This document shows, one piece after another, positions 1 through 64,000 of a stretch of 64,000 nucleotides of DNA; within the stretch, counting starts at the first letter, position 1; every line of letters begins with the position of its first letter. The stretch is taken from NCBI GenBank assembly GCA_024276465.1, contig JAJRXD010000018.1, positions 18,997 to 82,996 of the forward strand, given 5' to 3'. The notes under the pieces are model-generated. The model made no database searches, had not been told where the DNA came from, and saw only the letters and a list, made by a program, of their open reading frames with translations. The position numbers were made by a program, and so were the translations under genes. Origin of the DNA: Deltaproteobacteria bacterium. Its GTDB lineage: Bacteria; Desulfobacterota; WTBG01; CAIYCZ01; CAIRTM01.

Positions 1-177
1 TTTCAGCAGCAGAGTTTGCTGCTGCGCTGTTTCCAATTATTATATACTGTGCCATGGTTACACCCCATTAATTGAAAAATTGTGTTTTCAGAAAACCTGT
101 CTAAAGATTAATATATGAAATTTGCGATGCAAATCACATATATTAATTATTATAACAACAGGATTGACAGTAACAGA

Positions 178-777
178 TCAGCTTTGCTCTATTATTGTCC
201 TGCCCAGACTGCAGGCCTCTTCAATGATTTCAGGATGTTTTAAAACAGCCCCCTTTGAATCGATATTCCTGTATACAAGATAGCGGGTAAAGTCAATATT
301 CAACACGTCAAAAAAGTAACGGACTGTTAGAAAAATTCCATCAAAATTTTTTTTACCTTTGGAACCGCTTACGGAGAGAAAAACACCTTTGCCCTTCTCC
401 CCCCTCACATCGCCGGGTTTTTTGTTAAGCAGGTATTTTTTTACCCAGAAACACTGGCACCTGTCAACCATTGCTTTTGCACAGGCATTAAGCCCATAGA
501 AAAAAACCGGGGCGGAGAATACGACCATATCAGATTCAGTTAAAAGCGAATAAACACTTTGCATGTCGTCTTTGAGAACACATTTTCCAGTGTTGTCACA
601 TCCACCGCATTCGATGCAGGGTGAAAACTCAAGATCCCTGATGAATATCTCATTTACATTTACATCGTGCTCTTTAATGCCGCGGAGGAATGCTTTCAAC
701 AGCAGATCCGTGTTGCCGTTTTTTCTCGGGCTACCGTATATGGCAGTTATGTTCATTTCAATGTTCAGCTCAATCAA
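178..777 (-). CDS. NADPH-dependent FMN reductase / iron-sulfur flavoprotein-like (flavodoxin fold)
   Basis: Translation begins MNITAIYGSPRKNGNT. Flavodoxin-like FMN reductase pattern. Compact Cys cluster CIECGGCDNTGKC as in Isf-type iron-sulfur flavoproteins. Confidence 0.6.
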   Translation of the reverse strand: MIELNIEMNITAIYGSPRKNGNTDLLLKAFLRGIKEHDVNVNEIFIRDLEFSPCIECGGCDNTGKCVLKDDMQSVYSLLTESDMVVFSAPVFFYGLNACAKAMVDRCQCFWVKKYLLNKKPGDVRGEKGKGVFLSVSGSKGKKNFDGIFLTVRYFFDVLNIDFTRYLVYRNIDSKGAVLKHPEIIEEACSLGRTIIEQS

Positions 778-2164
778 GATTAATATTAATCTTTAAACTT
801 TTTGCAGCCATATCAACAACTGGAAGGACTGGCGCGTCTTTGCCTAAGAGAAAATTTGCTACTGACTGGGGGTATGAGCGATAGCGCAAAACAGCTTTCA
901 CGTCAAGATGTCCTTTTGTGTTTTTTGGCACCAGGAATGAATAGTTTTCAATAGCTGAGCCCTTGGGGGGAATGGTCCTGTTGTATTCGAACCTGGTCAT
1001 CTCCCAGGGCTTGACAGTGTGTTTTCCGTCCTTGTCCACAGAATATGCATTAAATATCCTGGAATCTTTTTCTATGTTTCCCTGGGCATCAAGAGCGCCT
1101 GAACTGAAAATATTTTTTCCATTTTTGTCTGTCACCCTGACATCTAACCACATCTGCCTTACCTCGGTCAGGCTTGTGGGCAGGTTGTGCCCTGCTCCTA
1201 TGTTGGTTACCTTAACATTTACGGTGACCATACCGCCTGGTTTAGATGATTGAGGAGCCATAAGTTTCAGCTCAGCAGCGCTTTTAAGGCGTGCTTCAGC
1301 GATTCCGGCATGTTTTTCAGAGCCCAGAAGGGCAGGGACAGTAAAGTTTGCACCAACAAATTCGTGCGTAAACATGTTGTCCCGGTCAGGACCATTGATG
1401 CAGGGTTTGCCGGGGTTTTTGGGCCTTTTGAGGGTTTTCGCAGCCTCAATGGCCTTTTCAACAGGCATCATGTGACAATCCTGGCATTGAATACCTTTCT
1501 GTGCGTAAACAGAATACTTCCATTCGTCGTAGGTTCTCTCAATATGAAAGTTGTTAATTGGGTGAAAAACCTGATGACAGTTTGCACAGAATTCAGATTT
1601 TGTGTGCAGCTCGGAATATGCTGTTTCATGGTGGGGCGACTCTGAGTCCTTGTATGGCCCCCTTTTCACGTTACCCGGAGCAAGGACAATCGAGGCATTT
1701 TGCGGCTCATTGGTCGGGGTTTTATGGGATGAACTTTCTTTAATCGTGTGACACAGGTCACAGTGAACACCTTCTTTTGCAATGTCGCTGGTTTGAAATT
1801 CACCATTTTTAAAAGTCAGGTCATTTGATACAACACCAACTCCTGCGTGGCAGCCACCACAAAGGTTGTCAGTCAACCCGTCAGTTTCCTTTGCACCCAG
1901 TTTCCAGAGAGCTGTAAATACAGGGTCAACAAAAGCATTAGAGTGCATAGAGCCTTTCCACTGTTTGTAAATCTCTGTATGACAACCTGAACAGACGAGC
2001 GAAGACTCAAAATCGCTGGATTTTACTGCCTTTCCTGTGTCGGTATTAATGAGCGACGGGAAAAAAGGGTGTTTTTTATTTTCAGCCTCACCTGCATAAA
2101 GCATGAAGCTGAAAAACAGAAAACAGGTCAGACATGTTAATGTAATAAAAAAGCGTTTTACCAT
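770..2164 (-). CDS. multiheme c-type cytochrome, secreted
   Basis: N-terminal signal peptide. At least five CxxCH haem-binding motifs: CSGCH, CGGCH, CDLCH, CANCH, CQDCH. Confidence 0.75.
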   Translation of the reverse strand: MVKRFFITLTCLTCFLFFSFMLYAGEAENKKHPFFPSLINTDTGKAVKSSDFESSLVCSGCHTEIYKQWKGSMHSNAFVDPVFTALWKLGAKETDGLTDNLCGGCHAGVGVVSNDLTFKNGEFQTSDIAKEGVHCDLCHTIKESSSHKTPTNEPQNASIVLAPGNVKRGPYKDSESPHHETAYSELHTKSEFCANCHQVFHPINNFHIERTYDEWKYSVYAQKGIQCQDCHMMPVEKAIEAAKTLKRPKNPGKPCINGPDRDNMFTHEFVGANFTVPALLGSEKHAGIAEARLKSAAELKLMAPQSSKPGGMVTVNVKVTNIGAGHNLPTSLTEVRQMWLDVRVTDKNGKNIFSSGALDAQGNIEKDSRIFNAYSVDKDGKHTVKPWEMTRFEYNRTIPPKGSAIENYSFLVPKNTKGHLDVKAVLRYRSYPQSVANFLLGKDAPVLPVVDMAAKSLKININLD

Positions 2165-2197
2165 TTTAACCTCCTTAAACTTTGCTGAAATAATTCA

Positions 2198-2587
2198 TTA
2201 TTTACTGCATTCAGGGCATATTCCCATGAACTCAAGTCTGTGTCCAATCACTTTGTATCCGCATGTTCTGCTGATACTTTTGTCCAGGCTTTGTATCCGG
2301 TCCAGGTCAACATCGTCAACCTTGCCACAGTCAAGGCACCTGATATGATAATGCTCTTCAGGGTTGCCGTCAAATCTCTTTTGCCTTCCTCCTACTTCAA
2401 TCTTCTGTACCAGCCCCTGGTCAGTCAGAAATTCTAAATTTCGATAAACTGTTGCCAGGCTGATCCTTGGCAACCTCTGCCTTACCTGGTCGTAAAGCTC
2501 ATCAGCGCTTGGATGTGTTCTTACGGACTTTAATTCTTCAAGAATAACTTCACGCTGGTGGGTTATTCTCGGTTTGCCATGTTTCAT
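2198..2587 (-). CDS. perR: Fur-family transcriptional regulator (PerR-like)
   Basis: 129 aa. C-terminal CxxC...CxxC zinc motifs (CLDCG...CPEC). His-rich metal site. Sits immediately upstream of dfx and rbr, as in PerR regulons of anaerobes. Confidence 0.7.
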   Translation of the reverse strand: MKHGKPRITHQREVILEELKSVRTHPSADELYDQVRQRLPRISLATVYRNLEFLTDQGLVQKIEVGGRQKRFDGNPEEHYHIRCLDCGKVDDVDLDRIQSLDKSISRTCGYKVIGHRLEFMGICPECSK

Positions 2588-2758
2588 TGTTTGCTACACT
2601 AATATTGGCGACTTTGTCAAAAGTCCTTCTGCTTCGCTGTAACCTTCCGGATCCGGCAGGGACGAAGTAATAACAACTAAGGGCTCTGCGAACCATGTGC
2701 CCGGAGCTTTTTACTCTGTCGTCTGTTTCCCGGCTTTTTACGGGATCACCAAGCTTTT

Positions 2759-3136
2759 TTAATCATTTTTCCACATTCCATGAACGTTACAGTAAGCGCG
2801 GACACTCTTTATATTGCCATCAATAACAAAGCTTGCCTCAGGCTTTCCACCGGGCTTAAGATATTCACGATAGAGCTTACTGTCAGTTAAAACTCCAATA
2901 ACTTCAATATAGTGGTTTTCCTCCATGGGGTGTGAAACACTGCCAACTTTTACAGTTACGTTAGCACCGTTTTTTTCAACAACAGGTACATGCTTTTCTT
3001 TTGCTGCATCAACACTGTTTTCTATCTGCTGGTTCATCTCCTGTCCACAGCAGATCAAATTTCCTGCCGCAGCATGTATGATGCCTGCTATGTTGCCACA
3101 CTTGTCGCATTTGTAAACCTCGTTTTGCTGTGTCAT
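2759..3136 (-). CDS. dfx: desulfoferrodoxin (superoxide reductase, class I)
   Basis: 125 aa. N-terminal desulforedoxin-like CxxC...CC site (CDKCGN...LICCG). C-terminal neelaredoxin domain (HYIEVIG...CNVHGMW). Confidence 0.85.
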   Translation of the reverse strand: MTQQNEVYKCDKCGNIAGIIHAAAGNLICCGQEMNQQIENSVDAAKEKHVPVVEKNGANVTVKVGSVSHPMEENHYIEVIGVLTDSKLYREYLKPGGKPEASFVIDGNIKSVRAYCNVHGMWKND

Positions 3137-3167
3137 GGTTTGTCTCCTAAAAACTATGTTTAGTGTT

Positions 3168-3749
3168 TTAAAAATTTTCTGCCATTATTTCAAAGTATGC
3201 TTTTGGATGATTACACGCAGGGCATTTTTCAGGTGCACCAGGTGCTTCAATAACTCTGCCACATTTGCGGCACCTCCATTTTACGGTTTTGTCCTTTTTG
3301 AATACTGTTTTGTTTTCGATATTCTCTCTCAAAGATTGATAACGGTTTTCATGCTCTTTTTCAGCCTCTGCTATCTGCCGGAAGCTCTCTGCTATGCCCG
3401 GGAACCCCTCTTCATCTGCTGTTTTTGCAGCCTCGGGATAAAGCTTTGTCCACTCCTCATTCTCGCCAGCAATTGAAGCCTTCAGGTGACTGAGAGTATC
3501 AGCAAAAACTACAGGGTAGGATGCATTGACATCCACTTCAGCTTCACCTAAATTATCAGCAAGATGTCTGAAAAATGTTTTGGCATGCACCCCCTCATTA
3601 TCAGCAGTGTCAAGGAAAATTGAAGCTATCTGTTCATAGCCCTCCTTTTTTGCAGTACTGGCAAAAAAGGTATACCTGTTACGTGCCTGTGATTCACCTG
3701 CAAAAGAATTCATCAAGTTACACATGGTTTTACTGCCTTTAAAATCCAT
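3168..3749 (-). CDS. rbr: rubrerythrin
   Basis: 193 aa. Ferritin-like di-iron domain (E..H motifs). C-terminal rubredoxin-like CxxC...CxxC (CRKCG...CPACNHP). Confidence 0.85.
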
Positions 3750-3946
3750 TGCTTACTCCTTTCATATTAAGTGGTTATGTCAAAAGTTTTTATTTTTTCA
3801 CAAAAAACAGACCCTGATTCAAGTAATAATAATTATTATTATCAATTAGTCAAGTTAATTTTTGCTTTTTTTTACCACATTTTTTAATGTTTCAAAAATT
3901 CCCCCCCTGCAATCCCTAAAATAAAGGGTTTTGTCTGCATGGCGCC

Positions 3947-4429
3947 CTAAAAGAAATCTATTTTTTTGCCGGTTTTATCACTGGTTTTTCTTGTGGCAAA
4001 AAACAGGAATGGCAACTCCTGTGTCAATTTGTTTCCTTCGATATATTCTGTGAGCCTGGCAATTCCTGTATAGTACATATCATATATTGCAATTCCTTTA
4101 AATGACAGTGAGTACTTACACCTCTTTTTTCTTTTGATCCTGAATTTTGCAGTTGCATCAAATATTGCCCTGTTGATATGGTAGGTTCCCTTTAAATCTG
4201 ACAAATGCTCTTTTTCCATGGCTATCTCAAAAAACCCGTTTTTATGCAACTGAAACTGAAAAGGACCGATCGAATTTCCGGTTTTCAAACTCATAAAAGT
4301 TACTGCATACCAGAGTTTGTCAGATTTTCCAGTGCTGTTATCAAAAGACAGTTCGGATGCCGGAAACAGAGGAAAAAGATTTAATAAAAAGAGAAAAAAA
4401 ACAGCTGATAAAAGATTTCCCCTAAACAC
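3947..4429 (-). CDS. hypothetical secreted protein
   Basis: Signal-peptide-like N-terminus (LLSAVFFLFLLNLFPLFPA). No motif recognised. Confidence 0.4.
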   Translation of the reverse strand: MFRGNLLSAVFFLFLLNLFPLFPASELSFDNSTGKSDKLWYAVTFMSLKTGNSIGPFQFQLHKNGFFEIAMEKEHLSDLKGTYHINRAIFDATAKFRIKRKKRCKYSLSFKGIAIYDMYYTGIARLTEYIEGNKLTQELPFLFFATRKTSDKTGKKIDFF

Positions 4430-4631
4430 TTTATTGTCTCCTTGCGAGTTAAAAACATTGGCCCTCTGCTGTTAAAGACGGGATCCCGGGCTGGTGTAGA
4501 ATGTTTTATGAAACCGCAGTTGCTGTTAAACAATCCTGTTTACTATTCAGGAGATTTGTAAGTTCTTTTGTTTTATCTTCAGTCCTTTTTAGAGGGCTTA
4601 TGAATACACCCCTGTGCATTGGGGTGGGATC

Positions 4632-5639
4632 TCAATTCAGCATTTTTTCCAGAAGAACTAATTGTTCCTGGTTGCCGATAGCTATGAAAATATCACCCTT
4701 TTCGATCTTTGAGCTGGCATGGGGCTGCAGAGTAAAAGACTTGTCATCCTTTCGAATAGCAAGCACCAGGGCACCTGACTTTTGTCTTATTTCCGCTTCA
4801 TGCAGTGTTTTGCCTATCAGGGAAGAGTGGTCACTTACAACAATTTCCTGCAGGTTTGATTCCTCAAGAGTTGTTCCATGAATTACCTTGTCTAAAAAAT
4901 CGGTTGTTATCGGCTTAATCGCCCATGCAGCCATTCTTTTTCCTGAAATATAGTAAGGTGAAATAATCCTGTTTGCACCAGCCATTTTCAGTTTTTTTTC
5001 TGTATCCCTTTCACCTGCACGGGCAATAATGTATAGATCAGGGTTTAAAGCTCGAGCTGAGAGAATGACATAGACATTGGCCACATCTGAATCAGCAGTA
5101 GTTATAAGTCCTTTTGCTGATTTTATTCCAGCCTTTTCCAGACTTTCATCCGAAATAATGTCACCAATGATGTAAGGAACACCCTTTTGTTCAAATTCAG
5201 CTGCAGTTTCAGGTTTTCTGTCTACTACCACATATTCAACATTTGCAGCATCAAACTCTTTTGCCACCTGATGTCCGGTTCTGCCCAGGCCACAAATTAT
5301 AAAATGGCTCTTCATTTCCCTAATCTTCCTGTTCATTTTTTTCTTTCTCCTGTACCCAAGGATTTCACCTTCAATAATTATTTCCATCAACTGTCCGGCA
5401 GCAAATATGGCTGTTCCGACTCCACCTATAATTATGAACATTGTTAACAGTCTGCCCGGAGTAGAAAGCTCGTGTGTCTCCTGAAACCCTACTGTAAACA
5501 GGGTTATAATAACCATGTAGATAGCGTCAAGAAAAGGCCATCTTTCAAACAGCATATACCCTGCTGTTCCAATAACAGCCACGACTAAAAGGATGATTGC
5601 CGATGGTATCAGTTGCCTGAAAGGGTTTTTTGTTTTCAT
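4632..5639 (-). CDS. potassium channel protein with RCK/TrkA domain
   Basis: Two TM helices flank a pore/selectivity-filter-like TVGFQE. Rossmann TrkA-N follows (FIICGLGRTGHQVAKEF), then a TrkA-C-like C-terminus. Confidence 0.7.
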   Translation of the reverse strand: MKTKNPFRQLIPSAIILLVVAVIGTAGYMLFERWPFLDAIYMVIITLFTVGFQETHELSTPGRLLTMFIIIGGVGTAIFAAGQLMEIIIEGEILGYRRKKKMNRKIREMKSHFIICGLGRTGHQVAKEFDAANVEYVVVDRKPETAAEFEQKGVPYIIGDIISDESLEKAGIKSAKGLITTADSDVANVYVILSARALNPDLYIIARAGERDTEKKLKMAGANRIISPYYISGKRMAAWAIKPITTDFLDKVIHGTTLEESNLQEIVVSDHSSLIGKTLHEAEIRQKSGALVLAIRKDDKSFTLQPHASSKIEKGDIFIAIGNQEQLVLLEKMLN

Positions 5640-7055
5640 GCTTTTTGCAGTTAACCCCAGGATTGCGCCCCCTGAACACTTACAGTATGGCGGCAGAAAA
5701 AAATCAACAAAGCCTTGCCGGTCATTGAAATCCGGTGGAAATCAAGGCACATCAATACGTTAGCTGTTGAGTTATTTGTAACCATTTTTATAGTCATAAT
5801 CAAGAAAATAATCAATGGCTGCAGGATGTCCCGATTTCAGGGGTATGAATTAGCTTTTTACAAAGCTGCAAAGATTCTATGTTTGATGGTGTAAAAGAGA
5901 AGAGTAAAAGCCTGGAGATTATCTGTTTTCCCTTTACCACCCGAACAGATTATCTGTCAGGTGGCAAGGGAAAATAAAAAAGGAGGAAAAATTTAAATCA
6001 GAAATTTTCAGTATCATGTTTCTACTGCTAATTCTGAGTTAGAACATAGCAGGAATGTCTTTGTACCCCAGAGAAAGCTGGTCAAACACAAGCTGATCAT
6101 ATGAATTTTGTACTGACCCGCGTTTCTCATTACGTATTCCTGCATATGTTAGTGTTACTGTAACAACTATGGCAATAACCGTGATTAGTATTTTCTTTGT
6201 TATAACTTTCATTTTTTGTTTCTCCCTGTTATCCGGTTTTGAATATTTAAGCCGCTTCTCAGGCATATTTTGAATGGTTGTCTTCCTGCAGCGTTACTTT
6301 ATAGACAAATATAGAGCAGATGTATGAATTGACTATGGAAAGAGTGTAAAAGTTTTGGTAGAATTGTAAAAATTGTAAATTTAAGCCCGCATTGATGCTG
6401 GCCTGGTACTGTAATGTCGGTTTCTATTGTGTTACGGGAGCTGTTGTACCACCACTTTCTACAGTCCCAGAGTCCCGGGGCTCAGGTATCCGAAATCAAT
6501 TGCGTTGATTCTGTCGCGTCTGCCGAATTTATTGCTGCTGGTGGAGCCACCGGAAAAGAATTGAAATTTTGACCCGCGCTGCTTACCGCACTCCATTCAT
6601 CCATTGTGTCCTGTATGACCTGCAGCATTTCATTAACAATAACTTAAGACAATCACATGAAACACAGTCACTGAATATACCCTGCTTAATCCGCATATGC
6701 CACTGTTAAATTGGAATTCCAGTCTGAGACCTGGTTTATTGTTGTCAAGATTTTTTTACTCATGAGCTGTCAAAATTTTGGCGCTATAAACTGAATTTTT
6801 ATTACCTGCAAACCCCTTTTCCGGATTGCAAGGAAGTTTTATACGCTGTCCATCACCAGTGTTTTAGTGATATTTTAAAAGCAAAATCAAGTAACTACAG
6901 GCGCTGAAAAGCTTTATAACAGGTTTTTCTCCCGGACTGTTTTTTAACAAGTGTACTTAAGGCATAATCTTTGCATTTTTGTACAAAACAGGAATGATCA
7001 AGCAACAAAACCAGATAAATTTTACACCTTTCTACTAAGTTGAGGAGGTAAGACC

Positions 7056-8501
7056 ATGCCGCAACAACTGGCAAAAAAAGAGACAATTACAAAACTGGAA
7101 GATAGAAGAAACAATGCATTTATCAGAACAAGACAGAGAAGAAATTTTGACAGGAGGGGGTCGTTCAGGGTAGGGGCGAATGCCCTTGCTTTGTTAACTG
7201 AAGGAGATGTAAGAGTATCAGGTATTGTAAAGGACATCAGTGAATCAGGGGCTTGTGTGGAGATTAAAGGCATTGAAAAAAAAGAATGGCAGAGCTTTAA
7301 ACTGGCAGTCCCTATTATGCTTGATAAAAAAATAAATTGTGTAATGAAATGGTCTGAAAACATTAACAGTCACGGGATTTACGGATTAAAATTTTTAGAT
7401 TTAGACAGCGATGAAAAAACCGACTTAAGAAGGAGATTTTTATTAGATGAGACCCTGCTAATGGCACATGCTGCAAGCGTAGTAAAAAAAACAGATGATT
7501 TGCAGATAAAACAGGAGATAAGAGGTTTTTTCCTGATTGATTTAAAGATGGCACTTGAAAGCTTTATTGTAATTGACAAAATGGTTGCAACTAATGAGGA
7601 TGACAGGGAAATTAATGAGAAGTGTAGGGAAACATTAGATAAACTGGCAGCTGCCGGAGACAGGCTGGAGCTGTCTGTAAATGATGCGAGCCTGACCAAG
7701 GCTGTTAAGCAGAGGGTAAGATTTTTAATAGGTCAATTCATTTATCAATCCACAGTTTTCAGGAGGGGATTTGAAAAGCCGCGGGGTTATCCGGGAGATT
7801 ACATGATGCTGGAGATTGTATATAACGATGACGAAGTGTCTGAGGGCATTGGGAAATATATTGACCGGTATGGTCTGGATGTTCCTTACTCAATTGCTAT
7901 TCGTTTGAGAAAGGATAAAATGAAGGAAATTCTATATGATTTTATTAACAACAGCACAGAAGACAAGCTGAATATTTTAAACCTTGCATCAGGGGCCTGC
8001 AGAGACATAAGGGAAATGTTTGACCGCCCTATAAAATATAAAGGTAAAGTAAACCTTATGTGCATTGACCAGGATGAGGTGGCTATAGAATACGCGCATA
8101 AAAAGATATCAGAAATTGATACTGGAAACATAGATATTAATCTGATTCAGGGCAATATTTTAAGGCTGGAATCCCTTGAAATTGGTGCAGACAACAGCCT
8201 TGACATGGTTTACAGTATAGGAATTGCAGATTATCTGCAGGACCGGATGCTGGATAAGATATTTAAGAACTGTTATAAAAAGTTAAAACCAGGTGGCAAG
8301 CTTGTAATAGCATATAAAGACAGGGAAAGACATAAGCCCGTTTCCCTGAACTGGTATGGAGACTGGTGTTTTGTCCCAAGAAACGAGGAAGAATTTACAG
8401 GGCTTATTAATGCTGCTATGGGCAGAGAAAATATTTCTGTTAGCATTGAAAGGGAAAGTTCAGGAGTAATATTTTTTGCTGAGATAACCAAAAACAGATA
8501 G
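7056..8501 (+). CDS. PilZ domain fused to class I SAM-dependent methyltransferase
   Basis: N-terminus carries the PilZ c-di-GMP motifs RxxxR (RTRQRRNFDRR) and DxSxxG (DISESGACV). C-terminus carries methyltransferase motif I (ILNLASGACRD) and a Rossmann fold. Strong RBS GAGGAGG. Confidence 0.7.
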   Translation: MPQQLAKKETITKLEDRRNNAFIRTRQRRNFDRRGSFRVGANALALLTEGDVRVSGIVKDISESGACVEIKGIEKKEWQSFKLAVPIMLDKKINCVMKWSENINSHGIYGLKFLDLDSDEKTDLRRRFLLDETLLMAHAASVVKKTDDLQIKQEIRGFFLIDLKMALESFIVIDKMVATNEDDREINEKCRETLDKLAAAGDRLELSVNDASLTKAVKQRVRFLIGQFIYQSTVFRRGFEKPRGYPGDYMMLEIVYNDDEVSEGIGKYIDRYGLDVPYSIAIRLRKDKMKEILYDFINNSTEDKLNILNLASGACRDIREMFDRPIKYKGKVNLMCIDQDEVAIEYAHKKISEIDTGNIDINLIQGNILRLESLEIGADNSLDMVYSIGIADYLQDRMLDKIFKNCYKKLKPGGKLVIAYKDRERHKPVSLNWYGDWCFVPRNEEEFTGLINAAMGRENISVSIERESSGVIFFAEITKNR

Positions 8502-8507
8502 TTTGCA

Positions 8508-8547
8508 AAGTCCCTCCGGGATAAACTGCCGGAGGGACTTTGTTTTG
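8508..8547 (+). terminator. rho-independent terminator after the PilZ-methyltransferase gene
   Basis: Perfect 13-bp stem AAAGTCCCTCCGG/CCGGAGGGACTTT followed by GTTTTGC. Confidence 0.7.
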
Positions 8548-8775
8548 CATATACAAGTTCTTTATCTTTATAAACAGATCTGCTTCAGGATTGCTTACAG
8601 CCAAACTCAGTCCCACCGTAAAAACAAAATACAATTCAAGTATTAAGCAGCGAATCCGATAATATTACTTTATTTTTTTGGTTTTTAGAGCTTCTGACAA
8701 AGAGTTTTGTACCTCTCTCTACAGAGGTCTGTTTTTTTATGCTGGATGATTTATTGTGATCCGCGAAGGCAGGAA

Positions 8776-10725
8776 ATGAACGCGAAAGATGTGACAAAAA
8801 AGCAAAAGGATTCCGTTAAATTATCTGACTCTCCTGGAATGCGCGAAATGGGGTTAAATGCACTTACGCTGTCATTTCCTGCATATCTTGAAAAAATATT
8901 TATAGAGGACTACTTTGAAAAATCCCTGCAGCAGGTAAAAATCTCTGTTTTTCTCGCGATTGTATTCTTTGCACTGTTCGGAATACTTGATGTGGTATTG
9001 GTTCCGGAAATAAAGAAAGCGCTGTGGGGGATACGCTTCGGCTTTATCTGCCCCGGACTTATTGTAATTCTAATCATCTCATTTTTCCCTGTTTTCAAAA
9101 AACACATGCAGGTTTCTGTTTCCGTGTCAATGATATGGACCGGCTTTGGCATTATCGCGATGGTTGTAATTGCACCACCTCCAGCAAGTTTTTCCTACTA
9201 TGCAGGCTTGATTCTGGTGTTCATGTACGGGTACTGCTTTGTCAGACTGCGGTTTGTATGGGCAGCATTTGCAGGCTGGACAATAGTGGTTTTTTATGAA
9301 ATTGCGGCCATAGGAATAGGGCAGACCCCTGTTCCTGTTTTGGTAAACAATAATTTTTTCTTCATCAGTGCCAATATAATTGGCATGTTTGCCTGCTATT
9401 CAATGGAGTATTATGCAAGGAAAGATTTTTTCATGGCCCACCTTCTTGAAATAGAAAAGGAAAAAGTAAATGCTGTGAACCGTAAGCTGGAACAACGGGT
9501 CGAGAAGCGCACAACCCAGCTGGTTAAAGCCAATGAAGAGTTGAGGCGTGAAATGGAAGAGCGAAAACTGATGCAGCAGGAACTGTTACAGGCCCAGAAA
9601 ATGCAGGCCATAGGCACACTGGCAGGAGGGATTGCACATGACTTTAATAATATTCTTACAGCCATTATCTCCTATTCAGAGATAGGATTATATAAGAAGG
9701 ATATGAATAAAGAAAAAATAAAGTACAGTTTTGAACAGATTCTTAAAGCAGGGGGGAGGGCAAAAGAGGTAATAAAGCAGATTTTAACTTTCAGCAGGCA
9801 GCGTGATGAGCAATTAGGGCCGGTTAAGATAGGCGGGGTTGTGAAAGAAGCTTTAAAACTAATCTCTGCAACTCTTCCAAAAACCATTGATATCCGCGAG
9901 AACATAATGACTGATTCAGACACGGTTCTTGCAGATCCAACACAAATTCATCAGATATTAATGAATCTTTGCACCAATGCAGAACATGCCTTGAGAGAAA
10001 AAGGCGGTGTGATGGAAATAAGCCTTGGAGAAATCTGCATTCATTCTGAATCCCAGCAGCAGAATTTTGATCTGCTTCCGGGAACATACCTTGATCTCAG
10101 TGTAAAGGACACAGGTGCTGGAATGGAAGCTTCTGTAATGGAGAGGATTTTTGATCCTTTCTTTACCACAAAAGGACCGGCTGAGGGAACAGGTATGGGG
10201 CTTTCAGTGGTACATGGAATTGCAAAAAGCCATGGCGGAAAGGTAATAGTTGAAAGCGCTGTTGGAAAAGGCACCACGGTTCATGTGTTTTTTCCCAAGG
10301 CTGACATTAATGAAACATCTGCTGTCGAGAAAGAAGCACAGATGCCATTGGGAAATGAACGGATTCTTTTTGTAGATGATGAGGAAGCATTAATTGAAGT
10401 AGGCCAGGAAATGATTGAGGAATTCGGGTATGAGGTTGTCTGTAAAACTGATCCTGTTGAAGCTTTGGCTGTTTTTCGGGCCGAACCTCAAAAATTTGAT
10501 CTTGTTATCACCGACAAAAGTATGCCCCACATGAATGGTTTTGAGTTTGTTGAAAAATTGCTGGAAATCAGGCCTGATACGCCCGCGATTTTGTGTACTG
10601 GATTCAGCAGCACGGCTGAACTGGAAAAGGCCAGGGCCATAGGTTTCAGGGAGTTGATCATGAAGCCAGTGGTTATGCGTGAGATGGCTGTGACCATCCG
10701 CAGGGTTCTGGATCAGATCAATTAG
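8776..10725 (+). CDS. hybrid sensor histidine kinase / response regulator (membrane)
   Basis: Multi-TM N-terminus and a coiled coil. HisKA H-box (IAHDFNNILTAI). HATPase G-boxes. C-terminal receiver domain (ILFVDDEE...DLVITDKSMP). The ORF opens at 8707, but the ATG at 8776 has an AGGA RBS. Confidence 0.8.
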   Translation: MNAKDVTKKQKDSVKLSDSPGMREMGLNALTLSFPAYLEKIFIEDYFEKSLQQVKISVFLAIVFFALFGILDVVLVPEIKKALWGIRFGFICPGLIVILIISFFPVFKKHMQVSVSVSMIWTGFGIIAMVVIAPPPASFSYYAGLILVFMYGYCFVRLRFVWAAFAGWTIVVFYEIAAIGIGQTPVPVLVNNNFFFISANIIGMFACYSMEYYARKDFFMAHLLEIEKEKVNAVNRKLEQRVEKRTTQLVKANEELRREMEERKLMQQELLQAQKMQAIGTLAGGIAHDFNNILTAIISYSEIGLYKKDMNKEKIKYSFEQILKAGGRAKEVIKQILTFSRQRDEQLGPVKIGGVVKEALKLISATLPKTIDIRENIMTDSDTVLADPTQIHQILMNLCTNAEHALREKGGVMEISLGEICIHSESQQQNFDLLPGTYLDLSVKDTGAGMEASVMERIFDPFFTTKGPAEGTGMGLSVVHGIAKSHGGKVIVESAVGKGTTVHVFFPKADINETSAVEKEAQMPLGNERILFVDDEEALIEVGQEMIEEFGYEVVCKTDPVEALAVFRAEPQKFDLVITDKSMPHMNGFEFVEKLLEIRPDTPAILCTGFSSTAELEKARAIGFRELIMKPVVMREMAVTIRRVLDQIN

Positions 10726-10737
10726 GGAAGATGTCTC

Positions 10738-11583
10738 ATGATAATAAAACATTTTAATACCAGCATAATACGCAGTTTGATCCTGTTTGCAACAGGCATT
10801 ATTGTTTGTTTCAGCACTGAGGCCATTCATGCAGGAGAAAAAAAGATCAACATACCTTTTTTTGATGGAATAAAACTTCAAATCTCAAACGCTTACCCCA
10901 AACTGACTAATGCCAATCACATGATAGAGGATGTAAACAAGACGGCCGGAAGCAGCCTGAGGGACTGGGATACCATAGACATTTTTACTCTGGATGTTGT
11001 GTTATGGAAAGACCTTTCGAAATATTTTAAAACTGATTTTGCAGTGTCAGTATCAACAGGTTCCCTGGTTTCATCAAGCAATGGATTTAACGGTACACCA
11101 CTTGATATGGGCATCAGGATGCGCCAGAGATACAGCACAATTGAGTTTTGGACAAACTTTTATTATTACCCTTTTACTACTGATTACAGGGATGAGTACA
11201 GATCAGGCCACATTATTGAACCTTTTATTGCTGCTGGAATTGGTTATACATTTTTTAGAAGCGAATCTGTTTTCAAAATCAGAAAGGGGAATCTGCTTTA
11301 TAACAGGATAAGAAACAACTGGAATAAAGGCGAATGGGCTTATAAAATGATGACAGGGTTTAATGTTAATCTTGGCAATGTTACTCCTGAGCTTGACAGG
11401 TGGGTTATTACCTGTTCTGCCTTTTATATATGGAACCGTCTGAAAGGGCGTTCCAATCTGCACCTGACAGATGGGATGACTGTGTTTGGGAGACCAGTCA
11501 ATGTCAATATTCAAAAAAGCAACAGAATGGACATTGATCTGACAGGCCCCTGCTTTTCACTGGCTATTGGCAGATACTTTTAA
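10738..11583 (+). CDS. putative outer-membrane beta-barrel protein
   Basis: Signal peptide. Alternating aromatic/hydrophobic pattern. C-terminal ...IGRYF ending in Phe. Lies 13 nt after the kinase stop, so likely co-transcribed. Confidence 0.45.
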   Translation: MIIKHFNTSIIRSLILFATGIIVCFSTEAIHAGEKKINIPFFDGIKLQISNAYPKLTNANHMIEDVNKTAGSSLRDWDTIDIFTLDVVLWKDLSKYFKTDFAVSVSTGSLVSSSNGFNGTPLDMGIRMRQRYSTIEFWTNFYYYPFTTDYRDEYRSGHIIEPFIAAGIGYTFFRSESVFKIRKGNLLYNRIRNNWNKGEWAYKMMTGFNVNLGNVTPELDRWVITCSAFYIWNRLKGRSNLHLTDGMTVFGRPVNVNIQKSNRMDIDLTGPCFSLAIGRYF

Positions 11584-11659
11584 GGCTGCTGTGAACCGTG
11601 TGTTATCACATATGTGGACTTAACAGCCCTGCCTGCTGTGAAAAAACCGGGACATCCCT

Positions 11660-12478
11660 TTAATGAAATTCCAAACTGTTATCAGCAACAACCTGCACGA
11701 CCTCAGGATCAAACTGTGTTCCAGATGACCTCCTTATCTCCTGCAACGCATCTTCGACTGAAAAAGCCTTTCTGAAAGTAAGGTCAGAGCGAAGAAAATC
11801 ATATGCCCCGGCTACAGAAATTATCCGGGAGTTTAATTCGATGTCAGTGCCACCGATTTCATCAGGATAACCCCTGCCGTCGAATCGTTCATGGTGATGC
11901 CTGATAGAAGAGGCATACGGGCTTAAGTGTTCTATTTCCGATACGATTTTTCCTCCAATCTCAGGATGTTTTTTTACCAGAAAAAATTCCTGGTCTGTCA
12001 GCCGTCCCGGCTTTCCAAGAATGACTTCACTTATGCCAACTTTCCCGACATCGTGAAGAAGGGCACTCAGTTTTAAGTCATGAATTTTCTGTTCGGTGAA
12101 TCCCATTTTCTTTCCAATTGAACATGACATGTCAGCAACCCTTGAAGAATGGCCTGAAGAAACTATGTCACGGGTGTCAAGCGCTTTTATGAGAGATTCC
12201 ACAGTACTGACTAATGTGCCTAACAGGCTGTTATAGGCAGTCAGAAGTTCCGGGGTTGAATAATTTTCAAGTGTCTTTTCCTGCTCAACAGCAAATCCCA
12301 GGTCTTTTAAATCGCTCAGCCTGATTCTGTGGTGTCCGCCGGGAGTTTTTATGGCCTTTAATTTTCCGGAGTAGATATAGTTTTTAATTGTCTGAGTGGT
12401 TACATTTAATAACGTGGCAGCTTCGCGGGTGTTGAGGATCTCTTTTGAGGCAAAATCATTTGATCTTTTTAGCATCAT
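11660..12478 (-). CDS. HD-GYP c-di-GMP phosphodiesterase with N-terminal helix-turn-helix
   Basis: HD...HHERFDGRGYP motifs, i.e. the HD-GYP signature. N-terminal excisionase/MerR-like HTH (LLNVTTQTIKNYIYSGKL). Confidence 0.75.
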   Translation of the reverse strand: MMLKRSNDFASKEILNTREAATLLNVTTQTIKNYIYSGKLKAIKTPGGHHRIRLSDLKDLGFAVEQEKTLENYSTPELLTAYNSLLGTLVSTVESLIKALDTRDIVSSGHSSRVADMSCSIGKKMGFTEQKIHDLKLSALLHDVGKVGISEVILGKPGRLTDQEFFLVKKHPEIGGKIVSEIEHLSPYASSIRHHHERFDGRGYPDEIGGTDIELNSRIISVAGAYDFLRSDLTFRKAFSVEDALQEIRRSSGTQFDPEVVQVVADNSLEFH

Positions 12479-12885
12479 ACCCCCCTTTTTTTTGAATTAT
12501 TAAAACTTGTTTCCACTAAGTCTATCAACAATATATTGTACTCCTTAACTGAACATATACTATATATATAAAAAAATCAACAGAAGTCAAGAAAAAATAT
12601 TAGCATGCTCTTGAAAACTGTTAAGAATTAACTATACTATAAATCACAGGGAAGAAGGCGGTTAAGCTCAATAATTAGGGGCATAATAGTTTATCAAGCA
12701 TTTCTTTCTCACCACCACAGCTGTGATGTGGCAGGAACAACTAAACGTAAAGACTTAGTTTTCAACTGGTCTTTTGCTTTGCAACTGCAGTACTTGTGTG
12801 CAAAGAAATATGTAAGGGAAATAACAATTCTGCCTTCTTCCTTTTTTTCATTTTTGCTGCAAATGTTTTTTTTAACTGATTTTAA

Positions 12886-13230
12886 CTAATCATTAAATCC
12901 CAGTGCTTCAATAACATTTTCAATTCCCCTGAAATCATCAGCGTTAACATCTATCAGTTCAAATCCAGTATCATAAAAATCCGAATTAACACTTTTTTCA
13001 CACCATTTGCTTTTGGCATCGAAGTTAAGGAATTCATGTTCGCTCAAATCTGTTTGCAGCTGGATTTTAAAATGAAATATTTTATCAGCTTCAATTGGCG
13101 TTTCACTCATAATCATGATACCTTTAGTTGTTATATTTATCAGGAATCCAACAGGCTTAGCCGTATTTCTTTCAATGACCTTTAAGTAATATATTAAGTG
13201 TCTCCGTTTAACCTGTCTTTGTTCTGCCAT
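12886..13230 (-). CDS. PilZ-like domain protein
   Basis: 114 aa. RxxxR-like QVKRRH followed by NITTKG (a D/NxSxxG-like motif). Confidence 0.5.
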   Translation of the reverse strand: MAEQRQVKRRHLIYYLKVIERNTAKPVGFLINITTKGIMIMSETPIEADKIFHFKIQLQTDLSEHEFLNFDAKSKWCEKSVNSDFYDTGFELIDVNADDFRGIENVIEALGFND

Positions 13231-13406
13231 TTTGTCCTCTCTTTTAGTTTAATGAACAGCAACCTTTCAAAACAACTCTTGTGTGTTTTACTGAAATTTT
13301 ATATCATGTACAATCTTTATGTTCAATATTAATATCATAGCAATGATTGGAAACTGCAGTTTTATATTAATGTGTGCTGTATCGACTAACAAACTGACAA
13401 AATATT

Positions 13407-14012
13407 ATGAAAAAATTAGTTCTTGCTTCAGGGTCCCCTCGACGCAGCCGCATGCTCAGGAACCTGGCTGTTGAGTTTTCCGTTGCTGAAAGTGCTTTCG
13501 TTGAAGCCCGTGGTGCCGGTAAACAGTCACCCCGGGAATATGTGCAGCAAAATGCCAGAGGCAAAGCTCAGGATGTAGCCGGTCAGTTTGAAAATGCGGT
13601 GGTTATCGGGGCAGATACTGTGGTTGTCTGCGGCAGCAGGCTGCTTGGAAAACCATCCACACATGAAGAAGCTTTTCAATATCTGAGCATGCTAAAGGGA
13701 AAAACCCACCAGGTCTATACAGGCATTTGCCTTGTTGAATCATATGATAACAGGGTGCTGATTGATTATGAAAAAACATCTGTCAGATTCAGACAACTCA
13801 CTGATGAGCAAATAAGACTTTACCTGGAACGTATTAATCCGCTGGATAAGGCGGGTGCCTATGCTATTCAGGGGGCTGGTTCAATTATAGTTGAATCCAT
13901 TGCAGGATGTTACTATAATGTTATGGGCTTTCCTGTTTCAAAGCTTGAGCAGATGCTGACAGTGCTGGGGATGTCCCTGTTTGACTATATGAAGTTGAAA
14001 AAGAACAGGTGA
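13407..14012 (+). CDS. maf: Maf-like nucleoside triphosphate pyrophosphatase
   Basis: Opens LVLASGSPRRSRML, the canonical Maf N-terminus. Confidence 0.85.
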   Translation: MKKLVLASGSPRRSRMLRNLAVEFSVAESAFVEARGAGKQSPREYVQQNARGKAQDVAGQFENAVVIGADTVVVCGSRLLGKPSTHEEAFQYLSMLKGKTHQVYTGICLVESYDNRVLIDYEKTSVRFRQLTDEQIRLYLERINPLDKAGAYAIQGAGSIIVESIAGCYYNVMGFPVSKLEQMLTVLGMSLFDYMKLKKNR

Positions 14013-14128
14013 TGTTTCAGGGCAAATACTGGCGTGAGCCCGGATATTGCATGGACAGACGGAAAGTTTTCAGCTAACATGGCCCAAGAGTTCATCAATT
14101 TTGTTTTGTAAAAACTGGAAGGCATACT

Positions 14129-14890
14129 ATGAAAGACAGGGCAATTGTTTTGTCAACATTCGGGGTGCCGGCTTCAGTGCCGGTAACCTGTGCTTATGCT
14201 GAGGAAAAATTTCTTAAACGTTTTCCTGATGAAGATTTTTTCATGGCTTTTCCTTCCAGAGAACAGGGGGTGGAAAACAGACATGAAGGGATGTCATGTG
14301 ACAGTACCTGGCATGTCCTGGAAAAGCTTAAAAAGGAGGGATACAAAAAAATTGTTTTTCAATCATTGCATATTGTCCCTGGTATGGAATTTGAAAAAGA
14401 AACAAAAGAAGTCGAAAAATCACATCTTTGTGTATCTGTAGGCATGCCGCTCTTAAGCAGCGAAATAGACTGTTACAGGGCACTTGATGCCATGTCTGAC
14501 AGAATTCCTGATCCGGAAGACTGCATTACCGTATTTGTTGGCTCTGGAACAACCCACAGCGGTGCAGGGACAATGTACATGCAGTTTGCAGGGTGCGTAA
14601 AGGCAAAATACAATAAAAACGTGCATGTTTGTCTGACAGACGGGGTCCTGTTTTGGGAATCTGCTCTTGGTGAAATCAAAAGAAGTGAAATAAAAAAAAT
14701 TAAATTTATTCCTTTGATGTTTGTGGCTGGTGAACAGATGAAAAATGATCTGTTTGGCAGCCATAACAATGCATGGAAAAGCCAGCTTAACGGCTATGAA
14801 ATTAACGGAAGTGAAAAGGGGCTTGGCTTTAATGAGAAAATTCTTGAAATTTATTTTGACCATTTACAAAATGCGATGGACAGGCTGTAG
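14129..14890 (+). CDS. cbiK: sirohydrochlorin cobaltochelatase CbiK-like
   Basis: 253 aa class II chelatase-like. Contains SLHIVPGMEF and VFVGSGTTHSG blocks. Assigned from memory of the family only. Confidence 0.45.
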   Translation: MKDRAIVLSTFGVPASVPVTCAYAEEKFLKRFPDEDFFMAFPSREQGVENRHEGMSCDSTWHVLEKLKKEGYKKIVFQSLHIVPGMEFEKETKEVEKSHLCVSVGMPLLSSEIDCYRALDAMSDRIPDPEDCITVFVGSGTTHSGAGTMYMQFAGCVKAKYNKNVHVCLTDGVLFWESALGEIKRSEIKKIKFIPLMFVAGEQMKNDLFGSHNNAWKSQLNGYEINGSEKGLGFNEKILEIYFDHLQNAMDRL

Positions 14891-14955
14891 CACTACTTGA
14901 AACATGTTCTTTACACAGGGAGATATTGCAATCACTGTTAAGGTTCAGGCTTACA

Positions 14956-15660
14956 TCAGACCCGTCCCTTTAAAAAACTCTGTCTTTTAGATTCCGGAAA
15001 TTTTTCAATTGAATAGCGTAACATTGTTCGTGGCATTTTCCTGTAGTATTTTCTCAGGAAATTCTCTTCAGCGGGCAGGTGACGCTTCCCGATCTCGCGC
15101 AGCATCCATCCAACTGCTTTGTGGATCAGGTCTTCTTCGTCAGACATTAACATTCCGGCAATCTTGAGTGTCTCGGAAAACTCGTTATGCTTGATAAAAT
15201 GAAATGTTGATATTATGGAAATCCGGCGCTCCCACAAAACATCCGATTTTGCCAGTCTGTAAAGAGGTTTCCTGCTTTTGTCTATTAAAAAAGCCCCTAC
15301 AATATGTGCGGCTGTAACATCAACGAGATCCCAGCTGTTTATAAATTGTGTACTCTTCAGGTACAGCTCATATATTTTCTTTTTCTCAGATTCGTTTCCT
15401 GTGGAATATTTACGAACAAGTATCAGGAGTGCAAGAAGCCTTTGTTCATGAATGGAGGATTTGAGCAGTCTCCCTGTATCACTTAATGAAATGTTCTGGT
15501 ATTGTACTGACAGTTTCCTCAGAGTCGGGACCTGAATTCCAAGAAAAACATCACCCTCACCATATTCACCCGGTCCTGTCTTGAAAAACCTCTGGAGCAC
15601 CGCTGCTTTTTCCCTGTTCCCTGATGCAAGCAGTATATTGTGGATTTCCTGTGCAGCCAT
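14956..15660 (-). CDS. DNA alkylation repair enzyme (AlkD/AlkC HEAT-repeat family)
   Basis: Helical-repeat protein whose start MAAQEIHNILLASGNREKAAVLQRFFKTG matches the DNA alkylation repair family. The ATG at 15660 abuts the upstream gene's end. Confidence 0.55.
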   Translation of the reverse strand: MAAQEIHNILLASGNREKAAVLQRFFKTGPGEYGEGDVFLGIQVPTLRKLSVQYQNISLSDTGRLLKSSIHEQRLLALLILVRKYSTGNESEKKKIYELYLKSTQFINSWDLVDVTAAHIVGAFLIDKSRKPLYRLAKSDVLWERRISIISTFHFIKHNEFSETLKIAGMLMSDEEDLIHKAVGWMLREIGKRHLPAEENFLRKYYRKMPRTMLRYSIEKFPESKRQSFLKGRV

Positions 15661-15661
15661 A

Positions 15662-16132
15662 TTATTTTGTTGAGTTATGTGTTTGACGCTTTGTAAATGC
15701 TTTGAGTGTAATGAAATAGGCCACAACTCCAGAAGCTGAACCTAAAAGCACTCCTCCTGTCAGCATGGTATAAAAAACATCAATCCCCAGCTTTACGATG
15801 TCAGAAATCGACTTTGTTTCTGCTACAAAAGGTGATGAAGTGCCAAGGAGTATTTGGCCCAGTTTGTAGCTTGCAAGGTAGCAAAAGGGCAGGGTAAGGG
15901 GGTTGCTTAACCAGACCCCGATAGCAGCAGCTCTTTTGCTGCCCTTAAGGATAAAAGCCAGGGCAACAGCTATTGGAGTTTGAAATGGAAAAGACGGAGT
16001 CAGGCTTACAAATACTCCAATTGCAATTCCCATGGAAACATAATGGGGCTTGCCCTGAAGTTGCTTAAAGCTGTTAATAAAGTCACGGCCACTGTGCTTG
16101 ACAATCCGCTGTCTTATTTTTTTGAATTCCAA
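15662..16132 (-). CDS. DUF2062-family membrane protein
   Basis: Small protein with two or three TM helices. Pattern resembles DUF2062. Confidence 0.45.
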   Translation of the reverse strand: MEFKKIRQRIVKHSGRDFINSFKQLQGKPHYVSMGIAIGVFVSLTPSFPFQTPIAVALAFILKGSKRAAAIGVWLSNPLTLPFCYLASYKLGQILLGTSSPFVAETKSISDIVKLGIDVFYTMLTGGVLLGSASGVVAYFITLKAFTKRQTHNSTK

Positions 16133-16506
16133 CTTAACTGGTCGCTTTCATCAGCATGCATCACTGTTTACGAATTGCAGGGTTAAATATTTTTTTGCTT
16201 TGGAACTGAAATAGAATATTATAACATGAAAAATCAGATTAAAGAAAAGAAAAAACGCTGCAAATTGAAGTGATGGCTGAACTCAGGCCCCATACACAGA
16301 TGTGTCTGAAATTCTGTGTGAATTGTAATGCACAAGTATATGTTATGTGTGCAGCAGTTTTTTCCTGTGTCTGCTTTTTGTTGACCGGAAGGTGTTGCGC
16401 AGGCCCTGTCCCGAATCCTTTCGGGGCTTCACTTTTAATTGACATGACACAGGCTTTATCCTAATATTGCCTCGGATAAATAAGATTAACAAGGAGGTTA
16501 AGACAT

Positions 16507-17019
16507 ATGGATGTAATGGAAGCAATTAAAACAAGAAAAAGTATACGGGCTTTCATCGACAAGCCGGTAGAGGAGGAGAAGCTTAACAAAGTCATAGAGG
16601 CGGGAAGGCTTGCTCCATCAGCATCAAACCGGCAGGAGTGGCGTTTTATAATTGTACGGGATCCTGATTTGCGTCAGGGTCTTGCATCTGCAGCCAGAGG
16701 ACAGACATTTGTCGGCGAAGCCCCTGTTGTGATTGTTGCCTGTGCTGAAACAGATAACCATGTTATGACATGCGGACAGCTTTGTTATCCGATTGATGTA
16801 GCTATTGCGCTTGACCACATGTCACTTGCTGCAGTTGATTTCGGGCTTGGCGGGTGCTGGATAGGGGCTTTTGATGAGGAAAAGGTTAAGACCCTTCTGG
16901 GTATACCAGAGGAGGTAAGGGTTGTTGAGCTGATGCCGATTGGCTATGCTTCCGACCCTTCGATAAGGGAAAAGAATCGCCTGAGTGTTAGGGAGATTGT
17001 GAAATACGAGAGGTGGTAA
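16507..17019 (+). CDS. nitroreductase family protein
   Basis: Begins MEAIKTRKSIRAF, the nitroreductase N-terminal signature. 170 aa. Confidence 0.8.
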   Translation: MDVMEAIKTRKSIRAFIDKPVEEEKLNKVIEAGRLAPSASNRQEWRFIIVRDPDLRQGLASAARGQTFVGEAPVVIVACAETDNHVMTCGQLCYPIDVAIALDHMSLAAVDFGLGGCWIGAFDEEKVKTLLGIPEEVRVVELMPIGYASDPSIREKNRLSVREIVKYERW

Positions 17020-17471
17020 AAAAGGATAAAAAAAGCCTGCTGTTCTGGAAGACAAAAAGCCTTAGTGAAATGACAATCTCTGAGTGGGAGTCCCTTTGTG
17101 ATGGCTGTTCAAAATGCTGTCTTCAGAAAATAGAGGATGAAGACACCGGGAATGTTTTTTACACCTGTATTGTCTGCAGGTACATGGATATGAAAACCTG
17201 CAGGTGTAAACACTACACAAGCCGGACCAGGCTTGTGCCAAACTGTTTCATGCTGAGACCACAGGACGTTGAGAAGCTGTACTGGCTGCCCCAGACATGT
17301 GCTTACCGGCTTGTAGCTGAAGGCAGGGATCTTGAGTGGTGGCATCCTTTAGTGTCAGGAAGCACTGACAGCGTGCATGAAGCAGGAATTTCTGTTCGTG
17401 GAAAGGTGTTGTCTGAGGAATATGTTCATCCGGATGGATGGCATGAACACATAATTGACTGGGTTGACTGA
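17013..17471 (+). CDS. ycgN: YcgN/UPF0260 family protein
   Basis: Block WESLCDGCSKCCL...KTCRCKHY...WLPQTCAYRL matches E. coli YcgN nearly residue for residue. Confidence 0.8.
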   Translation: MVKKDKKSLLFWKTKSLSEMTISEWESLCDGCSKCCLQKIEDEDTGNVFYTCIVCRYMDMKTCRCKHYTSRTRLVPNCFMLRPQDVEKLYWLPQTCAYRLVAEGRDLEWWHPLVSGSTDSVHEAGISVRGKVLSEEYVHPDGWHEHIIDWVD

Positions 17472-18315
17472 AATGAAACTATATTCCATACATGCCGGAA
17501 ATTTTAAATTAGATGGTGGTGCAATGTTCGGGATTGTACCCAAAGTGCTCTGGGACAGGGTATACCCTTCTGAAGAAGATAATCTTTGTACCTGGGCTAT
17601 GCGCTGCCTGCTTGTAGAAGAATCTGACCGCCTGATTCTGATTGACAATGGTATGGGCGACAAACAGGGGGAAAAGTTTTTCAGCCGATACCTGTTGGAT
17701 AGAGAACATTCGCTGAAAAAATCTCTGGCAAACTGCGGGTTTGATTTTAATGATATTACAGATGTTTTTTTGACACATTTGCACTTTGATCACTGTGGGG
17801 GCAGTGTAGAATGGAACAGGAATCATACAGGTTTTGAACCGGCCTTTAAAAATGCAGTTTACTGGACCAATAAAGAACACTGGGAACTTGCTTTAAACCC
17901 CAATTCCAGAGAGAAGGGCTCCTTCCTGAAAGAAAACATTATGCCTCTGTTTGAAAGCGGAAATCTGAAGTTTGTTGAGGGAGAGTGTGAGCTGATAAAT
18001 AATTTCCATGTAAAAATATTACAGGGCCATACAACATCCCAAATGATTCCCCAGATAAAATGTCAGGGGAAAACCGTTGTTTTTGCTGCTGATCTCATTC
18101 CTTCTGCTGCCCATATCCCTTTGCCATGGATCATGTCTTATGATACCCTGCCCCTTGTGACATTAAAGGAGAAGGAACTACTCCTGAAAGAAGCTGCTGA
18201 GGGGGAATGTATTCTGTTTTTTGAACATGACAGGCATAATGAATGCTGTACCGTAAAAAGAACTGAAAAAGGGGTGAGGTTAGACAAAACATTTGATTTG
18301 AAGGAAGTATTCTGA
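17455..18315 (+). CDS. MBL-fold metallo-hydrolase
   Basis: THLHFDHCGG metallo-beta-lactamase motif. Confidence 0.8.
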   Translation: MTGLTEMKLYSIHAGNFKLDGGAMFGIVPKVLWDRVYPSEEDNLCTWAMRCLLVEESDRLILIDNGMGDKQGEKFFSRYLLDREHSLKKSLANCGFDFNDITDVFLTHLHFDHCGGSVEWNRNHTGFEPAFKNAVYWTNKEHWELALNPNSREKGSFLKENIMPLFESGNLKFVEGECELINNFHVKILQGHTTSQMIPQIKCQGKTVVFAADLIPSAAHIPLPWIMSYDTLPLVTLKEKELLLKEAAEGECILFFEHDRHNECCTVKRTEKGVRLDKTFDLKEVF

Positions 18316-18412
18316 GGCAGACTATCCTTGCTCAGGATCAAAGGGACTTTCTCATGATTTCCAGAAGTTCATAGGGTACATTCAGATTGTTTCTTCCTTT
18401 CCCAAGCTCTAT

Positions 18413-19174
18413 TTATTTCATGTTATTACCATGAAAGTCGCTTCCCCCGGTTATCAGCAGGCCGAGCTTATCTGCAATCTGATGGTAAACCTTTGTCTGT
18501 TGTGACTTGTGTTCAGAATAGTATACTTCAATTCCTTTCAATCCATATTTTTTCAGGTCTGACACTATTGACTCAAGCTCTGCCGTGTTCTGGCAGCTTA
18601 ATGTGTTTGGGTGGGCAAGCACGGGTATTCCGCCTGCATTCAGGATGTGGGATATGGCTTCATGGGGTGGAAACCTGAACTTGTCTTCATAGGCAGGAGC
18701 TCCTTTTTTCAGGTACCTGTCAAAAGCATCCTGCGTATTTTTAACATAGCCCTTTTTCAGCAATACCTGTGCAAAGTGAGGGCGTCCGACCAGGCCGGTC
18801 CCTGATTCTTCAATAACCTCTTCATAGCTGATTTCAATGCCCAGGCCCTGGAGTTTTTTTATAATCCCTGGATTTCTTTCTGCACGGGCTTTTTGCAGTT
18901 CCGAGATGTTTTGCAGAAAAATATTATCCCTGTAGTCAATATAATACCCAAGTATATGTAAAGTACTGTTTGGAGATTCAGCACTGATCTCAATGCCCGG
19001 GATAACCTCAAATCCGTTTTTTTCTCCTGCTGCCAGAGCCTCCCCAACTCCCCCGACAGTATCGTGGTCTGTGAGTGCAATAGCTTCAAGGTTCATTTTG
19101 CAGGCATGCTCAACCAGCGCTGTTGGTGACAGGTTGCCGTCTGACGCTGTGGAATGCGTATGTAGATCAATCAT
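18413..19174 (-). CDS. PHP-domain phosphoesterase (TrpH/YciV-like)
   Basis: MIDLHTHSTASDG PHP N-terminal motif. Later His/Asp metal ligands. Confidence 0.8.
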   Translation of the reverse strand: MIDLHTHSTASDGNLSPTALVEHACKMNLEAIALTDHDTVGGVGEALAAGEKNGFEVIPGIEISAESPNSTLHILGYYIDYRDNIFLQNISELQKARAERNPGIIKKLQGLGIEISYEEVIEESGTGLVGRPHFAQVLLKKGYVKNTQDAFDRYLKKGAPAYEDKFRFPPHEAISHILNAGGIPVLAHPNTLSCQNTAELESIVSDLKKYGLKGIEVYYSEHKSQQTKVYHQIADKLGLLITGGSDFHGNNMK

Positions 19175-19181
19175 ATGTTTT

Positions 19182-20987
19182 TTACCAGGGGTTAAAAATT
19201 ATCCCCTTATCCTGCAAAAGGGTTTTCAGCATGTCCACGGACTCTTCCAGGTTATCCGGATCTTGTATCCTTACATCATAAGCAATGTCGGTTGTTACGT
19301 TTTCGCCTACCCAGACAGTTTCGATTTTTTCAGATGTTATGATGGTTCTCATAATCTCCAGATCTTCCTGGGTAAGGTCGATTGCCGTTACAATAAGGAT
19401 GATGCCTGCATCAAGCAGGATATTTACAACTTCTGAAAGCCTTCGGATATGCTCTTTCCTCTGGTGCTCTTTGCCCTTAATATCAGCATCTATCCCATAG
19501 AGGACATTTCCTATGCCTAAAAAGTAAACGACCCTGCCATCTGCAAAAAGGCGGTCCTCCAGGCTTTTTGCCAGGGCTTTTTTGCCGGCATCCTTTCCGC
19601 CTGTTAACAGGATGAGTGTAGATTTCTGGTTGTATTTTTCTGCACGTTTTTCAGACTCTATGATGCTTTTTTCCCATTTGTAATTTCTCAGCATAACCGT
19701 GTCTCTCAGCCATGTCTGCTTGTCCTCGAGAGCCTCTGCAATAATCCCTCCACCGCGTATCTCATAGTTGTCAACAATAACAAACCTGCTTGTTCCTGCT
19801 ATGTCTGTGGCTAAATCAAAAGCTATTGCTTTGTTCAGTTTCAGGGTGCATTCTGCAACATCGTGGCGCTCAATCTGTTTTTTTTTGTTTGTTGTGTTCA
19901 GATCCGATGCATCAATAACCCTTGTTACCTCCTCAACTCTTGCAGGCACGCGGCATGTGCCTAACTTGAAAAGATACTCTTTTTTCATAATCATCGGGTC
20001 CTTACCCAGCCAGAACAGGTTGACTTTAATACGGGAAGTTACACATGGTTTAAGGCCGTTTGATTTTGCAGCAATTTCGCCCCTTGCTATATAAATCTGT
20101 TCCTCAAGCGTAAAACCGGTTGCCAGACCACATTGTGCTTCTTCTTTAGGGGGGGCATTAAAGGTTTCTATGGTCCTGATCCTGCTTTTTTTGCCTGACG
20201 GATAAAACACGATTTCATCGCCGCAGTTGACTGTTCCTGTTTCAATTGTTCCCACCACAATACGCCTGTTGTCTCCAAATTTTGTAAATTTATAGACATC
20301 CTGAACCGGCATCCGGAAGGGCTTGTCTATTTGCCGGGGTTCCTTTTCTAACTTGTCTAAAATTTCAAGAACCGTCTCATTAGTATACCACTGCATTTTG
20401 GTTGAAGGCTGTGCTATGTTATCCCCCTGCATTGCGCTTAAGGGTATAAAGCACACTGGGTTTACATCTATATCCTTTAAAAACGATGTGTATTCAGACA
20501 CAATTGCCTCGAAAACTTCTCTCCTGTAGTCAACAAGGTCCATCTTGTTTACCAGAACCGCAATCTGCTTAATCCCTAACATGGAAATCATATATCCATG
20601 CCGCCGTGAGTTTTCCCGTACCCCTTCTTCTGCATCAATTACCAGAAGTGCAGCCTCACCCCTGGATGCGCCTGTTACCATGTTCTTTAAAAACTCAATA
20701 TGTCCTGGAGCATCAAGTATTATGTAATTGCGCTTGCTGGTTTTAAAAAAAACGCGGGCAGTATCTATGGTAATGCCCTGGGCCTGTTCATCCTTTAATG
20801 CATCAATCAGAAAGGCATACTCAAAGGGTTTTGAATTTTTTTTACAGTTCTCTTTTACCTGTTCAAGCTTTCCGTCAGGAAGAGAGTTGGTGTCGGCCAG
20901 AAGCCTTCCTATAACAGTGCTTTTGCCATGATCAACATGACCGGCAATTACAATGTTCATCTTTTGTTTTTCATTATTTTTTTCCAT
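19182..20987 (-). CDS. cysNC: sulfate adenylyltransferase subunit 1 fused to APS-kinase-like domain (CysN/CysC)
   Basis: GTPase G1 ([10 protein letters not shown]) and an EF-Tu-like body. C-terminal ~170 aa APS-kinase-like domain whose P-loop is degenerate ([10 protein letters not shown]). Confidence 0.7.
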
Positions 20988-21220
20988 AATTTTCCTTTTG
21001 TTTTAATCCTTTGTGCTCTATACCTGTATAATTTTTTCAGCACATAAATGCTGAGATTAGGGTTCCAGTGGTCGAGGATTCAAGGGGCCAAGTGTTTTAA
21101 ACAAATATCGAATATCTGAAAATGTCAAATGATAAAGTTTGTTTTTAAGTATTTCACTTGATACCTCGAACCCTTTATTGCCTTTGTGTATGGTTTGTTT
21201 TAACCCTCAACCCGTATTAC

Positions 21221-22102
21221 CTACATGTACCCGTCTTTTCTGAGTGTTTCAAGACCTCCTCCGTCATCCTTGTCCTGTGCACGGCCTGAACGTTCAGCAA
21301 TATTTTTCAGCTTGCCGCTTTTCAGTTCCTCAATTATTTCTTCAACATTCCTTGCTTCAGAATCGATTGAGGATGTGCACGGGTAGCAGCCAAGGGAGCG
21401 GTATCTTTTACCATCACCCTGGTTGTAGTAAAGAGAAACAGTTGGAATGTTTTCCCTTTGAATGTATTCCCAGATATTAAGCTCTGTCCAGTCAAGCAGG
21501 GGGTGAATCCTGAGGTGTGTGCCTGGAGGAAAATCTGTTTTGTACTGGTTCCAGAACTCAGGTGGCTGGTCACCCAGGTCCCACAGATTTTCCCTGTCGC
21601 GGGGAGAGAAGTACCTCTCTTTTGAACGGGTGCCTTCTTCGTCTGCGCGCACCCCTACTATGACCCCTGTGAAGGGTTCAGTGTTGTTGTAGAGATCATA
21701 TTTTTTTGTTTCGTGATTCAGATAGTACCTTGGCCATTTACCGCTCAGGGTGTTTTTAAGAGCTTTTGTTTTCAGAAGGCTGCAGCATTTAAGACGATCA
21801 ACATTACCATCAGGATAAGTCTGCTTGCTGGCAAGGACATCGTCATTTCTTCCGAAAATCATGTTAAGACCCCATTCAAGAGAAAGCCTGTCACGATATT
21901 GTATCATTTCAGGAATTTTATATCCTGTATCTATGTGGACAAGGGGAAAGGGAACATGCCCGTAAAAAGCCTTACGTGCAAGCCAGAGAAGGACAGTGCT
22001 GTCTTTCCCGATTGACCAGAGCATCCCCATGTTTTTAAAGTTTGCATATGCTTCCCTTAAAATATGTACGCCCAGGCTCTCAAGTTGATCAAGATGATCC
22101 AT
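21221..22102 (-). CDS. cysD: sulfate adenylyltransferase subunit 2
   Basis: PAPS-reductase-like fold with SIGKDS PP-loop. Immediately upstream of cysN on the same strand. Confidence 0.8.
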
Positions 22103-22140
22103 AACTCCTCCATGTTGTTTGTAGTCTGATCCAGCATTGA

Positions 22141-23463
22141 TTATTTTAAGATTTTTTTTGCAAAAACAATATCAGTCCGTATCTGTTCGGCCAGAGTTTT
22201 TGCTTCTTTAAATTTTTTCTCACCTCTGATTCGTTTAACAAAAAAGAGAGTAATTTCTTCGCCGTAGATGTTTTTACTGAAGTCAAAAATGTGTACTTCT
22301 ATGGTTGTTTTTTTTTCATCAAATGTGGGGTTCATTCCTATATTGACCACCCCGCTGAACATTCCGTATGATGTTGATATGGATGCAGCATAAACTCCAT
22401 CAGCAGGGATGAGATCCCTGCTGTAAGGTTTCAGGTTGGCAGTAGGAAAACCTATTTTTCTTTTTCTGCCATGTATGACTTTTCCCGTCATGCTGTAATG
22501 CCTGCCCATCAGTTTTTGAGCCAGAGAGACTTTTCCTGAAGAAATAAGGTTCCTGATTGTGGTACTGCGCACAGGGATGTTTTTCATTCTCATGTCACTT
22601 GCAACATGAACCTGAAAATCAAATACCCTGCCCATTTTTTTCAGCAGTTCCACAGCTCCTTTTCTGTTTTTGCCAAAAGCATAGTCATTGCCGATAACAA
22701 TTTCCCTGGGATGGATACGATCGCATATAATTTTTTTTATAAACTCCTCGGGAGATTTTTCTGAAAACTTTTTTGTGAAATTCTCACATATCAGGTAGTT
22801 GATACCAAACTCCTCTAAAATAGATGCCTTTTCTTCAAATGTGGTAAGCTTTAAAGGTTCATGGCCTGGATTAAGGACACTTAAAGGATGAGGATCAAAA
22901 GTATACACAGCTGACACTCCATTAACTGCCCTTGCCCGCTGAATTGTTTTTTTCAATATTTTTTGATGACCAAGATGGACTCCATCAAAGTTCCCAAGGG
23001 TAATAACAGGATTTGTCAGGTCATATTCTTTTATCTTTTTGCTGCCCCTTATGATCTGCATTTCTGAGCCTGATGTTATAAACATTTTTGTTGTAGCGCT
23101 TGCTACAGTAGAACCGTTCTCTTTATACACTGTTGCCCTGACATAAAGAATTTTTTTTTTAACTGCCTCTATTTCAGCTTCGCAGCAAAGCTGTTCATTT
23201 ACTTTTGCAGGGGCTTTAAATTTGGCGCTGATTTCCCCTGTGAGTATCCTGAACCCTTTTTTTACCGCGGCCTTTGCCATTGTCTCATCCAGGAGGGTAA
23301 CAATTATCCCTCCGTGTACAACGTCCTTCCAGCCCTGATATTTAGCGTCCGGCACAAATGTTGTCTTAACTTTTTTTCCGTCCGGCGAGTAGATAAACTT
23401 CAGCTTCAGGCCGTCAGGATTATCATTGCCGCAGGCAAAGCATTTATTATTATCTATAAGCAT
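22141..23463 (-). CDS. ribF: hotdog (PaaI-like) thioesterase domain fused to bifunctional riboflavin kinase/FMN adenylyltransferase
   Basis: N-terminal ~140 aa hotdog fold ([17 protein letters not shown]). Then the RibF nucleotidyltransferase motif ([11 protein letters not shown]) and a C-terminal riboflavin kinase. Confidence 0.7.
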
Positions 23464-23591
23464 TATTAACCGGTTTGTCAGGTGCTCTGAAGGTTTTTAC
23501 AGTGCAGCAGCAGTTTAACTGCTTGACAAAAATAGTTTCCTATTATAAATGAAAATACGTCACAATGCAACATGAGATATCGCTTGTTCTG

Positions 23592-23678
23592 GCCGAAGTG
23601 GTGGAATTGGTAGACACGCAAGGTTCAGGACCTTGTGGGGGCAACCTCGTAGGAGTTCGAGTCTCCTCTTCGGCACCA
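23592..23678 (+). tRNA. tRNA-Leu (anticodon CAG)
   Basis: GCCGAAGTGGTGGAATTGGTAGACACG...GGTTCGAGTCTCCTCTTCGGCACCA. Long variable arm. Anticodon loop TTCAGGA. Encoded CCA. Confidence 0.9.
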
Positions 23679-23687
23679 AGTAAAATC

Positions 23688-23730
23688 AAGGGGTTATGCA
23701 GTTAAGCGTGCCCCTTGTTTTTTTGTTTTG
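23688..23730 (+). terminator. rho-independent terminator after tRNA-Leu
   Basis: CAAGGGG...CCCCTTG stem followed by a T8 run. Confidence 0.7.
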
Positions 23731-23846
23731 GTGAATTTGGGCAATGCTTTGGGTAACCTCTTTAATACTTCTGATTAAGAAAATAACTAATGAAAACAGA
23801 TATTATGACGATATATCTGTACATGTGAAAAATTAAGGAGTCAAAA

Positions 23847-24116
23847 ATGATAAAGCGAAATTATTTATTGTGTTTTGAATTCAAAGAATGCACCATGACG
23901 GAATGCCCTGCCTATAATAATGTAGAAAAAGACGAGTGCTGGCTTATTCCAAAAACACTGTGTAAAGACCTTTTAACAGATGAAAGACGACCAAAGGAGA
24001 CAATGGATAAATTAGACACTTGTTTTAGTAAATGTGAATATTTCAGGGCAAGAAAGGCGATAGAATTGAATACCGGACAGGACATAGATGCTAAATTCTA
24101 TCAAATTCTAAAATGA
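23847..24116 (+). CDS. hypothetical Cys-rich small protein
   Basis: 89 aa with 7 Cys. No recognised motif. Confidence 0.3.
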   Translation: MIKRNYLLCFEFKECTMTECPAYNNVEKDECWLIPKTLCKDLLTDERRPKETMDKLDTCFSKCEYFRARKAIELNTGQDIDAKFYQILK

Positions 24117-24598
24117 GTCCTTATAAAAACAACACTACTTAAACCATCAGAAAAAATCTGTTTAGCTGTTCACGGGCACCTGCCCACCCACCCCTTTATG
24201 CTGCGCTTTGCTCATCATTCGCCATTATGACGAAAGAACAGGTTTGCCTGTGGAAGATCCCGGTCAGCCTGGGGATTGCTCATGATTTCATGTGCCCCTG
24301 CAAGTGTGATTTTCAACTTTCATGCCGGACATTTTTGAGCAGCCCCATTGAAATTACTTTGTTAACGCCCCTACCCCCCCGCCCTTTTCTTGCTGTAATA
24401 AAAGGGAAAATGTGCGTCAAGGCACAAATAAAGATTAACAACTTATTGTTTATGCTTGACATTTCTTCCTGTTGTTGTAACAGTATGTTATTCTTTATTA
24501 GCAGGACACTTCAGGTTTGCAAAACAGAGCATGGATTTTGAATTGTCCTTAGCGGCATCAGGAAAATGCATCTTGAAAAGCCAGGGAGGAGTGATGTT

Positions 24599-25027
24599 AT
24601 GTCCGTAACAAAACAATTACCAATAGTTTTAGTGCTGTTTTTTACATGTCTTTGTTCTGCAGCAGAGGTAAAAGATGATGAGCTAAGTGCTTACAAGGTA
24701 ATCCTTCTCCATTATTCAGGGGCAATTGCACAGCCATGGACAACTGTTAAGCCTGGTACAACAGTAATCTGGGTGAATAATTCAAATGAAACATTACAGA
24801 TTTGCTTTGAAGGCCAGCAGGTTTCATTAGCCTGTAAAAGTCCCGTGCATTTTATCAGGGGTGAAAATGGCTCTTTTACATCAAGGCAGATTCCCCAGGG
24901 AGCAGTAGCAAGTCTATGCTTTGTGGAAAAGGGTGAATATAAGTATGTTGCAAGAAAGATAGCTTCCGGATCAGAAAAATCTTATTTAGGGGTACAGTAT
25001 TTTAAGGGCAAGATTATAGTGAAATAA
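24599..25027 (+). CDS. small secreted protein, paralog A of unrecognised family
   Basis: Signal peptide. RBS GGGAGGAG. Conserved core PGTTVIWVN...ACKSPVHF...GAVASLCF.E.G.Y.Y...F.GKIIVK, shared with the ORFs at 25094 and 30677. Confidence 0.65.
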   Translation: MSVTKQLPIVLVLFFTCLCSAAEVKDDELSAYKVILLHYSGAIAQPWTTVKPGTTVIWVNNSNETLQICFEGQQVSLACKSPVHFIRGENGSFTSRQIPQGAVASLCFVEKGEYKYVARKIASGSEKSYLGVQYFKGKIIVK

Positions 25028-25093
25028 TCAAAGAGAAAAGCCTGTTTTTAATTTTTCCAATTATGAAAAAAAACATTAATAAGGGAGGATGCC

Positions 25094-25549
25094 ATGAAAA
25101 AAACCGTACTGTTTTGTATTGCTGTATTGATGTTCCTTGCCGTAAGCGATGTTGTGTTTTCCGAGCAGGCAGCAGAAAACAAAGATATCCATAAAAAAAC
25201 TGTGGATATTAAGAGCCGCGTGGTTAGAATAGAGGGATTTGAGGGGGTTAACCCCCTTAACCTTTTTATAGAGCCAGGTACGGTTGTCATATGGCTTAAT
25301 CAGTATTACGGGGATGTTGGAGTAAAGTTTCCTGATAAAAAAGTGACAATGGCCTGTAAGAGCCCTGTAAACTTTTCAGTGAATAAAGACGGAGTGTATG
25401 TATCAAACCCTATTGGATATGGAGCTGTGGCAAGTTTGTGCTTTTTAGAGCGCGGCACCTATAAATATTTCATGGAGCGCTCAAATCCGAGCAGAAGACA
25501 GACAACATCGGATCATTTCCGGTTTGAGGGAAAGATTGTTGTAAAATAA
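25094..25549 (+). CDS. small secreted protein, paralog B
   Basis: Signal peptide. RBS AAGGGAGGA. Core is the same as paralog A: PGTVVIWLN...ACKSPVNF...GAVASLCF...GKIVVK. Confidence 0.65.
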   Translation: MKKTVLFCIAVLMFLAVSDVVFSEQAAENKDIHKKTVDIKSRVVRIEGFEGVNPLNLFIEPGTVVIWLNQYYGDVGVKFPDKKVTMACKSPVNFSVNKDGVYVSNPIGYGAVASLCFLERGTYKYFMERSNPSRRQTTSDHFRFEGKIVVK

Positions 25550-25727
25550 TGGCTGACCGAAAACCCTGATTTGGAGTTTTCCTTGCGAGGGCTGAGGAAC
25601 CCCGATAAAATCGGGGCGAAACAATCCTTTTGTTTTCAGGAAATTGCTGCGGATATTCCGCCCCCGCAGGGACAGAACAGATGTGATTAATGGACTTTCC
25701 GTTCAGACACTACCTAATCTGATTATC

Positions 25728-27482
25728 AGAATGTGCCTCATGGACATGGTTAGAGACATACGCACAAGTAAAAAAAATGTTATTATCCTTTTTATCGTAA
25801 CAATTCAGATACCCCTGCTGCTGCTTATGGCAGCGCAATCATTTTCTGTCAATATCGGTGATCCTTTCCCATCGTTTTCAGAGCCAAACAACCTCAGTTC
25901 TGATGAATGCTTCAGTCTTGGGATAGAATGTGGAGAAGAATTCAGTATTGATGATTTAGTACAGGAATGCATTGTTATGGAGTTTCTGAATGTTTACTGC
26001 CATACATGCAGAATGCAGGTTGAGGTATTTAATGATCTTTTTCATGCAATTGAAAAAGATCCCGTGCTTTTAGAAAAAGCGTGTGTGTTTGGGATTGCGG
26101 TCGGAAACTCTCCTGAAGAGGTTGATGAGTTCAAGAGGGATTTCGGGGCAGTTTATCCTATTGTGGCAGATCCGGAAAAAAAAGTATTCAACCTTACTGG
26201 AAATACAGAGGGAACACCTCATACCTACATTCTCAGAAAAGAGGAAATAAATTTTGTTATTGACTACCATGCCGGAGGGGTTTCTTCCATGGACAGGTAT
26301 CTTTCGAGGATTAAATTATCTGTACGCGGCAGCTTCACAGGGACAGAACCGGGAAACAAAGCACCAGGATATTCTTTCAACTCCGGGGGCATGGTTTTTG
26401 ATGAAAAAAACTTTGCCGGCAACAGGCTAATACTTTATTTTCCTGCTGACAGAAAGTTTTCACTGGAGATAGACACAAGGAATACGGAAAATCAAATTAA
26501 AGTTCTGTATAAGATTTTAAATAAATTTCCAGGGATCACTGTAATATTATTTAAGTCTCCCGGGTTTTCCCCTGATCTGGAGAAAAAATATGAAACCCCC
26601 TCTTTTTATTTTGGAGAACCGGCAGATAAAGAAGTTGCTGAAACCTTTGCATCCCCTGACAAACCTTCAATATACTATATTAACCAGCATGGAAGGATTG
26701 CATTCAAGGGCGATGCAATAACGCTTTATAATGCTCAGAACATCCTGGAAACAGTTGAATATAAGCCGTCTCCACCAATGAATGAACGAGACGTTATAAG
26801 ATTAATAGATGAGCGGATAAAAAAGCTTGGCAGGAAAGTCTTTACAACTGAAAAATTTATAATGGAAAACGGGGAAAAAATCTATGTTACAGCGCTGTCC
26901 CCAGAGCGCAACAGAGCTTTTTTGTTTTCACGATTTGAAAGCAAGCCAAGCCTGTGTGATGTCTGCCACGACAGCCATTTCATATATGTTTTAGACCCGG
27001 AAGGTAAAATAGTGGATTTCATACCGGTTTCCATGACAAAAAAAGATAATATTTTATGGTCAGAAAAAGATGAGCAGAAGATCAAAAGTCTGATTGTTGG
27101 AAAAAGTATTTTTGATAATTTTCCATTTAATCCACGCGTTGATGCAGTATCAACCGCTACAATGACCTCAAGCCTGGTTTTTGAGTCGCTGAACCAGGGG
27201 AAAGAAATTTTTGGGAAGTTCAAGGACTATCAATTTCGAAGTGACCACTGGAAAAAAGAGTGTTTCGGAAATATTTGTAAAATTGAGCAGAAAGCAGAGC
27301 AGATGAAAAAGGTTAATAAAAACTTTGTTTTTGATGATGCTGCATTGAACGCACTGGTTTCAGAAATGAAAATACCGGGATGTCCTCAGGGCGGCTTGCT
27401 GCTGGTTGTGGATGGCAAAGTGCTGTGCAGTTTCCATGGATTTAATACTGCTGGATGCAGGGGAAAAACAGCAGACAAATAA
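25728..27482 (+). CDS. secreted multi-domain redox protein: TlpA-like thioredoxin (CxxC), degenerate thioredoxin fold and C-terminal FMN_bind-like domain
   Basis: Signal anchor VIILFIVTIQIPLLLLMAA. Domain 1 has redoxin blocks IGDPFPSF, YCHTC and FGIAVG...EEVDEFKRDFGAVYPIVADPEKKVF. Domain 2 is thioredoxin-like without Cys. The C-terminus carries VDAVSTATMTSS, which resembles the DxxSGAT flavinylation motif of FMN_bind domains (NqrC/RnfG/NosR). The ORF opens at 25644; the first plausible start is 25728. Confidence 0.55.
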   Translation, partial: RMCLMDMVRDIRTSKKNVIILFIVTIQIPLLLLMAAQSFSVNIGDPFPSFSEPNNLSSDECFSLGIECGEEFSIDDLVQECIVMEFLNVYCHTCRMQVEVFNDLFHAIEKDPVLLEKACVFGIAVGNSPEEVDEFKRDFGAVYPIVADPEKKVFNLTGNTEGTPHTYILRKEEINFVIDYHAGGVSSMDRYLSRIKLSVRGSFTGTEPGNKAPGYSFNSGGMVFDEKNFAGNRLILYFPADRKFSLEIDTRNTENQIKVLYKILNKFPGITVILFKSPGFSPDLEKKYETPSFYFGEPADKEVAETFASPDKPSIYYINQHGRIAFKGDAITLYNAQNILETVEYKPSPPMNERDVIRLIDERIKKLGRKVFTTEKFIMENGEKIYVTALSPERNRAFLFSRFESKPSLCDVCHDSHFIYVLDPEGKIVDFIPVSMTKKDNILWSEKDEQKIKSLIVGKSIFDNFPFNPRVDAVSTATMTSSLVFESLNQGKEIFGKFKDYQFRSDHWKKECFGNICKIEQKAEQMKKVNKNFVFDDAALNALVSEMKIPGCPQGGLLLVVDGKVLCSFHGFNTAGCRGKTADK

Positions 27483-27550
27483 GCAGTTCAGGAACAGTTC
27501 ACAATTAAGAAAAAAAACAGGATTTTTTACATATACATATTACCAATAAT

Positions 27551-28025
27551 ATGCTCATGCTTTTTTTTATGCTTTTTCAAATCAACTGCCTGGAGTGCGA
27601 TTGATTTTTCCCTTAAAAATGTAAAGGATGGGACAACCTTTAAACTTGCTGACTACAGGAATAAAATAATTCTTGTAACTTTTGGTTCCATATATTGCAA
27701 GCCCTGCATAGAACTTCTGCCTGTTCTGAACAGGCTTCATGAAAACTACAAGACTTCTGATGTTCTGATAATCGGGGTAGATATTGACAGAACATCAGCT
27801 GAAAAAGAGATTAGAGAGTTTGCCAGTAAAAAGAAGATACTTTTCCCTTTTTTTATAGATACGGAAAATGCTGCAAGAAAATGCAAGGTTTTTGTGCTTC
27901 CCACAGTTCTTCTTATAGATGGAAGTGGTGTGGAAGTTAAAAGGTTTGTAGGTGGCAAGCCCTACGCAACCCTTGAAAAAGAAATTAATAAGATAGCCGT
28001 GAAGTTACAGGCTGGCAGTAAATGA
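27551..28025 (+). CDS. TlpA/ResA-like thiol:disulfide oxidoreductase, frameshifted
   Basis: The frame 27483-28025 encodes ...LVTFGSIYCKPC...VFVLPTVLLIDGSGVEV, a thioredoxin fold, but contains no ATG. An ATG at 27551 (MLMLFF) is in the +2 frame and meets a stop after 17 codons. Dropping one T from the T8 run at 27561-27568 fuses the two into signal peptide plus thioredoxin. Confidence 0.5.
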
Positions 28026-28127
28026 AGGTAGTATTTAACCCTGATATTGCATATTTTGCTGAGGAGTTCTCTTGCTCTCTGTAATCTCTGCTGCAAAATC
28101 AGGGTTAAACCATTCTGGAGAAAAACT

Positions 28128-29048
28128 ATGCAGATTGGAATAGTCGGTCTGGGCCGTATGGGTATGAATATGACCAGGCGCCTGATGGGAGGCGGCCACA
28201 ATGTTGTAGTGTTTAACAGAACAGGGGAAAAAGTATTGCTGATGCAGAAGGAGGGTGCAACGGGTGCTGATTCAGCTGAAAAACTTGTGAAAATGCTCAG
28301 GCCACGCCGGATGATATGGCTGATGCTCCCTGCGGGGGATCCGGTTGATGAGTATGTAAAAAAATTTTCAGAGCTTCTGTCTCCTGGTGACATAGTGGTT
28401 GATGGTGGAAACAGTTATTACATGGACGACATCCGCCACAGCAAAAGCCTGAAAGAAAAAGGTATAGATTATATTGACGCAGGTATTTCAGGCGGTATAT
28501 GGGGCCTTGAAAAAGGATACTGTACCATGATCGGAGGAGAGAAAAGGGTGTTCAGACACATGGAGCCGATTTTAGAAACCCTTGCACCAAAAGACGGCTA
28601 CATGTTCTGTGGCCCGACAGGCGCAGGCCATTTTGTCAAAATGGTTCACAATGTAATTGAATATGCAATGATGGAGGCATATGGTGAAGGGTTTGATATT
28701 ATTCAATCATCTCCTTACAGTGAAAATATATCACTTGACAGGTTGTCGCACCTCTGGAACCAGGGCAGTGTTGTAAGGTCGTGGCTTCTTGAGCTTTTGG
28801 AGTCGGCATTTAAAAAAGATTCAAAGCTGGAAAACATTAAGGGCTTTGTTGAAGATTCCGGTGAAGGGAGATGGACAGTGCAGCAGGCAATAGAGACCGG
28901 GACCCCAGCACCCGTTATTGCGCTTTCACTTTTCAGGAGGTTCGAATCACGCATTAAAGATTCTTTTTCCGACCGTGTTCTTGCTGCGCTCAGGAGAGAA
29001 TTTGGCGGCCATGCGGTCGTTGAATCTGAAAAAAACATTAAGAGATGA
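28128..29048 (+). CDS. gnd: 6-phosphogluconate dehydrogenase (decarboxylating), short form
   Basis: [15 protein letters not shown] Rossmann N-terminus and a Gnd-like body. GGAGA RBS lies 7 nt upstream of the ATG at 28128. Confidence 0.75.
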
Positions 29049-30604
29049 CCGGACAGAAAAGAGAAGATCTATCAGTCCTGAAGCCTGAGTTTGGCCGGGA
29101 AACTTCCGGAGAAAGCATGGATGATCAATGCAGGGAGGTCAGGCCGGCGGATCCGTGTGCCATTGTTATTATTGGTGCTTCAGGAGATCTGACTTCAAGA
29201 AAACTTATTCCCGCCCTTTACAGATTGTTTTTGAACGGCTACATGCCTGTTTCATTTGCCATAGTCGGATGTGCCAGGAAAAAGCTCGACAATGAAGCCT
29301 TCAGACAACTTGTAAAAGAATCCCTGGCAAAGGGGGTGGGGGATGATCTTTCAAAACTTGATCATTTTGCCGGCAATCTTTATTACAGGACAGTTGAATA
29401 TGATGATAAGGAAAATTTTAAAGAACTCTCCTGCTTTCTTTCCGATATTGACAAGAAACACGGGACTGCCGGGAACAGACTGTTTTATCTTGCAATTCCT
29501 CCTTTTCTGTATGAAACAGTAGTTCATGTTATGGGAGAGGCCGGTCTTTCTCGTGAAAGCAGGACCAGTGGCAGCTGGTCGCGTCTTGTGGTTGAAAAGC
29601 CCTTTGGGAGTGATCTCAAAACTGCTGTTAAACTGAATGATGTTATAAAGAGATGTTTCAGCGAACAGCAGGTTTACAGGATAGATCACTATCTGGCAAA
29701 GGAAACAGTACAGAATATACTGGTTTTCAGATTTGCCAATTCTATCTTCGAACCACTGTGGAACAGGCAGCATATTGAGCACGTAGAGATATCTGCTGCC
29801 GAAACCCTTGGTGTGGAGCACCGCGCAGGGTATTATGAAAAGTCCGGTATTTTAAGGGATATGTTTCAAAACCACATGATGCAGCTCCTGACTCTTGTTG
29901 CAATGGAGCCCCCTGCGCATTTCCGGCCTGAACCTGTAAGGGATGAAAAGGCAAAGGTTATCCAGTCGATAAGGCCCTTTGATCTGGAACATCTTGAAGA
30001 AAATATTGTGATCGGTCAATATTTATCAGGAAATATTGACGGTAAAAAAGTTCCTGCCTATCGTGATGAGACAGGTGTGGACCCCCTGTCTTTGACCCCT
30101 ACGTTTGCAATGATGAAGGTTTTTATTGACAACTGGCGCTGGCAGGATGTTCCCTTCTACCTGAGTTCGGGCAAGCGCCTGGCTGAAAAAAAGACAAAGA
30201 TTGTAATCCAGTTCAAAGACGTCCCGCACTCTATTTTTCGTGACATTATAGGTGGCAGCATAAGTGCCAACTGTTTGACATTTTTTATTCAGCCAATAGA
30301 AAAAATAGCGCTCACATTTCAGGCCAAAAAACCGGGGTCAACAATTTGTCCCCGTTCCATTAATATGGAATTCAGCTATGACAGTGATTCTGGAGAAACT
30401 CTTGAGGCTTATGAAAAAGTGCTTGTTGACTGCATGAACGGAGACCAGATGCTTTTTTTGCGTCAGGATCTGGAAGAACTGTGCTGGTCGTTTCTTACTC
30501 CATTAATAGAGGACTGTGAAAAGTGTGTTGATAAAAGCAGTTTGCTTCAGTTTTATGGATCAGGCACCCGGGGACCAGAAGGTGTGGAAAAATTAAAAAC
30601 ATAA
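29045..30604 (+). CDS. zwf: glucose-6-phosphate 1-dehydrogenase
   Basis: Motifs [13 protein letters not shown] and RIDHYLAKE. Translationally coupled to gnd (ATGA). Confidence 0.85.
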
Positions 30605-30676
30605 TCTTGACTCTTATATTGAAGTTTTATAAACTTTTCAGGACAGCACACATAAAAATTAAAGAGGAGAAAGCCC

Positions 30677-31141
30677 ATGAAAGTTAAAAGAATTACATCT
30701 GTCTTATTGACAATAACAGTTTTTTCATTTCTTTTTATCAGTGCAGCAATTAGTGAAGAAGGGAATATACATCCGGAAAAAAAGATTAAAGCCCATAAAA
30801 TCATCCGGCTTGATAAATTAGGTGTTATATTTCCTCCTGTGGCAACTGTTGAGCCAGGCACTACTGTCATCTGGGTAAATGATGCCAGGACAGCAGTAGA
30901 AATAAAGTTTGAGGGCAAACAGGTGACACTGGCATGCAAGAGCCCGGTTCATTTTATTGTTGATTCAGATGGTTCCTTCGTGTCTGACAAAATCCCTCAT
31001 GGAGCTGTTGCAAGCCTTTGCATGGTAGAGAGAGGTGAATTCAACTATGTAGCAAGGAAGGTGATACTCTGGGGAATCGATAACCTGAATTTATATCAGA
31101 GACCTGTCAGGGAATTCCGGGGGAAGATAATTGTAAAATAG
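30677..31141 (+). CDS. small secreted protein, paralog C
   Basis: Signal peptide. RBS AAAGAGGAGA. Core PGTTVIWVN...ACKSPVHF...GAVASLCM...GKIIVK. Confidence 0.65.
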   Translation: MKVKRITSVLLTITVFSFLFISAAISEEGNIHPEKKIKAHKIIRLDKLGVIFPPVATVEPGTTVIWVNDARTAVEIKFEGKQVTLACKSPVHFIVDSDGSFVSDKIPHGAVASLCMVERGEFNYVARKVILWGIDNLNLYQRPVREFRGKIIVK

Positions 31142-31275
31142 TTGTCCGGTTATCTGACAGGTGTCTGAAAATAATCCTTAAGAAACTTTATGCTTCTGGA
31201 ATTACTAAACGGGCCTGAGGATCTCCCTGAAACCAATCGATTCAGATCTTCCATGGTTATAATCCGGAGATTTCA

Positions 31276-32394
31276 ATGCTTTTTGATGATAAACCTTATT
31301 CCTTTGACAGGGTGTTTCGCATCTTTGCCGGCCTCGCAATTGCCGGAGGTGCCATATGGCTTATTAACTGCTTGTCTGATGTTCTTATCCCATTTGCAGT
31401 AGCTTTTTTGATGGCATATCTGCTCAATCCGCTGGTTTGCAGACTCCAGAACAAAATTCGCAATCGCAGCCTGGCTGTATTTTTAACCCTGGGTATGGTT
31501 ATAATCATTATCAGCGGTGCAGGATGGCTGATTATTCCCGTGATCAGACAGGAGATATCCCATACGTCCTATCTGCTCCAGCGTGTTGCACAGGATACTG
31601 ATTTCAGCCATCGGGCAAGTCAATACCTTCCTTCCTGGTTATGGAACTATGTTCTTGAGTTTGCAAAAGGGGATAAGAGCCGGCACATTCAGGCATTGTT
31701 CGGACAGAGCGACATTTTTGCTCTGCTGCAGGCTGTGGGAAAAAATGTGATGCCGGGTGTCTGGAAGGTTATTCACGGAGCGGCAAGTTTTTTCGTAGGT
31801 CTTGCAGGCATTCTTATTGTTATGATTTATCTTGTTTTCATGCTTCTGGACTATCAGCGGCTGAAGGATGAATGGAAGGACCTGATCCCACCAGGATGGC
31901 GCGGGGTTATACTGGAGTTTATCAGGGATTCTAATGATGGGATGAACCGATACTTCCGCGCCCAGGCTTTGATAGCTTTTATTGTGGGCCTGCTGTTTGC
32001 AGCAGGTTTTGAGTTGATCGGGTTGCCGCTGGGAATACTTTTAGGACTGTTTATCGGCCTTTTGAACATGGTTCCGTATTTACAGATAATTGGTCTGATT
32101 CCAGCGGGACTGCTGGCAATGATAGGGGCTATTGAAACAGGCGGGAGCCTGTGGGCTGGCATGGGGCTTACAATGCTGGTTTTTGCCGTAGTCCAGATTG
32201 TTCAGGATGCTTTTTTGACTCCCAGAATTATGGGCAAAGCCATGGGTCTTTCGCCTGCCATGATTCTTTTGTCCATCTCGGTGTGGGGAAAGCTCATGGG
32301 GCTGCTTGGGCTTATTATTGCCCTGCCGATGACATGCCTCCTGATTGCCTATTATCGGCGCATGGTGGCATCTGCAGATCAGAATAAACAGTGA
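31276..32394 (+). CDS. AI-2E family transporter (PerM/YhhT-like)
   Basis: Eight-TM profile. N-terminal block LIPFAVAFLMAYLLNPLV is typical of the family. Confidence 0.7.
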   Translation: MLFDDKPYSFDRVFRIFAGLAIAGGAIWLINCLSDVLIPFAVAFLMAYLLNPLVCRLQNKIRNRSLAVFLTLGMVIIIISGAGWLIIPVIRQEISHTSYLLQRVAQDTDFSHRASQYLPSWLWNYVLEFAKGDKSRHIQALFGQSDIFALLQAVGKNVMPGVWKVIHGAASFFVGLAGILIVMIYLVFMLLDYQRLKDEWKDLIPPGWRGVILEFIRDSNDGMNRYFRAQALIAFIVGLLFAAGFELIGLPLGILLGLFIGLLNMVPYLQIIGLIPAGLLAMIGAIETGGSLWAGMGLTMLVFAVVQIVQDAFLTPRIMGKAMGLSPAMILLSISVWGKLMGLLGLIIALPMTCLLIAYYRRMVASADQNKQ

Positions 32395-32638
32395 GTTGCC
32401 GCGCGCGCAACACACTGTTTATTCAATTAGTGGCCCTGACGGGGCAGGTGGATACCCCTTGTCTTTTCAAGCTGTGTCGCAATTATGAGTTTTATGGTAG
32501 CTGTCCCGCTTATGGGGCGCAGCATATTGAAATTGCATTTGCCCAAAGGCGCAAACTAAAGTTTGCGGCTACCATAAGCCTATTGTGACACAGTTTCCAT
32601 AGACGAGGGTAGTTTGCTTTTTCATGGCCACCCCTTAG

Positions 32639-34132
32639 CTACTCAACAGTAAAAGAAACCCCGCTGCAGTTGTCGACGCTGACATTATAGGTTCCCTTTG
32701 CAGTTCCCCATATCATTACAAGGGCCTGTACTGTCTGGCTGTCTATGGTGTTTGAGTAAAGAACTGTAATGCCGTCTGCTTCAAAATCAATTACACTGTC
32801 AGGGCTGAAGCCTGACGACTCATTTCCCGTGATTGTTACCATAATAAATCTGGGCAGGATGCCAAGGCCGGTTTTGGCACTGGCCGGAGCGATGCTGCTG
32901 AGATTGCACCCCTGTTCTTCCCTGATTTGAAGTTTATTCTCATACCATATCATCTGATCTTCCTGCAGACCGGCAAGTACTACATCCAGGTCCCCGTCTC
33001 CGTCAAGGTCATCCAGTGAAACATCACCGGGATCTCCGTACTGCCCGGTAACATCAGTGTCATTGTCAACAAAATCATCGAGAAGATGCTCTGTCCAGGA
33101 CTGCTGGTCCATGTCATATTCAAACCATGAAATTTTATCAATGAAGGCCCCGGAAATCACAGCATCATCTCTTCCGTCTCCGTTAATGTCCCCGGTGTAT
33201 ATATCCGTGCCATTGTAATCTTCACTTACAAAATTTTTTGTCCAGCTCCCGCCATCCTGCGAAGGGGCTTCATACCAGTAGATACCAGGGGTGTTGAGGG
33301 TTGAAACCAGCACATCTTTCCTGGAGTCCCCGTTTACATCCAGGCAGTTAACATCAAATGCCAAATCCAGATCCCCGTCGATCACAGTCCTGTCGAACAT
33401 AATTTCCTCACCATTGAAATCCACATCAATCCAGGAGACGTTTCCGCGCAGTTTTGAATTGATTATATCTGTTTTACCGTCTCCATTAAGATCGTCCAGG
33501 TAGATAGCGCTTCCTGTTCCCTCAGGCAGAGGCAGCCTTTCCCAGACAGACCCGTCCTGTGCAGGATCTTCAGGGTTGACAAATATAATGCTTCCCTCAC
33601 TTCCTCCTGCTACGATATCTTCCCTTCCGTCCTTGTTTACGTCCAGAGTATACATCTTAAAATAGGCATTATCGTTATCTGAACTTACCAGAAAACGCTG
33701 CCACTCACCTTCAGGTTCTGCAGGTGCCTTAAACCAGTACACCTTTCCTCCTAATGAGCCAACGCTGCCAGTGCCTGCAACCACATCATTGTAGCCGTCA
33801 TTGTCTATGTCTGATACTGCGACACCATTTATATTGGCGATAGGGTCATCTTCAAGAGCACTTGAACTGATAATAAACTGTTCCCATTGAGAACCCTGGT
33901 TGAGGTTGTTTCTAAACCACGCTACTTCAGAATTGAACGGCCCGGGATGTTCGTTAGTTGTTGAGACAACATCAAGATCTCCATCCCCGTCCATGTCTTT
34001 TACATACAGGTAAATCGGACTGGTCTGCTCAGCAATAACATGTTTTTCCCAGCCTTCTGCAACAGAAGCAGAGGCATCATTCGGGACAAAGCAGTAAACA
34101 GCACAAAGCAGTAATAAAAATTTTTTAATCAT
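32639..34132 (-). CDS. FG-GAP repeat (integrin-alpha-like beta-propeller) secreted protein
   Basis: Signal peptide. Repeated D.DGDG.D..V Ca-binding FG-GAP motifs. The ORF extends to 34189; the start at 34132 (MIKKFLLLL) is likelier. Confidence 0.7.
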   Translation of the reverse strand: MIKKFLLLLCAVYCFVPNDASASVAEGWEKHVIAEQTSPIYLYVKDMDGDGDLDVVSTTNEHPGPFNSEVAWFRNNLNQGSQWEQFIISSSALEDDPIANINGVAVSDIDNDGYNDVVAGTGSVGSLGGKVYWFKAPAEPEGEWQRFLVSSDNDNAYFKMYTLDVNKDGREDIVAGGSEGSIIFVNPEDPAQDGSVWERLPLPEGTGSAIYLDDLNGDGKTDIINSKLRGNVSWIDVDFNGEEIMFDRTVIDGDLDLAFDVNCLDVNGDSRKDVLVSTLNTPGIYWYEAPSQDGGSWTKNFVSEDYNGTDIYTGDINGDGRDDAVISGAFIDKISWFEYDMDQQSWTEHLLDDFVDNDTDVTGQYGDPGDVSLDDLDGDGDLDVVLAGLQEDQMIWYENKLQIREEQGCNLSSIAPASAKTGLGILPRFIMVTITGNESSGFSPDSVIDFEADGITVLYSNTIDSQTVQALVMIWGTAKGTYNVSVDNCSGVSFTVE

Positions 34133-34435
34133 TGTTTTCTCCTTTTTGGTTATACAATTCTTCCTTTGTTGGGTTGTGTCTGCACACAATACAAAAAACC
34201 GCTGCTTTTTACAAGATATTTCATCTTCTTTTCAGAAGAGCAGGGCAGGGGCTGTGCCCTGGCTTTTTTTCAGCTGAATATCCCATTGTTTTTTTCTGCA
34301 GCCTCAATTTACTCCATGTTTTCAGCCACATACACTATTTAGTTGATTTTATCCTGATTTGCCTGTATGTATAGTAAAATCTTATCGCTTCCTGTTCAGC
34401 ATTTTTGATACCACACAACACAAGGAGAAAAAAGA

Positions 34436-34798
34436 ATGGCTGCAATTGAACGCAGAACTAATAAACGCATCCCGGCCAAATTTAAAATCAACTATATACA
34501 TGACAAGGATTATCTTATCTCTTACAGCAGGGACATTTCCGTGGATGGCATGTTTGTCTACACGGAAAATCCGCCTTCAGTAGGTGAACTGACCAAACTG
34601 ACTTTTTCCATTGCTGATCTCGACCAGGTAGAGGTAACCTCAAAAGTTATGTGGGTTAACACTGCAGGTTTAAAAAAAGATGCGGGAATGGGTGTGCAGT
34701 TTGTCAATCCCCCTGCTGCTTTAAAAAAAGCCATACTTGAGATTGTCAATCGTGTTGCGGTGCTTCAGGGGGTTGATCTGGGCAACTCTGCAGAATAA
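34436..34798 (+). CDS. PilZ domain protein
   Basis: RxxxR (RRTNKR) and DxSxxG (DISVDG) motifs. 120 aa. Confidence 0.7.
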   Translation: MAAIERRTNKRIPAKFKINYIHDKDYLISYSRDISVDGMFVYTENPPSVGELTKLTFSIADLDQVEVTSKVMWVNTAGLKKDAGMGVQFVNPPAALKKAILEIVNRVAVLQGVDLGNSAE

Positions 34799-34820
34799 AT
34801 GCTGCATCGATTCAGGCGTC

Positions 34821-35351
34821 TTATCCAAGATGCCTGGAAATCTTTTTAAACAGCCTGTTAAGCGGTTCAAGCAGTTTGTTAAGCGGTTCAAGAAGAAGAT
34901 CTCTTTTCAGTTCCTTTTTCAAATCATCGTTGGCTGTCAGGTAGGCAAGAGCGCAGAGATTTGCCCCGGTATATGACATAACCCATCCGTTAATACTAAC
35001 TACTCTATTATTGCCAAAATCTGAACGAACCTGGGATTTCAGTCTCTTTTGAAACTCTTTAAAATTATCTGTGGCCAGGCGGGAGTATCTGTTTTTATTT
35101 TCAGAACAAATTATATCAGCTAATTCATCAACACTGACTTTCGATGATGTCTGGTTTATATATTTTTCACCAATGGAGGCGGCGCTTTTTTTGCAGGTAA
35201 AAAATTTTGACAGACTTTCAGTTAAGTGATCCGGTTTTTGTTCAGCGCAGCAGGCTTTGAAAAGATTTGCGGGCGAAATTGTCAGAGATGCCAGGAAGCT
35301 TAAAGTTATTTTGAGAAATTTTCTTTTACTGATCTGCATGGACAAACTCAT
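34821..35351 (-). CDS. Tat-signal small subunit (gluconate 2-dehydrogenase subunit 3-like)
   Basis: Degenerate twin-arginine-like SKRKFLK followed by an h-region. ATGA-coupled to the upstream GMC oxidoreductase. Confidence 0.45.
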   Translation of the reverse strand: MSLSMQISKRKFLKITLSFLASLTISPANLFKACCAEQKPDHLTESLSKFFTCKKSAASIGEKYINQTSSKVSVDELADIICSENKNRYSRLATDNFKEFQKRLKSQVRSDFGNNRVVSINGWVMSYTGANLCALAYLTANDDLKKELKRDLLLEPLNKLLEPLNRLFKKISRHLG

Positions 35352-36853
35352 ACAAAAATATTTTTAATATGATCGCTCAACCTGATTGAAAGAGCTAAAA
35401 TAGTTAACACCGGATTTGCATAACCGCCGGTTGGAAAAACTGAAGGACCTGCTATGTACAGGTTTGAAAGGCCATGCACCATGCAGTCTGGATCAACCAC
35501 GCCCTGTTTCGGGTCCGCGTGCATGCGGGTCACCCCTATATGATGGCCGCCCCCCCAGTGGCGCGGCCAATGCTCTTTGTCTTCAAGGCTGTTCAGCATG
35601 CGCCCCAAACCCAGTCTCCCAAACTCCTGAGCGATGATTTCATTGCCGCGCTTCAGCAGGTGATAGTCTTCCGGAACGAATTGCCAGTTTAGCTTTGCCA
35701 TGTTCAAACCAAGACTGTCCTTTTCAGGATCTAAAGTTAATCGGCTTTCGGGACTGGGTAACTGCTGACTTCTGTTTATTAAACTGAAGCACTGAACCTG
35801 GTCCGGTTTTCCTCTTCCCCCAGGTTGATCATTGTGGCTGCCATTGCCATCGATTTCAAAAATAACATTGCTCAGGTGCTCAAGGTGCGTGCTGTCTGGA
35901 AGATAAGATAATTTGACACTGAAATTCAGAATTTTTTCCCTGCGCTGCATTTCATCTGAAAGAGACAGCAGGCCTTTTATTTTTGAATGATTGTGCCTGT
36001 TGTATTTTGAATAAAATGCAAGGGAAGTTTGGGGGTTCGACAGGAGAACCTGTCCAGTATGAACATGGGGATGGGCCATGAAAAATCTGCCAACCAGATC
36101 ATTTTGATTTCCCAGCCCGGCCACCTGCTTTTTGTTTGACAGCAGCAGCAGGCGGGCGTTCTCCAGGGCGCCTGCTGCAAGAATAAAAATCTTTGCAAAA
36201 ACCTGAAATGTATTGCCCTCCAGACATTTTACATCAACATGGTGTATGCTGCGGACAGCATCGCCCGGCTCGACATTGGTAACATTTGCATTAAGGCAGG
36301 TGTTTATGTTTGCTGCTTTGTCAATTTCATTACGAAAAGCCTTGCCAAAGCGCAGTATTGGCCTGGAAAACTGAAAGTTAGTGGTGATCAGTTGCGGGGT
36401 TGATAAATAGGCGCTTTCTGCTATTCTTTGAATTTCAGACGGCTTAACCTGATAATTGAAAGGCCCAATCCCAAGCAACGAATGAGCCCGCTTATAGAAA
36501 GGCATGAGGTGTTGTTTGCGGAAGGGCCAACCGCTGTAAGGGATCCCGTCGCGCTGTTCAAAATCAATTTCGTCTAACGGGCGACACCAGCCGTTCCACA
36601 GTGCTGTAGTTCCACCAAAAATACGAGCTCTATTATGCAGCGGGTTAGAGCCCCTGCCTGAATACTTTCCTCTGTTCAGGGCTCTTGTTTTACTGTCAGG
36701 CGGATTCAGCCCGCCACTTTCCAACAGAACAACCTTCACTGACGTGTTGGCAAACTCTCTGGCTATGGTAATACCAGCTGCTCCGGCACCAACGATGCAT
36801 ATATCGGTTGTTATTTTTTTTTTGTCGGCTATTGAACGTGCGTCTGTAAACAT
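35348..36853 (-). CDS. GMC-family FAD-dependent oxidoreductase
   Basis: N-terminal FAD-binding Rossmann DICIVGAGAAGITIA. GMC C-terminal His/Asn region. Confidence 0.75.
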   Translation of the reverse strand: MFTDARSIADKKKITTDICIVGAGAAGITIAREFANTSVKVVLLESGGLNPPDSKTRALNRGKYSGRGSNPLHNRARIFGGTTALWNGWCRPLDEIDFEQRDGIPYSGWPFRKQHLMPFYKRAHSLLGIGPFNYQVKPSEIQRIAESAYLSTPQLITTNFQFSRPILRFGKAFRNEIDKAANINTCLNANVTNVEPGDAVRSIHHVDVKCLEGNTFQVFAKIFILAAGALENARLLLLSNKKQVAGLGNQNDLVGRFFMAHPHVHTGQVLLSNPQTSLAFYSKYNRHNHSKIKGLLSLSDEMQRREKILNFSVKLSYLPDSTHLEHLSNVIFEIDGNGSHNDQPGGRGKPDQVQCFSLINRSQQLPSPESRLTLDPEKDSLGLNMAKLNWQFVPEDYHLLKRGNEIIAQEFGRLGLGRMLNSLEDKEHWPRHWGGGHHIGVTRMHADPKQGVVDPDCMVHGLSNLYIAGPSVFPTGGYANPVLTILALSIRLSDHIKNIFV

Positions 36854-36983
36854 ATGGTTTGTTCGTATGGCTAACTCTATAATAAGACATTACATTTTGG
36901 CAGGTCAACCATAGGTCAATTGTGCCAGGGTGTCAATTAATATTTGTTTTCAGTACGGGCCAAAACAGTCAAAGCGCAAAACC

Positions 36984-37508
36984 CTACTTTTTACCGCAGA
37001 TGCAGTCATCACAAATGCCCTCATTGTCCCCCCCTTTTTTCTCAAGATGCGCCCGGTTTAATTCAATGACCAGCATGGCATTATCCGGTGTTATCCCGGC
37101 TTCAGCACAGGAAAGGCCTACCTGAGCGTTATCCTTGTACCTGTGAATTTTATCTTCATTGGAAACCCCTGTTTTTTTAAGTTCAAGTTCAAAAAAAAGA
37201 TGATGAATGTCTTTTAAAATATCTGGTGAAAAGCTTTCTCCATATTCTGTGACAAGTTTTTCTAAAAGGGCATTGATTTTTGCCTCTGTGTCTACTTCAA
37301 TTTTTTCCATATCAGCTTCTGAAAGCCCAACCCCCATTGCAGCTATCTCATTTTGCCTTGACTCTATCCAGGTGTCACATTCATCCCAGAACAGGTTTAA
37401 ACTATCCTCAAAGCAGAGTTTGTCCATTACAATCTCCTGAGAAGCCCGGTCAATCAGCTTCGGGTTTTTAAAAATTATGGCACAGTAGAAATGCCTGTGC
37501 AAACACAC
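36984..37508 (-). CDS. hypothetical protein
   Basis: No motif recognised. C-terminus carries CDDCICGKK. The start is probably the internal MDKLCFED. Confidence 0.3.
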   Translation of the reverse strand: MCLHRHFYCAIIFKNPKLIDRASQEIVMDKLCFEDSLNLFWDECDTWIESRQNEIAAMGVGLSEADMEKIEVDTEAKINALLEKLVTEYGESFSPDILKDIHHLFFELELKKTGVSNEDKIHRYKDNAQVGLSCAEAGITPDNAMLVIELNRAHLEKKGGDNEGICDDCICGKK

Positions 37509-37810
37509 ATCCCCGGTACTGAAAAAAATGAACCCTGACCCGGTGTCAAATCACCTGTCTCAGAATCAGCGGTTTTTTAAAAGAACATGTTTTGCCTCAG
37601 AAGGTTCCGGATTTTGTGCGGGTGCTGTGCTGAGAAAAAATATATATTTTCAGAGGCAGTTATGTCAATAAAAAACCCGGATTTTTGCTGCTCTGTACGG
37701 TTCCTGCTGCAGAATCAGCGGCTAAAAGATTTCTTGCATGCAGCCTTTGCCAGGGCTATACTGTTATAACCTTGATAATAGCAGCTTAAATTAAGATAAG
37801 AGATTTTAAC

Positions 37811-40237
37811 ATGAACCACTTTATCTGCATTCATGGCCATTTTTATCAGCCGCCCAGGGAGAATCCATGGTTAGGGGAGGTTGAGCAGCAGGATTCAGCA
37901 TATCCCTATCATGACTGGAATGAAAAAATAACCGCAGAGTGCTATGCCCCTAACACATCTTCGCGCATTCTTGACAGCGAAGGCAGGATTGTTGATATTG
38001 TCAATAATTATTCCAGAATAAGTTTTAATTTCGGACCTACTCTGCTCTCCTGGATGGAATGCCATAAGCCTGATGTTTATCGATCTATTATTGAGGCGGA
38101 CAAAGAAAGCCGGAAGAGATTTTCAGGTCATGGATCGGCCCTTGCTCAGGTTTACAACCATATGATTATGCCCCTGGCCAGCAGCAGGGATAAACGAACA
38201 CAGACTTTATGGGGCATCAGGGACTTTGAGCATCGATTCAGAAGAAAACCAGAGGGAATGTGGCTTGCTGAAACTGCAGTTGACATGGAGACATTAGACA
38301 TAATGTCTGAGATGGAAATCAAGTTTACTATTCTTGCTCAGCACCAGGCATGCCGTGTTAGAAAAATCGGCAATAATGACTGGCAGGACGTAACCGGTCA
38401 AAAAATTGACCCTAAGCAGCCATACTTATGCAAACTTCCTTCCGGAAGAAATATTATTCTGTTTTTTTATGACGGCCAGATATCAGTAGATGTTTCTTTT
38501 TCAACCATTTTAAATAATGGCGAAGGTTTTGCCGAAAGATTATTAAGGACTTTTTCTGACAATCCCTGTCCACAGATCGTCAATGTGGGAACAGATGGGG
38601 AAACATACGGCCATCATCACAAATATGGCGAAATGGCCTTAACTTATGCTCTTAACCATATAGAATCAAACAATCTTGCAGAAATTACCATTTATGGTGA
38701 ATACCTGGAAAGGTTTCCACCGGAGTGTGAAGTTGAAATTATTCAGAACTCATCCTGGAGCTGCTCCCATGGTGTTGAGAGATGGAGAAATGACTGCGGG
38801 TGCTGTATTGATGAAAAAAGCGGGTGGAACCAGAAGTGGAGGTCTTCGTTGCGCAGGGCAATGGACTGGCTGCGTGACAAACTCATACCCGTTTATGAAA
38901 AAGAAATGTCAGCTTTCGTACATGATTCATGGAAAACAAGGGACCACTACATAGAGGTTATCAATGACAGAAGCGTTGAAAACGTTGAGGCCTTTATCTT
39001 GCAGCATGCTGTGCGCAGTCTTGCGGAAAAGGAAAAGATTAAAGTTCTTAAACTGCTTGAGATGCAGCGCCATGCAATGCTTATGTATACCAGCTGCGGG
39101 TGGTTTTTTGATGAAATATCCGGAATTGAGGCCATACAGGTAATGTCCTATGCTGCCAGCGCTGTTCAGAAAGCAAAAGAGTTAAGCAGTGTGGATTTTG
39201 AACCTGAATATAAAAACATCCTTAAAAAAGCACTAAGCAATAAACCTGAGCTGAAAAACGGAGCTGCTGTTTATGAAAAATTTGTCAAACCAGCAGTGTC
39301 TGACCTTCTCAGGGTCGGAGCTCATTTTGCTGTTTCCTCTCTGTTTGAAGAATATTCTCAGACCGTAACTTTTTTTTGTTACACTGCATACAGTGAAATG
39401 TATGAAATTAAGGAAGCAGGCAATCAGAGACTTGCCATAGGGAAAACAAGAATAAAATCTCATATTACCTGGGAAGAGAGGGAGCTTGCCTTTGCAATCC
39501 TTCATTTAGGGGACCATAATATCATTGGGGGTATCCTGTATTTTTTCGGTAATAAAAAATTTTCAACCATGAAGGAAGAGATAGAAAATTCTTTTATGGC
39601 AAGTGATATCCCGGAAGTAATTCATCTGATTGAAAAATACTTTGGTAATAACAACTACTCTCTCTGGCATATTTTCAGAGATGAACAGAGAAAAATATTG
39701 AATCATATTATTAACTCAACATTAAATGAAAGAGAATTATCTTTTCAGCAGGCGTACAAACAGTATTATCCTATTATGCAGGTGATGAAAGACTTGTCAA
39801 TTCCACTGCCCAGGGCTTTTTACATCACTGCTGAATTTGCAATTAACAAGAACCTGAGAAATGTCATGGAAGATGACCATCTGGACCTGAATGCTCTTAA
39901 AACCCTGGTTGATGAAGCAAAAAGATGGCTGATTGATGTTGACAGAACAACATTGAACTTTGTTGCTACGAACAAAATAAATAAACTTATGGAAAAGCTG
40001 TTAGACAGGCCTGATGACTTCCGGCAGCTGGAAAGCATAACAAAGCTGCTTGAGATGTGTCAGGGTCTGTCTCTGGAGCTGAACCTCTGGCAGGCACAGA
40101 ATATCTATTTTGCAATCGGGAGGAATATTTATTCGGAAATGCAGAACATGGCAAACAGCGGGAAGAAACAGACAAAGAGATGGATAAAATATTTCAACAT
40201 TTTGGGACAATATTTCCAGATAAGAAGGCCTCAATAA
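37811..40237 (+). CDS. glycoside hydrolase family 57 protein with C-terminal DUF3536-like extension
   Basis: N-terminal HGHFYQPPRENPW is the GH57 signature. Length is 808 aa. Confidence 0.75.
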   Translation: MNHFICIHGHFYQPPRENPWLGEVEQQDSAYPYHDWNEKITAECYAPNTSSRILDSEGRIVDIVNNYSRISFNFGPTLLSWMECHKPDVYRSIIEADKESRKRFSGHGSALAQVYNHMIMPLASSRDKRTQTLWGIRDFEHRFRRKPEGMWLAETAVDMETLDIMSEMEIKFTILAQHQACRVRKIGNNDWQDVTGQKIDPKQPYLCKLPSGRNIILFFYDGQISVDVSFSTILNNGEGFAERLLRTFSDNPCPQIVNVGTDGETYGHHHKYGEMALTYALNHIESNNLAEITIYGEYLERFPPECEVEIIQNSSWSCSHGVERWRNDCGCCIDEKSGWNQKWRSSLRRAMDWLRDKLIPVYEKEMSAFVHDSWKTRDHYIEVINDRSVENVEAFILQHAVRSLAEKEKIKVLKLLEMQRHAMLMYTSCGWFFDEISGIEAIQVMSYAASAVQKAKELSSVDFEPEYKNILKKALSNKPELKNGAAVYEKFVKPAVSDLLRVGAHFAVSSLFEEYSQTVTFFCYTAYSEMYEIKEAGNQRLAIGKTRIKSHITWEERELAFAILHLGDHNIIGGILYFFGNKKFSTMKEEIENSFMASDIPEVIHLIEKYFGNNNYSLWHIFRDEQRKILNHIINSTLNERELSFQQAYKQYYPIMQVMKDLSIPLPRAFYITAEFAINKNLRNVMEDDHLDLNALKTLVDEAKRWLIDVDRTTLNFVATNKINKLMEKLLDRPDDFRQLESITKLLEMCQGLSLELNLWQAQNIYFAIGRNIYSEMQNMANSGKKQTKRWIKYFNILGQYFQIRRPQ

Positions 40238-40384
40238 AGCAAGTGCCGTAAAGCAAAAATTTATTGACAATTATTATATTATTATTTATACTTACATGCT
40301 TTCTAAAACATGACTGCTTCGCAAAATGTCCGCTAAAATGCTAATCTGATCTTTAGAACAAAAAACGGAGGCAAGAGACTGATA

Positions 40385-40615
40385 ATGGCAAGAGTAACAG
40401 TTGAGGATTGTTTAAAACAGGTAAACAACAGGTTTGTTCTTGTACGGATGGCTAATTTAAGAACAAGGCAGCTTCTGAAGGGGGTAAAACCTCTTGTTGA
40501 TGCACCTGAGAATAGAGAAATTGTTAAGGCATTAAGGGAAATTGCAGGGGGAAAAGTTTTTCTGGATGAAAAGACGAAGGAATCCCTGAAGGGCGGAGGT
40601 TATTTAGAAGAATAA
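40385..40615 (+). CDS. rpoZ: DNA-directed RNA polymerase subunit omega
   Basis: Begins [30 protein letters not shown], the canonical omega N-terminus. Confidence 0.85.
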
Positions 40616-40647
40616 CAGTTGTTTACTGTCTGAAAAAGTAATAAAAA

Positions 40648-40680
40648 GCAGGGATATAAAGTACCCTGCTTTTTTATTTT
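40648..40680 (+). terminator. rho-independent terminator after rpoZ
   Basis: GCAGGG-ATATAAAGTA-CCCTGC hairpin followed by TTTTTTATTTT. Confidence 0.7.
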
Positions 40681-40890
40681 ATTCTAACAAATTACAGTTA
40701 ATTTGTTAGAATAATTTTATATTGCATTATTCTTGACACAGTATGTTTTCTCACTTATAACGTATTTTACAGTGTCTGTAAGAAAACAGGAAGTCATAAT
40801 TTCCACAACCGTACAAGGATATCAGGATTTTTTCAGGACATTGGTTTTTATTCAGATACTGGTGATCTGTTAATTCAAGAAGGAGTTCAA

Positions 40891-42423
40891 GTGGATTTAC
40901 CAAATACGGATTATGTATTCAAACCTCGCCCGTTTAGAGATATAAAACTCTGGAAAAACGTAAGTGATGAGCAGTGGTGTGATCCTTACTGGCAGATCAG
41001 CAATATTATCAGAGATGTTGACAGCCTGGGGGAAATAATAGACCTTAACAGTCACCAGAAATTTGCCATCAAGGAAACACTGCAGAGAATGAAAGACGAT
41101 GGCAAAGAGCCCATGAGAATAACACCGTATTATGCATCTCTTATGGCTCAGGACCCTTTTAACCCGTCATATCCGGATGGGGCTGCGCTGGAAGGGAAGG
41201 TTGACCCTGTTTTCTGGCAAAGCGTTCCAACACCTGCTCATTTTCTTTTTCCCATGGCTGGCATTGAACAGTCCATGGCTGAAGCAGAAAGAAGCTATGG
41301 GGCCTTTTATCAGAGATATCCTAACAGGGGTGCACTTTTTGTCTGTGAAAATACCTGCTGTGCCTCGTTTTGCATGCATTGTCAGCGAACAAAATCCCTT
41401 GACACAACAAACAAAATTACATTGGAGGACATTAATAAAGGCCTCTTTTATGTTTCAGAAAACCGGAATATTCATGAGGTTCTGGTTACAGGGGGCGATG
41501 CGCTGCGCATTAATGAGGAAAGATTCAGATATGTTATCGGAGAGCTTTGCAAGCTGCCAAACGTGAGGGGGATAAGGATTGCCACCAGAGTCCCTGTTGT
41601 ACTGCCCATGGGTGTTACGGAAAAAATGCTGGATACTGTTGATGAAGCAATAAAGAAACATTCCAATGGCCACAGAAAAAATGTTTATTTTATGACACAT
41701 GTCAACCATTATAATGAAATTACCCGTGATTTCGTGGACTGCATACAGAGAATAAAATCGCATGGATATACAATAAGAAACCAGACTGTTTTTCTAAACC
41801 ATGTTAATGCAGACTTTTACACTCTTGCAGAAACTTTCCGCAGGATGTGGTGGGCAGGGGTAGCACCTTATTATCTTCTGCAATGCCACAATGAGAAGGG
41901 CCTGACACATTTTATTGCCCCCATCCATCTGGGAAAGTTTCTTGCAAAACATTTACATGGATGGATATCAGGCACATGCAGGCCAACATATTCTGCAAAC
42001 CTTGAAGGCGGGGGCGGCAAGGTTACTTTAACTCCAAGCGGATATGATATCAGTGATGACGTAACAGAAATGGAAACAAAGAGATCAAAACTTTCTGTAA
42101 CAGTACATACCTGGGATGACAGAATCATCAAAGGCTATGAGGCTTTGGGAAGGGCTACGCAGGAACAGTATGTTAATGCCAGAAAAACCATGGACGCATT
42201 TCTTGGAAGACCCAATATCTTTAAGCCTGCGGTTATAATTGTTGATGAAAACGGTAACCCTGTCAGAATTACCCGCAGGAGGCTTCCCGAGCTGACAAAT
42301 GCTCTCAAGGCTGATTTGTTAGGCTACAACATGGAGTCTGATAACATGCCCCTGATAAACCCTGCAGAAAAAAAAGAGGACCTTGACAGGGCTTATCACA
42401 AGTCGGAATACTGCAAGCAATAA
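40891..42423 (+). CDS. KamA-family radical SAM aminomutase-like protein (long form)
   Basis: CxxxCxxC radical SAM cluster motif CASFCMHC in a KamA-like context. At 510 aa it is roughly 90 aa longer than typical lysine 2,3-aminomutases. Confidence 0.55.
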   Translation: MDLPNTDYVFKPRPFRDIKLWKNVSDEQWCDPYWQISNIIRDVDSLGEIIDLNSHQKFAIKETLQRMKDDGKEPMRITPYYASLMAQDPFNPSYPDGAALEGKVDPVFWQSVPTPAHFLFPMAGIEQSMAEAERSYGAFYQRYPNRGALFVCENTCCASFCMHCQRTKSLDTTNKITLEDINKGLFYVSENRNIHEVLVTGGDALRINEERFRYVIGELCKLPNVRGIRIATRVPVVLPMGVTEKMLDTVDEAIKKHSNGHRKNVYFMTHVNHYNEITRDFVDCIQRIKSHGYTIRNQTVFLNHVNADFYTLAETFRRMWWAGVAPYYLLQCHNEKGLTHFIAPIHLGKFLAKHLHGWISGTCRPTYSANLEGGGGKVTLTPSGYDISDDVTEMETKRSKLSVTVHTWDDRIIKGYEALGRATQEQYVNARKTMDAFLGRPNIFKPAVIIVDENGNPVRITRRRLPELTNALKADLLGYNMESDNMPLINPAEKKEDLDRAYHKSEYCKQ

Positions 42424-42450
42424 TCCTCTCACAAACACAGCTGTTTTCCA

Positions 42451-43329
42451 TCATTTCCTTTGTGCAACAATAATCCTGTCCTGTTTTGAATAGTCTTTTA
42501 CAACATTTATTTTATTATAACATGCAGAAGAGATTAATATTTTCGTGACTGCCTTTGCCTGGCTGTCACCTATTTCAAGGATGAGCCAGCCGTTCTTTTT
42601 TAAAAAAGCAGCTATCTCCGGAATCCACTTTCTGTAAAAATCAAGGCCGTCTCTGCCACCATCCAGCGCCTCCCTGGGCTCGAAGGTCTTTACTTCCGGT
42701 TCAAGCCCGTCAATTTCATCACTGCGTATATATGGCGGGTTTGACAAAATGATGTCAAACCTGGCCTGGTATTTGAACGCGCACAGGCTGTCCCCGCAAA
42801 CAAGCTTTATTCTGCTGAAAAAATCATCTGAATTAATGTTCAACCGTGCAACTTTGAGAGCATCAGGGGATTTGTCCACAGAAAATATTACTGCATTGTC
42901 TATCTCTTTTGCCATGGCAATTGGAATTGCTCCACTTCCAGTGCCTATCTCTAATATGCTGAGCTGCTCATCATCTGACCACTCACTCCTGATAATTCTG
43001 ATTGCCTCTTCAATTAAAAGCTCAGTCTCCGGCCTTGGAATAAGCACACCTTTTGTCACAATGATCCTGGTGGACCAGAACTCCTTAAAACCCAATATAT
43101 AGGCCACTGGCTCTCTTTCTGCCCTGCGCATTACAGCATCCCTGTAGACAGAAAGTTCTTCAGGGGTAACCGGGCTTTCAAATTCCATGTACAGATCAAT
43201 TCTGTCCTTGTTCAGGCAATGTGCAAGCAGCAGTTCAGAATCAATACGTGAAGTTCTGATCCCCTTTTTGTGCAGGTAATCGCCGGTTTTTTTTATCAGT
43301 TCGCTTATTGTCCAGGTTTTCATTTGCAT
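42451..43329 (-). CDS. prmC: release factor glutamine N5-methyltransferase
   Basis: NPPY motif and methyltransferase motif I (EIGTGSGAI). Sits downstream of prfA. Confidence 0.85.
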   Translation of the reverse strand: MQMKTWTISELIKKTGDYLHKKGIRTSRIDSELLLAHCLNKDRIDLYMEFESPVTPEELSVYRDAVMRRAEREPVAYILGFKEFWSTRIIVTKGVLIPRPETELLIEEAIRIIRSEWSDDEQLSILEIGTGSGAIPIAMAKEIDNAVIFSVDKSPDALKVARLNINSDDFFSRIKLVCGDSLCAFKYQARFDIILSNPPYIRSDEIDGLEPEVKTFEPREALDGGRDGLDFYRKWIPEIAAFLKKNGWLILEIGDSQAKAVTKILISSACYNKINVVKDYSKQDRIIVAQRK

Positions 43330-43409
43330 GAAGGGTGCCAGGATTAAAGAGGTAAGAAATGTCAGTGCAGGATGGCATCAGTTGCCGGCTCCTGTATGTA
43401 ATTGAGAGC

Positions 43410-44498
43410 TTACTGTACAGATGTTTTGGTTGTCTTTAATGCCTCGGCCTGGCTGTGGGTTATGAGGCTGTCGACAATTTGCTGAATATCTCCCATCATT
43501 ATGCTTTCAATTTTATAAAGGGTCAGGTTGATTCTGTGGTCTGTTACCCTTCCCTGAGGGTAGTTGTAGGTTCTGATTCTTTCACTTCTGTCACCGCTTC
43601 CCACCATGTTTTTTCGCTCAAGGGAGATTTCATCCTGCTGTTTCTGTACGGCCATGTCAAGCAGGCGTGCCTTAAGTACTTTAAGTGCTTTAGCTTTGTT
43701 TTTATGCTGAGATTTTTCGTCCTGGTTGCTGACAACCAGTCCGGTTGGAATGTGAGTTACCCGTACAGCAGAATCGGTTGTATTAACACTTTGCCCCCCA
43801 GGGCCGGATGAACGGTAAACATCAAATTTCAGATCCGAAGGGTTGAGCTGGATATCAACATCAGTTGCCTCAGGCAACACGGCAACAGTCACGGCTGAAG
43901 TGTGAATTCGGCCCTGAGTTTCGGTTTCCGGGACTCTTTGAACTCTGTGAACACCGCTTTCGTATCTGAGCTGGCTGTATGCACCATGACCCTCGATCAG
44001 GGTTATTATTTCCTTTGCCCCCTTGAGCCCGGTAAGGTTCTGGCTCAGTATTTCAACTTTCCATGCTTTTGCTTCTGCAAATTTGCAGTACATGCGAAAA
44101 AGATCAAGGGCGAAAAGAGCTGCTTCCTCGCCACCTGTACCAGCCCGAATCTCTAAAATAACGTTTTTTTCATCGCGGGGATCCTTTGGCAGAAGCATTA
44201 ACTGCAAATTCTTTTCAAGCTGATTCTTTTCCCTGATCAGAGCTGAAATCTCTTCCCGTGCAAGATCCTTAATTTCATCATCATCCTCTCCCAAAAGGGA
44301 ATTATTCTCCTGAAGCTGTTCAAGAACTGTTTTGTAGCGCTGGTAGCTCTCAATGATCGGGGCTACTTTTGACCTTTCTCTGGTCAACTCCTGGTACTTT
44401 TCCCTGTCCTTAAACACATCGGGTTGGCTCAGAAGCATATCCAGTTCAGTGATTTTTTTTTCAACTTCCTCCAGCTTGTCAAACATGGAAACTCGCAA
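43410..44498 (-). CDS. prfA: peptide chain release factor 1
   Basis: GGQ motif (SGPGGQSVNTT) and the RF1-type PxT tripeptide (PET). Confidence 0.9.
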   Translation of the reverse strand: MRVSMFDKLEEVEKKITELDMLLSQPDVFKDREKYQELTRERSKVAPIIESYQRYKTVLEQLQENNSLLGEDDDEIKDLAREEISALIREKNQLEKNLQLMLLPKDPRDEKNVILEIRAGTGGEEAALFALDLFRMYCKFAEAKAWKVEILSQNLTGLKGAKEIITLIEGHGAYSQLRYESGVHRVQRVPETETQGRIHTSAVTVAVLPEATDVDIQLNPSDLKFDVYRSSGPGGQSVNTTDSAVRVTHIPTGLVVSNQDEKSQHKNKAKALKVLKARLLDMAVQKQQDEISLERKNMVGSGDRSERIRTYNYPQGRVTDHRINLTLYKIESIMMGDIQQIVDSLITHSQAEALKTTKTSVQ

Positions 44499-44705
44499 TT
44501 ACTTTTTTATTTTTGCATATTTTTTCTGAAACTTTTCAACCCTTCCAGCAGCATCAATAAGCTTCTGCTTACCGGTAAAAAAACCGTGGCATTTTGAACA
44601 GATTTCAACCTTGATCTCCTTTTTTGTTGACCGGGTCTCAAAGCTGTTTCCGCAGGCGCATTTGACAAGCGCCTTGTCATAGTTTGGATGAATGTTTTCC
44701 TTCAT
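44499..44705 (-). CDS. rpmE: 50S ribosomal protein L31
   Basis: MKENIHPNY...CxxC...CSKCH zinc-ribbon L31. Confidence 0.85.
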
Positions 44706-44725
44706 GCTAATAACACCTCCTGTAA

Positions 44726-45973
44726 TTATTGGTTCATAGAGTTGAGAAACTCAGAATTGCTTTTGGTGTCCTTTTTCTTTTCCAAAAGAAATTCCATCGC
44801 ATCTACAGTGTTAAGTGGCTGAAGCACTTTTCTTAAAAGCCATATTCTTTTCAGTGTGTCATCCGGCAGTAAAAGCTCCTCCTTGCGTGTTCCTGACCTG
44901 TTTATATCAATTGCCGGATAAACTCTCCTGTCGGACAGTTTTCTGTCAAGATAGATTTCCATGTTGCCGGTACCTTTAAACTCTTCAAATATTACTTCAT
45001 CCATCCTGCTGCCCGTATCTATCAGAGCGGTTGCAAGAATGGTCAGACTGCCGCCATCTTCTATGTTTCTTGCTGCGCCAAAAAATCTTTTAGGCTTGTG
45101 AAGTGCATTTGAATCCACACCGCCTGATAAAACCTTGCCGCTGGGAGGAACAATTGTGTTATATGCTCTTGCAAGCCTGGTAATACTGTCAAGAAGAATA
45201 ACAACATCCTTGTTGTGTTCAACCAGCCTTTTTGCCTTTTCAATAACCATCTCTGCAACCTGAACGTGCCTTTGTGCAGGTTCATCAAAAGTGGAGCTGA
45301 CAACCTCCCCCTCCACTGACCGCTGCATGTCTGTTACTTCTTCCGGGCGTTCATCTATGAGCAGGACCATAAGAACAACTTCCTTGTGGTTGGTAGTTAT
45401 GGCATTAGCAATATTCTGAAGCAGCATGGTCTTGCCTGTGCGCGGAGGTGAAACAATAAGGCCTCTCTGCCCCTTGCCAATTGGTGTAAGAAGGTCCATT
45501 ACCCTTGTAGAAAGGTTGTCAGAAGCTGTTTCAAGATCAATCTTTTCCATTGGATAAAGAGGGGTCAGATTGTCAAAAAGAATCTTGTCCCGGGCATTCT
45601 CCGGAGGCTCAAAATTTATCGACTCAACTTTGAGGAGGGCAAAATACCTTTCAGCGTCCTTTGGCGGGCGGATTTGACCTGATACCGTGTCCCCGGTTTT
45701 CATGTTGAATCGTCTTATCTGGGAAGGGGACACATATATATCATCAGGACCCGGCAGATAATTGTAGTCAGGGGCCCTTAAAAAGCCAAACCCGTCGGGA
45801 AGAATTTCAAGTACACCTTCACCGTAGATGAGGCCGTTTTTTTCAATTTCTGACTGAAGCAGGGCAAAAATAAGATCCTGCTTTCGCATCCCGCTGGAAC
45901 CCTCTATTTTTCTCTGCTTTGCCGTTACCATCAGCTCGTTAATTTTTTTGCTTTTCAGTTCCTTTAAATTCAT
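44726..45973 (-). CDS. rho: transcription termination factor Rho
   Basis: N-terminal RNA-binding domain followed by a RecA-like ATPase with Walker A (PPRTGKT). The ~470 bp leader upstream (45974-46447) resembles known long rho leaders. Confidence 0.9.
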
Positions 45974-46447
45974 AGAAGTAAATCTCCCGCGTCTTGGTTT
46001 GAAATGTTTTTTTACCCTGAGTGTAGATATTGATTATCGCAGAATCATTTATCTGATTTACAGGGCTGTAAGAGTCTTAGCGAAATCTGTTTATAAAGAG
46101 CATTTATGTCAGATGATATGATTTGAGAGTGATAAAAGTGAATTTTGTAATCATTTGAGTTTTGTCTCAGGGAAGGTCAAGCATATGTTGTCAGTCTTCA
46201 AATGTCGCTGTTTACGACCCGCTTAACGAATATGAGTCTTGCTTTGCCATGTCCTCAAGTTTCAATTAGTATCCAAGAAATGTTCTACAGGAATGAACAT
46301 AAATTGGTAAAAAATAATTATGATGCTGATTTCAATGGAGAGGCTTACTGTAGTAATTATTTTCTTCTATTTAGTATATAATATATTTTTTTTTGCCAGT
46401 TGTCAAGACGTTTTGTCAGACTTTTTTGCTCCATATGAAAAAATATT

Positions 46448-47071
46448 TTACCCTGGCGTCTCCTTTTCAGACTGATCCTGCTTAAGAAAACCATAAACTT
46501 TTTTCACCTGTTTTTCCAGCTCTTTTTTTGATCCGTTGTTATCTATAATGTAAGAAGCATACTTTCTTTTTTCTTCAAGATTTTTTTGAGAATTCAGCCT
46601 TGCCTCTGCTTCTTTTTCTTTAAGGCCGTTCCTTTCAATAAGCCTTTTTTTCTGTGTCTCCCTGTCCGCATATATAAGAACGATCAAGTCAAAATCATTT
46701 TGCATGTTGCATTCAATTAAAAGAGGCATCTCAATCAGAACTATGCTGGAAGTATCCTTTTTTGCAATATGCTGCAATTTTTTTCCTGTTTCCTCTATTA
46801 TCAGCGGATGCAGTAAACTGTTCAGGAGCTCCCTCTGTCGGGCATTTGAAAATATAATATTTCCAAGTCTGGCGCGGTCAATTGATCCGTCATTTCCGGT
46901 AATCTCCGGGCCGAAATTATCAACAACCATGCTCCAGCCTTTTTCGCCGGGTTCTACCACTTTTCGGGAAATCTCATCTGCATCAATCAGATATGCGCCA
47001 AGCCTCTGGAAAAAAAGAGCAGCAAGACTTTTTCCGCTTGCAATGCCGCCGGTAAGGCCTACACTGAGCAT
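46448..47071 (-). CDS. coaE: dephospho-CoA kinase
   Basis: Walker A motif GLTGGIASGKS at the N-terminus. Confidence 0.85.
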   Translation of the reverse strand: MLSVGLTGGIASGKSLAALFFQRLGAYLIDADEISRKVVEPGEKGWSMVVDNFGPEITGNDGSIDRARLGNIIFSNARQRELLNSLLHPLIIEETGKKLQHIAKKDTSSIVLIEMPLLIECNMQNDFDLIVLIYADRETQKKRLIERNGLKEKEAEARLNSQKNLEEKRKYASYIIDNNGSKKELEKQVKKVYGFLKQDQSEKETPG

Positions 47072-48030
47072 CTTAAAACTCCTAATACTTTTAAAAAATC
47101 ATCCGGCAAAGGAACTTTAAAAAAGAGGGTGGTTTTTTTTTCAGGGTGCATGAATTCAAGATACCCGGCGTGCAGGAGAGGTCTCCGGATTGTTTTTATA
47201 ATGTCCTGTATCTGTTTTGAACTAACAGACTTTAAAAGTTTTGGAGAGCTGTAAACCGGATCTCCTGCTATGGGGTGGTTGATGCTTTCAAGATGAACCC
47301 GTACCTGATGTGTCCTCCCGGTTTCAAGCATTGCTTCAAGAAAGCTGAAATTATCAAAAGTTTCTATTGTTTTCCAGTGGGTTACCGCATCCCTTCCTCT
47401 TTTTGGCTGCGCAGACATCTTCTTGCGGTGTATGGGGTGCCTGCCTATGGGGCTCTTTACAGTACCTGAAATGTCATCCATTGTACCAAAAACAATGGCT
47501 TTGTATTTCCTTATAACAGTATGTTCTTTAAATTGACTGCTGAGGCTCAAGTGCGCCAGATCATTTTTTGCAACCACAAGAACACCGGATGTGCCTTTGT
47601 CCAGTCTGTGGACAATTCCAGGACGGACTACACCACCGATTCCGGAAAGTGTCCTGCAGTGATAGAGCAGAGCATTTACCAGCGTGCCTGAAAAATTACC
47701 GGAGCCAGGGTGAACAACCATTCCAGCCGGCTTGTTTACAACAACAACAGATGAGTCCTCGAACATAATTTCAACGGGAATGTTTTCCGGTTCAGCCTGA
47801 AGAGGAACAGGATCCGTTATGCTGATTTCCACAGTATCGCCAGTACAAACTTTATAAGATGCTTTTTGATTAATACTGTTGACCCAGACCCTGTTATCCT
47901 TTATTACATCCTGGATCTGGGACCGGCTTGGAAGAGATTTTTTTTCAAACAGAAAAACATCAAGTCTTTTGCGCGAATTTTCTTCAGTGACTTTGTAATT
48001 GTGCTTTTGCACTTTTTGCAACCTCAACAA
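47059..48030 (-). CDS. rluD: RluA-family 23S rRNA pseudouridine synthase (RluD-like)
   Basis: S4 domain and the catalytic HRLDKGTSGVLVVAKN motif. The ORF start overlaps the selA 3' end by 47 nt. Confidence 0.8.
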   Translation of the reverse strand: MLRLQKVQKHNYKVTEENSRKRLDVFLFEKKSLPSRSQIQDVIKDNRVWVNSINQKASYKVCTGDTVEISITDPVPLQAEPENIPVEIMFEDSSVVVVNKPAGMVVHPGSGNFSGTLVNALLYHCRTLSGIGGVVRPGIVHRLDKGTSGVLVVAKNDLAHLSLSSQFKEHTVIRKYKAIVFGTMDDISGTVKSPIGRHPIHRKKMSAQPKRGRDAVTHWKTIETFDNFSFLEAMLETGRTHQVRVHLESINHPIAGDPVYSSPKLLKSVSSKQIQDIIKTIRRPLLHAGYLEFMHPEKKTTLFFKVPLPDDFLKVLGVLRCSV

Positions 48031-49423
48031 TACAACCTGGAATCAGGGAAACCTCATCCGGAAGGATGGTTCGCATATCAAGTAAAATCCTCTCTTTGCT
48101 GATGCGGGCGACGATTGGTAATGTGCCTGTCCTGAGAAGATTCTCAAACTCATTAAGCGCAAGAGGGGCAGGGTCAATTGAAACCACCCACGTGGGCAGA
48201 TCATGCAGCGGATATGCTCCTCCTCCGACCTGAGATGTGTCCCGGGTCAGAGAGACGTTTTGAAAAGGTGTTTGTTCTTTAACTGCTTTAACTATTTTTT
48301 TTGCTCTCTTTTTTAAAAGAGATTCTGAAGCAGCAAGCATTCTGATAACCGGAATATTATCAATATGTTCCGGGTTATGAGCATAGTTTTTAAGCGTTGA
48401 TTCAAGCGCGGCCAGGGTCAGCTTGTCAATTCTCACAACCCTGGCAAGCGGATTCCTTTTTATCTTTTGTATAAACATGTCCCTGCCCAGAATTATTCCT
48501 GCCTGGGGTCCGCCAAGGAGTTTGTCCCCACTGAATGTTATGATATCAGTACCGCTCTTAACCGTATCCTGAACGGTCAGGTCACCGGTTAAGCCAAGAA
48601 AAGAGGAATCAATCAAATTTCCGCTTCCCATGTCAAACATTACAGGAATATTATGTTCACTGCCAAGTTTATTAAGCTCAGAAAGCCCGACCTCAGATGA
48701 AAATCCGACAATTCTGTAATTGCTCATATGAACTTTTAGAATTATGGCGGTCTGTTCGTTTATTGCTTCTCTGTAATCCCTGAGGTGTGTTCTGTTGGTT
48801 GAACCAACTTCAACTAAAGTTGCGCCACTTTGCTTCATGATATCGGGTATTCTGAAACTTCCGCCGATCTCAACAAGTTCACCCCGCGATATTATTACCT
48901 GTTTTCCCTGTGCCAGAGTGCTCAGGCACAAAAGGACTGCAGCAGCATTATTGTTGACCGCCAACCCTGCTTCTGAACCGGAAAGCTCTCTCAACAGGCT
49001 CTCAACATGATCGTAACGGGACCCGCGTTTTCCCTCTTTGAGATCAAATTCCAGATTGCTGTAGCATCCTGCAACCCCGCATATTGCTTTAACTGCATCT
49101 TCAGCAAGAGGTGCTCTGCCTAAATTTGTGTGAACAACTATTCCACTTGCATTGATTACATGTTTCAGGGATGGCGCTTCGATCTCTCTGATTTTTGCTT
49201 TAATTTGGGGCAAAGCTGTTTTCAGGGATAATTCCTTCTCAAACTGGCAGGGCTCTTTCATTGACAGCATTCGGTTTCTCTTTTCGGTCAGGAGCAGATG
49301 GATTGCCTTAACTATCATGGTGTGGGAAAATTGCAGCAGCAATGCCTGAACATCAGTTGTGTTGAGTATTTCATCAACTGAAGGAATTCTTCTCAGATAC
49401 TGGTTGTTATTTGCAGCCGGCAT
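47984..49423 (-). CDS. selA: L-seryl-tRNA(Sec) selenium transferase
   Basis: SelA-length PLP enzyme of 479 aa. SelA-like N-terminus. Conserved Lys region. Confidence 0.75.
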   Translation of the reverse strand: MPAANNNQYLRRIPSVDEILNTTDVQALLLQFSHTMIVKAIHLLLTEKRNRMLSMKEPCQFEKELSLKTALPQIKAKIREIEAPSLKHVINASGIVVHTNLGRAPLAEDAVKAICGVAGCYSNLEFDLKEGKRGSRYDHVESLLRELSGSEAGLAVNNNAAAVLLCLSTLAQGKQVIISRGELVEIGGSFRIPDIMKQSGATLVEVGSTNRTHLRDYREAINEQTAIILKVHMSNYRIVGFSSEVGLSELNKLGSEHNIPVMFDMGSGNLIDSSFLGLTGDLTVQDTVKSGTDIITFSGDKLLGGPQAGIILGRDMFIQKIKRNPLARVVRIDKLTLAALESTLKNYAHNPEHIDNIPVIRMLAASESLLKKRAKKIVKAVKEQTPFQNVSLTRDTSQVGGGAYPLHDLPTWVVSIDPAPLALNEFENLLRTGTLPIVARISKERILLDMRTILPDEVSLIPGCIVEVAKSAKAQLQSH

Positions 49424-49566
49424 AATAGATTTTAAAACTGATATTTCTGCACTTAAAATAAATAGATTGAGATTAGAGTTTTATTATCATAAAATAATTC
49501 CATGAGCAATCGCAAGCAGTTTTATTTTTCATATATTTTAACAATTTTTTAATTACAACAGGTTTA

Positions 49567-50505
49567 GTGATGAAAGTACTTATAACTGGTGGAGCAGGTT
49601 TTATCGGTTCACACGTGGCAGACCTTTTAATCAAAGATGGCCATCAGGTTATTGTAATTGATGACCTGTCTAAGGGAAAAAAGGAAAACCTGCCTGAAAA
49701 TGTATCTTTTTACCCTGTCAGTATTACTGATCCTTCAATTGCAGAGATTTTCAGCGATGAAAAGCCGGAAACAGTCATACACCATGCTGCACAGGTTTCA
49801 GTTGTTTCCTCGGTTAAAGACCCTGCAGGGGATATGGAAATAAACATAAAGGGAACCATTTGCCTTCTTGAAGAAGCTGTAAAACACAAGGTTGAGAAAT
49901 TTATTTTTGCTTCAACAGGTGGTGCAGTATATGGTGAGCAGGACTGCTTTCCTGCTGACGAAAATCACCCTTTAAAACCGATCAGTCCTTATGGGGCAGG
50001 CAAACTCTCTGCTGAAAAATACCTTTATTTTTATCACAAAGCATATGGCCTTAAATATACTGTGCTTCGTTACAGTAATGTGTATGGACCCAGGCAGGAC
50101 CCCCACGGCGAGGCTGGTGTGGTTGCTGTTTTCACTCAGAAAATGCTTAATGGTGAAGAGGTGGTAATTAATGGAACAGGGGAGCAGACCAGAGATTTCG
50201 TTTTTGTTAAAGATGTTGCCATGGCAAACAGGATGGCATTAGACCATGATTTCAATGGTGAGCTTAATATCAGCACTGGAACAGAAACAACAATTAATCA
50301 GCTGTTCTCCCTGTTAAAACTGATTATCCCGACCAGTATTTCTGACAAGCATGGGCCGGCACTTTCAGGAGAACAATTGCGCAGTGTGCTTTCGTGGGAA
50401 AGGGCTGAAAAGGAATTGGGGTGGAAGCCCCGGATTAAATTAAGGGAAGGGATTGAACAAACTGTTTTGTTCTTCAAAAACGGTGTTCCGGAAATCTCAT
50501 CATGA
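49567..50505 (+). CDS. NAD-dependent epimerase/dehydratase (GalE-like)
   Basis: GGAGFIGSH Rossmann motif and a YxxxK catalytic dyad (YGAGK). Confidence 0.75.
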   Translation: MMKVLITGGAGFIGSHVADLLIKDGHQVIVIDDLSKGKKENLPENVSFYPVSITDPSIAEIFSDEKPETVIHHAAQVSVVSSVKDPAGDMEINIKGTICLLEEAVKHKVEKFIFASTGGAVYGEQDCFPADENHPLKPISPYGAGKLSAEKYLYFYHKAYGLKYTVLRYSNVYGPRQDPHGEAGVVAVFTQKMLNGEEVVINGTGEQTRDFVFVKDVAMANRMALDHDFNGELNISTGTETTINQLFSLLKLIIPTSISDKHGPALSGEQLRSVLSWERAEKELGWKPRIKLREGIEQTVLFFKNGVPEISS

Positions 50506-50786
50506 CAGACAAAAAAAACGGCAAAATATTGAGCCTTGATGAAATCAGGGCTAAAAAAAGGTCTGCAGTCATTCAACTCCTTAAAGACTCAAAAAAAGTG
50601 GCTGCTGCAATTTCCACCAGGACCTGCCTTATTTGCAGTGCAAAAAAGGCCTGTGTCAGCAAGTCAGGAGTCTGTTCATATTGTTTTGAAAAAGAGTTGA
50701 CACAGGAAGAGAAAAAAATTGCTGAAAGAGAGGCAAAACACAAAATAATTAAAATTCAGGTTGTTGATGACCGGTGGGAACAATAA
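50502..50786 (+). CDS. hypothetical protein
   Basis: 94 aa with Cys pairs CLIC...CSYC. ATGA-coupled to the epimerase. Confidence 0.3.
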   Translation: MTDKKNGKILSLDEIRAKKRSAVIQLLKDSKKVAAAISTRTCLICSAKKACVSKSGVCSYCFEKELTQEEKKIAEREAKHKIIKIQVVDDRWEQ

Positions 50787-50949
50787 AACATTCAAGAAAT
50801 CATTAATAGAGAACGATAAATTATACTTGACGACCTGGTTTCTTTCTGCAGCCTTGCGCTGCATTCCCGGTCCTGCTTAAATTTAGAACAAAGCCAAAGA
50901 GGTAATTCTGATTTAACAGGGTCAATCACTGCAAGGGACAAACATCAAA

Positions 50950-51615
50950 ATGTTAGTATCAGGAAATGATATGATTAAAAACATTATTTTTATAGCTGTT
51001 TTTAGCGCTTTATCATTTATATCGCTTGATGCTCATTCTTATTACTTTTTAATAGAACTTAAAAATGGTAATGTCATAGAAACAGAAAAATACTGGGAAG
51101 AGGGTAAATATATCCGTTTTTTTGTAAACAGCGGATCTGCAGGCATTCCAAAGAGAATGATAAGCAATATTGTAAAAAATGACGGAATCTTAAGTGCCGC
51201 TGACTTTTCCTATGAATCTGAATCAGCAGAGGAAGATGAGGCATATGAAGAATTTTCCCGGTTGGACAGCCGGAACCAGTCTGATATTATTGAAGATATA
51301 AAGGACAGAATAAGTGTTATAGAATCAAACATAGCGAACCTGAAAACAAACAAACAGACCTACATTAACCAGAAAGAAAGATATCTGAGAGATAAAGAAA
51401 GGGCAGAGGAAAGGTATGAAAAAATAAAAAACTCTCCTTTTATGACCTCAAAAGATCTTAAGGTAAGGACTGAACTGGAACTGAGCAAAAAAATGGATGC
51501 TGAAAAAAAGATTGAGGATGTTGAAAGGCGGATCCAGACAACCGGGAAGATGTTAGAGAGCCAGGAAAGGATGCGGGAGCGGTTGCAGGACGAGCTGGCC
51601 CAGCAAAAAAAATAA
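50950..51615 (+). CDS. hypothetical secreted coiled-coil protein
   Basis: Signal peptide. C-terminal charged coiled coil. Confidence 0.35.
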   Translation: MLVSGNDMIKNIIFIAVFSALSFISLDAHSYYFLIELKNGNVIETEKYWEEGKYIRFFVNSGSAGIPKRMISNIVKNDGILSAADFSYESESAEEDEAYEEFSRLDSRNQSDIIEDIKDRISVIESNIANLKTNKQTYINQKERYLRDKERAEERYEKIKNSPFMTSKDLKVRTELELSKKMDAEKKIEDVERRIQTTGKMLESQERMRERLQDELAQQKK

Positions 51616-51673
51616 TGCTGTAATGACTTCAGAAAACAGCGCAGCGCAGTCCTGCCTGCCTGGATTCGCAAAG

Positions 51674-53215
51674 CTATAAGGATTGATCCAAAATCCCCTT
51701 AACATCATAAAGCACTTCACCCCTGCTGCGACTTATCACAACTTTCCCCGCCATTTCAGGAGGCAACAGATTCAGAGACGGTAAAACCGTAAACAATGGA
51801 CGTTCATGCAGGATGTCAGATAAAAATGCCGGGTTTTGCCTGCTCCCGGATTTCAGCTTTTCAGAATTCAGAATTAAAACTCCCGGGGCAAAACCATCCC
51901 TGTGCCGGACAACAAGCAGAGGATAAAGGGAAGTGCTGTCGCAGACAATAACACCGTCTGGTGATGCCTGCCTGAGCGCTGCTGCTGCAAACTGCTCTGC
52001 GGACTTCTCATTGTTCTTCCATGGAATTATCCAGTATCTGATTTCATCTCGGAAGGGACGTTCTCTTTCACGTTTTATTGTCAGTCCTGAAAAATTGATA
52101 ACTGCAGGAGCAGCTGCATAAACTGCAGGCGGTATCACAACAGAAACCATACAGCCACAAACTATCATGTTACGCCATTTTTGAGATTTATCAGCAAGTA
52201 CTGAGATGCCAATGGAAGAAGCAATTGCTGTCATTAGCAATGATGGCAGGAAAAAAGTAAACTGGTCCGGCACAGAGTACCTGAGAAAAAAAACAAATTC
52301 AATTACTGTTATTATTCCCAGTGATGATGCTAAAACACTTCCAAGGCGTCTTTTCATGTTCCACCAGCCCACTGCAGCAAGGGGCAGCGTAAAATTTATA
52401 AAGTTCAGGGATGTCAGACCTGCATTTGCCTTCATGAAATGCCATCTGGTTTTTGTGTTGAGAACTTCAGAAGCGAATTTGCCAAAAAGGGCAGAGTGGA
52501 TGGCTCCCGGGATATCACCGGTTTTTATGGCTGTATCAATTATCAGTGAAATATATGGCAATGCCCCTAAAGCATAGGCTGTGAATGAAACCGGAATTGT
52601 CCACAAAGGGATTTTTTTTCTGGCAGCTAAAAATATCAGAACCATGCAATAGACAGGCAGCGGAAGAAGGGCAAGGTTGTGAATACCCAGATTAATCCCG
52701 TTTAAAAGAAAAAGTGCGGCACCTGAGTACCATTTCGGCTTGAAGATCAAATTAATGAACAGAATCAGTTCTCCTGTCATAACAGCAAGTTGCCAGGAGT
52801 AACTTTCTGTTATTGTTGCCAGCCACCAGGTTGTGTGGGTTACGGAAAGCATTAATGCTGCGGAAAATCCTATCCACCTCCTGTTGGTCAAAAGTGATGC
52901 AATGACCGCCAGATTGGCCAGAGCAATGGACATTGCAATGCCACTTGAAAAATTCAGCATGGTGGTAATGTCACCTGTTGAAATCAGCATAAACAGCCGG
53001 CCAATGGCAATAAACAGAGGATGGGCTGATGCCAGGCCCAACTCTCCGGTGTAATCACCATTAATTATTCTCCACTGGTAAGCTCCGCTATCCTGCCAGC
53101 AGGCACCAGCCTGGACCGTAAAAAAATACAGCAGGGCAAACAGGCAGAATGAGCCGCACCACAGCATTTTAACCTGTAAGGGGCTGTTTTGTTTGTCAGT
53201 TGACAGACAGTTCAT
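51674..53215 (-). CDS. polytopic membrane protein, GT-C-like (DUF2723-like?) with C-terminal soluble domain
   Basis: More than 10 predicted TM helices, then a ~150 aa soluble tail. The start overlaps the cobO stop (ATGA). Confidence 0.35.
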   Translation of the reverse strand: MNCLSTDKQNSPLQVKMLWCGSFCLFALLYFFTVQAGACWQDSGAYQWRIINGDYTGELGLASAHPLFIAIGRLFMLISTGDITTMLNFSSGIAMSIALANLAVIASLLTNRRWIGFSAALMLSVTHTTWWLATITESYSWQLAVMTGELILFINLIFKPKWYSGAALFLLNGINLGIHNLALLPLPVYCMVLIFLAARKKIPLWTIPVSFTAYALGALPYISLIIDTAIKTGDIPGAIHSALFGKFASEVLNTKTRWHFMKANAGLTSLNFINFTLPLAAVGWWNMKRRLGSVLASSLGIITVIEFVFFLRYSVPDQFTFFLPSLLMTAIASSIGISVLADKSQKWRNMIVCGCMVSVVIPPAVYAAAPAVINFSGLTIKRERERPFRDEIRYWIIPWKNNEKSAEQFAAAALRQASPDGVIVCDSTSLYPLLVVRHRDGFAPGVLILNSEKLKSGSRQNPAFLSDILHERPLFTVLPSLNLLPPEMAGKVVISRSRGEVLYDVKGILDQSL

Positions 53216-53727
53216 TTTTCAATTCCCCTGCGGGCTTCAACTCCAAAGCTGTAATAATGCTTGATTTCCCTCATTTCAGTAACAAGGTCAGCACACTTAA
53301 TAATTTTATCATCTGCATATCTTCCGGTAATCACGATTTCCACATTGTCAGGCTTTGCAGTGATAAGATCAACAAGATCATCCACAGAAAAAAGGTTGTA
53401 ATAGGTTGCAATGTTTGCCTCATCAAGTATTACCATCTGGTAATCTCCTGATGAAATAATATGCCTTGTTTCATTAAGCCCCCTCAGGGCAGCTTCATAA
53501 TCTTTTTTGCCTGGTTTTTCAGAAATAAAGCAACCTGTTCCATACTGTTTCAGCTGTATTAAGTCCTCAAACCTTTTAAAAGCATTAATTTCACTGTAGT
53601 CCATGCATTTTGCAAACTGGGCAATATGGACCTTCAGCCCGGCGCCCGCAGCTCTCAAAGCAAGTCCGAATGCTGCTGTGGTTTTCCCCTTCCCATTGCC
53701 TGTATAAACCTGTATATAGCCTCTCAA
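53212..53727 (-). CDS. cobO: cob(I)yrinic acid a,c-diamide adenosyltransferase
   Basis: VYTGNGKGKTTAAFGLALRAAG P-loop, characteristic of CobA/CobO/BtuR. Confidence 0.85.
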   Translation of the reverse strand: MRGYIQVYTGNGKGKTTAAFGLALRAAGAGLKVHIAQFAKCMDYSEINAFKRFEDLIQLKQYGTGCFISEKPGKKDYEAALRGLNETRHIISSGDYQMVILDEANIATYYNLFSVDDLVDLITAKPDNVEIVITGRYADDKIIKCADLVTEMREIKHYYSFGVEARRGIEK

Positions 53728-53892
53728 AGGTTTACCCCTTTCATAAATATTTCTATTATTTAAGATAATCTGATATTATAACCAATCAGGGCTGAACCGG
53801 AAATCTTTTTTTTTGATCTGTCGGGTTTTTCATTCTGGAAATATGATTTTGCAGGTCGCAGATCCAGAGCTTGTCGCGGAACACAGAGGGTG

Positions 53893-53935
53893 CAGGAGCG
53901 CATTCATGCGCGAAAGGATTGGGACAGAGGAGTAG
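53893..53935. repeat. diverged copy of the GC-hairpin repeat
   Basis: GGGTGCAGGAGCGCATTCATGCGCGAAAGGA is about 75% identical to GGAGTAGGAGCGCCTTCAGGCGCGAAAAACC. Same GCGC-loop-GCGC hairpin architecture. Nearby, 53981-54009 is an inverted near-copy of 57182-57208. Confidence 0.5.
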
Positions 53936-54055
53936 AGTGTCATTGCAGGGAGTCCCGATAAATCAGGAAAGTAATCTCATGTTTTTCTTCGTGTCCTTCG
54001 TGCACTCGTGGTGCAATAAGATGTAGCAGAGCGTTTCATAAATAAAGCTGTTAAG

Positions 54056-54904
54056 GTGTTTAACATGATAATTACTGTTGCAAAATCTGCCGGATTCTGT
54101 TTTGGCGTAAAAAGGGCAATAAAAATGGCTCTTAATGCTGCGGCAAAAGATAAACAGGTTGAAATGCTTGGTGAAATTGTTCACAATGAGGATGTTGTCA
54201 GGAATATAGAAGAGGCTGGTATAAAAAAAATCAGCAGCCTTGTTTCCGGAAAAAATAAAATTCTTTTAATTCGTGCTCACGGAGAAGGTAAAAGTACCAT
54301 AGAAAATGCTAAAAAAATCGGCTACACCATCGTGGATGCTACCTGTCCGATGGTAAAAGAGATTCAGAAAATTGCAGAAGATCTGGAACAGAACGGCTAC
54401 GATATAATGATTATCGGGGATAAAGAACATGATGAGGTTCAGGGCATTGTGGGGAATATTCACAGACAGGCTATTGTAATTGACAGTGTCGAACAGATTC
54501 CACATGAAGCTGTCAAAAAAATAAAAAAGGCTGCGGTTATCGTACAGTCAACTCAGACAATTGAAAATGTCGATAAGATTTTAAATGTTTTAAAAAACAG
54601 CATCAGGAACCTGAGTTATTTTAACACCATATGCAAACCCACCAGGAGCAAACAAAAAGAGATAAAAGTATTGCCTCTTAAAAATGATGTTGTATTGATA
54701 ATAGGCTCAAAAACAAGCGCTAATACCAGAAGTCTGTATGAAATTTCAAAATCATTAAATGACCGAAGCTATTGGATTCAATCAGAAAATGATATCAGGC
54801 AGGGCTGGTTTGAAAAAGCCCGTAATGTTGGAATTACCGCAGGGGCTTCAACACCAGAGCACACAATAGACAGTGTTGTGGAATATCTGGAAAGAAATTT
54901 TTGA
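54056..54904 (+). CDS. ispH: 4-hydroxy-3-methylbut-2-enyl diphosphate reductase
   Basis: Opens AKSAGFCFGVKRAI, the LytB/IspH N-terminus. Conserved Cys ligands. Confidence 0.85.
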   Translation: MFNMIITVAKSAGFCFGVKRAIKMALNAAAKDKQVEMLGEIVHNEDVVRNIEEAGIKKISSLVSGKNKILLIRAHGEGKSTIENAKKIGYTIVDATCPMVKEIQKIAEDLEQNGYDIMIIGDKEHDEVQGIVGNIHRQAIVIDSVEQIPHEAVKKIKKAAVIVQSTQTIENVDKILNVLKNSIRNLSYFNTICKPTRSKQKEIKVLPLKNDVVLIIGSKTSANTRSLYEISKSLNDRSYWIQSENDIRQGWFEKARNVGITAGASTPEHTIDSVVEYLERNF

Positions 54905-55012
54905 TGACCCCCCATCATTTTTTAAGTCTTTTAATCAGTGTCTGACCGAAAACTGTAAAAACAGGGCTTTCGTTCAGCCACTTAATTAACACTGTCCACA
55001 GGTGCCAGGATA

Positions 55013-57124
55013 ATGATAAAAAAGGGTATGATTTCAGGACTGTCAGCGGGCCTTGTTGTCAGTTTGTTTGACGGCCTTTTCATGCTCATGCCTAACACTT
55101 ATGTGCCGGTGAGCTACCCCTTTTTCCTGATTATTTTCAATGTCTTTTTCTGGACGACTGCGGGCAGCACTGCAGGATTGCTTCTATGTCTTTTTGTCCG
55201 GAACAGCAAAAAAGCCGGAGCCAATGAAAATCGCTGCTGGGTTGTTTTCTTCCTTTTTCCCTTTGCTGTAATCTATGGGCTTGCAGGAAGAATGACCATA
55301 GATAAGCTCATCTCCCCGGCTTTTGATCATCACCTCTCTTTTTTATGGGTTTTTCTTATTCTTTTATTCCTGTTTTTTTTCAGAGCAAAGGAGACTGGAA
55401 AAGCCCCTGCTGTTTTCTATATCCCTGAAATATTCACCTTTGCTGCTCTTTTCATGTTCTGCTCAAACACAGCAAAAATACCGGGCCTTTCTATAATTTT
55501 TAACATGCTGTTTTCTCAGGGCATCAGTGACATCAACACCCGCATGCTGTTACACACGCGCTACTTAACGGTTGTATATATTACTGGTGTTTTGCTGATT
55601 ATGTGTGGTTACTTCCTGTTTTTTTTCAAGTTTAAACCTGTAATAAAAAAACAGTTTCAGGTTATACTGGCATTGGCCTTATTTGTACTGCTGTTCTTAT
55701 CTGCTCTTTTTTCAGGAAACCGCAGCAGTTTTTACACCATCAATTATCCGTCCGTTACTTCGATGCAGGCACCCCGCCCCCCATCAATACCTTATGTAAT
55801 ACTGATAGTTCTTGATACGGTTCGTGCAGACCGCCTGGCTGTTTACGGCAATAGCGGAGTTGCGGAAAACCTTGAGAAGTTTTCCAGAGATGCCCTTGTT
55901 TTTGAAAACTGCATTGCATCTTCACCCTGGACGCTTCCCTCCCACGCGTCTCTTTTTACCGGTTTGTATCCTGTTGAGCACGGTGCCCACCATGTTTTAA
56001 ATAAAACAATGTGGTCTTCCAGGGCACTTGATGATAAGTTTACGACACTGGCAGATATATTTAAAAGCAACGGATACCTGACATCTGCTGTTGTTTCAAA
56101 CTGCGCCCTTTTGCACAAAGGTTTTAACCTGAATAAGGGGTTTCAGATCTACGACTGTACAAAAAACATTGGCGCAACACTTAAATTTCCATTCAGGCCG
56201 CTTTTACCTTTTTTCAGCTACCTGACAAATGTTATGCCAAAAAATTTTCTGTTTTACCGGCCGGCTGAGGAGATAAACAGTAATGCCGCCTTTTTGCTGA
56301 AAAAAATGAAACCCGATCCTTTTTTTCTGTTTCTTAACTACATGGATGCTCACGCACCGTATGTTCCTCCCCGGCCATTTAACAGCCTTTTTACTGACAC
56401 AGCATTTCCTCAGTTAAAAAGAATCAGGCAGCAGATCTGTAATTTTATTAAACTTCCGCAAAAAGAAACATGGGATTCATTCATGCTGTCCCAGTATGAT
56501 GGAGAAATAGCATATCTTGACCATTATTTAGGGGAACTGTTTTCACAATTAAAAAAAATGAAGCTTTACGATCCATCCCTTATAATAATCACTGCTGATC
56601 ATGGGGAGCTTTTTGGTGAACATGGATTGAACGGGCATTATTGCGCCATGTATGAAGAAGTATTAAAAGTCCCTCTGATGATAAAATTTCCATTTAACAG
56701 AAAAACCGGCAGGGAAAAAAACAGGATTGGGTTACATGATCTTTTTTCAACAATACTTTCGATTTGTGACCTGCCCATACCTGATGGTGTATCAGGCAGG
56801 GCCAGTTATGATATCCCCGGACCTGTTGCAGCAGCAGAGTTCTATGATTCCAAGATGGGCCGGCACCGTGTTATTTACGATGGAAAATATAAATATATGA
56901 AATACAGCAGAAAGAAAAAGCCTGAGCTGTATGATCTTCTGAAAGACCCCTCTGAACAGGTTAATTTAACTGAAAAACTTCCTGAAACAAGGGCTGAAAT
57001 GGAAAAAACCCTTGCAGAGTGGAACAGGAAACATGTTGCAAGATTCAACCCTGATTCTCAGGGCAAGACGTTTTTTTCCCGGGAAATTGAGGAGGGCCTT
57101 AAGGCACTGGGATACATAAGGTGA
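55013..57124 (+). CDS. membrane-anchored sulfatase-superfamily (alkaline-phosphatase fold) protein, LtaS/EptA-like, paralog 1
   Basis: N-terminal ~250 aa multi-TM domain. Sulfatase-fold domain with LDTVRADRL metal motif. The formylglycine CxPxR motif is replaced by TLPSH (Cys to Thr, Arg to His). Confidence 0.65.
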   Translation: MIKKGMISGLSAGLVVSLFDGLFMLMPNTYVPVSYPFFLIIFNVFFWTTAGSTAGLLLCLFVRNSKKAGANENRCWVVFFLFPFAVIYGLAGRMTIDKLISPAFDHHLSFLWVFLILLFLFFFRAKETGKAPAVFYIPEIFTFAALFMFCSNTAKIPGLSIIFNMLFSQGISDINTRMLLHTRYLTVVYITGVLLIMCGYFLFFFKFKPVIKKQFQVILALALFVLLFLSALFSGNRSSFYTINYPSVTSMQAPRPPSIPYVILIVLDTVRADRLAVYGNSGVAENLEKFSRDALVFENCIASSPWTLPSHASLFTGLYPVEHGAHHVLNKTMWSSRALDDKFTTLADIFKSNGYLTSAVVSNCALLHKGFNLNKGFQIYDCTKNIGATLKFPFRPLLPFFSYLTNVMPKNFLFYRPAEEINSNAAFLLKKMKPDPFFLFLNYMDAHAPYVPPRPFNSLFTDTAFPQLKRIRQQICNFIKLPQKETWDSFMLSQYDGEIAYLDHYLGELFSQLKKMKLYDPSLIIITADHGELFGEHGLNGHYCAMYEEVLKVPLMIKFPFNRKTGREKNRIGLHDLFSTILSICDLPIPDGVSGRASYDIPGPVAAAEFYDSKMGRHRVIYDGKYKYMKYSRKKKPELYDLLKDPSEQVNLTEKLPETRAEMEKTLAEWNRKHVARFNPDSQGKTFFSREIEEGLKALGYIR

Positions 57125-57225
57125 GGGCAGTCCCGATATTTATCGGGACAATGACAGATTTGAACACAGGTTTTTTCATATCACCACGAAGAGCACGAAG
57201 AAAAAGAATATTAACCGCAGGCAAA

Positions 57226-57297
57226 TGCTCATGCGAGCGAAAAACAGAACTGATATCGCGCCTGAAGGCGCTCCTACTCCGGACTTTTCGTTCAGGC
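57226..57297. repeat. intergenic GC-hairpin repeat element, copy 1
   Basis: Unit AACTGATATCGCGCCTGAAGGCGCTCCTACTCCGGACTTTTCGTTCAGG. A 40-nt core is exactly inverted at 59463-59502. A 27-nt direct copy lies at 59522-59548. Confidence 0.8.
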
Positions 57298-57343
57298 ACT
57301 GTAAGTCTTTTGAAAAGTCTGGTCCCCTTGGTCAGGCTTTTTG

Positions 57344-58039
57344 CTAATCTGAATATCCGGCAGGATCAGCCAGCCCGGCCTCCCTGAAACCCTTTAGCCT
57401 CAGCCTGCAACTGTCACAGTTTCCGCAGGCCATGCCCTCTGCAGAGGGATCGTAACAGCTGTGGGTTATGCTGTAGTCGATGCCGAGGCTGATGCCTTTT
57501 TTTATGATTTCAGCTTTTGTCATCTGAATCAGGGGTACCCTGATTTTTATTTTTCTCCCCTCAACTCCTGCCCTGGTTGCAAGCCGGGCCATGGCCTCAA
57601 AGGCCCTGATATACTCAGGCCGGCAGTCAGGATACCCTGAATAGTCAACTGCATTGACACCGATAAAAATGTCGGAAATTTCCAGCACCTCTGCCCATGC
57701 AAGGGCATAGGAAAGAAAAACAGTATTGCGGGCCGGTACATATGTTGCGGGAATTTCTTTTGATGCTTCCTCAAGGTTCCTGTTTTTTGGTATATCTGTT
57801 TTATCAGTCAGGGCTGAGCCGCCTATTTTGGCAAAATCAAGATCTATGATCATCTGCTTTTCAACCTTGAACAAATCAGATACTTTTCTGGCCTGGCGCA
57901 GCTCTGTTTCGTGCCTTTGTCCATACCTGAAACTAAGGCTGTACAGGCTGTAACCCTCATTTTTTGCCATTGCCATAACAGTTGTTGAGTCCAGGCCGCC
58001 ACTGCATAAAATGATTGCACTTTTATTAGTTGTTGTCAT
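57344..58039 (-). CDS. queC: 7-cyano-7-deazaguanine synthase
   Basis: [13 protein letters not shown]-loop and C-terminal Zn-binding Cys cluster (CGNCDSC). Confidence 0.85.
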
Positions 58040-58052
58040 TTTTTCATCCAGG

Positions 58053-59426
58053 CTACTTCACTAATGCATTGTGAATTGCCCTGATAGCCCTGTCTGCATG
58101 TTCATCTTCTATAACACAGGAAATGTTTATTTCTGAAGCACCCTGGGAAATCATTTCAATATTAATAGCCTCATCTCCAAGAACAGAAAACATCATTCCT
58201 GAAAGCCCAACGCAATGTTTCTGGCCTCTTCCCACCAGACTTAAAATTGCCATGTTTTTGTTTACAGATACTGTTCCTAAAAGCTCCAGCTCATGGATGG
58301 CACTGTCCAGATTTTCTTCGCTTTCAACAGTCATGGAGATATTAACTTCTGAAGTGGAAATCAAATCAATAATAATTCCATATTTTGCCATGATATTAAA
58401 TATTTTTGCCATGAAACCATAGGCCATCAGCATGCGATTGGAGTTAATATTAATAACGGAAATATTCCTTTTTACTGTAACAGCAGTTGCAGGCTTTGCT
58501 GCAGTACCTTCGCTGATGTGAGGGTCGATAACTGTTCCAGGCAGGTCGGGTTTTAATGTATTTTTTATCCGTATAGGTATGCTGGCTCTCATAACCTGCT
58601 CCATGGTAAAAGGATGTATTACTTCAGAGCCATAGTATGTAAGCTCTGCAGCCTCCTCGGGTGTTATGCTGGGAAGAACTCTGGCCTCTGCAACCTTTCT
58701 GGGATCAGCAGAATAGACGCCATCAACCTCTTTCCATATCTGCAGTTCCCTTGCATTAATTGCAGCAGCTGACAGTGCTGCGGTAAGATCGGTATAGCCG
58801 CGTCCAATGCTCTGAATAATGCCGTTTGGTACAAATCCGAAGTAACCTGTCAATACGGGCACTTTGTTTCCGCAATTAAGAATCTTTTTTTTCAGGCGGC
58901 TTTGAACGTATGAATAAAAATCCAGGGTGGTTTCCTGAAAAGGTTTGTCAATAATTGAGTCCAGGTTAACATATTCAGCATCTATGCCCATACTGTTGAG
59001 CAAACCTGAAAAAATACAGGCTGAAAGCTTCTCACCGGTTCCTATAATAACATCCTGAGAACGCGGGGATATTTCTCCGATAACACTGATAGCATCAAGA
59101 AATGATTTTAAGGACTTCAATTCTTCTTTAACTTCCTCAAGTATCTGATCCTTTGTTTCTCCCTTGATTATCTGTTCGATAGTAGAGATGTGGTATTTTT
59201 CAAGGTCTTCAACAATTTTAAAATAAGACCCCTTATTCAGGGCAGCGGTTGCTGCTTCCAGCAACCTGCTTGTGGTGCCCTCGGCCTTCACATAGCTGCT
59301 CATTGCGGATAGAGCAACAACCACCCTGTTTTTCTCAATGCTCTGCTTTACGATATTTGCAACACTGTGCATACGTTCAGGTTTGCCAATACTTGTGCCA
59401 CCGAATTTCTGTACAATAAATTCCAT
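58053..59426 (-). CDS. lysC: aspartate kinase
   Basis: VQKFGGTS N-terminal kinase motif. C-terminal tandem ACT domains. Confidence 0.85.
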
Positions 59427-59462
59427 AACTTCCCCTGATAATTATATTTTAAGAAACTGTTT

Positions 59463-59552
59463 TAATTAGTTCCTGAACGAAAAGTCCGGAGTAGGAGCGC
59501 CTTCAGGCGCGAAAAACCTCAACTGATATCGCGCCTGAAGGCGCTCCTGCAG
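59463..59552. repeat. intergenic GC-hairpin repeat element, copy 2
   Basis: Inverted core plus direct core form a 19-bp perfect stem (AGGAGCGCCTTCAGGCGCG/CGCGCCTGAAGGCGCTCCT) with an 18-nt loop. Confidence 0.8.
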
Positions 59553-59815
59553 AAAATTATTTTTCGGGTTCCAACCTGAATCCGGGTTTTCGGTCAGACA
59601 CTATTATAGGGTTTACTCTTATCAGAGTCAAACAGAAGTGCTTTTTGCGAAATCATGGTTAATGACCGGTTAATTTGATTATTCAAAAAAAGATTAACAT
59701 GTGATATTTTATAATCCCGGATTTTTGCAGCAGGGGTCGCAGCAAGGGCTTTTGCCCCAGAGTCCCGATTTCAACAGGACTGCAGATTCCGGGTTAAAAT
59801 CAAGGAAGATAAATT

Positions 59816-61435
59816 ATGCATAATGGCCCCATGATAAAAATCAGAATAACATTGTTCTATTTGATCCTTCTTTTTCTTTTTGCATACCCCTGTGTTTTTC
59901 TACCCTTCTGGTCTGACCAGGCTATCTTTGCCTACATCGGTGATATTATCAACAGGGGCGGGCTGCCCTACATGGATGCCTGGGATCTCAAGCCACCTGT
60001 TATCTATTATCTGTACAGCCTGGGTTTGAAAATATTCGGCCATTCCATGGCTGGGTTGAGATTTTTTGATTACATGTATTCGATTGTAACGCTTTTTGCA
60101 GTTTATCACCTGGGAACATTGCTGTTCTGCAGGCAGTCAGGCAGGCTTGCTGCAGTAACTCTGGGAATCCTCTATTTTTTTACTAATGATTTTACGAGTC
60201 TTTCACAGTGTGAAAGCTTTATGATCCTTCCAATGGTTTTGTCAGTTTATTTTTGCTGTTCAGGGATGAAGAGGCAAAGCATATCCCTGTTTTTCTGTTC
60301 CGGGATTTTGGCCGGAGTTGTTTTTATGACAAAGCCAACAGGGATACTGGTAATTATCCCTGTTGTTCTGTATATATTTTTCAAAACCTGTTGCCAGGAG
60401 AAAAAGCCTGATGTTCGTTTGATCTTTTCAAGGCTTTCAGCAGTTTTTTCAGGCCTGGCTGTTTTTGCGGCTGTTGTTTTTCTATGGCTGTATAAAAACG
60501 GATTACTTTCTGAATTTATGTATACGCTTTTCGTCTATGATGCAGGCCATTTTCGTTCTGCACTTGCTATCAAAAAAGATTATGGACATGTAAGGTTATC
60601 CGGCTTTATGCGCAGGTATCTTTTTGTATTGATCCCTGCATTTGCCGACTTTGTTTTGAAAAAAGACAGAAACAGATGGCCGGAAAATATTCTTCTTTAC
60701 AGCTGGGCTCTAATGGCGGTTTCAGGATTCCTTTTGCAGGCAAGATTTTATCCCTACCATCTGTTGCCCGTGATAGCCCCTCTTTCCCTTCTTGGAGCCC
60801 AGGGGTTTTTAAGCCTGTGGTCTGATCCTGAAATGAATAAAAAAATTTATTTTTTCAAAAAAAAAGTTCTTTTTGCCATTATTGTTCTGGCTTTCATGTT
60901 TGGTGCCATCCGCTCGCACATGCTGCTGACCTGGCATTTTACCAGTTCCCTTGTTCGTGGAAACTTTTCAGAAAAATTTTATGATCGTTTTTTTAAATTT
61001 GAAAGCCTTGGATTTTCAATTAATACAACTTCAAAAGCAGCACAGTATATCAGAGAAAACAGTAAAAAAGAGGATCTCATTTTTATCTGGGGGTTCCAGC
61101 CCCTTGTTTATTTTCTTTCGGAAAGATATGCGCCATCACGGTTTTTTTTTAATGCACCTCTTGTGGCACAGTTTAATGAAAAAAGAACCTCCTGGAGGGA
61201 GAGCCTGATTGCTGATTTAAGGAAAAATCCTCCGGAAATAATCCTTGTTGTAAAAAATGACATACTGCAAAATCAGTTAATGTCTAATACGGCCAGGGAT
61301 TCTCTTGCTCTTTTAAATGAATTTCCAGAACTGCTGAAATTAATTGAAGATGATTACCAGCTGGAAAGAATAATTGATAATTTTTTTCTTTATCGCTACA
61401 TCTGTGACAAGGATGATAAAATTACAACACACTGA
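59816..61435 (+). CDS. GT-C-fold glycosyltransferase-like membrane protein (ArnT/PMT-like)
   Basis: About 12 TM helices. First periplasmic loop YMDAWDLKPP carries an acidic motif as in GT39/GT83. Confidence 0.5.
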   Translation: MHNGPMIKIRITLFYLILLFLFAYPCVFLPFWSDQAIFAYIGDIINRGGLPYMDAWDLKPPVIYYLYSLGLKIFGHSMAGLRFFDYMYSIVTLFAVYHLGTLLFCRQSGRLAAVTLGILYFFTNDFTSLSQCESFMILPMVLSVYFCCSGMKRQSISLFFCSGILAGVVFMTKPTGILVIIPVVLYIFFKTCCQEKKPDVRLIFSRLSAVFSGLAVFAAVVFLWLYKNGLLSEFMYTLFVYDAGHFRSALAIKKDYGHVRLSGFMRRYLFVLIPAFADFVLKKDRNRWPENILLYSWALMAVSGFLLQARFYPYHLLPVIAPLSLLGAQGFLSLWSDPEMNKKIYFFKKKVLFAIIVLAFMFGAIRSHMLLTWHFTSSLVRGNFSEKFYDRFFKFESLGFSINTTSKAAQYIRENSKKEDLIFIWGFQPLVYFLSERYAPSRFFFNAPLVAQFNEKRTSWRESLIADLRKNPPEIILVVKNDILQNQLMSNTARDSLALLNEFPELLKLIEDDYQLERIIDNFFLYRYICDKDDKITTH

Positions 61436-61451
61436 ACCAGGATAAAAGAAG

Positions 61452-63584
61452 ATGCTGAAAAAGCTGACAATTAAAGGACTTGTTTTGGGGACAGCAGCTG
61501 GTCTTCTGGTAACCCTGTTTGACGGATTTTTCATGTTAACTCCCAAGGCAGCATACATTCCGTACAGCTTCCCGCTGCTTCTTCTCAGCTTTAATATTCT
61601 TTTCTGGATGATGTTTGGCTGGCTGTCCGGTTTTTCCTGCTGGATATTTTTTCGCAGAAAAGAGGGCCTTCGTGAAAAGGAGTATTTTTACAGAGTTGTT
61701 TTTTTTCTTGCACCGTTTGCCATGATTTACGGCCTGGGAGGAAGGCTGCCTACTCCCCACTGGCCTGCGGCTCACCCGCCGCCGGTTTTTGACCACCACC
61801 TGTCTTTTATCTGGGTATCTGTTTTTCTTCTGTTTCTGCTTTTTTATTACAGGAAAAGAAAAGGGGTAAAGTTTTTGTCCTGCTGTTCTTTTCTGCTTGA
61901 CCTGACAGTAATTATTCTGCTTTTTCAGTTCTGCTCAAACATTTCTTGTATAGGAATAATTTCCAGATTATTTCCGGAGAATCTGAAGATTGTTTATACA
62001 GGTGGAGTTCTGTTAATTGCCGGATTTTATTTTCTGTTTTTTTATGCAGTGAAGTTATTTGAAAAAGATGATTCAGCAGGGAGAAATTATTTTGCCTGCT
62101 GGGTTCTGTTTTTTGCTGTAGTTGTTTTATTGCCCTGTTTTTTCCTGCGGGGTGGTAAAAACCCCGGTAATTATTTCCCTCATTCTGATTTAACCAGGGC
62201 AGAAGAAACAGCAAAGCGTCCGGATGTCATACTTATTGTCCTTGATACTGTTCGCGCTGACCGAATGTCTGTTTACGGCAATCAGGGCACCACTGTTAAT
62301 CTTGAGAAGTTTTCCAGAGATGCCCTTGTTTTTGAAAACTGTATTGCATCTTCCTCCTGGACCCTTCCATCACACGCATCCATGTTTACCGGTTTATCTC
62401 CCTCTGAACACGGAAGCCATACTGTTTTAGGCTCAAAAAAAGTTAAATGGTTTGGCGGACATCCTGCCCCCCGCCCCCTTTCTGATAAATTTGTGACCCT
62501 GACAGAAGTTTTCAGGTATAATGGCTATAAAACAGCTGCAATAATATCCAATTTCGGCTTTCTTGCTCCATGGGTCAACATTAAGCAGGGCTTTCAAATC
62601 TATGATTCCCGCAACAATATAGGTATTGTTAACATTGCCTATCCCTTCCGCCCGCTGCTTTACCTGTTTTCTTATGTTTCCAATGTGTCTCCAAAAATTA
62701 TCAGTTCTTTCAGGACTGCAGATGACATAACCGGAGAAACCCTGAAGCTGTTAGACAAAAGAGCCTTTTCCCCCCTCTTTCTTTTTCTTAACTACATGGA
62801 TGCCCATGCTCCAAATTATCCGCCCCGCCCCTTTTCCGGATACTTTCCTGACACACCATTCCCACAGCTTTACAGGTTTAAACAGTACATGCTCAAGTTC
62901 ACGGGAAAACTCAGCAAAAAGTCATGGGATTCATATATGCTTACACAATACGATGCAGAGATAGCTTTTCTTGATGACCAGCTTGGCAGGTTGTTTTCCC
63001 ATCTGAAGGATATTGGAATTTACAACTCTTCTCTTATTATTGTCACATCAGATCACGGGGAGCTTTTTGGTGAGCACGGGCTTTACGGACATAGAAATGC
63101 CATGTATGAAGGTAATGTAAGGATACCCCTTATTATAAAATTCCCTTTCAATGAAAAGGTTGGACGCGAAAAGGCCATGATAACACTTGCAGACCTTTTT
63201 CCCACTGTTCTTTCAATTTGTGAACTCCCGGTTCCTGAGGGTGTTTCAGGAAAAGCATTCGGGAATTCTTCTGCACCTGTTGTTTCAGAACTGTATGATG
63301 CTGATACAGGACTACAACAAATTTTATATGACGAAAAATACAAATACATGGTATATGAACACAGCAGGGGTGATGAACTCTATGATCTGGGCAATGATCC
63401 GATGGAACAGGAAAATTTAGCTGAAAAGCTTCAGGATGTCTCTTTGATGATGAAAAAAAAATTGAAAGAATGGAATAAAATACACAGGCCTAAATATAAT
63501 CTTTTATACAAAATCCAGAAGCCGCTTTCCAGGGATACTATAAAAGGGCTGGAAGCCCTGGGATACATGCAGAATGATGAGTGA
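61452..63584 (+). CDS. membrane-anchored sulfatase-superfamily protein, LtaS/EptA-like, paralog 2
   Basis: Paralog of the 55013 ORF by eye, with shared blocks LFDGFFML, FFLAPFAMIYGLGGR, FDHHLSF, LDTVRADRM and CIASSSWTLPSHAS. Same Thr/His substitution in the FGly motif. Confidence 0.65.
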   Translation: MLKKLTIKGLVLGTAAGLLVTLFDGFFMLTPKAAYIPYSFPLLLLSFNILFWMMFGWLSGFSCWIFFRRKEGLREKEYFYRVVFFLAPFAMIYGLGGRLPTPHWPAAHPPPVFDHHLSFIWVSVFLLFLLFYYRKRKGVKFLSCCSFLLDLTVIILLFQFCSNISCIGIISRLFPENLKIVYTGGVLLIAGFYFLFFYAVKLFEKDDSAGRNYFACWVLFFAVVVLLPCFFLRGGKNPGNYFPHSDLTRAEETAKRPDVILIVLDTVRADRMSVYGNQGTTVNLEKFSRDALVFENCIASSSWTLPSHASMFTGLSPSEHGSHTVLGSKKVKWFGGHPAPRPLSDKFVTLTEVFRYNGYKTAAIISNFGFLAPWVNIKQGFQIYDSRNNIGIVNIAYPFRPLLYLFSYVSNVSPKIISSFRTADDITGETLKLLDKRAFSPLFLFLNYMDAHAPNYPPRPFSGYFPDTPFPQLYRFKQYMLKFTGKLSKKSWDSYMLTQYDAEIAFLDDQLGRLFSHLKDIGIYNSSLIIVTSDHGELFGEHGLYGHRNAMYEGNVRIPLIIKFPFNEKVGREKAMITLADLFPTVLSICELPVPEGVSGKAFGNSSAPVVSELYDADTGLQQILYDEKYKYMVYEHSRGDELYDLGNDPMEQENLAEKLQDVSLMMKKKLKEWNKIHRPKYNLLYKIQKPLSRDTIKGLEALGYMQNDE

Positions 63585-64000
63585 TACAATTCAATATGAT
63601 AAGGGCTCCTTCAGGGACCCGTCCGGGCGCGTTTTTTATTACAAAGATGAGGTGTACCGCTGCCTGAACATGGATGCCTTTTCCCTCATGCAGGAGATTG
63701 AAAAAAACGGCACCCTGAGCAGGCTCACAGAGCTTGGCTATTTAATACCCACTGAACTTGTTCCAGAGGGTACTTCACTGCACAAGACACTGCAGAATGA
63801 GGTGCCCCTTGCTACCCGTTTTTTACACCACGAGAAGGTTCCTGTAATTTCCTACCCGTATGAATGGTCATTTGCAATGCTTGCTGAGGCTGCAAAGCTG
63901 CAGCTGAAATTACAGCTTGAACTCATTGAAAAAGGCTACAGCCTGAAAGATGCTTCAGTGTTCAATGTTCAGTTTATTCACTGCAGGCCGGTTTTTATAG
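63577..64000 (+). CDS. hypothetical protein (possibly a SAM-dependent methyltransferase), 5' partial at window end
   Basis: Open frame runs to the window end. The ATG overlaps the upstream stop by 8 nt. The SYPYEWSF block faintly recalls a methyltransferase family. Confidence 0.3.
   Translation, partial: MSDTIQYDKGSFRDPSGRVFYYKDEVYRCLNMDAFSLMQEIEKNGTLSRLTELGYLIPTELVPEGTSLHKTLQNEVPLATRFLHHEKVPVISYPYEWSFAMLAEAAKLQLKLQLELIEKGYSLKDASVFNVQFIHCRPVFI

Follow-up and report, generated by a model that had tools for sequence, protein, structure and literature searches.

A PilZ domain fused to a PhcB-like methyltransferase and paired with a PhcS-type sensor kinase: a candidate for c-di-GMP-gated signal synthesis in a Desulfobacterota-type bacterium

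The window analyzed here, a stretch of 64,000 nucleotides of genomic DNA, contains a gene encoding a 481-aa protein with a PilZ domain at its N-terminus and an S-adenosylmethionine (SAM)-dependent methyltransferase at its C-terminus. It is followed on the same strand by a hybrid sensor kinase gene and a third, unannotated gene, and then by a convergent gene for an HD-GYP protein. The features are listed below.

7042..7048, forward strand: Shine-Dalgarno sequence GAGGAGG, read from the sequence, with 7 nt from its end to the ATG at 7056
7056..8501, forward strand: gene for the PilZ::PhcB-like SAM methyltransferase, 481 aa, ATG start (open reading frame, Pfam domains, 108 homologues, AlphaFold model)
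7149..7433, forward strand: PilZ domain, aa 32-126 (PF07238, conserved motifs, domain profile, modelled fold)
7152-7169, forward strand: RRxxxR motif, aa 33-38, within the PilZ domain
7233-7250, forward strand: DISESG motif, aa 60-65, within the PilZ domain
7449..7949, forward strand: helical bundle, aa 132-298 (helices with pLDDT mostly >90, invariant motif in two alignments, PF12147, hhalign to the PhcB clade)
7776-7802, forward strand: KPRGYPGDY, the family hallmark, aa 241-249, invariant in both family alignments
7965..8492, forward strand: class I Rossmann SAM methyltransferase core by fold and motifs, aa 304-479 (Pfam matches above cut-off, fold, conserved residues)
8707..10725, forward strand: hybrid sensor histidine kinase gene (Pfam, BLASTP, membrane-domain profile, five TM-like segments)
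8711..8728, forward strand: terminator-like hairpin and T-run by consensus scan only, inside the kinase open reading frame as called from a TTG
8899-9471, forward strand: PhcS-type polytopic membrane domain, kinase aa 65-255, with a YYAGL motif at aa 164
Within the kinase gene, forward strand: HisKA, aa 303-366 (H311); HATPase, aa 410-532; receiver, aa 553-663 (Pfam)
10738..11583, forward strand: third cassette gene, 281 aa, with an N-terminal signal-like hydrophobic segment and the C-terminus ...IGRYF
11660..12478, reverse strand, convergent: gene with an excisionase/BldC-like HTH and an HD-GYP domain (Pfam HTH_17 and HD_5, NCBIfam; intact HHERFDGRGYP)

The N-terminal domain matched PF07238 in the Pfam search (E=5.5e-10; 39.9 bits against a cut-off of 22.5) over positions 1-98 of the 102 in the model. 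Its RRxxxR motif reads R33-R34-G-S-F-R38 and its [D/N]hSxxG motif D60-I-S62-E-S-G65; across 44 homologues with identity down to 27%, no substitution occurs at R34, R38, or G65, and S62 is kept in at least 90%. The AlphaFold model contains the six-stranded barrel and C-terminal helix expected of a PilZ domain (strands within aa 39-113, helix at aa 118-129, pLDDT ~70-92). A profile of the domain matched only c-di-GMP-binding PilZ domains among solved structures, with the motifs in register (Alg44, MotI/YpfA, MapZ/PA4608, PP4397, VCA0042, and BcsA); the assignment to solved structures rests on this profile search, the single sequence being insufficient and returning just non-significant S1-domain matches. 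Judging from these results, the N-terminal domain is a canonical PilZ domain that is predicted to bind c-di-GMP.

It could be argued that the domain is instead a structural or protein-interaction module, like PilZ variants that do not bind, the methyltransferase being constitutive or regulated in some other manner, as the β-rich N-terminal domains of other clades (the Bdellovibrio clade and PhcB) lack intact motifs and family forms of ~330-360 aa have no N-terminal domain altogether. The N-terminal domain of the Bdellovibrio clade carries RxxR and N[IV]SxFG, and PhcB has N-L-Q-R-x-S at a weakly aligned position of the PilZ motif. We consider this explanation distinctly unlikely, because the four motif residues that would contact c-di-GMP are invariant or nearly so even at 27% identity, which argues for selection on ligand binding, and because PilZ domains in fusion proteins were noted to retain both the binding motifs and the ability to bind (PilZ review).

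The region that follows is part of the enzyme. The full-length AlphaFold model (pLDDT 90.3, pTM 0.86) contains no disordered linker, and aa 132-298 form a folded helical bundle that holds the invariant KPRGYPGDY. This bundle belongs to the conserved enzyme module, because the PF12147 match (aa 196-375) bridges bundle and methyltransferase and the hhalign alignment with the PhcB clade begins at aa 158, inside the bundle; it probably serves the enzyme as the cap that binds the substrate. Downstream, Methyltransf_25 (PF13649), Methyltransf_31 (PF13847), Methyltransf_11 (PF08241), and Ubie_methyltran (PF01209) all matched above their cut-offs at aa ~303-425. The Gly-rich SAM loop L-N-L-A-S-G313-A-C (N309..A311-S-G313) is a relaxed GxGxG in which G313 is invariant, D338 and D340, the acidic residues of C-I-D-Q-D-E, are conserved throughout the family, and Y386, G389, D392, Y393, W437, and R442 are further conserved residues of the core. 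The first-pass annotation had described a PilZ domain with RxxxR and DxSxxG joined through a linker of ~150 aa to a class I SAM-dependent methyltransferase, and had suggested a search with domain models for both ends. Both domains were borne out, with PilZ and methyltransferase models above cut-offs, whereas the linker was refuted. By fold and motifs, aa 304-479 are a class I SAM methyltransferase with a predicted activity, and c-di-GMP-gated methylation, as had been proposed, is the most natural reading of the fusion.

A fold search of the model gave 1,152 PDB matches at E<=0.001. The 50 best-listed matches are methyltransferases, except for the uncharacterized 3OCJ and one protein annotated solely as a pericyclic-reaction enzyme; the characterized ones among these 50 are almost all small-molecule methyltransferases (Rv2258c, SgvM, SibL, CurJ C-MT, Coq5, CmoA, and GPP-MT). 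The top structural match to cap plus Rossmann domain is 3OCJ of Bordetella parapertussis (Foldseek E=1.5e-11; TM-score 0.60 normalized to the target), which differs in having no PilZ domain and to which the family profile showed no significant sequence similarity. No NCBIfam model reached its cut-off for the methyltransferase, the sensor of the kinase, or the third gene.

The architecture is recurrent. About 75 of the 108 homologues in the index combine the enzyme module with a precomputed Pfam match to PilZ, or align clearly across PilZ, and when homologues are clustered at 50% identity, ~34 of the best 150 clusters have an alignment that includes the PilZ region. This answers the suggestion of the first-pass annotation to look for the same architecture elsewhere, and its remark that the combination was not known as characterized holds for the literature as well, where we found no description of a PilZ::SAM-methyltransferase fusion; the homologues are named in databases merely as PilZ domain-containing or methyltransferase domain-containing proteins. 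In sister clades, a cNMP-binding domain occupies the position of PilZ (P0099; L063 at E=8e-16). Judging from these domain arrangements, gating by second messengers appears to be a theme across the family.

PhcB is the quorum-sensing signal synthase of Ralstonia, whose products are methyl 3-hydroxymyristate and methyl 3-hydroxypalmitate, and PhcS is the receptor of the PhcB-made signal. To our knowledge, this signaling chemistry has been studied so far only in Ralstonia and its relatives. Many close homologues of the window protein bear the KEGG name of PhcB at JGI. A Paraburkholderia plasmid-borne operon with the phcBSRQ layout (a methyltransferase of 468 aa, a kinase of 445 aa, and two response regulators), found by tblastn against plasmids, serves here as the PhcB/PhcS reference in place of the Ralstonia sequence. 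Its methyltransferase, which carries R22 and KPLGYAGDY, shares 65-92% identity with proteins from Paraburkholderia, Cupriavidus, Massilia, and Pseudoduganella; NCBI names one of them 3-OH-PAME biosynthesis protein, and a Ralstonia entry is absent among the 120 listed homologues. Two orthology markers fit in this operon: R22, which is conserved in Ralstonia, Cupriavidus, and Paraburkholderia PhcB homologues of at least 64% identity (PMC6989110), and the position of the H-box histidine of the kinase, which is 233 here and 230 (H230) in Ralstonia PhcS (PMC11960443). The marker positions PhcS L161 and PhcQ R154 are unmatched, and the reference copy may therefore be a paralogue.

The enzyme module of the window protein is, by sequence comparison, homologous to this PhcB group of Burkholderiales proteins anchored on the Paraburkholderia operon. 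BLASTP aligned aa 225-476 with the Paraburkholderia protein at E=3e-16, with ~22% identity in the enzyme module, and hhalign of the window clade against the PhcB clade gave 99.6% (E=1.2e-24) over 311 columns, corresponding to window aa 158-480. The motif KP[RL]GY[AP]GDY is common to the window protein and the PhcB clade; a genome scan with the narrower pattern KPRGY[AP]GDY misses the Phc clade, which has KPLGY. A homologue search with P0104, which JGI names PhcB, returned the Bdellovibrionota clade only. The substrate had been called unknown, which is correct only in part, as the module is homologous to the synthase of a methyl 3-hydroxy-fatty-acid signal. We considered and rejected the window protein as a PhcB orthologue: the ~22% identity, against at least 64% within the Phc clade, places it in a different clade of the wider family, and because identity is so low the substrate could differ completely from that of PhcB. 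Fatty-acid or ACP genes are not consistently found near family members, with one in a single locus (L094) alone. The N-terminal domains of PhcB and of the window protein aligned by hhalign at E=0.07, and when the PhcB and Bdellovibrio N-terminal domains were tested as possible degenerate PilZ domains, trimmed profiles gave non-significant values of E=0.03-0.19; the AlphaFold model of the PhcB N-terminal domain is all-β with a helix, and its pLDDT of 54 is too low for its Foldseek matches to mean anything.

The gene downstream of the methyltransferase gene encodes a hybrid kinase, whose start is more likely the ATG at 8776 than the mechanically called TTG at 8707; the kinase genes of relatives are called 200-280 nt past the methyltransferase stop. 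BLASTP aligned the window kinase with the Paraburkholderia PhcS-like kinase at E=6e-30, through the membrane region including [YF]YAGL, and a profile of 25 PhcS-seeded membrane domains, none of them from the window subclade, matched aa 65-255 at E=1.1e-23. This membrane sensor domain with YYAGL is MASE8-like, widespread, and orphan.

The association of the two genes is conserved well beyond this organism. In a survey of ~90 loci from many phyla, the pairing was found in ~60 of ~75 evaluable loci (Bdellovibrionota, Leptospira, Verrucomicrobia, Myxococcota, and Desulfobacterales among them), mostly with overlapping or abutting reading frames, the downstream gene usually lying at -8 to +30 bp and encoding 4-6 TM segments. 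When the PhcS-like membrane domain alone was searched against 1,931 ORFs, 48 of the 54 match rows were the ORF directly downstream of the methyltransferase. The outputs of 50 such neighbors are diverse, including nucleotide cyclases (17), histidine kinases (12), SpoIIE/PP2C (6), and HD-GYP (4). Because the membrane domain is constant, the outputs are interchangeable, and the methyltransferase is the only constant partner, the downstream protein has the signature of a ligand sensor. In the PilZ clade, a polytopic membrane sensor is encoded immediately downstream in 11 of 12 loci. A close relative (L002, 55% identity) has no kinase neighbor; in more distant PilZ-bearing members (L006, L007, and L094) the next gene encodes a HisKA_7TM sensor, which has a different membrane domain, and the operon of L009 includes REC-HATPase and REC-HD-GYP genes. 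The methyltransferase and kinase genes of the window subclade are separated by ~200-280 nt with a terminator-like hairpin between them, which makes their co-transcription uncertain. Judging from the membrane-domain profile and gene order, the window gene and the gene of a PhcS-type membrane sensor kinase make up a conserved pair.

This conservation bears on two other explanations. One is that the kinase is adjacent by coincidence and that the enzyme belongs with the common tailoring methyltransferases of secondary metabolism, a view to which the resemblance of the module to methyltransferase domains inside polyketide synthases, and to the CurJ and AprA methyltransferases, lends some color. It is strongly disfavored and, in our judgment, extremely improbable, considering that the pairing recurs across so many phyla and that genes of a biosynthetic cluster are absent from both sides of the window gene. 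The other is that the enzyme is a CheR-like protein methyltransferase that methylates the adjacent sensor for adaptation, with PilZ acting in cis as MapZ acts in trans on CheR1. In its favor, the enzyme has the general layout of CheR, with helices in the N-terminal part and a Rossmann domain after them, and it forms a tight pair with a sensor; in addition, relatives gave weak sub-threshold matches to PF01739 (E=5e-5 to 0.05), and the family profile weakly matched Bacillus subtilis CheR (5FTW; E=1.3e-4). However, the window protein itself had no match to CheR families (PF01739) at E<=1 in Pfam, CheR is absent from the 50 best-listed fold matches, and PhcB, the characterized member of the family, yields a small-molecule methyl ester. 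Furthermore, the partners share only the integral-membrane domain and differ in their cytoplasmic outputs, so that a common cytoplasmic methylation site is unlikely. We therefore regard the CheR-like explanation as very unlikely.

As for the other surroundings, the third gene had no Pfam or NCBIfam match, and an unannotated gene of 275-305 aa lies at the same position in L001, L004, L091, L092, and L093. Its product is 62% identical to the counterpart in L004, where the methyltransferases share just 50%, and is possibly an outer-membrane β-barrel; the DUF3108-like genes of L002 were considered as relatives and are not related. In one relative (L009), a FadL/Toluene_X porin gene adjoins the methyltransferase locus. 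The HTH-HD-GYP protein, with its intact motif, is probably a c-di-GMP phosphodiesterase, and it is possible that its gene belongs to the methyltransferase/kinase system; signs of c-di-GMP signaling in the organism are this intact HD-GYP gene, at a distance of 3 kb, and another PilZ protein, which stands alone. Rubrerythrin and multihaem cytochrome genes are among the neighboring genes, and from these and the taxonomy of the homologues the host appears to be anaerobe-like and is probably a member of the Desulfobacterota. Terminator-like sites in the region are no commoner than chance, promoter-like sites are ~2-fold enriched (24 against 15.2 +/- 3.9) with none individually compelling, and no riboswitch or known RNA was found in 5600-8800, where the sole match was a sub-threshold RsaA (E=0.41).

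The product of the enzyme could also stay in the cell. Here a c-di-GMP-gated small-molecule or lipid methyltransferase would modify a membrane lipid or fatty acid, and the sensor would monitor the state of the membrane, with no quorum sensing involved. The fold resembles both lipid and small-molecule methyltransferases, the partner domain is membrane-embedded, identity to PhcB is only ~22%, and the window contains neither a sign of export nor the PhcA/PhcR/PhcQ circuit. We nevertheless think this rather unlikely, because the only characterized members of both families are the synthase of a diffusible methyl ester and its receptor, and because the conserved secreted or outer-membrane-like third gene and the porin of the one relative hint at envelope traffic.

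We prefer the explanation that the two genes are a Phc-like synthase/receptor pair in which the fused PilZ domain lets c-di-GMP gate signal synthesis, although the chances of this specific explanation seem to us evenly balanced. The methyltransferase and the kinase probably form a signaling system with c-di-GMP-dependent signal production. In the Phc-like explanation, the methyltransferase would transfer a methyl group from SAM to a lipophilic precursor, most likely to the carboxyl of a fatty-acid-derived molecule, giving a membrane-permeant signal. Binding of c-di-GMP at the N-terminal RRxxxR/DISxxG site would switch the enzyme on or off, presumably by a route leading from the C-terminal helix of PilZ through a two-residue break to the helical cap, and the signal output would thus report the c-di-GMP state, sessile or motile, of the cell. 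The adjacent PhcS-type kinase would detect the secreted signal within the membrane and phosphorylate its own receiver and downstream partners; feedback on c-di-GMP may come from the HD-GYP protein nearby, and likewise from sensors of other loci whose terminal domain is GGDEF, HD-GYP, or nucleotide cyclase. The results establish what the domains are, that their motifs are conserved, that both genes are homologous to the Phc-like pair, and that the pairing itself is conserved; from these we infer the chemistry of the product, its secretion and sensing by the neighbor, the binding of c-di-GMP, and the regulation with its sign.

A broader proposal, which we hold as tentative and somewhat doubtful, is that Phc-type signaling is an ancient two-gene module, made up of a KPxGYxGDY methyltransferase and a PhcS-type sensor domain and distributed over at least 10 phyla. 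The synthase would be gated by c-di-GMP through PilZ or, in the sister clade, by cAMP/cGMP through a cNMP-binding domain, and the receptor would often have its output in the synthesis or breakdown of second messengers (nucleotide cyclases, GGDEF, and HD-GYP).

If these explanations are true, the window gene would encode the first autoinducer synthase to be gated by c-di-GMP, and the level of c-di-GMP, reflecting the surface or biofilm state, would decide the emission of the signal. Phc chemistry would extend to uncultured anaerobes, Bdellovibrio, Leptospira, Myxococcota, and others, a candidate ligand class would be at hand for the MASE8-like sensor domain, and a relay would turn intracellular nucleotide signals into a lipid-like signal between cells and vice versa. 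The comparison also suggests a function for the uncharacterized N-terminal domain of PhcB, to which the adaptive R22C mutation maps (PMC6989110).

Compared with the Phc system, the window protein has a similar total length (~465-480 aa) with a β-rich N-terminal domain of ~125 aa before the enzyme, and its gene likewise adjoins that of a histidine kinase whose polytopic membrane sensor domain is of the same type. In contrast, the N-terminal domain of PhcB has no recognizable PilZ motifs or Pfam match while that of the window protein is a canonical PilZ, the window kinase, being a hybrid, contains a receiver domain of its own, and the conserved 281-aa secreted-like protein is encoded instead of PhcR, PhcQ, and PhcA, equivalents of which are absent from the neighborhood of the window gene. 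The host is also different, a Burkholderiales plant pathogen in the former case and an anaerobe-like bacterium, probably of the Desulfobacterota, in the latter.

Control of a SAM-dependent methyltransferase by a c-di-GMP-loaded PilZ domain has a parallel in MapZ (PA4608) of Pseudomonas aeruginosa, which is among the solved PilZ domains matched by the window profile and whose C-terminal PilZ helices mediate the contact with CheR1. MapZ acts in trans on a chemoreceptor (protein) methyltransferase, whereas the PilZ domain of the window protein is in cis with a PhcB-type small-molecule methyltransferase. BcsA and Alg44, the latter being the top solved match to the window profile, resemble the window protein in having a PilZ domain in cis, with intact RxxxR and DxSxxG, that gates an attached activity or, in the window protein, is predicted to do so; their PilZ domain is C-terminal rather than N-terminal, and their output is the synthesis or secretion of polysaccharide at the membrane rather than a soluble methyltransferase. 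Most of the links known to connect quorum sensing with c-di-GMP lead from an extracellular signal to the turnover of c-di-GMP; a PilZ domain fused to an autoinducer-type synthase would hard-wire the reverse link in one polypeptide. In the RpfR-RpfF (BDSF) system of Burkholderia, c-di-GMP machinery is directly linked to a fatty-acid-derived quorum-sensing signal synthase; there, a GGDEF-EAL protein acts as the receptor that binds the signal and is also in contact with the synthase, and neither a PilZ domain nor a methyltransferase is involved.

The PilZ::methyltransferase gene and the genes that follow it in the window are arranged as listed here.

GAGGAGG ending 7 nt 5' of the ATG at 7056, plus strand: ribosome-binding site, from the sequence
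7056..8501, plus strand: PilZ::methyltransferase gene (ORF, 481 aa, ATG start)
8707..10725, plus strand: hybrid kinase, next gene 3' of the methyltransferase, with a multi-TM N-terminus, HisKA, HATPase, and receiver domain (Pfam)
10738..11583, plus strand: third cassette gene, 281 aa, signal-like N-terminus, C-terminal ...IGRYF
11660..12478, minus strand, convergent: HTH-HD-GYP protein, 272 aa, excisionase/BldC-type HTH_17 plus HD-GYP with intact HHERFDGRGYP

The first-pass annotation had placed a PilZ domain fused to a class I SAM methyltransferase at exactly 7056..8501, and these coordinates were borne out. Pfam PilZ matched aa 32-126 (E=5.5e-10; 39.9 bits, curated cut-off 22.5), a segment covering the model almost entirely, and the two motifs claimed, RxxxR and DxSxxG, are present as R33-R34-G-S-F-R38 and D60-I-S62-E-S-G65. 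R34, R38, and G65 are invariant and S62 nearly invariant in an alignment of 44 homologs with identity down to 27%. When all solved structures were searched with a profile of the N-terminal domain, 17 sequences came up, and 17/17 were c-di-GMP-binding PilZ domains, including Alg44, MotI/YpfA, MapZ/PA4608, PP4397, VCA0042, and BcsA, with RxxxR and DxSxxG in register. Judging from these sequence comparisons, the all-PilZ outcome exceeds chance by far, and we consider it unlikely that the PilZ domain here is a non-binding one. An arginine-rich extension conserved in the window's subclade, DRRxNPFIRTRQRRNFDRR (aa 16-34; 7056..7130), precedes the canonical RRxxxR. In effect it duplicates the DRR element; it is missing from shorter Omnitrophota-type members and might be a site for a second c-di-GMP or for a partner. 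The window also encodes a second PilZ protein, which stands alone (34436..34798, plus strand; 120 aa; PF07238, E=8e-14).

The class I methyltransferase assignment also held, with several Pfam families above cut-off on aa ~303-425, while the stretch of ~150 aa previously called a linker is instead a confidently modeled helical bundle belonging to the enzyme (AlphaFold2; motif; PF12147 span). The AlphaFold2 model, built on a 44-sequence alignment (pLDDT 90.3, pTM 0.86), consists of a PilZ beta-barrel (aa 39-113) with a C-terminal helix (aa 118-129), a bundle of long helices (aa 132-298, pLDDT mostly >90), and a Rossmann methyltransferase (aa 304-479). Its sole low-confidence segment is the arginine-rich N-terminal arm (aa 1-27), as expected of a segment that becomes ordered on c-di-GMP. 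The bundle carries K241-PRGYPGDY-249, invariant in the 44 close homologs and also when 12 highly diverse members from across the family are aligned, and the match to PF12147 (Methyltransf_20; Pfam) at aa 196-375 thus bridges the bundle and the Rossmann domain. Because shorter family members (~310-360 aa) are bundle plus Rossmann domain alone, the enzyme unit is aa ~132-481, to which PilZ is joined directly.

Sequence search found no close solved relative of the window methyltransferase. The best solved-structure fold match was 3OCJ, an uncharacterized Bordetella protein, and nearly all other fold matches listed were small-molecule methyltransferases, among them Rv2258c, SgvM, SibL, CurJ C-MT, Coq5, CmoA, GPP methyltransferase, and phosphoethanolamine methyltransferases; CheR was not found among the best 50. 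The module also matches a domain within an annotated type I polyketide synthase on Enterobacter ludwigii plasmids NZ_CP134637.1 and NZ_CP134634.1 (tblastn matches H10/H11 and H73/H74; E about 1e-14 to 1e-19).

Many close homologs carry the JGI name [quoted passage not shown] which is the KEGG name of PhcB. The PhcB methyltransferase produces methyl 3-hydroxymyristate and methyl 3-hydroxypalmitate, the quorum-sensing signals of Ralstonia, whose sensor is the histidine kinase PhcS (PMC11960443). Our PhcB reference was not a Ralstonia sequence but an operon of Paraburkholderia graminis plasmid pPHS1_P, obtained by tblastn against plasmids, whose gene order is the phcB-S-R-Q layout.

pPHS1_P gene 1: methyltransferase, 468 aa
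pPHS1_P gene 2: histidine kinase, 445 aa
pPHS1_P gene 3: response regulator, 134 aa
pPHS1_P gene 4: response regulator, 344 aa

Several features tie its methyltransferase to the PhcB ortholog group. Full-length identity is 65-92% to proteins from Paraburkholderia ("Regulatory protein"), Cupriavidus, Massilia, Janthinobacterium, and Pseudoduganella, and NCBI names one of them 3-OH-PAME biosynthesis protein. PhcB homologs at 64-100% identity, with R22 conserved, were reported in Ralstonia, Cupriavidus, and Paraburkholderia (PMC6989110); R22 is present in the Paraburkholderia protein and invariant in 18 PhcB-clade members. The H-box histidine is residue 233 of the Paraburkholderia kinase, compared with H230 in Ralstonia PhcS (PMC11960443). 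The marker positions PhcS L161 and PhcQ R154 had no match in the Paraburkholderia operon; the plasmid-borne copy may therefore be a diverged paralog, and "PhcB clade" is used with this caveat.

The window methyltransferase matched the PhcB-like protein by BLASTP over aa 225-476 (E=3e-16), with KPRGYPGDY opposite KPLGYAGDY. Clade-against-clade hhalign gave a probability of 99.6% (E=1.2e-24, 311 columns), aligning window aa 158-480 with PhcB aa 132-463; identity is only about 22%, so the window protein is a distant family member and no ortholog of PhcB. The window kinase matched the PhcS-like kinase at E=6e-30, membrane region included (SFSYYAGLIL opposite QSLFYAGLTL). When PhcS-like residues 1-205 were compared with the 1,931 ORFs in a set of 95 loci, made up of the window and those fetched, 48/54 match rows were the ORF directly 3' of a family methyltransferase, the others being nearby extra paralogs or over-extended versions of those ORFs. 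We therefore have hardly any doubt that the kinase is adjacent for a reason other than coincidence. A profile of 25 such domains, none from the window's subclade, matched window kinase aa 65-255 (E=1.1e-23; 191/205 model positions). MASE8 is the nearest Pfam model, weak or sub-threshold in most members.

A motif scan for KPRGY[AP]GDY, one genome per species, yielded 319 relatives in Bdellovibrionota, Leptospira, Verrucomicrobia, Myxococcota, Desulfobacterales, Calditrichia, Gemmatimonadota, Ignavibacteriota, Acidobacteriota, and others. Eighty loci were retained. Their proteins are mostly 460-520 aa long, with ~220-280 residues N-terminal to the motif, and the 3' neighbor is usually on the same strand at -8 to +30 bp with 4-6 TM-like segments. 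Outputs of the neighbors were distributed as follows, with GAF/GGDEF or PAS forms also found.

Nucleotide cyclase: 17/50
Histidine kinase: 12/50
SpoIIE/PP2C: 6/50
HD-GYP: 4/50

The membrane domain of the window kinase is significantly resembled by 30/50 neighbors, and YYAG stands at the same place in 33/50. An integral-membrane domain that stays the same while the outputs change is the hallmark of a sensor, and the constant genomic partner of this domain is the family methyltransferase. One could suppose that a CheR-like enzyme modifies the adjacent sensor; this is very unlikely, because the window protein has no CheR match, its fold neighbors are small-molecule enzymes, and the partner proteins have only the membrane domain in common. 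Within the PilZ-bearing clade, a polytopic membrane sensor lies immediately 3' in 11/12 loci examined, L002 being the one with no sensor neighbor, and more distant PilZ members (Elusimicrobiota, Omnitrophota) have HisKA_7TM sensors 3', one ending in GGDEF.

In Leptospira alstonii (L012, 6800..12129), the methyltransferase is followed by three consecutive PhcS-type membrane-domain genes, a paralogous sensor array. Bdellovibrio species (L019-L049) have a family member of ~490 aa in one or two copies (e.g., L033 and L042 in one genome), with N[IV]SxFG present in the N-domain and RxxR in place of RxxxR; in the sampled loci its 3' neighbor is usually a protein of ~480 aa that has 4-5 TM-like segments as well as the PhcS-type membrane domain. 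The nucleotide-cyclase (Guanylate_cyc) neighbors probably include Bdellovibrio ones, individual confirmation being for the metagenomic L008 alone.

The N-terminal domain varies among clades. A Desulfobacterales clade of MAGs (L059-L076) and one indexed homolog (P0099) have a cNMP-binding domain where the window has PilZ (E=8e-16). In L063, the stop codon of such a methyltransferase (5170..6771) overlaps the start of the next gene (6771..8585), whose 604-aa product has six TM segments and includes the PhcS-type membrane domain. The N-domains of the Bdellovibrio, Leptospira, and PhcB clades are beta-rich without a Pfam match; hhalign comparison of the PhcB and Bdellovibrio N-domains with PilZ by trimmed profiles gave no significant similarity (E=0.03-0.19). 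In the PhcB clade (L090, 6440..7846; alignment A4) the N-terminal ~125 residues are extremely conserved and predicted all-beta plus one helix (model pLDDT 54), and an adaptive R22C mutation in this region of PhcB lowers quorum-sensing responsiveness (PMC6989110). It may be a cryptic regulatory domain, possibly PilZ-derived.

Six loci (the window, L001, L004, L091, L092, and L093) have a common cassette of PilZ-methyltransferase, MASE8-like HK-REC, and a predicted secreted protein of 275-305 aa. Between the window and L004, identity is 62% for the third protein and only 50% for the methyltransferases, which are thus the less conserved. The 281-aa window protein had no Pfam or NCBIfam family match and may be an outer-membrane barrel passing a hydrophobic signal. 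About 275 nt (8502..8775) separate the methyltransferase from the likely kinase start (ATG 8776), and this gap contains a terminator-like hairpin (8711-8728), with no known RNA family match; most other clades have overlapping genes. Y1 transposase genes (IS200/IS605-type) lie directly beside the cassette in L001 (5139..5861), L091 (4202..4936), and L004 (11169..12149), which hints at cassette mobility; none is found upstream in the window.

The convergent 272-aa protein would be a DNA-binding c-di-GMP phosphodiesterase. The words HTH, DNA-binding, and MerR are all absent from an HD-GYP census preprint, so this architecture may be undescribed. With this convergent HD-GYP gene and the stand-alone PilZ at 34436..34798, the host organism clearly uses c-di-GMP.

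Most likely, the window pair is a synthase and receptor of the Phc type in which the synthase takes c-di-GMP as an input; we infer its functional steps as follows. The methyltransferase would produce a small, lipophilic, methylated molecule, which the analogy to PhcB suggests would be a fatty-acid methyl ester. In the model the PilZ C-terminal helix leads to the helical cap past a two-residue break, and c-di-GMP on the fused PilZ would alter activity through this helix. The product would then be sensed within the membrane by the adjacent PhcS-type kinase. An acyl-carrier protein and a receiver-domain gene just 5' of one PilZ-methyltransferase (L094, 4267..4982) and a FadL/Toluene_X outer-membrane channel 5' of another (L009, 3856..5304), each seen once, are compatible with an acyl-derived hydrophobic product. 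That the product stays intracellular, as in lipid modification, is the less probable reading, to which we still give some weight.

The PilZ::methyltransferase architecture is recurrent, not a one-off: PilZ plus the enzyme module occurs in about 75/108 indexed homologs, and an exhaustive search gave 3,368 cluster representatives (50% identity) at E<=0.001, with 247 of them reaching E<=1e-30; among the best 150, about 34 align across the PilZ region. The earlier statement that the combination is not known as characterized agrees with full-text literature searches, which returned no description of a PilZ::SAM-methyltransferase fusion and no paper connecting PilZ with PhcB. The fusions listed in two PilZ surveys are to glycosyltransferase, GGDEF, EAL, chemoreceptor, REC, HD-GYP, CheC, and kinase domains, with no methyltransferase fusion among them. 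The window pair would extend Phc-type signaling far beyond Burkholderiales, and it suggests a direct link from c-di-GMP to signal synthesis, testable with one protein. In the known PilZ-methyltransferase link, MapZ-CheR1, PilZ acts in trans, whereas the window PilZ is fused in cis.

Follow-up and report, generated by a model that had tools for sequence, protein, structure and literature searches.

Copper-free cupredoxin-like proteins with a coupled cysteine pair accompany a thiol-redox and NADPH gene cluster in uncultured Desulfobacterota

Cupredoxins are textbook copper electron carriers, and small exported proteins that resemble them without the residues that bind copper raise the question of what such proteins are and what purpose they might serve. 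Three genes of this kind, designated cupA, cupB and cupC, occur on a contig from a Deltaproteobacteria bacterium, within a stretch of 64,000 nucleotides that was analysed as a whole and is referred to here as the window. A preliminary description of this DNA proposed that the encoded proteins, referred to here together with their relatives as the CUP family, either possess a cupredoxin-like fold without copper or constitute an uncharacterised family.

Three related genes in one cluster

The three ORFs are present as the preliminary description gave them, with the amendment that the range of protein lengths, put at 143-154 aa, begins at 142 aa (Table 1). The near-consensus Shine-Dalgarno sequences attributed to each gene can be read directly from the DNA: GGGAGGAG lies 7 nt before the ATG of cupA, AGGGAGGA 4-5 nt before that of cupB, and AGAGGAGA 7 nt before that of cupC, while an alternative, longer cupA ORF opening at 24566 is without a ribosome binding site. 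The signal peptides claimed for all three proteins were likewise recovered by a hydropathy and charge scan, each N-terminus opening with a K/R-containing n-region, continuing in a hydrophobic core whose Kyte-Doolittle value over 12 residues is 2.6-3.2, and ending in small residues at the -3 and -1 positions of the putative cleavage site, as in Sec-type signal peptides. The same predicted pattern is found in 209 of 219 full-length relatives. Export as lipoproteins or via the Tat pathway was considered and set aside for the family, lipobox-like (17) and RR-like (6) motifs being scarce among these 219 sequences.

When the signal peptides are cut off and the mature parts compared by BLASTP, cupA and cupC share 55% identity (E 2e-44), cupA and cupB 41% (E 1e-24), and cupB and cupC 40% (E 6e-30); the similarity therefore reflects neither the signal peptides nor low-complexity sequence. 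A three-way alignment contains 37 invariant columns, which reproduce the core motif reported earlier. Taken together, these data establish cupA, cupB and cupC as true paralogs, and a tblastn search over the 64-kb window yields exactly these three copies and no fourth.

Table 1. Features of the window in and around the cup gene cluster
Feature	Position	Strand	Description
CysD-like and CysN/APS-kinase genes	19182-22102		adjoin the riboflavin kinase/FAD synthetase gene
Riboflavin kinase/FAD synthetase gene	22141-23463	-	bifunctional; N-terminal 4HBT thioesterase domain, an unusual fusion
tRNA-Leu(CAG)	23592-23678	+	about 0.9 kb upstream of cupA
Cys-rich ORF	23847-24116	+	89 aa; good AAGGAG ribosome binding site; sub-threshold NCBIfam 'two-CW domain' match, E 0.0045
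cupA	24599-25027	+	142 aa; signal peptide approximately residues 1-22; Cys79 and Cys107 invariant
cupB	25094-25549	+	151 aa; divergent paralog; Asn replaces His84
rdx	25743-27482	+	about 579 aa; membrane-anchored periplasmic ResA/TlpA-like thiol-disulfide oxidoreductase; invariant CHTC
Trx-like gene	27504-28025	+	small, secreted; CKPC motif; between rdx and gnd
gnd	28128-29048	+	short-type 6-phosphogluconate dehydrogenase; Pfam NAD_binding_2 and 6PGD; conserved cluster position
zwf	29045-30604	+	glucose-6-phosphate dehydrogenase; Pfam G6PD_N/G6PD_C; immediately upstream of cupC
cupC	30677-31141	+	154 aa paralog; 72 bp downstream of zwf, the zwf-linked position
FG-GAP/VCBS-repeat protein gene	32639-34189	-	secreted; beside CUP genes in three loci (window, L016, L028)

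The genes that separate cupB from cupC encode two thiol-disulfide proteins and two enzymes of NADPH production. The rdx ORF is open from 25644, and its start was chosen from the lengths of its homologs. Its product, modelled by AlphaFold2 at a pLDDT of 91, combines a transmembrane anchor, a ResA/TlpA-like domain bearing the CHTC motif, a second Trx-like domain, a conserved CD.CHD.H motif and a Cys-rich C-terminal tail, an architecture that is itself lineage-restricted and undescribed. An FMN_bind-like segment (DAVSTATMTS) is matched by Pfam at E 0.01, below threshold, and rdx may encode a flavinylated periplasmic thiol reductase. The adjacent Trx-like gene was missed by the program that listed ORFs because it has ATT where its homologs have ATG; the ATT may reflect an error in sequencing, a point mutation or genuine use of a non-canonical start. 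By tblastn the gene aligns with Trx-like proteins of about 170 aa at the same position elsewhere, at 35-51% identity and with E values down to 4e-46. The gnd ORF is open from 28047.

Sigma-54 promoter matches in the scan numbered 39 as against 45 expected by chance, with none upstream of the cup genes, and a scan for sigma-70 promoters and terminators gave no enrichment and no terminator separating zwf from cupC. A search of the whole window against Rfam returned nothing but a tRNA. The Cys-rich ORF upstream of cupA was considered as a component of the system and rejected, there being no homolog in any related locus.

Fold, ancestry and ligand positions

Both halves of the earlier proposal, a cupredoxin-like fold and an uncharacterised family, are borne out by structural modelling and profile searches. 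Modelled by AlphaFold2 from 100 relatives, cupA shows nine beta strands at a mean pLDDT of 76.8; confidence is near 90 in the core and lower in three segments, namely residues 71-80, residues 121-130 and the signal peptide. When this model is compared with the PDB using Foldseek, amicyanin, plastocyanin, auracyanin and pseudoazurin lead the matches, and the window proteins display the Greek-key beta-sandwich of cupredoxins. Homology is likewise detectable at the level of sequence: the family HMM matches Phormidium plastocyanin among PDB sequences at E 1e-4, and hhalign aligns the family with a manually entered amicyanin sequence at 91.8% probability and E 7e-7. Searched against Pfam at E <= 10, cupA, cupB and cupC give zero matches, Copper-bind and Cupredoxin_1 (PF13473) included, and nothing usable is obtained from NCBIfam at E <= 1, the best match being that of TIGR02656 (plastocyanin) to cupA at E 0.027 and 14.9 bits, against a cut-off of 87.85. 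Sub-threshold matches to PF13473 occur in 32 of 100 relatives (best E 6.2e-5), which indicates relatedness within the same clan and not membership, and weak matches to Copper-bind in only 7 of 100. The CUP proteins are, on this evidence, diverged homologs of plastocyanin and amicyanin that have kept the eight-stranded cupredoxin sandwich.

What they have not kept is the type-1 copper site, composed of a His at the start of strand 4 and a Cys-x(2-4)-His-x(2-5)-Met sequence in the loop joining strands 7 and 8. In HMMER alignments the ligand His of plastocyanin (PPHNILF) falls opposite a Val or Leu of the CUP family, while hhalign places Cys92 of amicyanin opposite Ala118 of cupA, in a column that reads V, A or L across 269 relatives. 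The strand 7-8 loop, in which the Cys-His-Met site is expected, is the most variable part of the family among these 269 sequences (entropy above 3.3 bits) and contains no Cys, His or Met in cupA and cupC and no Cys in cupB. A regular expression for the C-x-H-x-M type-1 pattern found a single match in the same 269 relatives, which was judged spurious. Alignments and column statistics thus agree with the original observation that the type-1 ligands are absent: all four positions are occupied by non-liganding residues, both in the three window proteins and throughout the family. With these ligands lost, CUP proteins cannot be blue-copper electron carriers, and the 'plastocyanin' labels that they receive from automated annotation are functionally wrong.

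Distribution and gene contexts of the family

The family extends well beyond the window. A profile search started from the three sequences retrieved at least 940 proteins of about 150 aa without a Pfam domain, many of them labelled 'plastocyanin' by JGI, and an exhaustive HMM search gave 514 clusters at 50% identity (E <= 1e-3), 188 of them at E <= 1e-10. When one genome was scanned per species, every one of 61 CUP loci (61/61) came from a metagenome-assembled genome (MAG), with no cultured organism among them; the strong loci, numbering about 48, belong nearly all to Thermodesulfobacteriota or to organisms entered as 'delta proteobacterium', and Nitrospinota and Bdellovibrionales account for a few. 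Copy numbers of 3-7 are seen within single MAGs. Rare forms depart from the usual single exported domain: some are membrane-tethered and possess long acidic linkers, one protein (P0177) has a family-3 solute-binding domain fused to a C-terminal CUP domain, and another (P0224) is a tandem two-domain CUP protein with both Cys within the insertion loop. Such fusions, duplications and acidic-linker tethers are consistent with what would be expected of a periplasmic module. No copper-free cupredoxin from Desulfobacterota, or from a DUF1302/DUF1329/MMPL context, was found to be described in the literature searched, and the paper on the 'nanopod' cluster of ORM2a mentions no cupredoxin. The CUP family is accordingly an undescribed, copper-free branch of the cupredoxin superfamily, whose window copies are covered by no Pfam or NCBIfam model and by no paper in the literature searched.

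To survey genomic context, ORFs were called in 50 loci and clustered, and cluster representatives were scanned with Pfam, revealing three recurrent arrangements. The first (type I) runs redoxin (about 560 aa), Trx-like protein (about 170 aa), gnd, zwf and CUP, sometimes with two CUP genes. The second (type II) consists of DUF1302, MMPL, BNR/YCF48, two bilin-reductase-like genes, FAD_binding_3, CUP, a PNPOx-like gene and an MFS gene, and the third (type III) of BNR, MMPL, CUP, DUF1302 and DUF1329. In a neighbour-joining tree the context types largely track clades, and the CUP paralogs therefore appear to be old subtypes, each bound to its own partner cluster.

The window belongs to type I, and the preliminary placement of the third copy within the same cluster as the others is upheld by the conservation of that cluster in other genomes. 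The complete rdx-trx-gnd-zwf-CUP order is present in the window and in loci L001, L004, L005, L010 and L013, with partial versions in 8 more, although the zwf genes of type I loci are only 55-65% identical to one another. A CUP gene follows zwf on the same strand in 13 loci, the gap measuring 49-176 bp in 12 of them. At the other end of the block, a CUP gene lies directly upstream of the redoxin gene in the window, in L064 and in L003; the L064 gene is a homolog of cupB (53% identity) and sits directly 5' of its redoxin gene. In the window, where the order is CUP, ResA/TlpA-like redoxin, Trx-like protein, gnd, zwf and CUP, two CUP subtypes consequently bracket the cluster. It may be that part of this synteny represents inherited gene order and not functional coupling, the set of related MAGs being limited. 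It is firm that a thiol-redox/NADPH cluster includes both CUP subtypes as conserved components.

The genes flanking type I clusters add to this picture. Downstream of the zwf-linked CUP gene in L004 (10559-14211), L018, L025 and L031 are a Fur-family regulator, a c554-like multihaem cytochrome, a flavodiiron protein and an NADPH-FMN reductase; a desulfoferrodoxin gene lies beside the CUP-redoxin pair of L064 (6665-7042), and a Trx-NHL protein is also among the flanking genes. Judged by their predicted products, these genes look like an island of oxygen and ROS defence and periplasmic thiol redox chemistry. In L003 (5325-12456), an nqr-like operon encoding NqrB/RnfD, an FMN_bind NqrC-like protein, two Rnf-Nqr membrane subunits and an NqrF-like protein precedes the genes for an unknown protein of 155 aa, a CUP protein and a double AhpC/TSA redoxin, an arrangement that suggests a possible transmembrane electron route to periplasmic thiol proteins.

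The cysteine pair, candidate roles and known systems

It can be firmly concluded from the foregoing that CUP proteins are exported, copper-free, plastocyanin-derived cupredoxin domains, and to this must be added that they carry a coupled pair of cysteines. In lieu of a copper site, the family has about 15 extra residues inserted after strand 4 and before strand 5 (ACKSPVHF); this insertion bears the first invariant Cys, and the second lies in strand 6 (VASLCF). Cys79 and Cys107 (cupA numbering) are both present in 251 of 269 relatives. In three full-length members (P0140, P0253 and P0259) the two have been replaced jointly, and in P0179, P0194 and P0248 the first is displaced by exactly two residues with the second kept. 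Co-conservation, coupled loss and a shift of two that preserves register together form the pattern expected of a cross-strand disulfide, and a Cys79-Cys107 disulfide is most likely, although the Cys79 segment of the cupA model has a pLDDT of 66-77. The preliminary description considered a disulfide probable, and indirect support for it comes from the conservation of the two Cys, their coupled loss and the export of the proteins.

The explanation favoured here, judged to have an even chance of being correct, holds that CUP proteins work in the periplasm as non-catalytic binding or adaptor modules, free of copper and braced by a disulfide. In mature form, after Sec export, the window proteins comprise about 120 residues; according to this proposal the Cys carried by the insertion would bond to that of strand 6, bracing the sandwich; the protein would act through the conserved face formed by strands 4, 5 and 6, with no metal; and the window copies would serve the periplasmic arm of an oxidative-stress or thiol-redox system. 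In small secreted beta-sandwich proteins, a Cys pair that never varies usually has a structural role. Most CUP paralogs, including those of the MMPL/DUF1302 and FAD_binding_3 contexts, have no redoxin gene nearby, and the three members that lack both Cys retain the rest of the family signature. The label 'binding module' is itself a weak, default-type assignment.

The usual structural role of such pairs, the contexts that have no redoxin gene and the members that lack both Cys count against a second and distinctly less probable explanation, in which copper has been swapped for a dithiol/disulfide couple. CupB and CupC would then be dedicated to the ResA/TlpA-like reductases encoded next to them, as clients or as thiol relays, in periplasmic oxidative-stress defence, with NADPH from zwf and gnd feeding in through cytoplasmic thioredoxin and a CcdA/DsbD-type conduit encoded elsewhere. 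The CUP genes have two dedicated thiol reductases as direct neighbours, and no residue of the family other than the two Cys is both invariant and chemically reactive, so that a redox-active pair would fit equally well. The presence of CUP genes on both sides of the rdx-trx-gnd-zwf block in diverged genomes, the ResA/TlpA-type character of rdx with its invariant CHTC, the position of the L003 CUP gene between the nqr-like operon and the double AhpC/TSA redoxin, and the proximity of flavodiiron protein, desulfoferrodoxin and Fur-family regulator all point in this direction, and a precedent exists in CoxB, whose cupredoxin domain has its Cys pair kept reduced by TlpA (PMC6669012). The geometry of the pair is less favourable: 28 residues separate the two Cys, one of which sits in the middle of a strand, and no CxxC-type motif is formed. 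Moreover, no CcdA/DsbD gene is seen in the cluster, and the reductases could equally serve cytochrome c maturation, a multihaem cytochrome gene being present in the same island.

A bolder elaboration of the redox explanation, which must be regarded as more doubtful again, would see the plastocyanin scaffold as having been repurposed in sulfidic, copper-poor anaerobes into a 'thiol cupredoxin', the redox-active Cys pair replacing copper. As carriers or sensors of the dithiol/disulfide type, soluble in the periplasm, such proteins would be charged by the adjacent, possibly flavinylated, ResA/TlpA-like reductases with electrons derived from NADPH and would deliver these to periplasmic oxygen/ROS-defence or envelope systems, with different paralogs for different partner clusters.

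A cryptic metal site is improbable. Under this explanation Cu(I), or a different thiophilic metal, would be coordinated by the Cys pair, either alone or, in the main subfamily, together with His84, and the protein would be a periplasmic metallochaperone or buffer built on the cupredoxin scaffold, comparable to CupA or to the Cys2His site of Sco-type proteins. His84 is present in about 90% of close relatives, and TlpA-type reductases are known elsewhere to ready Cys ligands for metallation (PMC6669012). Across 269 relatives, however, the His84 column reads H in 132, N in 67, G in 33 and R in 19, with Asn in cupB, and because this column is not conserved a Cys2His site is unlikely and was set aside as the main reading. 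There is, furthermore, no Met-rich or CxMxM motif and no consistently adjacent metal transporter or metal regulator, and a Cys pair that disappears jointly while the fold persists is characteristic of a disulfide. A small subgroup, formed by P0179, P0194 and P0248, shows four Cys close together in this part of the protein (AADCP…C.GC…SLCF), which could be taken in favour of a metal site. Finally, the proposal that CUP proteins are ordinary type-1 blue-copper electron carriers and the JGI label correct, for which the product names of many relatives, the weak TIGR02656 match of cupA and the cupredoxin fold might be cited, is effectively refuted by the non-liganding residues at all four ligand positions in the window copies and the family, and by the lack of a Copper-bind match to the window copies even at E <= 10.

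Assignment to the cupredoxin fold is in itself unsurprising. What is new is how large the family is, that it is confined to uncultured, sulfate-reducer-like anaerobes, that its paralogs have expanded, and that it has a conserved link to zwf, gnd, ResA-like reductases and oxygen defence. In at least 500 sequence clusters the fold and the homology to plastocyanin have been kept while copper has been given up for a conserved Cys pair, and the placement of these genes by thiol reductases, NADPH genes and oxygen defence offers a testable entry to the question of how strict anaerobes shield or rewire the periplasm under oxidative stress. At minimum, an annotation error is corrected and a new domain family added; at most, a new class of thiol-based periplasmic redox carrier may be represented.

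Comparison with characterised cupredoxins places the family among, yet apart from, several known systems. Relative to amicyanin and plastocyanin (PF00127), CUP proteins have replaced all of the His, Cys, His and Met ligands, have a ligand loop that varies in both length and sequence, have gained the Cys-bearing insertion together with the strand-6 Cys, and are matched by no Pfam model at threshold. Relative to the EfeO-N/FtrB group (Cupredoxin_1, PF13473), against which the window copies score nothing, they possess a Cys pair that is foreign to PF13473 and are not accompanied by the FTR1, P19 or EfeB partners of iron uptake. In the CupA-type Cu(I) chaperone (PDB 4f2e), also of cupredoxin fold, the Cu(I) cluster is bound by a Cys…Cys-x-Met-x-Met arrangement located in the ligand loop; CxMxM is absent from every window copy, and their second Cys is in strand 6 and not in the strand 7-8 loop.

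Two further systems come closer to the explanations weighed above. The Cys pair in the cupredoxin domain of CoxB is kept reduced by a dedicated, membrane-anchored thioredoxin of the TlpA/ResA type (PMC6669012), and CUP genes of the window likewise adjoin TlpA/ResA-type reductases, although a client relationship is hypothetical for CUP. The Cys of CoxB, moreover, lie in the CuA loop, whose binuclear-site sequence (H…CxExCxxxHxxM, shared with the C-terminal domain of NosZ) is absent from CUP proteins, and the CUP cluster contains no oxidase and no Sco or PcuC chaperones. E. coli SufI (FtsP) is, in contrast to CUP, a three-domain, Tat-exported homolog of multicopper oxidases that operates at the divisome, whereas CUP proteins are single-domain, Sec-exported, plastocyanin-like, multi-copy and equipped with a Cys pair. 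The cupredoxin-type domains of SufI are reported to have lost their copper residues and to fulfil a periplasmic protein-binding or scaffold role (PMC2661564); SufI and CUP share copper-free, cupredoxin-type periplasmic domains, and SufI provides a conceptual precedent for regarding CUP proteins as binding modules.

Follow-up and report, generated by a model that had tools for sequence, protein, structure and literature searches.

The window, by which we mean the whole 64-kb stretch of DNA analysed here, carries on its plus strand a fusion gene whose coding sequence (25731..27482) begins at ATG 25731 and specifies a protein of 583 aa. Translation of the window places the surrounding open frame between 25644 and a stop codon at 27480-27482, and alternative starts are available at ATG 25740, ATG 25746 and GTG 25683, the last of which is the start of a 100% identical database entry (NCBI protein P0001, 599 aa). 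The original prediction had described an open reading frame at 25728-27482, and it is indeed present there; position 25728 is the Arg codon directly before ATG 25731, and residues are numbered throughout with this codon as residue 1. The product is made up of five parts, namely a signal peptide, two thioredoxin folds, an FMN_bind-like domain and a C-terminal Cys/His domain, and is conserved among uncultured sulfate-reducer relatives. Roughly 90 full-length homologs share 34-61% identity with it, and the conservation counts given below refer to 46 members of the long family, 56 members of a shorter sister family (the short family) and 9-11 very distant homologs, which are only 20-27% identical.

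The first of the five parts (25731..25847, +), inspected against the family alignment, has the features of a Sec-type signal peptide (…KKNVIILFIVTIQIPLLLLMAAQSFS / VNIGDPFP), with a basic n-region, a hydrophobic core and an AxA-like site just before GDPFP, invariant in homologs; the same inspection revealed no twin-arginine motif in this peptide. Sec-type signal peptides with AxA-like cleavage sites recur family-wide, which supports the extracytoplasmic location that had been anticipated for the protein. As such, we propose from these sequence features that the gene product is a Sec-exported, soluble periplasmic redox protein. Because the signal peptide is of the Sec type, any flavin cofactor must be attached once the protein has been exported, which is how ApbE works. 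A scan of the locus for promoters and terminators returned signals at chance level only.

The fusion gene lies in a cluster of conserved order: a cupredoxin-like small protein, the fusion gene, a TlpA-like small protein, gnd and zwf. The upstream partner (25094..25549, +) encodes a secreted protein of ~150 aa that weakly resembles cupredoxins and has two invariant Cys; paralogs are found at 24566-25027 and 30677-31141, and in several architectures, very distant ones included, the gene immediately before the fusion gene is a member of this group. The downstream partner (27504..28025, +) encodes a small secreted TlpA/ResA-like protein with a CKPC motif, for which no ATG, GTG or TTG is present in frame and ATT 27504 is a candidate start; its homolog directly follows the fusion gene in at least 13 loci. 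Beyond it lie gnd (6-phosphogluconate dehydrogenase; 28128-29048, +) and zwf (glucose-6-phosphate dehydrogenase; 29045-30604, +), whose products are cytoplasmic sources of NADPH. Nearby genes encode rubrerythrin, a Fur-family regulator, a c554-type multihaem cytochrome, desulfoferrodoxin, FMN_red and a flavodiiron protein, and O2 defence is thus represented near the fusion gene. The nearby ribF was rejected as a functional partner, since it is not conserved in homolog neighbourhoods. Elsewhere among the relatives, a multihaem cytochrome gene is followed after 32 bp by a short-family gene, and one distant paralog is found directly downstream of an NqrBCDEF-like cluster.

Thioredoxin domain 1 (25848..26336, +) is of the TlpA/ResA/DsbE type and adopts a TlpA/AhpC-TSA-type thioredoxin fold with a CxxC at a helix N-terminus and a cis-Pro loop. 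Its redox-active motif, C91-H-T-C94 (25998..26009, +), is invariant as CHTC in the long family (46/46); the Cys pair is invariant in the short family (56/56) and in distant subfamilies, and T163-P164 of the cis-Pro loop shows no variation either. Both the Pfam match and the structural matches, the foremost of which are disulfide oxidoreductases, bear out the earlier assignment of this domain as a thioredoxin with a CxxC, and its best family match is to the ResA/TlpA-type reductants. Domain 2 (26337..26771, +; aa 204-348) is free of cysteines, and an invariant D249-x-R251 (26472-26480) occupies the position of the CxxC; P313, N319, G322 and R323 are conserved as well. Its order of secondary structure in the AF2 model is that of a TlpA-like fold. 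Domain 2 of the window protein itself has no Pfam match, and comparison of the family's two thioredoxin domains by hhalign was not significant (E 0.17 over 19 columns); segments of distant full-length homologs aligned to domain 2 score 38-62 bits on AhpC-TSA. Since the same segment of these homologs matches AhpC-TSA, domain 2 is a thioredoxin fold by transitive homology, and this, along with the AF2 topology, agrees with the Cys-less repeat of the fold that had been predicted.

Homologs of the fusion protein appear in databases as 'TlpA family protein disulfide reductase', 'redoxin domain-containing protein' or 'peroxiredoxin', and AhpC-TSA/Redoxin is the only domain of the protein above Pfam thresholds. 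Both observations would suit an ordinary TlpA/ResA-type reductase or peroxiredoxin supplied by CcdA/DsbD from elsewhere, with extra domains that are structural or client-binding and take no redox role. Identity as a peroxiredoxin can be rejected, the active site EFLNVYCHTC being a CxxC of the TlpA/ResA type with no peroxidatic PxxxT/SxxC motif, and none of the 12 Pfam-annotated neighbourhoods contains DsbD/CcdA (PF02683). With the conservation and the apbE context described below also counting against it, we regard this explanation as very unlikely.

An RnfG/NqrC-type FMN_bind-like domain follows (26772..27227, +), which in the predicted structure combines an antiparallel sheet with two helices in an RnfG/NqrC-like fold. 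Pfam FMN_bind (PF04205) scores 15.0 bits on the window protein (E 0.041), below the 22-bit gathering cut-off, and matches below the cut-off are also seen in 25/46 homologs of the long family and 23/56 of the short one, the best at E 1.4e-4. When the flavin-domain profile was compared with E. coli RsxG by hhalign, the match was not significant (E 0.4), with D472…T478 aligned to DQFTGAT of RsxG. The prediction of a C-terminal FMN_bind-like domain therefore holds for the relationship, at the level of the fold, and fails for the placement, since the stretch then quoted covers aa ~385-482 and the Cys/His domain comes after it; similarly, of the two matches suggested for hmmscan, AhpC-TSA/Redoxin rose above threshold and PF04205 stayed below. 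Most stand-alone 'CxxC-FMN_bind' matches represent fragments of genes, or genes split by a frameshift.

The flavinylation-type motif, whose coordinates were confirmed by translation together with those of CHTC and CDVCH, is D472-A-V-S-T-A-T478 (27141..27161, +), and its last residue, Thr478, is from the sequence the predicted FMN acceptor. In the AF2 model the last helix (478-495) begins with this Thr. Conservation in the long family is close to absolute (D472 46/46, A477 45/46, T478 46/46, S/T480 46/46), and the motif Thr is kept in 54/56 short-family members, so that the loss of this Thr in orthologs, once raised as grounds for abandoning the assignment, is not observed. The Gly-to-Thr change (STAT) was read correctly and is general for the subfamily: the Gly position is T25/Q8/S6/M5/A2 in the long family (Gly 0/46) and Gly in only 6/56 of the short family, and distant paralogs retain the canonical SGAT/TGAT motif. 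According to a review, another ApbE substrate in which this Gly was changed to Ala was still ~50% flavinylated (PMC12052999). Documented tolerance of replacement at the motif Gly is confined to Gly-to-Ala. In solved structures the residue at T+2 hydrogen-bonds flavin N3 (PMC10339131, PMC4348036), and the Ser or Thr that always occupies T+2 in the long family therefore meets this need.

With respect to the enzyme that might attach the flavin, two MAG contigs (L051 and L052) carry an apbE gene (Tat-signal, PF02424) that immediately precedes a TSAT short-family gene in the same orientation. No apbE was found in the 64-kb window by Pfam on ORFs of at least 110 aa and by tblastn, nor around roughly 45 of the 47 related loci, most of them covered for 10 kb on either side; the tblastn queries, E. 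coli ApbE and a deltaproteobacterial ApbE, were run against the window and ~50 loci. Pfam likewise returned no ApbE, DsbD or Rnf/Nqr among ~55 window ORFs. The adjacency of apbE in two relatives favours flavinylation, and it also argues against the ordinary reductase considered above.

The flavin domain also contains an invariant CxxC(H), at aa 410-414, that the earlier reading overlooked. This second CxxC with its His (C410-D-V-C413-H414, or CDVCH; 26955..26969, +) has both Cys invariant in all subfamilies; indeed, C91, C94, C410 and C413 are each invariant across the 46 long, 56 short and 9-11 very distant homologs. The predicted structure places C410 and C413 on a loop between strands 398-406 and 416-422, where the CxxC precedes the second of these strands by 2-5 residues. 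In the structures of SaFMN3-D2, CbFMN4-D1 and CPE2226, the corresponding loop supplies the residues that stack on the flavin, namely Tyr14, Tyr11 and His44 (PMC10339131), and in NqrC its Leu149 and Trp150 contact the flavin (PMC4348036). The predicted proximity of the Cys pair to the flavin, and of one Cys pair to the other, is derived from secondary-structure equivalence with solved structures. The invariance of C410, C413 and T478 through very deep divergence is an argument for catalytic roles, and against an ordinary TlpA/ResA-type reductase with redox-inactive appendages.

CxxCH is the attachment motif of haem c, and a flavin-less fold might be envisaged in which C410, C413, H414, D415 and H417 serve as ligands of a metal (Zn, Fe or Cu) or of a c-type haem. 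The protein would then be thioredoxin-like and dependent on that metal or haem, or would act as a metallochaperone alongside its cupredoxin-like neighbours. Ligands could also come from C512, C552, C567 and H570 of the C-terminal domain (27228..27479, +; aa 501-584), which spans ~85 aa as two helices and a hairpin, conserves F503, R504, W508, C512, C552-P, G556, C567 and H570-G571, and has further cysteines, C517 and C577, in close relatives only. Besides these extra conserved Cys and His, such a reading would draw on the presence of CxxCH in 45/46 members of the long family and 48/56 of the short one, on the invariance of H417 in the long family, on the loss of the flavinylation-motif Gly in the subfamily and on a window without apbE. 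The flavin-domain profile, moreover, weakly matches haem sites of multihaem cytochromes, but these CxxCH sites are its only matches among PDB sequences and lie at chance level (E 0.9-1.5, not significant). Both Cys are retained without exception, yet the distant long, the medium and some of the short members have T, S, P, R, E, Q or Y in place of the His after the CxxC, so haem ligation cannot be the conserved function of the family, and haem c attachment as the general role of CxxCH was rejected. H417, for its part, is retained in only 40/56 of the short family. Binding of a metal or haem would leave the invariant D…A-T-[MI]-[ST]-S motif without explanation, and the apbE-adjacent relatives again speak for flavinylation. 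We therefore consider this alternative improbable, if less so than the ordinary reductase.

With a confidence slightly better than even, we favour a periplasmic intramolecular relay of covalent FMN and two cysteine pairs, running FMN/CxxC/thioredoxin CxxC, for which we infer the FMN attachment, the relay geometry and the direction of electron flow. The cofactor would be FMN bound covalently at Thr478, the predicted acceptor. Judging from topology, its isoalloxazine ring would pack against the preceding loop that carries C410-x-x-C413 and His414, and because of this packing the flavin could directly reduce or oxidise the C410/C413 disulfide. FAD and an adjacent CxxC exchange directly in thioredoxin reductase, AhpF and Erv/QSOX enzymes. 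C91-H-T-C94 of domain 1 would then exchange with C410/C413, a pairing supported by the fact that ResA-type domains classically recognise a CxxCH motif. From domain 1, electrons might be handed to clients, for which the downstream CKPC TlpA-like protein and the upstream two-Cys cupredoxin-like protein are candidates, and the Cys-less domain 2 may act as a spacer or client-binding module. The structure model, with pTM 0.79 for the full length and 0.88 for the C-terminal half, suggests fixed packing between the domains.

TlpA-like folds include both oxidants and reductants, and the direction of flow is held with lower confidence than the relay itself. The flow that we prefer would lead from a periplasmic or membrane one-electron donor to FMN and on to the thiols, the candidate donors being a multihaem cytochrome and an Nqr-like complex that draws on NAD(P)H; the outcome would be DsbD/CcdA-independent reducing power for the repair or protection of envelope proteins under oxygen stress. 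Run in reverse, the same relay would constitute a QSOX-like periplasmic sulfhydryl oxidase passing electrons from C91/C94 to C410/C413, then to FMN and finally to cytochromes or O2, with clients such as the small TlpA-like or cupredoxin-like proteins and a role in disulfide introduction or in O2 consumption in the periplasm of an anaerobe. This reversal is unlikely, although we rate it above the two alternatives already discussed: NADPH-generating zwf and gnd and the one NqrF-containing Nqr-like module fit delivery of electrons to the periplasm and not their removal, and domain 1 best matches a family of reductants.

The proposed relay, a CxxC-bearing flavin module coupled to a thioredoxin, points to an undescribed extracytoplasmic passage of electrons between flavin and disulfide. 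More tentatively, and at somewhat less than even confidence, the fusion protein may represent an unrecognised class of extracytoplasmic flavin-dependent thiol:disulfide oxidoreductase, in which ApbE-attached FMN would act directly on a built-in CxxC and link one-electron carriers of the periplasm, either multihaem cytochromes or an Nqr-like module driven by NAD(P)H, with the two-electron chemistry of dithiols.

Set beside known systems, the fusion protein departs from each in several respects. RnfG/NqrC and other ApbE-flavinylated FMN_bind proteins (PF04205) define a domain for which the fusion protein falls below the Pfam threshold, with the motif Gly changed to T, Q, S, M or A; its invariant CxxC(H) in the flavin-stacking loop is absent from E. 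coli RsxG, from an NqrC-like protein of a related MAG and from the solved domains; and RnfG and NqrC are subunits of membrane complexes, whereas here the flavin-type domain is joined to thioredoxin folds. TlpA, ResA and CcmG (DsbE) are single-domain proteins fed by CcdA or DsbD, in contrast to this multi-domain protein with neither gene nearby, and the dipeptide of its CHTC is unusual. AhpF and NTRC-like fusions of thioredoxin reductase to thioredoxin follow a logic like that of the proposed relay, from flavin to a proximal CxxC to the CxxC of a tandem thioredoxin module. AhpF and the fusion protein share, moreover, a tandem thioredoxin pair with one redox-active fold and a small AhpC/TSA-family partner encoded adjacently. 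However, AhpF is cytoplasmic and NADH-dependent, with non-covalent FAD in a TrxR-type domain, whereas the fusion protein has the unrelated FMN_bind fold, is extracytoplasmic and lacks a nicotinamide site; the likeness is one of analogy and not homology. QSOX is likewise secreted and has the same order of a CxxC thioredoxin, a Cys-less thioredoxin and a flavin domain with an adjacent CxxC, but it is eukaryotic, reduces O2 and uses an Erv/ALR FAD domain, a flavin module with no relationship in sequence or fold to that of the fusion protein. Indeed, the flavin domain described here is homologous neither to TrxR-type FAD/NAD(P)H domains nor to the Erv/ALR four-helix bundle.

Clusters of DsbD, DUF3570, thioredoxin-like, DUF4266 and ApbE genes have been proposed to combine thiol chemistry and flavinylation in extracytosolic electron transfer (Méheust et al. 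2021, PMC8238504). Those hybrid clusters encode separate proteins beside DsbD and ApbE, whereas the fusion is one polypeptide with a CxxC in its flavin site and a neighbourhood without DsbD; no published description of a Trx-FMN_bind fusion was found in the literature or in the part of the eLife supplement that was covered. The same work names cytochromes, thioredoxin-like proteins and ApbE-flavinylated proteins as the three main extracytoplasmic electron carriers and treats them as parallel and largely separate (PMC8238504). Through its extra CxxC, the fusion polypeptide would physically join the flavinylation-based and thioredoxin-based systems, and it hints at how strict anaerobes could drive thiol systems of the periplasm in the absence of DsbD/CcdA. 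It offers a test case for the tolerance of ApbE towards non-Gly motifs, which is relevant to flavin-tagging biotechnology, and a testable function for several hundred proteins that are now mislabelled 'peroxiredoxin' or 'TlpA family'. If the fusion protein does represent the more tentative new class named above, ApbE would accept motifs lacking the canonical Gly, the protein would be a bacterial and convergent counterpart of AhpF and QSOX, and anaerobes would be able to power thiol repair in their envelope without DsbD or CcdA.

The fusion gene lies on the plus strand in a frame that is open from 25644 and ends with a stop codon at 27480-27482. The original prediction had placed its beginning at 25728; the reading frame holds, but that codon encodes the Arg immediately 5' of ATG 25731. 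Further in-frame ATGs occur at 25740 and 25746, and the identical NCBI protein (P0001, 599 aa) is started at GTG 25683. With codon 25728 numbered as residue 1, translation of sub-ranges places CHTC at 25998-26009, CDVCH at 26955-26969 and DAVSTAT at 27141-27161 (all +). The N-terminus is a Sec-type signal peptide, with a basic n-region, a 19-residue hydrophobic core, an SFS/V cleavage site and no twin-arginine motif; homologs carry an unmistakable AxA motif at the corresponding position, directly before an invariant GDPFP. The second domain (aa 204-348) contains no cysteines, and in the predicted structure the order of its secondary-structure elements copies that of domain 1. Its own sequence has no Pfam match and aligns with domain 1 at E 0.17 in hhalign. 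The proposal that it is a degenerate thioredoxin is nonetheless confirmed through transitive homology, because the segments aligned with it in distant full-length homologs all pass the AhpC-TSA threshold, with scores of 62, 59, 49, 49 and 38 bits. D249-x-R251 is invariant at the position expected for CxxC, and P313 (at the cis-Pro position), N319, G322 and R323 are likewise conserved.

Searched exhaustively with HMMER, 1.8 billion cluster representatives gave 733, 282 and 91 hits at E <= 1e-3, 1e-10 and 1e-30, respectively. Full-length homologs number roughly 90 (550-590 aa, 34-61% identity), every one of them from a metagenome or MAG of Thermodesulfobacteriota ('delta proteobacteria') except for one NC10 bin. 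The HMMER search also returned a larger sister family of ~370 aa (the short family), matched by the query over two stretches, thioredoxin domain 1 and the flavin domain. Further architectures include a distant 'long' subfamily (520-550 aa, 20-27% identity) that keeps all four domains, and a 'medium' form (~450-480 aa) with both thioredoxin folds and the flavin domain, without the C-terminal extension. In databases these proteins go under 'peroxiredoxin', 'redoxin domain-containing' or 'TlpA family protein disulfide reductase'; apart from a partial ResA match, NCBIfam has no model for them. Long and short architectures often coexist as neighbours; at five loci (L005, L010, L015, L019, L020), a short-family paralog (~387 aa) is encoded near the long-family gene, on the other strand.

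The flavinylation motif reads D472-A-V-S-T-A-T478-M-T-S, and the predicted replacement of its Gly by Thr is borne out: Gly is absent from all 46 aligned long-family members, where the position holds T (25), Q (8), S (6), M (5) or A (2). The surrounding residues barely vary (D, T478, M479, S/T480 and S481 in 46/46, A477 in 45/46). The motif Thr is also kept in 54 of 56 short-family members, in which the 'Gly' position is S (26), T (10), G (6) or another residue. Canonical SGAT or TGAT is retained in the distant-long and medium forms; judged from these sequences, the domain was therefore probably a standard ApbE substrate ancestrally, and the long subfamily has replaced the Gly. In solved domains, the FMN-bearing Thr begins the last helix, the Gly gives the phosphate a backbone amide only, and T+2 hydrogen-bonds flavin N3 (PMC10339131; PMC4348036). 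In the fusion protein, T478 stands at the start of a predicted helix (478-495), and T+2 is always Ser or Thr. A Gly-to-Ala change in K. pneumoniae fumarate reductase is reported to leave ~50% flavinylation (reviewed in PMC12052999).

A second cysteine pair, C410-x-x-C413, which the original prediction had not mentioned, is invariant in every subfamily (46/46 long, 56/56 short and all distant members). In the predicted structure it occupies the loop joining strands 398-406 and 416-422, 2-5 residues ahead of the second strand. In the solved SaFMN3-D2, CbFMN4-D1 and CPE2226 domains, the matching loop holds Tyr14, Tyr11 and His44, which stack on the flavin; the corresponding loop of NqrC supplies Leu149 and Trp150 (PMC10339131; PMC4348036), and E. 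coli RsxG and an NqrC-like protein of a related MAG have GYSG and GFWG there, without Cys. By topological equivalence, the C410/C413 disulfide is predicted to lie against the flavin. Such is the arrangement of flavoprotein disulfide oxidoreductases. A rival explanation is a flavin-free metal or haem site, and the His directly after C413 (45/46 long, 48/56 short members) does lend the motif the look of a haem c site; however, distant and medium forms have T, S, P or R at this position, and some short members E, Q or Y, so haem ligation cannot be the conserved role. A flavin-stacking role for the His or Tyr would fit.

Folds, motifs, conservation and gene context together best support an exported flavin-dithiol relay, and beyond these we infer the following. 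FMN, attached by ApbE to Thr478, would exchange electrons with C410/C413, which would pass them to C91/C94 of the ResA-type domain and thence to clients, namely a CKPC protein and/or a two-Cys cupredoxin-like protein. A further rival is a plain TlpA-type reductase whose additional domains are inert. The strongest argument for the relay is the co-invariance of all five residues (four Cys and Thr478) over very deep sequence divergence.

None of the ~55 scanned ORFs of the 64-kb window is apbE, dsbD/ccdA or rnf/nqr. A flavin-domain profile search found two long MAG contigs, L051 (4392-6552) and L052 (4523-6513), in which apbE immediately precedes, in the same orientation, a short-family gene bearing the non-Gly motif T-S-A-T. 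The ApbE proteins carry a Tat signal (a Tat-type RR signal in L051) and PF02424, with 36% identity to E. coli Ftp over 89 aa. Frameshifts, probably errors of long-read assembly, interrupt both genes. This adjacency, which concerns a motif without Gly, is the sole direct link to flavinylation from gene context; apbE is absent within ±10 kb at the other ~45 loci, as is CcdA/DsbD from every annotated neighbourhood. On both contigs, the gene upstream of apbE encodes another kind of small secreted protein with two Cys (133/137 aa; TGYTCLTKGYICPIDK). The window encodes RibF, a bifunctional riboflavin kinase/FAD synthetase with a fused N-terminal hotdog (PaaI-like) thioesterase domain (22141-23463, -). 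Its product, FAD, is the ApbE substrate, but its location is probably coincidental, since ribF is not conserved beside the homologs.

A cluster recurring in many MAGs comprises a ~150-aa secreted two-Cys protein, the fusion gene, a ~170-aa secreted TlpA/ResA-like CxxC protein, gnd, zwf and a further ~150-aa paralog. The window holds every member, with three two-Cys paralogs of ~150 aa (24566-25027, 25094-25549 and 30677-31141, all +; two invariant Cys in ACKSPV.F and ASLCF) and gnd and zwf at 28128-30604. The two-Cys protein has no Pfam or NCBIfam family and resembles plastocyanin weakly (E 0.06), with the copper ligands missing. It is probably a functional partner or substrate of the fusion protein, because it also lies directly upstream of the Trx-flavin gene in medium and distant-long architectures, even at ~25% identity (L038, L039, L044, L045, L048). 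The TlpA/ResA-like gene (27504-28025, +; CKPC active site) follows the fusion gene's TAA in the same frame, in which no ATG, GTG or TTG start precedes 27894. ATT 27504, with AGGAA at 27490-27494, would yield an ideal signal peptide (IKKKNR…TAWSA/IDF); the absence of a usual start could reflect non-canonical initiation, a 1-nt error in a homopolymer or a genuine frameshift. Three ATGs (27551, 27557, 27569) lie beside T-runs in the +1 frame. The TlpA-like protein weakly matches NCBIfam selenoprotein redoxin models (WAxxUGC, TUGYCR), its active site having Cys and no UGA codon; the window encodes selenocysteine synthase SelA (47984-49423, -), and the organism therefore makes selenoproteins. Between ribF and the small secreted proteins is an 89-aa Cys-rich ORF (23847-24116, +) with a faint NCBIfam 'two-CW domain' match (E 0.0045).

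Around the conserved cluster are genes for rubrerythrin, PFOR, a Fur-family regulator, a c554-type multihaem cytochrome, a flavodiiron protein and FMN_red. At the left end of the window, an oxygen/ROS-defence cluster (178-3749, -) encodes an NADPH-dependent FMN reductase (FMN_red), a c554-type multihaem cytochrome (464 aa), a Fur-family regulator, desulfoferrodoxin and rubrerythrin; locus L001 has the same Fur/c554/FMN_red set 6-10 kb from its homolog. At one locus, 32 bp separate a multihaem cytochrome gene from the short-family gene downstream of it, and another short-family gene adjoins molybdopterin oxidoreductase, DsbA and cytochrome c peroxidase. On contig JANQFE010000014.1 (L048; 4495-11626), an NqrB/C/D/E/F-like set that lacks NqrA has downstream of it, in the same orientation, genes for a 155-aa protein, a cupredoxin-like protein of 149 aa and a distant full-length paralog with canonical SGAT (P0214). 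This 60-kb contig also carries long-family (P0006) and short-family (P0097) paralogs.

The periplasm is without NAD(P)H, so cytochromes or a membrane module must be the redox partners of the flavin. The relay could also run in the sulfhydryl-oxidase direction; the reductive direction is somewhat more likely in view of the O2-defence genes and NADPH-generating enzymes in the surroundings and of the Nqr-like neighbour, sequence alone not being decisive. AhpF follows the logic of the proposed relay, with a flavin, a CxxC close to it, two Trx folds in tandem of which one has an active CxxC, and an AhpC-family partner, and QSOX runs the same logic in reverse, but the flavin module here is related to neither. 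Our literature search found no description of a protein that fuses thioredoxin to FMN_bind, nor of an FMN_bind domain bearing CxxC, the closest published idea being a multi-protein DsbD/DUF3570/thioredoxin-like/ApbE cluster (Méheust et al., PMC8238504). The thioredoxin and FMN_bind blocks are each known; their combination and the modified flavin site are new, and bear on research into extracytosolic electron transfer and envelope thiol homeostasis.

Follow-up and report, generated by a model that had tools for sequence, protein, structure and literature searches.

Two paralogous membrane-anchored proteins with a sulfatase-like fold and a threonine at the formylglycine position are possible envelope phosphotransferases

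Introduction

Two genes in the 64-kb stretch of DNA analysed here (the window) encode proteins, ORF A and ORF B, of a type that public databases annotate as 'arylsulfatase A-like'. Both place a threonine where a sulfatase has its formylglycine, which raises the question of whether they are sulfatases at all and, if not, what they do. A preliminary description of the locus had proposed Thr-nucleophile phosphotransferases of the LtaS/EptA/MdoB kind. Positions of all features are collected in Table 1.

Table 1. Positions in the window of the two genes, their putative active-site codons and neighbouring genes
Feature	Position	Strand	Remarks
ORF A	55013..57124	+	703 aa; 7-TM domain, then predicted periplasmic Thr-type sulfatase-fold domain
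ORF A membrane domain	55013..55744	+	residues 1-244; seven TM helices, no Pfam match
ORF A catalytic domain	55790..57121	+	residues 260-703; S1-sulfatase-like fold with C-terminal subdomain
ORF A D268 codon	55814-55816	+	
ORF A T307 codon	55931-55933	+	
ORF A H311 codon	55943-55945	+	
ORF A N363 codon	56099-56101	+	
ORF A D445 codon	56345-56347	+	
ORF A H447 codon	56351-56353	+	
ORF A D529-H530 codons	56597-56602	+	
ORF A H542 codon	56636-56638	+	
ORF B	61452..63584	+	710 aa; architecture matches ORF A
ORF B TM domain	about 61452-62159	+	
ORF B catalytic domain	about 62220-63581	+	
ORF B D265 codon	62244-62246	+	
ORF B T304 codon	62361-62363	+	
ORF B H308 codon	62373-62375	+	
ORF B D534-H535 codons	63051-63056	+	
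ORF B H547 codon	63090-63092	+	
NDP-sugar epimerase/dehydratase (GalE/RmlB-like)	49567..50505	+	Pfam Epimerase 214.7 bits; GalE 182 bits, below cut-off
Second GT-C-like polytopic protein (TMEM260-like/DUF2723)	51674..53215	-	513 aa; PF11028 26.3 bits, cut-off 24.2
queC	57344-58039	-	between ORF A and ORF B
lysC	58053-59426	-	between ORF A and ORF B
GT-C glycosyltransferase (PMT_2/ArnT-like)	59816..61435	+	539 aa; PMT_2 71 bits, cut-off 26.1
Third gene start, family not assigned	63574..64000	+	overlaps last 8-11 nt of ORF B; extends beyond window

Results

ORF A and ORF B share a seven-helix membrane domain

Both open reading frames were found where the preliminary description had placed them. 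BLASTP aligned ORF A and ORF B end to end, across both the membrane and the catalytic domain (345/722 identities, 48%, E = 0), in agreement with their earlier description as clear paralogues. They are placed in different subclades, from which we infer that they are ancient paralogues; they probably differ in donor, acceptor or site. Their position on either side of queC and lysC, which had been called odd, is unremarkable because the paralogues are ancient, and multi-copy occurrence is the norm in the family.

The N-terminal 245 residues of ORF A form seven TM helices (2-25, 35-62, 72-91, 108-126, 133-155, 174-206 and 214-244) in a confident AlphaFold (AF2) model (pLDDT 90.4, pTM 0.90) and by hydropathy analysis, so that the multi-TM domain previously claimed is indeed polytopic. 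Since there are seven helices and the positive-inside alternation is clean over 48 sequences, with the N-terminus in the cytoplasm, the catalytic domain is predicted to be periplasmic; both proteins would thus be inner-membrane enzymes in which the 7-helix domain holds the catalytic domain at the periplasmic membrane face. Most of the residues conserved in this domain are gathered where the helices end on the periplasmic side; there lie the conserved polar residues D20, N43, W47, D105, H107, S109, W112 and N152 of ORF A. The domain matched no solved structure when the PDB was searched with Foldseek, and a search of 1.84 billion proteins identified only 85 representatives, all of them fused to a Thr-type catalytic domain or short and probably fragments, with no sequence relatives outside this fusion family. 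This exclusive fusion suggests that the two domains work as one unit.

The catalytic domain is sulfatase-like with a changed active site

ORF A matched the Pfam families Sulfatase (126.8 bits), Phosphodiest (51.2 bits, residues 262-324) and SGSH_C (47.9 bits), and ORF B matched Sulfatase (134.7 bits). Foldseek placed S1 sulfatases and phosphonate monoester hydrolases (PMHs) on top (E about 1e-20, TM(target) about 0.7), and all 50 matches listed were one or the other. The S1 sulfatases and S1_0 PMHs (PDB 7oz8, 7stt, 2vqr, 2w8s) are nearest both by sequence (profile E down to 1.5e-49) and by fold, sharing the N-terminal alpha/beta core, the C-terminal SGSH_C-type subdomain, the x-P-S-x-x-x-x-x-T-G scaffold that follows the nucleophile, the His of H-x-P and the metal ligands of S-D-H-G. 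We conclude that the catalytic domain descends from the S1-sulfatase/PMH branch within the alkaline-phosphatase superfamily, its chemistry having changed.

The change lies in the residues that define a sulfatase. Both proteins carry W-T-L-P-S-H-A-S-L/M-F-T-G and I-L-I-V-L-D-T-V-R-A-D-R, as had been noticed for the nucleophile motif and for LDTVRADR as the first metal motif, so that the sulfatase C/S-x-P-x-R becomes T-L-P-S-H and the second Asp of the 'DD' motif becomes Thr. In phmmer and hmmsearch alignments to solved S1 sulfatases, the Thr coincides with the Cys/Ser that becomes formylglycine, or with the Ala/Ser that replaces it in crystal structures, and the motif His coincides with the motif Arg. 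The sulfate-binding Arg/Lys/Lys are replaced by His311/Asn363/His542 in ORF A, where N363 aligns on the Lys of the sulfatase 'GKWHL'. Unlike S1 sulfatases and PMHs, ORF A and ORF B are also fused to the 7-TM domain, and no maturase was found in the window: no FGE or anSME occurs among ORFs of at least 150 aa, the sole radical-SAM protein being a KamA-family aminomutase. A sulfatase identity was rejected on the Thr and the His/Asn/His substitutions, as the preliminary description had anticipated.

Conserved residues match those of Thr-nucleophile metalloenzymes

All putative catalytic residues are invariant in 48 full-length family members, including Thr307 and His311 (48/48). In 102 divergent domains of the wider T-x-P-S-H clade, from many phyla, Thr occupies the nucleophile position in 101, a count that is not independent of the search because the set was gathered with the motif itself. 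Positions 445, H447 and H542 were not selected for in this way; conservation is 100% for H447 and H542, and 100/102 domains have an acidic residue at position 445. D529 and H530 are likewise invariant.

In the alignment of a family profile to E. coli EptA, D268 pairs with the EptA Glu, T307 with its nucleophile Thr, S-D-H-G-E with SDHGE and H542 with the conserved His, and the D-H...(+12)...H spacing is identical in both. As a set, the invariant residues D268, T307, D/E445-x-H447, D529-H530 and H542 match the nucleophile, zinc ligands and conserved His of EptA/MCR-1. In MCR-1 and LptA the equivalent residues serve as Zn1 ligands, as phospho-Thr nucleophile and as the His pair of the second zinc (PMC5031297). 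By this correspondence D268, D529 and H530 are the predicted metal ligands, and D/E445, H447 and H542 would probably form a second metal site.

The proposed assignment therefore stood in its residue inventory, and membership of the LtaS/EptA/MdoB families was rejected on low NCBIfam scores (EptA 27 bits against a cut-off of 561, LtaS 19 against 970), the S1-type fold and C-terminal subdomain, a different motif and the unrelated 7-TM domain. ORF A and ORF B resemble EptA, LptA, EptC and MCR-1 in having a polytopic N-terminal membrane domain before a periplasmic PF00884-superfamily domain, a Thr nucleophile, an acidic residue and D-H as metal ligands, and a conserved His 12 residues past D-H. 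However, the similarity amounts to just 27-28 bits, the membrane domain is unrelated, with seven helices rather than the five of the EptA type, an S1-type C-terminal subdomain is added, and T-L-P-S-H stands in place of G-T-x-T-A. LtaS, OpgB (MdoB), GacH and BcsG are membrane-anchored extracytoplasmic Thr/Ser-nucleophile metalloenzymes that transfer phospholipid head groups to envelope polymers, and their genes commonly adjoin glycan-assembly genes. ORF A and ORF B are likewise membrane-anchored, predicted to be extracytoplasmic and Thr-type, but their membrane domain is a different one. Their nucleophile motif retains the x-P-S-x core found in sulfatases and NPPs and is neither of the EptA G-T-x-T type nor the T-x-N-x-E of LtaS; T-x-N-x-E is the Thr-type PF00884 motif described in SulfAtlas (PMC5066984). 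The best 60 PDB matches listed for the segment around the nucleophile included no LtaS or EptA chain.

NPPs (PF01663) resemble the start of the catalytic core, ~60 residues that include the metal-binding Asp and the Thr nucleophile; the Phosphodiest match (51 bits against a gathering score of 23) covers only profile positions 1-61 of 342. The nucleophile segment matched Xanthomonas NPP and ENPP1/3/4, with 2gsn aligned end to end (E 0.002). The NPP motif is T-F-P-N-H, and T-x-P-[SN]-H with the same T-G and H-G spacing is NPP-like. The remaining catalytic domain and the C-terminal subdomain are sulfatase-like, and NPPs are soluble or single-pass hydrolases, unlike the polytopic ORF A and ORF B. 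Overall, hydrolases (S1 sulfatases, PMHs, NPPs) are much nearer to the catalytic domain than is any known transferase.

The T-x-P-S-H catalytic domain occurs at no fewer than 465 loci in many phyla, often in tandem arrays, and many wider-clade members have 0-1 N-terminal hydrophobic segments. Neither the databases Pfam, NCBIfam and PDB nor the open-access literature yielded a characterised member; ORF A and ORF B belong to a widespread, experimentally uncharacterised enzyme group mislabelled as sulfatases in databases.

Glycan-assembly genes accompany ORF B and relatives of both proteins

The GT-C-like glycosyltransferase reported between the two genes was recovered, with ArnT as its best, weak NCBIfam match. 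Only 16 nt separate its stop codon from the start of ORF B, without a terminator-like site, so the two are probably co-transcribed. The gene starting at 63574 probably belongs to the same operon; its first 142 aa gave no Pfam or NCBIfam match, and no homologue was found among the fetched loci of relatives. ORF A has no adjacent glycan gene; a possible partner is the polytopic protein encoded 1.8 kb upstream, which has at least seven hydrophobic segments and is not homologous to the GT-C by BLAST. The search for phospholipid-metabolism neighbours suggested earlier found none in the window, nor was a polyprenyl-phosphate sugar synthase found there. The window also contains a PAPS-synthesis operon, 33 kb away.

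Relatives sit amid GT-C, polyprenyl-phosphate-sugar GT2, GT4, MBOAT and LPS genes. A full-length homologue of the GT-C (26% identity, E 6e-40) lies beside a family member in locus L001, together with an AglJ/PpgS-like GT2. L088 has YfhO, a PgfS/ArnC-like GT2 and the family gene in a row, as well as PMT_2 and heptosyltransferase-family genes; GT87 and GT2 genes occur in L089, a lipid A acyltransferase in L090, and a DltB-like MBOAT set in L084 that includes an AMP-ligase and a protein weakly similar to DltD, the Dlt-like and YfhO matches being far below equivalog cut-offs. Homologues of the epimerase in the window are found in L001, L083 and L084. Across 85 loci, GT4, Bac_transf, GT2, epimerase and WecG recur, with the epimerase cluster in 10 and NPP-superfamily genes in 8. 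One of the 11 family contexts examined, L091, has no envelope-glycan genes nearby. A faint sulfotransferase-like gene lies near one relative.

Discussion

Given that the active-site residues of these sulfatase look-alikes are those of enzymes that transfer phosphate, the most likely role of ORF A and ORF B is to decorate or trim sugar polymers or lipids of the cell envelope that neighbouring enzymes make. The earlier reading of a lipid or polysaccharide modification locus fits the GT-C context of ORF B and of the relatives. Our preferred, tentative reading (probability about 0.45) is that they act in the periplasm, transferring phospho-groups and so modifying a glycan or lipid of the envelope. 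Phosphoryl-transfer chemistry, an outcome of transfer and not of hydrolysis, and the donor and acceptor are proposed by analogy with EptA/MCR-1, LtaS, OpgB and BcsG. A metal-activated Thr307 alkoxide would attack a lipid-linked donor at its phosphodiester. This donor would be a phospholipid head group, or possibly a group linked to polyprenyl-(pyro)phosphate, and may be presented by the pocket of conserved polar residues where the helices end on the periplasmic side. A covalent phospho-threonine intermediate would form, and an envelope glycan or glycolipid (LPS core/O-antigen or exopolysaccharide) would then receive the phospho-substituent on one of its hydroxyls or phosphates; the adjacent GT-C glycosyltransferases may also build or decorate that glycan in the periplasm.

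Somewhat doubtful, and yet the chief competitor, is a periplasmic phosphohydrolase anchored in the membrane (phosphatase, phosphodiesterase or pyrophosphatase) with the same Thr/metal chemistry and water as acceptor. It could act on lipid A or LPS core, taking off phosphate or phospho-substituents either ahead of GT-C glycosylation or after it, in functional analogy to LpxE/LpxF with ArnT/RgtD-type enzymes acting next, or it could cleave lipid-linked intermediates or polymer phosphodiesters. In both sequence and fold, the nearest relatives are hydrolases without exception, and the nucleophile segment is NPP-like; the scarcity of N-terminal hydrophobic regions in many wider-clade members suits a hydrolase, and the NPP-superfamily genes, the ArnT match and the lipid A/LPS-core genes in L088 and L090 point the same way. 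However, a simple anchor would do for a hydrolase, whereas the 7-TM domain is conserved and dedicated to this catalytic domain, and such a membrane domain is a hallmark of the characterised lipid-donor transferases of the superfamily (EptA, LtaS, OpgB, BcsG). Many paralogues within glycan-assembly loci are also more typical of decorating enzymes.

Transfer could instead build an LTA-like poly(glycerol/polyol-phosphate), or move glycosyl-phosphate from polyprenyl-PP-linked donors, giving phosphodiester-linked polymers in a diderm periplasm that GT2/GT-C pairs glycosylate and MBOAT systems acylate. Across different genomes, family members do adjoin each module that decorates lipoteichoic acid in Firmicutes (the YfhO-type GT-C with CsbB/PgfS-like GT2 in L088, the Dlt-like set in L084), and the active site is of the same kind as that of LtaS, a general likeness, the alignment itself being to EptA. 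We nevertheless consider this quite unlikely: LtaS-specific features are missing, the module matches are low-scoring, the same modules serve many other glycopolymers, and these bacteria are not known to contain such a polymer. A genuine sulfatase or sulfuryl-transferase with an unconventional nucleophile is very improbable. The Pfam domains, S1-like fold and public annotation speak for it, as do the PAPS operon and the sulfotransferase-like gene of one relative, but the sulfate-binding Arg and both Lys are replaced, FGE/anSME was not found in the window, and the NCBIfam arylsulfatase score is 143-156 bits against an equivalog cut-off of 481. Thr, moreover, is not convertible to formylglycine (SulfAtlas, PMC5066984).

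There is a very slim chance that ORF A and ORF B are inactive sensors or regulators with a degenerate domain. The precedent is PbgA/YejM of the inner membrane: its periplasmic domain has the sulfatase fold with a degenerate or atypical active site, and its role is mainly regulatory. ORF A and ORF B show weak NCBIfam matches to YejM. Their putative catalytic residues, however, are invariant in the 48 family members, and H447, D529, H530 and H542 across the 102 domains, the pattern expected for an active enzyme.

Two ancient paralogues built on a sulfatase scaffold

The preliminary description presented the ORFs at 55013 and 61452 (ORF A and ORF B) as paralogues with an altered sulfatase motif that flank queC, lysC and a glycosyltransferase gene, and our analysis confirmed each of these points. 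BLASTP gave 48% identity (345/722, E = 0) over the whole length of the two proteins, the hydrophobic N-terminal third as well as the remaining two thirds. Both carry the motifs I-L-I-V-L-D-T-V-R-A-D-R and W-T-L-P-S-H-A-S-L/M-F-T-G, and between them the minus strand carries queC and lysC, the plus strand a GT-C glycosyltransferase gene. In a neighbour-joining tree (without bootstrap), ORF A grouped with the proteins P0002, P0004, P0005 and others, and ORF B with P0030 and P0031. Since they fall into different subclades, A and B are ancient paralogues; a recent tandem or segmental duplication was ruled out by the 48% identity together with the separate subclades. The positions flanking queC and lysC, which had been called odd, therefore carry no special meaning.

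Pfam Sulfatase (PF00884) matched residues ~260-585 (126.8 bits in ORF A, 134.7 bits in ORF B), and SGSH_C, the sulfatase C-terminal subdomain, matched residues ~535-670 (47.9 and 53.7 bits, respectively). When the AlphaFold model (pLDDT 90.4, pTM 0.90) was compared with the PDB by Foldseek, all 50 matches listed were S1 sulfatases or phosphonate monoester hydrolases (PMH; E about 1e-20, TM(target) about 0.7), and LtaS and EptA were not among them. A PDB search with the 77-residue nucleophile segment returned S1 sulfatases best (E 1.5e-6) and then NPPs over the full segment, including the Xanthomonas NPP 2gsn (E 0.002) and ENPP1/3/4; LtaS and EptA chains were not among the 60 matches listed.

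Features in the window and in loci encoding relatives (L numbers denote loci from other genomes)
Feature	Source	Position	Strand	Remarks
PAPS-synthesis operon	window	18413-22102	−	PHP-domain protein 18413-19174; CysN-APS kinase fusion 19182-20987; CysD-like PAPS_reduct protein 21221-22102
tRNA gene	window	23592-23675	+	the window's only Rfam match at gathering threshold
FG-GAP repeat protein	window	32639-34189	−	
GH57 + DUF3536 protein	window	37811-40237	+	808 aa
KamA-family radical-SAM aminomutase	window	40891-42423	+	510 aa; TIGR00238 205 bits, cut-off 199
GalE/RmlB-like epimerase	window	49567-50505		upstream of ORF A
Cys-rich protein	window	50502-50786	+	94 aa; no family match
Unannotated protein	window	50950-51615	+	221 aa; N-terminal hydrophobic segment, charged coiled-coil-like C-terminal half; no family match
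TMEM260-like second GT-C-like protein	window	51674-53215	−	upstream of ORF A
ORF A	window	55013-57124	+	703 aa
GT-C glycosyltransferase	window	59816-61435	+	PMT_2 PF13231 71 bits, cut-off 26.1; multiple TM segments
ORF B	window	61452-63584	+	710 aa
Third gene	window	63574/63577-64000	+	overlaps last 8-11 nt of ORF B; runs off the window
T-x-P-S-H array	L014	7907-18703		five consecutive genes
T-x-P-S-H array	L040	3279-11284		four consecutive genes
GT-C, GT2 and family gene	L088	2120-7734		YfhO-type GT-C (812 aa), PgfS/ArnC-like GT2 (318 aa); one strand, 11-bp gap before family gene
Dlt-like string	L084	4160-9492		AMP-dependent ligase, DltB-like MBOAT, DltD-like protein, GDSL/SGNH protein; directly upstream of family member
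Unannotated polytopic family	L001	205-1980		~570-590 aa, 8-9 TM, no Pfam match
Unannotated polytopic family	L084	19471-21183		as above
Unannotated polytopic family	L086	2675-4396		as above

The residues of a sulfatase are replaced

Residue equivalences were drawn by aligning ORF A and a profile of its family (48 full-length fusions of membrane and catalytic domain) to solved S1 sulfatases. In ORF A numbering, Thr307 aligned with the formylglycine Cys/Ser, His311 with the motif Arg, Asn363 with the Lys of 'G-K-W-H-L', His447 with the His of the 'H-x-P' element and Asp529-His530 with the 'D-H/N' metal ligands, while His542 lay at, or adjoining, the second conserved Lys. D268, R271, T307, H311, N363, H447, H530 and H542 are invariant in the family, D529 is kept in 47 of the 48 sequences, and position 445 is Asp or Glu throughout. 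The (C/S)-x-P-x-R formylglycine motif is absent: both ORFs read T-L-P-S-H, and Thr and His occur in 48/48 sequences. Also absent are the cationic sulfate-binding residues (two Lys and the motif Arg), in place of which N363, H542 and H311 are found.

Thr cannot be oxidised to formylglycine, as noted in the SulfAtlas paper (PMC5066984). Among the ORFs of at least 150 aa in the 64-kb window, no FGE or anSME was identified, an observation of little weight since a maturase may be encoded elsewhere in the genome. The only radical-SAM protein in the window, at 40891, was considered as an anSME and rejected because it belongs to the KamA family; it exceeds typical lysine 2,3-aminomutases in length. 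The NCBIfam arylsulfatase model PRK13759 scored 142.6 and 155.7 bits, under its equivalog cut-off of 481. With the nucleophile and the three cationic residues exchanged, no route from Thr to formylglycine and no maturase among the window's ORFs of this length, we consider a true sulfatase function very unlikely.

The PAPS-synthesis operon was likewise dismissed as a sign of sulfur chemistry at ORF A and ORF B: it is 33 kb distant and makes a cytoplasmic product, and the two ORFs lack the residues that bind sulfate. The operon could supply sulfotransferases in such an anaerobe, and no link between it and the sulfatase-fold genes was found.

Active-site residues align with those of EptA on a different scaffold

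The family profile was searched against E. coli EptA (sequence from NC_000913.3). In the resulting alignment, 'iLiVLDtvRad' paired with 'ILIVGETSRAE', that is, D268 with the metal-binding Glu; T307 paired with the nucleophile, the second Thr of 'G-T-A-T-A-V-S'; and 'SDHGelfgehglyeH' paired with 'SDHGESLGENGIYLH'. This makes H542 homologous to the conserved His found 12 residues past the D-H pair. The corresponding residues described for MCR-1 are Glu246, Thr285 (phosphorylated in the crystal), Asp465/His466 (Zn1) and His478, and the second zinc site of LptA is given as His478 and His395 (PMC5031297). H447 probably corresponds to MCR-1 His395, judging from its position (a strand, then H-x-P-Y) rather than from the alignment. 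The EptA-type set is thus present, with a Thr nucleophile, an acidic residue plus Asp-His ligands, and a conserved His pair in which H447 is the partner by position. We then aligned 102 catalytic domains from many phyla, and found that H447 and H542 were conserved in 100% and that position 445 was acidic in 100/102; none of these three positions had been selected for by the search that collected the domains. The EptA alignment and this conservation therefore give the residue inventory of a mono- or bi-metallo phosphoryl-transfer enzyme with a Thr nucleophile, in which D/E445, H447 and H542 are candidate ligands that might form a second metal site such as the Asp/His/His one of NPPs.

The preliminary description had gone further and placed the proteins with the phosphotransferases LtaS, EptA and MdoB, a membership that did not hold. 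In NCBIfam, the curated EptA model gave 27.0 and 23.7 bits against a cut-off of 561 and the LtaS model 19 bits against 970, and the P_eth_NH2_trans domain model gave 23-37 bits against 500. The EptA-type 5-TM N-terminal domain is absent, as seven helices are predicted and no Pfam domain occurs in residues 1-255. The LtaS-type nucleophile motif, T-x-N-x-E, is absent, and the Thr-type PF00884 proteins discussed by SulfAtlas are of the T-x-N-x-E type only (PMC5066984). Pfam Phosphodiest/NPP (PF01663) also matched the first ~60 core residues (51 bits, gathering score 23), but only profile positions 1-61 of 342 were covered and a full-length NPP core is absent; NPP chains in the PDB likewise matched nothing beyond the 70-residue nucleophile segment. 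In the Phosphodiest-family neighbours found in related loci, the motif could be located in 3/14 and reads T-x-P-A-W, which does not help to recognise an NPP-like motif; the comparison with NPPs draws on the Pfam and PDB matches instead. From the NCBIfam scores and the S1-type Foldseek and segment matches, it follows that the catalytic domain is an S1-sulfatase/PMH scaffold, including its C-terminal subdomain, whose active site has converged on that of EptA/NPP.

A seven-helix membrane domain confined to this fusion

The model places seven TM helices at residues 2-25, 35-62, 72-91, 108-126, 133-155, 174-206 and 214-244, with a short helix (157-167) between TM5 and TM6. Net charges computed over the 48 sequences were +1.6 for the N-terminus and +1.2, +3.2 and +4.0 for loops 2-3, 4-5 and 6-7, which would face the cytoplasm, and −0.2, 0.0 and +0.8 for loops 1-2, 3-4 and 5-6, which would face the periplasm. 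This alternation indicates that the N-terminus is inside and the catalytic domain outside, in the periplasm. Most of the conserved residues of the domain (D20, N43, W47, F84, Y88, G89, D105, H107, S109, W112 and N152) are located at the periplasmic helix ends or in the loop before TM4, which would put them directly below the catalytic domain, at the level of the lipid head groups of the inner-membrane outer leaflet.

Pfam gave no match for the 7-TM domain. Foldseek with a domain-only model (pLDDT 87.3) found none in the PDB, the best E being 1.0 and the top TM-score among the matches listed 0.29. When 1.84 billion representative proteins were searched exhaustively with an HMM, 85 matches were retrieved, all of them either sulfatase-fold fusions of 652-753 aa or short proteins of 47-451 aa that are probably fragments; no other architecture was found in that set. 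It is a narrow membrane domain, not described before, that appears to work only together with this catalytic domain.

Genes for envelope glycans surround the family

In the N-terminal loop, the window GT-C protein holds Asp and K-P-P motifs, which we take to be significant for the GT-C assignment. Its stop codon and the start of ORF B downstream are 16 nt apart, and no terminator-like site was seen between them; the promoter and terminator scan gave only weak consensus matches, and its use was limited to this gap. The gene at 63574, whose first 142 aa matched neither Pfam nor NCBIfam nor any homologue in the fetched loci, is probably the third gene of a GT-C/ORF B operon. On the other side, cobO and ispH separate ORF A from the TMEM260-like protein and the epimerase, between which lie two unannotated genes. 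Rfam at gathering threshold showed nothing near the locus and no riboswitch upstream of lysC.

Locus L001 encodes four sulfatase-fold paralogues, two of them with the 7-TM domain, together with a GT-C homologous to that of the window (26% identity, E 6e-40), a weak PMT_2 protein directly 3′ of one paralogue, an AglJ/PpgS-like GT2, an epimerase, an NTP-transferase and YdjC. The trio in L088 looks like a 'three-component glycosylation' module plus a sulfatase-fold enzyme, and the same locus has PMT_2, Glyco_transf_9 (heptosyltransferase family), ALGX and two B12-radical-SAM genes. Others carry a dTDP-sugar pathway, GT87 and GT2 (L089), a lipid A acyltransferase and two NPP-type proteins (L090), adjoining unannotated 7-11-TM proteins (L083, L086), or GT2, GT4, methyltransferases and a flippase (L085 and the P0015 locus). 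In the Dlt-like string of L084, the DltB-like MBOAT scored 190 bits, under the 375 cut-off, and the DltD-like protein (284 aa) had a weak C-terminal match. No glycan genes were found near the family gene in L091.

We then clustered all neighbours of 85 loci with T/H-type genes (Thr nucleophile, His at the motif Arg position). The largest classes were GT4 (14/85), epimerases (10/85), GT2 (two clusters, 8 + 4 of 85), Bac_transf priming transferases and NPP-superfamily proteins (8/85 each), followed by an unannotated ~590-aa polytopic family (7/85), B12-radical SAM and AMP-ligase (5/85 each), and PMT_2 and WecG (4/85 each). Cluster 1 (30 loci) was discarded as an artefact, its representative being an antisense ORF inside a sulfatase-fold gene. 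What recurs is the building and decoration of envelope glycans outside the cytoplasm. By BLAST, the window GT-C had a homologue only in L001; the GT-C link recurs as a class (PMT_2, YfhO, GT87 and unannotated polytopic proteins), not as one orthologue. The NPP-superfamily neighbours (485-840 aa, often paired; L010, L016, L020, L025, L030, L081 and others) are a second uncharacterised alkaline-phosphatase-superfamily group in these neighbourhoods, and the unannotated polytopic family may consist of further GT-C-like proteins or of polymerases. FG-GAP/ASPIC proteins occur near T/H-type genes in 5/85 loci.

Proposed function and alternatives

The proposal starts from three observations: the sulfatase scaffold carries a Thr/metal active site that faces the periplasm, the polytopic domain is obligately fused to it and has a conserved pocket at the periplasmic leaflet, and the genes are linked to glycan-assembly genes. 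ORF A and ORF B very probably encode periplasmic Thr-nucleophile phosphoryl-transfer enzymes rather than sulfatases. More specifically, the membrane domain would hold a lipid-linked donor whose phosphodiester is attacked by Thr307, a phospho-Thr intermediate would form, and the phospho-substituent would then be passed to an envelope glycan or glycolipid. The mechanism is proposed by analogy with all the characterised membrane-embedded Thr/Ser enzymes of the superfamily that are known to us (EptA/MCR-1, LtaS, OpgB, BcsG and GacH); we give the full statement a probability of roughly 0.45. Its main competitor keeps this chemistry but lets water take the acceptor's role, making the proteins membrane-anchored phosphatases or phosphodiesterases that act on lipid A, LPS or lipid-linked intermediates. 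The hydrolase ancestry of the fold speaks for such an enzyme, as do those members of the wider clade whose N-terminal hydrophobic region is small or missing; we regard it as possible though doubtful. An LTA-like polymerase or a glycosyl-phosphate transferase seems improbable, the nucleophile motif differing from that of LtaS, and an inactive regulator resembling YejM is scarcely credible for proteins in which the nucleophile is invariant.

There is also a broader, tentative reading. The T-x-P-S-H proteins would be an overlooked class in which the S1 scaffold was re-tooled to a (bi)metallo Thr phosphoryl-transferase, and the Desulfobacterota-type subgroup, fused to an unseen membrane fold, would represent a third lipid-donor phosphotransferase architecture, independent of LtaS and EptA, that may use polyprenyl-pyrophosphate donors. 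Such enzymes may install sugar-phosphate or polyol-phosphate (teichoic-acid-like) links on the envelope glycans of diderm anaerobes. The membrane-fused subgroup is a candidate for as yet undescribed phospho-modifications on the LPS or EPS of bacteria of the sulfate-reducer type, modifications that govern charge, antimicrobial-peptide resistance, metal binding and biofilm properties.

Membrane-anchored Thr enzymes of the alkaline phosphatase superfamily are well known in the cell envelope. Thr-type non-sulfatases within PF00884 have also been reported (PMC5066984). What appears to be new is the T-x-P-S-H clade on an S1 scaffold, of which no characterised member was found in the open-access literature and no characterised or solved one in Pfam, NCBIfam or the PDB; the convergence of its active site with EptA/NPP; and the fold-orphan 7-TM domain confined to this fusion. 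The clade offers a natural case of nucleophile and charge re-tooling in the sulfatase branch, where the EptA/NPP solution was reached and the sulfatase scaffold kept.

Distribution of the T-x-P-S-H clade

Full-length relatives share 38-54% identity, and are nearly all metagenomic; the named ones come from Thermodesulfobacteriota/'Deltaproteobacteria' MAGs and bear the label 'sulfatase-like hydrolase/transferase' or 'arylsulfatase A-like enzyme'. The rubrerythrin, multihaem cytochrome, selA and KamA genes of the window would suit an anaerobe of this kind. A one-genome-per-species scan found 465 loci encoding relatives, of which 80 were kept, with most matches there covering the catalytic domain only. 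Their phyla include Acidobacteriota, Planctomycetota, Gemmatimonadota, Chloroflexota, Myxococcota and Nitrospirota. The motif-bearing ORFs read T-x-P-x-H in 101/102 and S-x-P-x-H in 1/102, a predominance that is expected because the scan pattern was P-S-H-A-S-L-F-T-G. One catalytic-domain relative (32% identity, L078) lies on a contig that bears a Klebsiella pneumoniae MAG label, which looks doubtful for this clade and may reflect mis-binning.

T-x-P-S-H proteins carry a sulfatase annotation in hundreds of species from at least eight phyla, and 'sulfatase' counts are read as evidence that Planctomycetota, Acidobacteriota, Gemmatimonadota and others degrade sulfated glycans. Unable to make formylglycine and lacking the sulfate-binding residues, this clade should be left out of such counts.

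Besides C-terminally extended forms, the wider clade includes proteins with 3-7 N-terminal hydrophobic segments and others with 0-1 (423-560 aa). Tandem arrays occur often, and contigs of the 7-TM subgroup likewise hold two to four paralogues; the clade as a whole is marked by paralogue expansion. In L014, L040, L024 and L039, from Gemmatimonadota, Thermoanaerobaculia and other MAGs, the arrays comprise three to five T-x-P-S-H genes.
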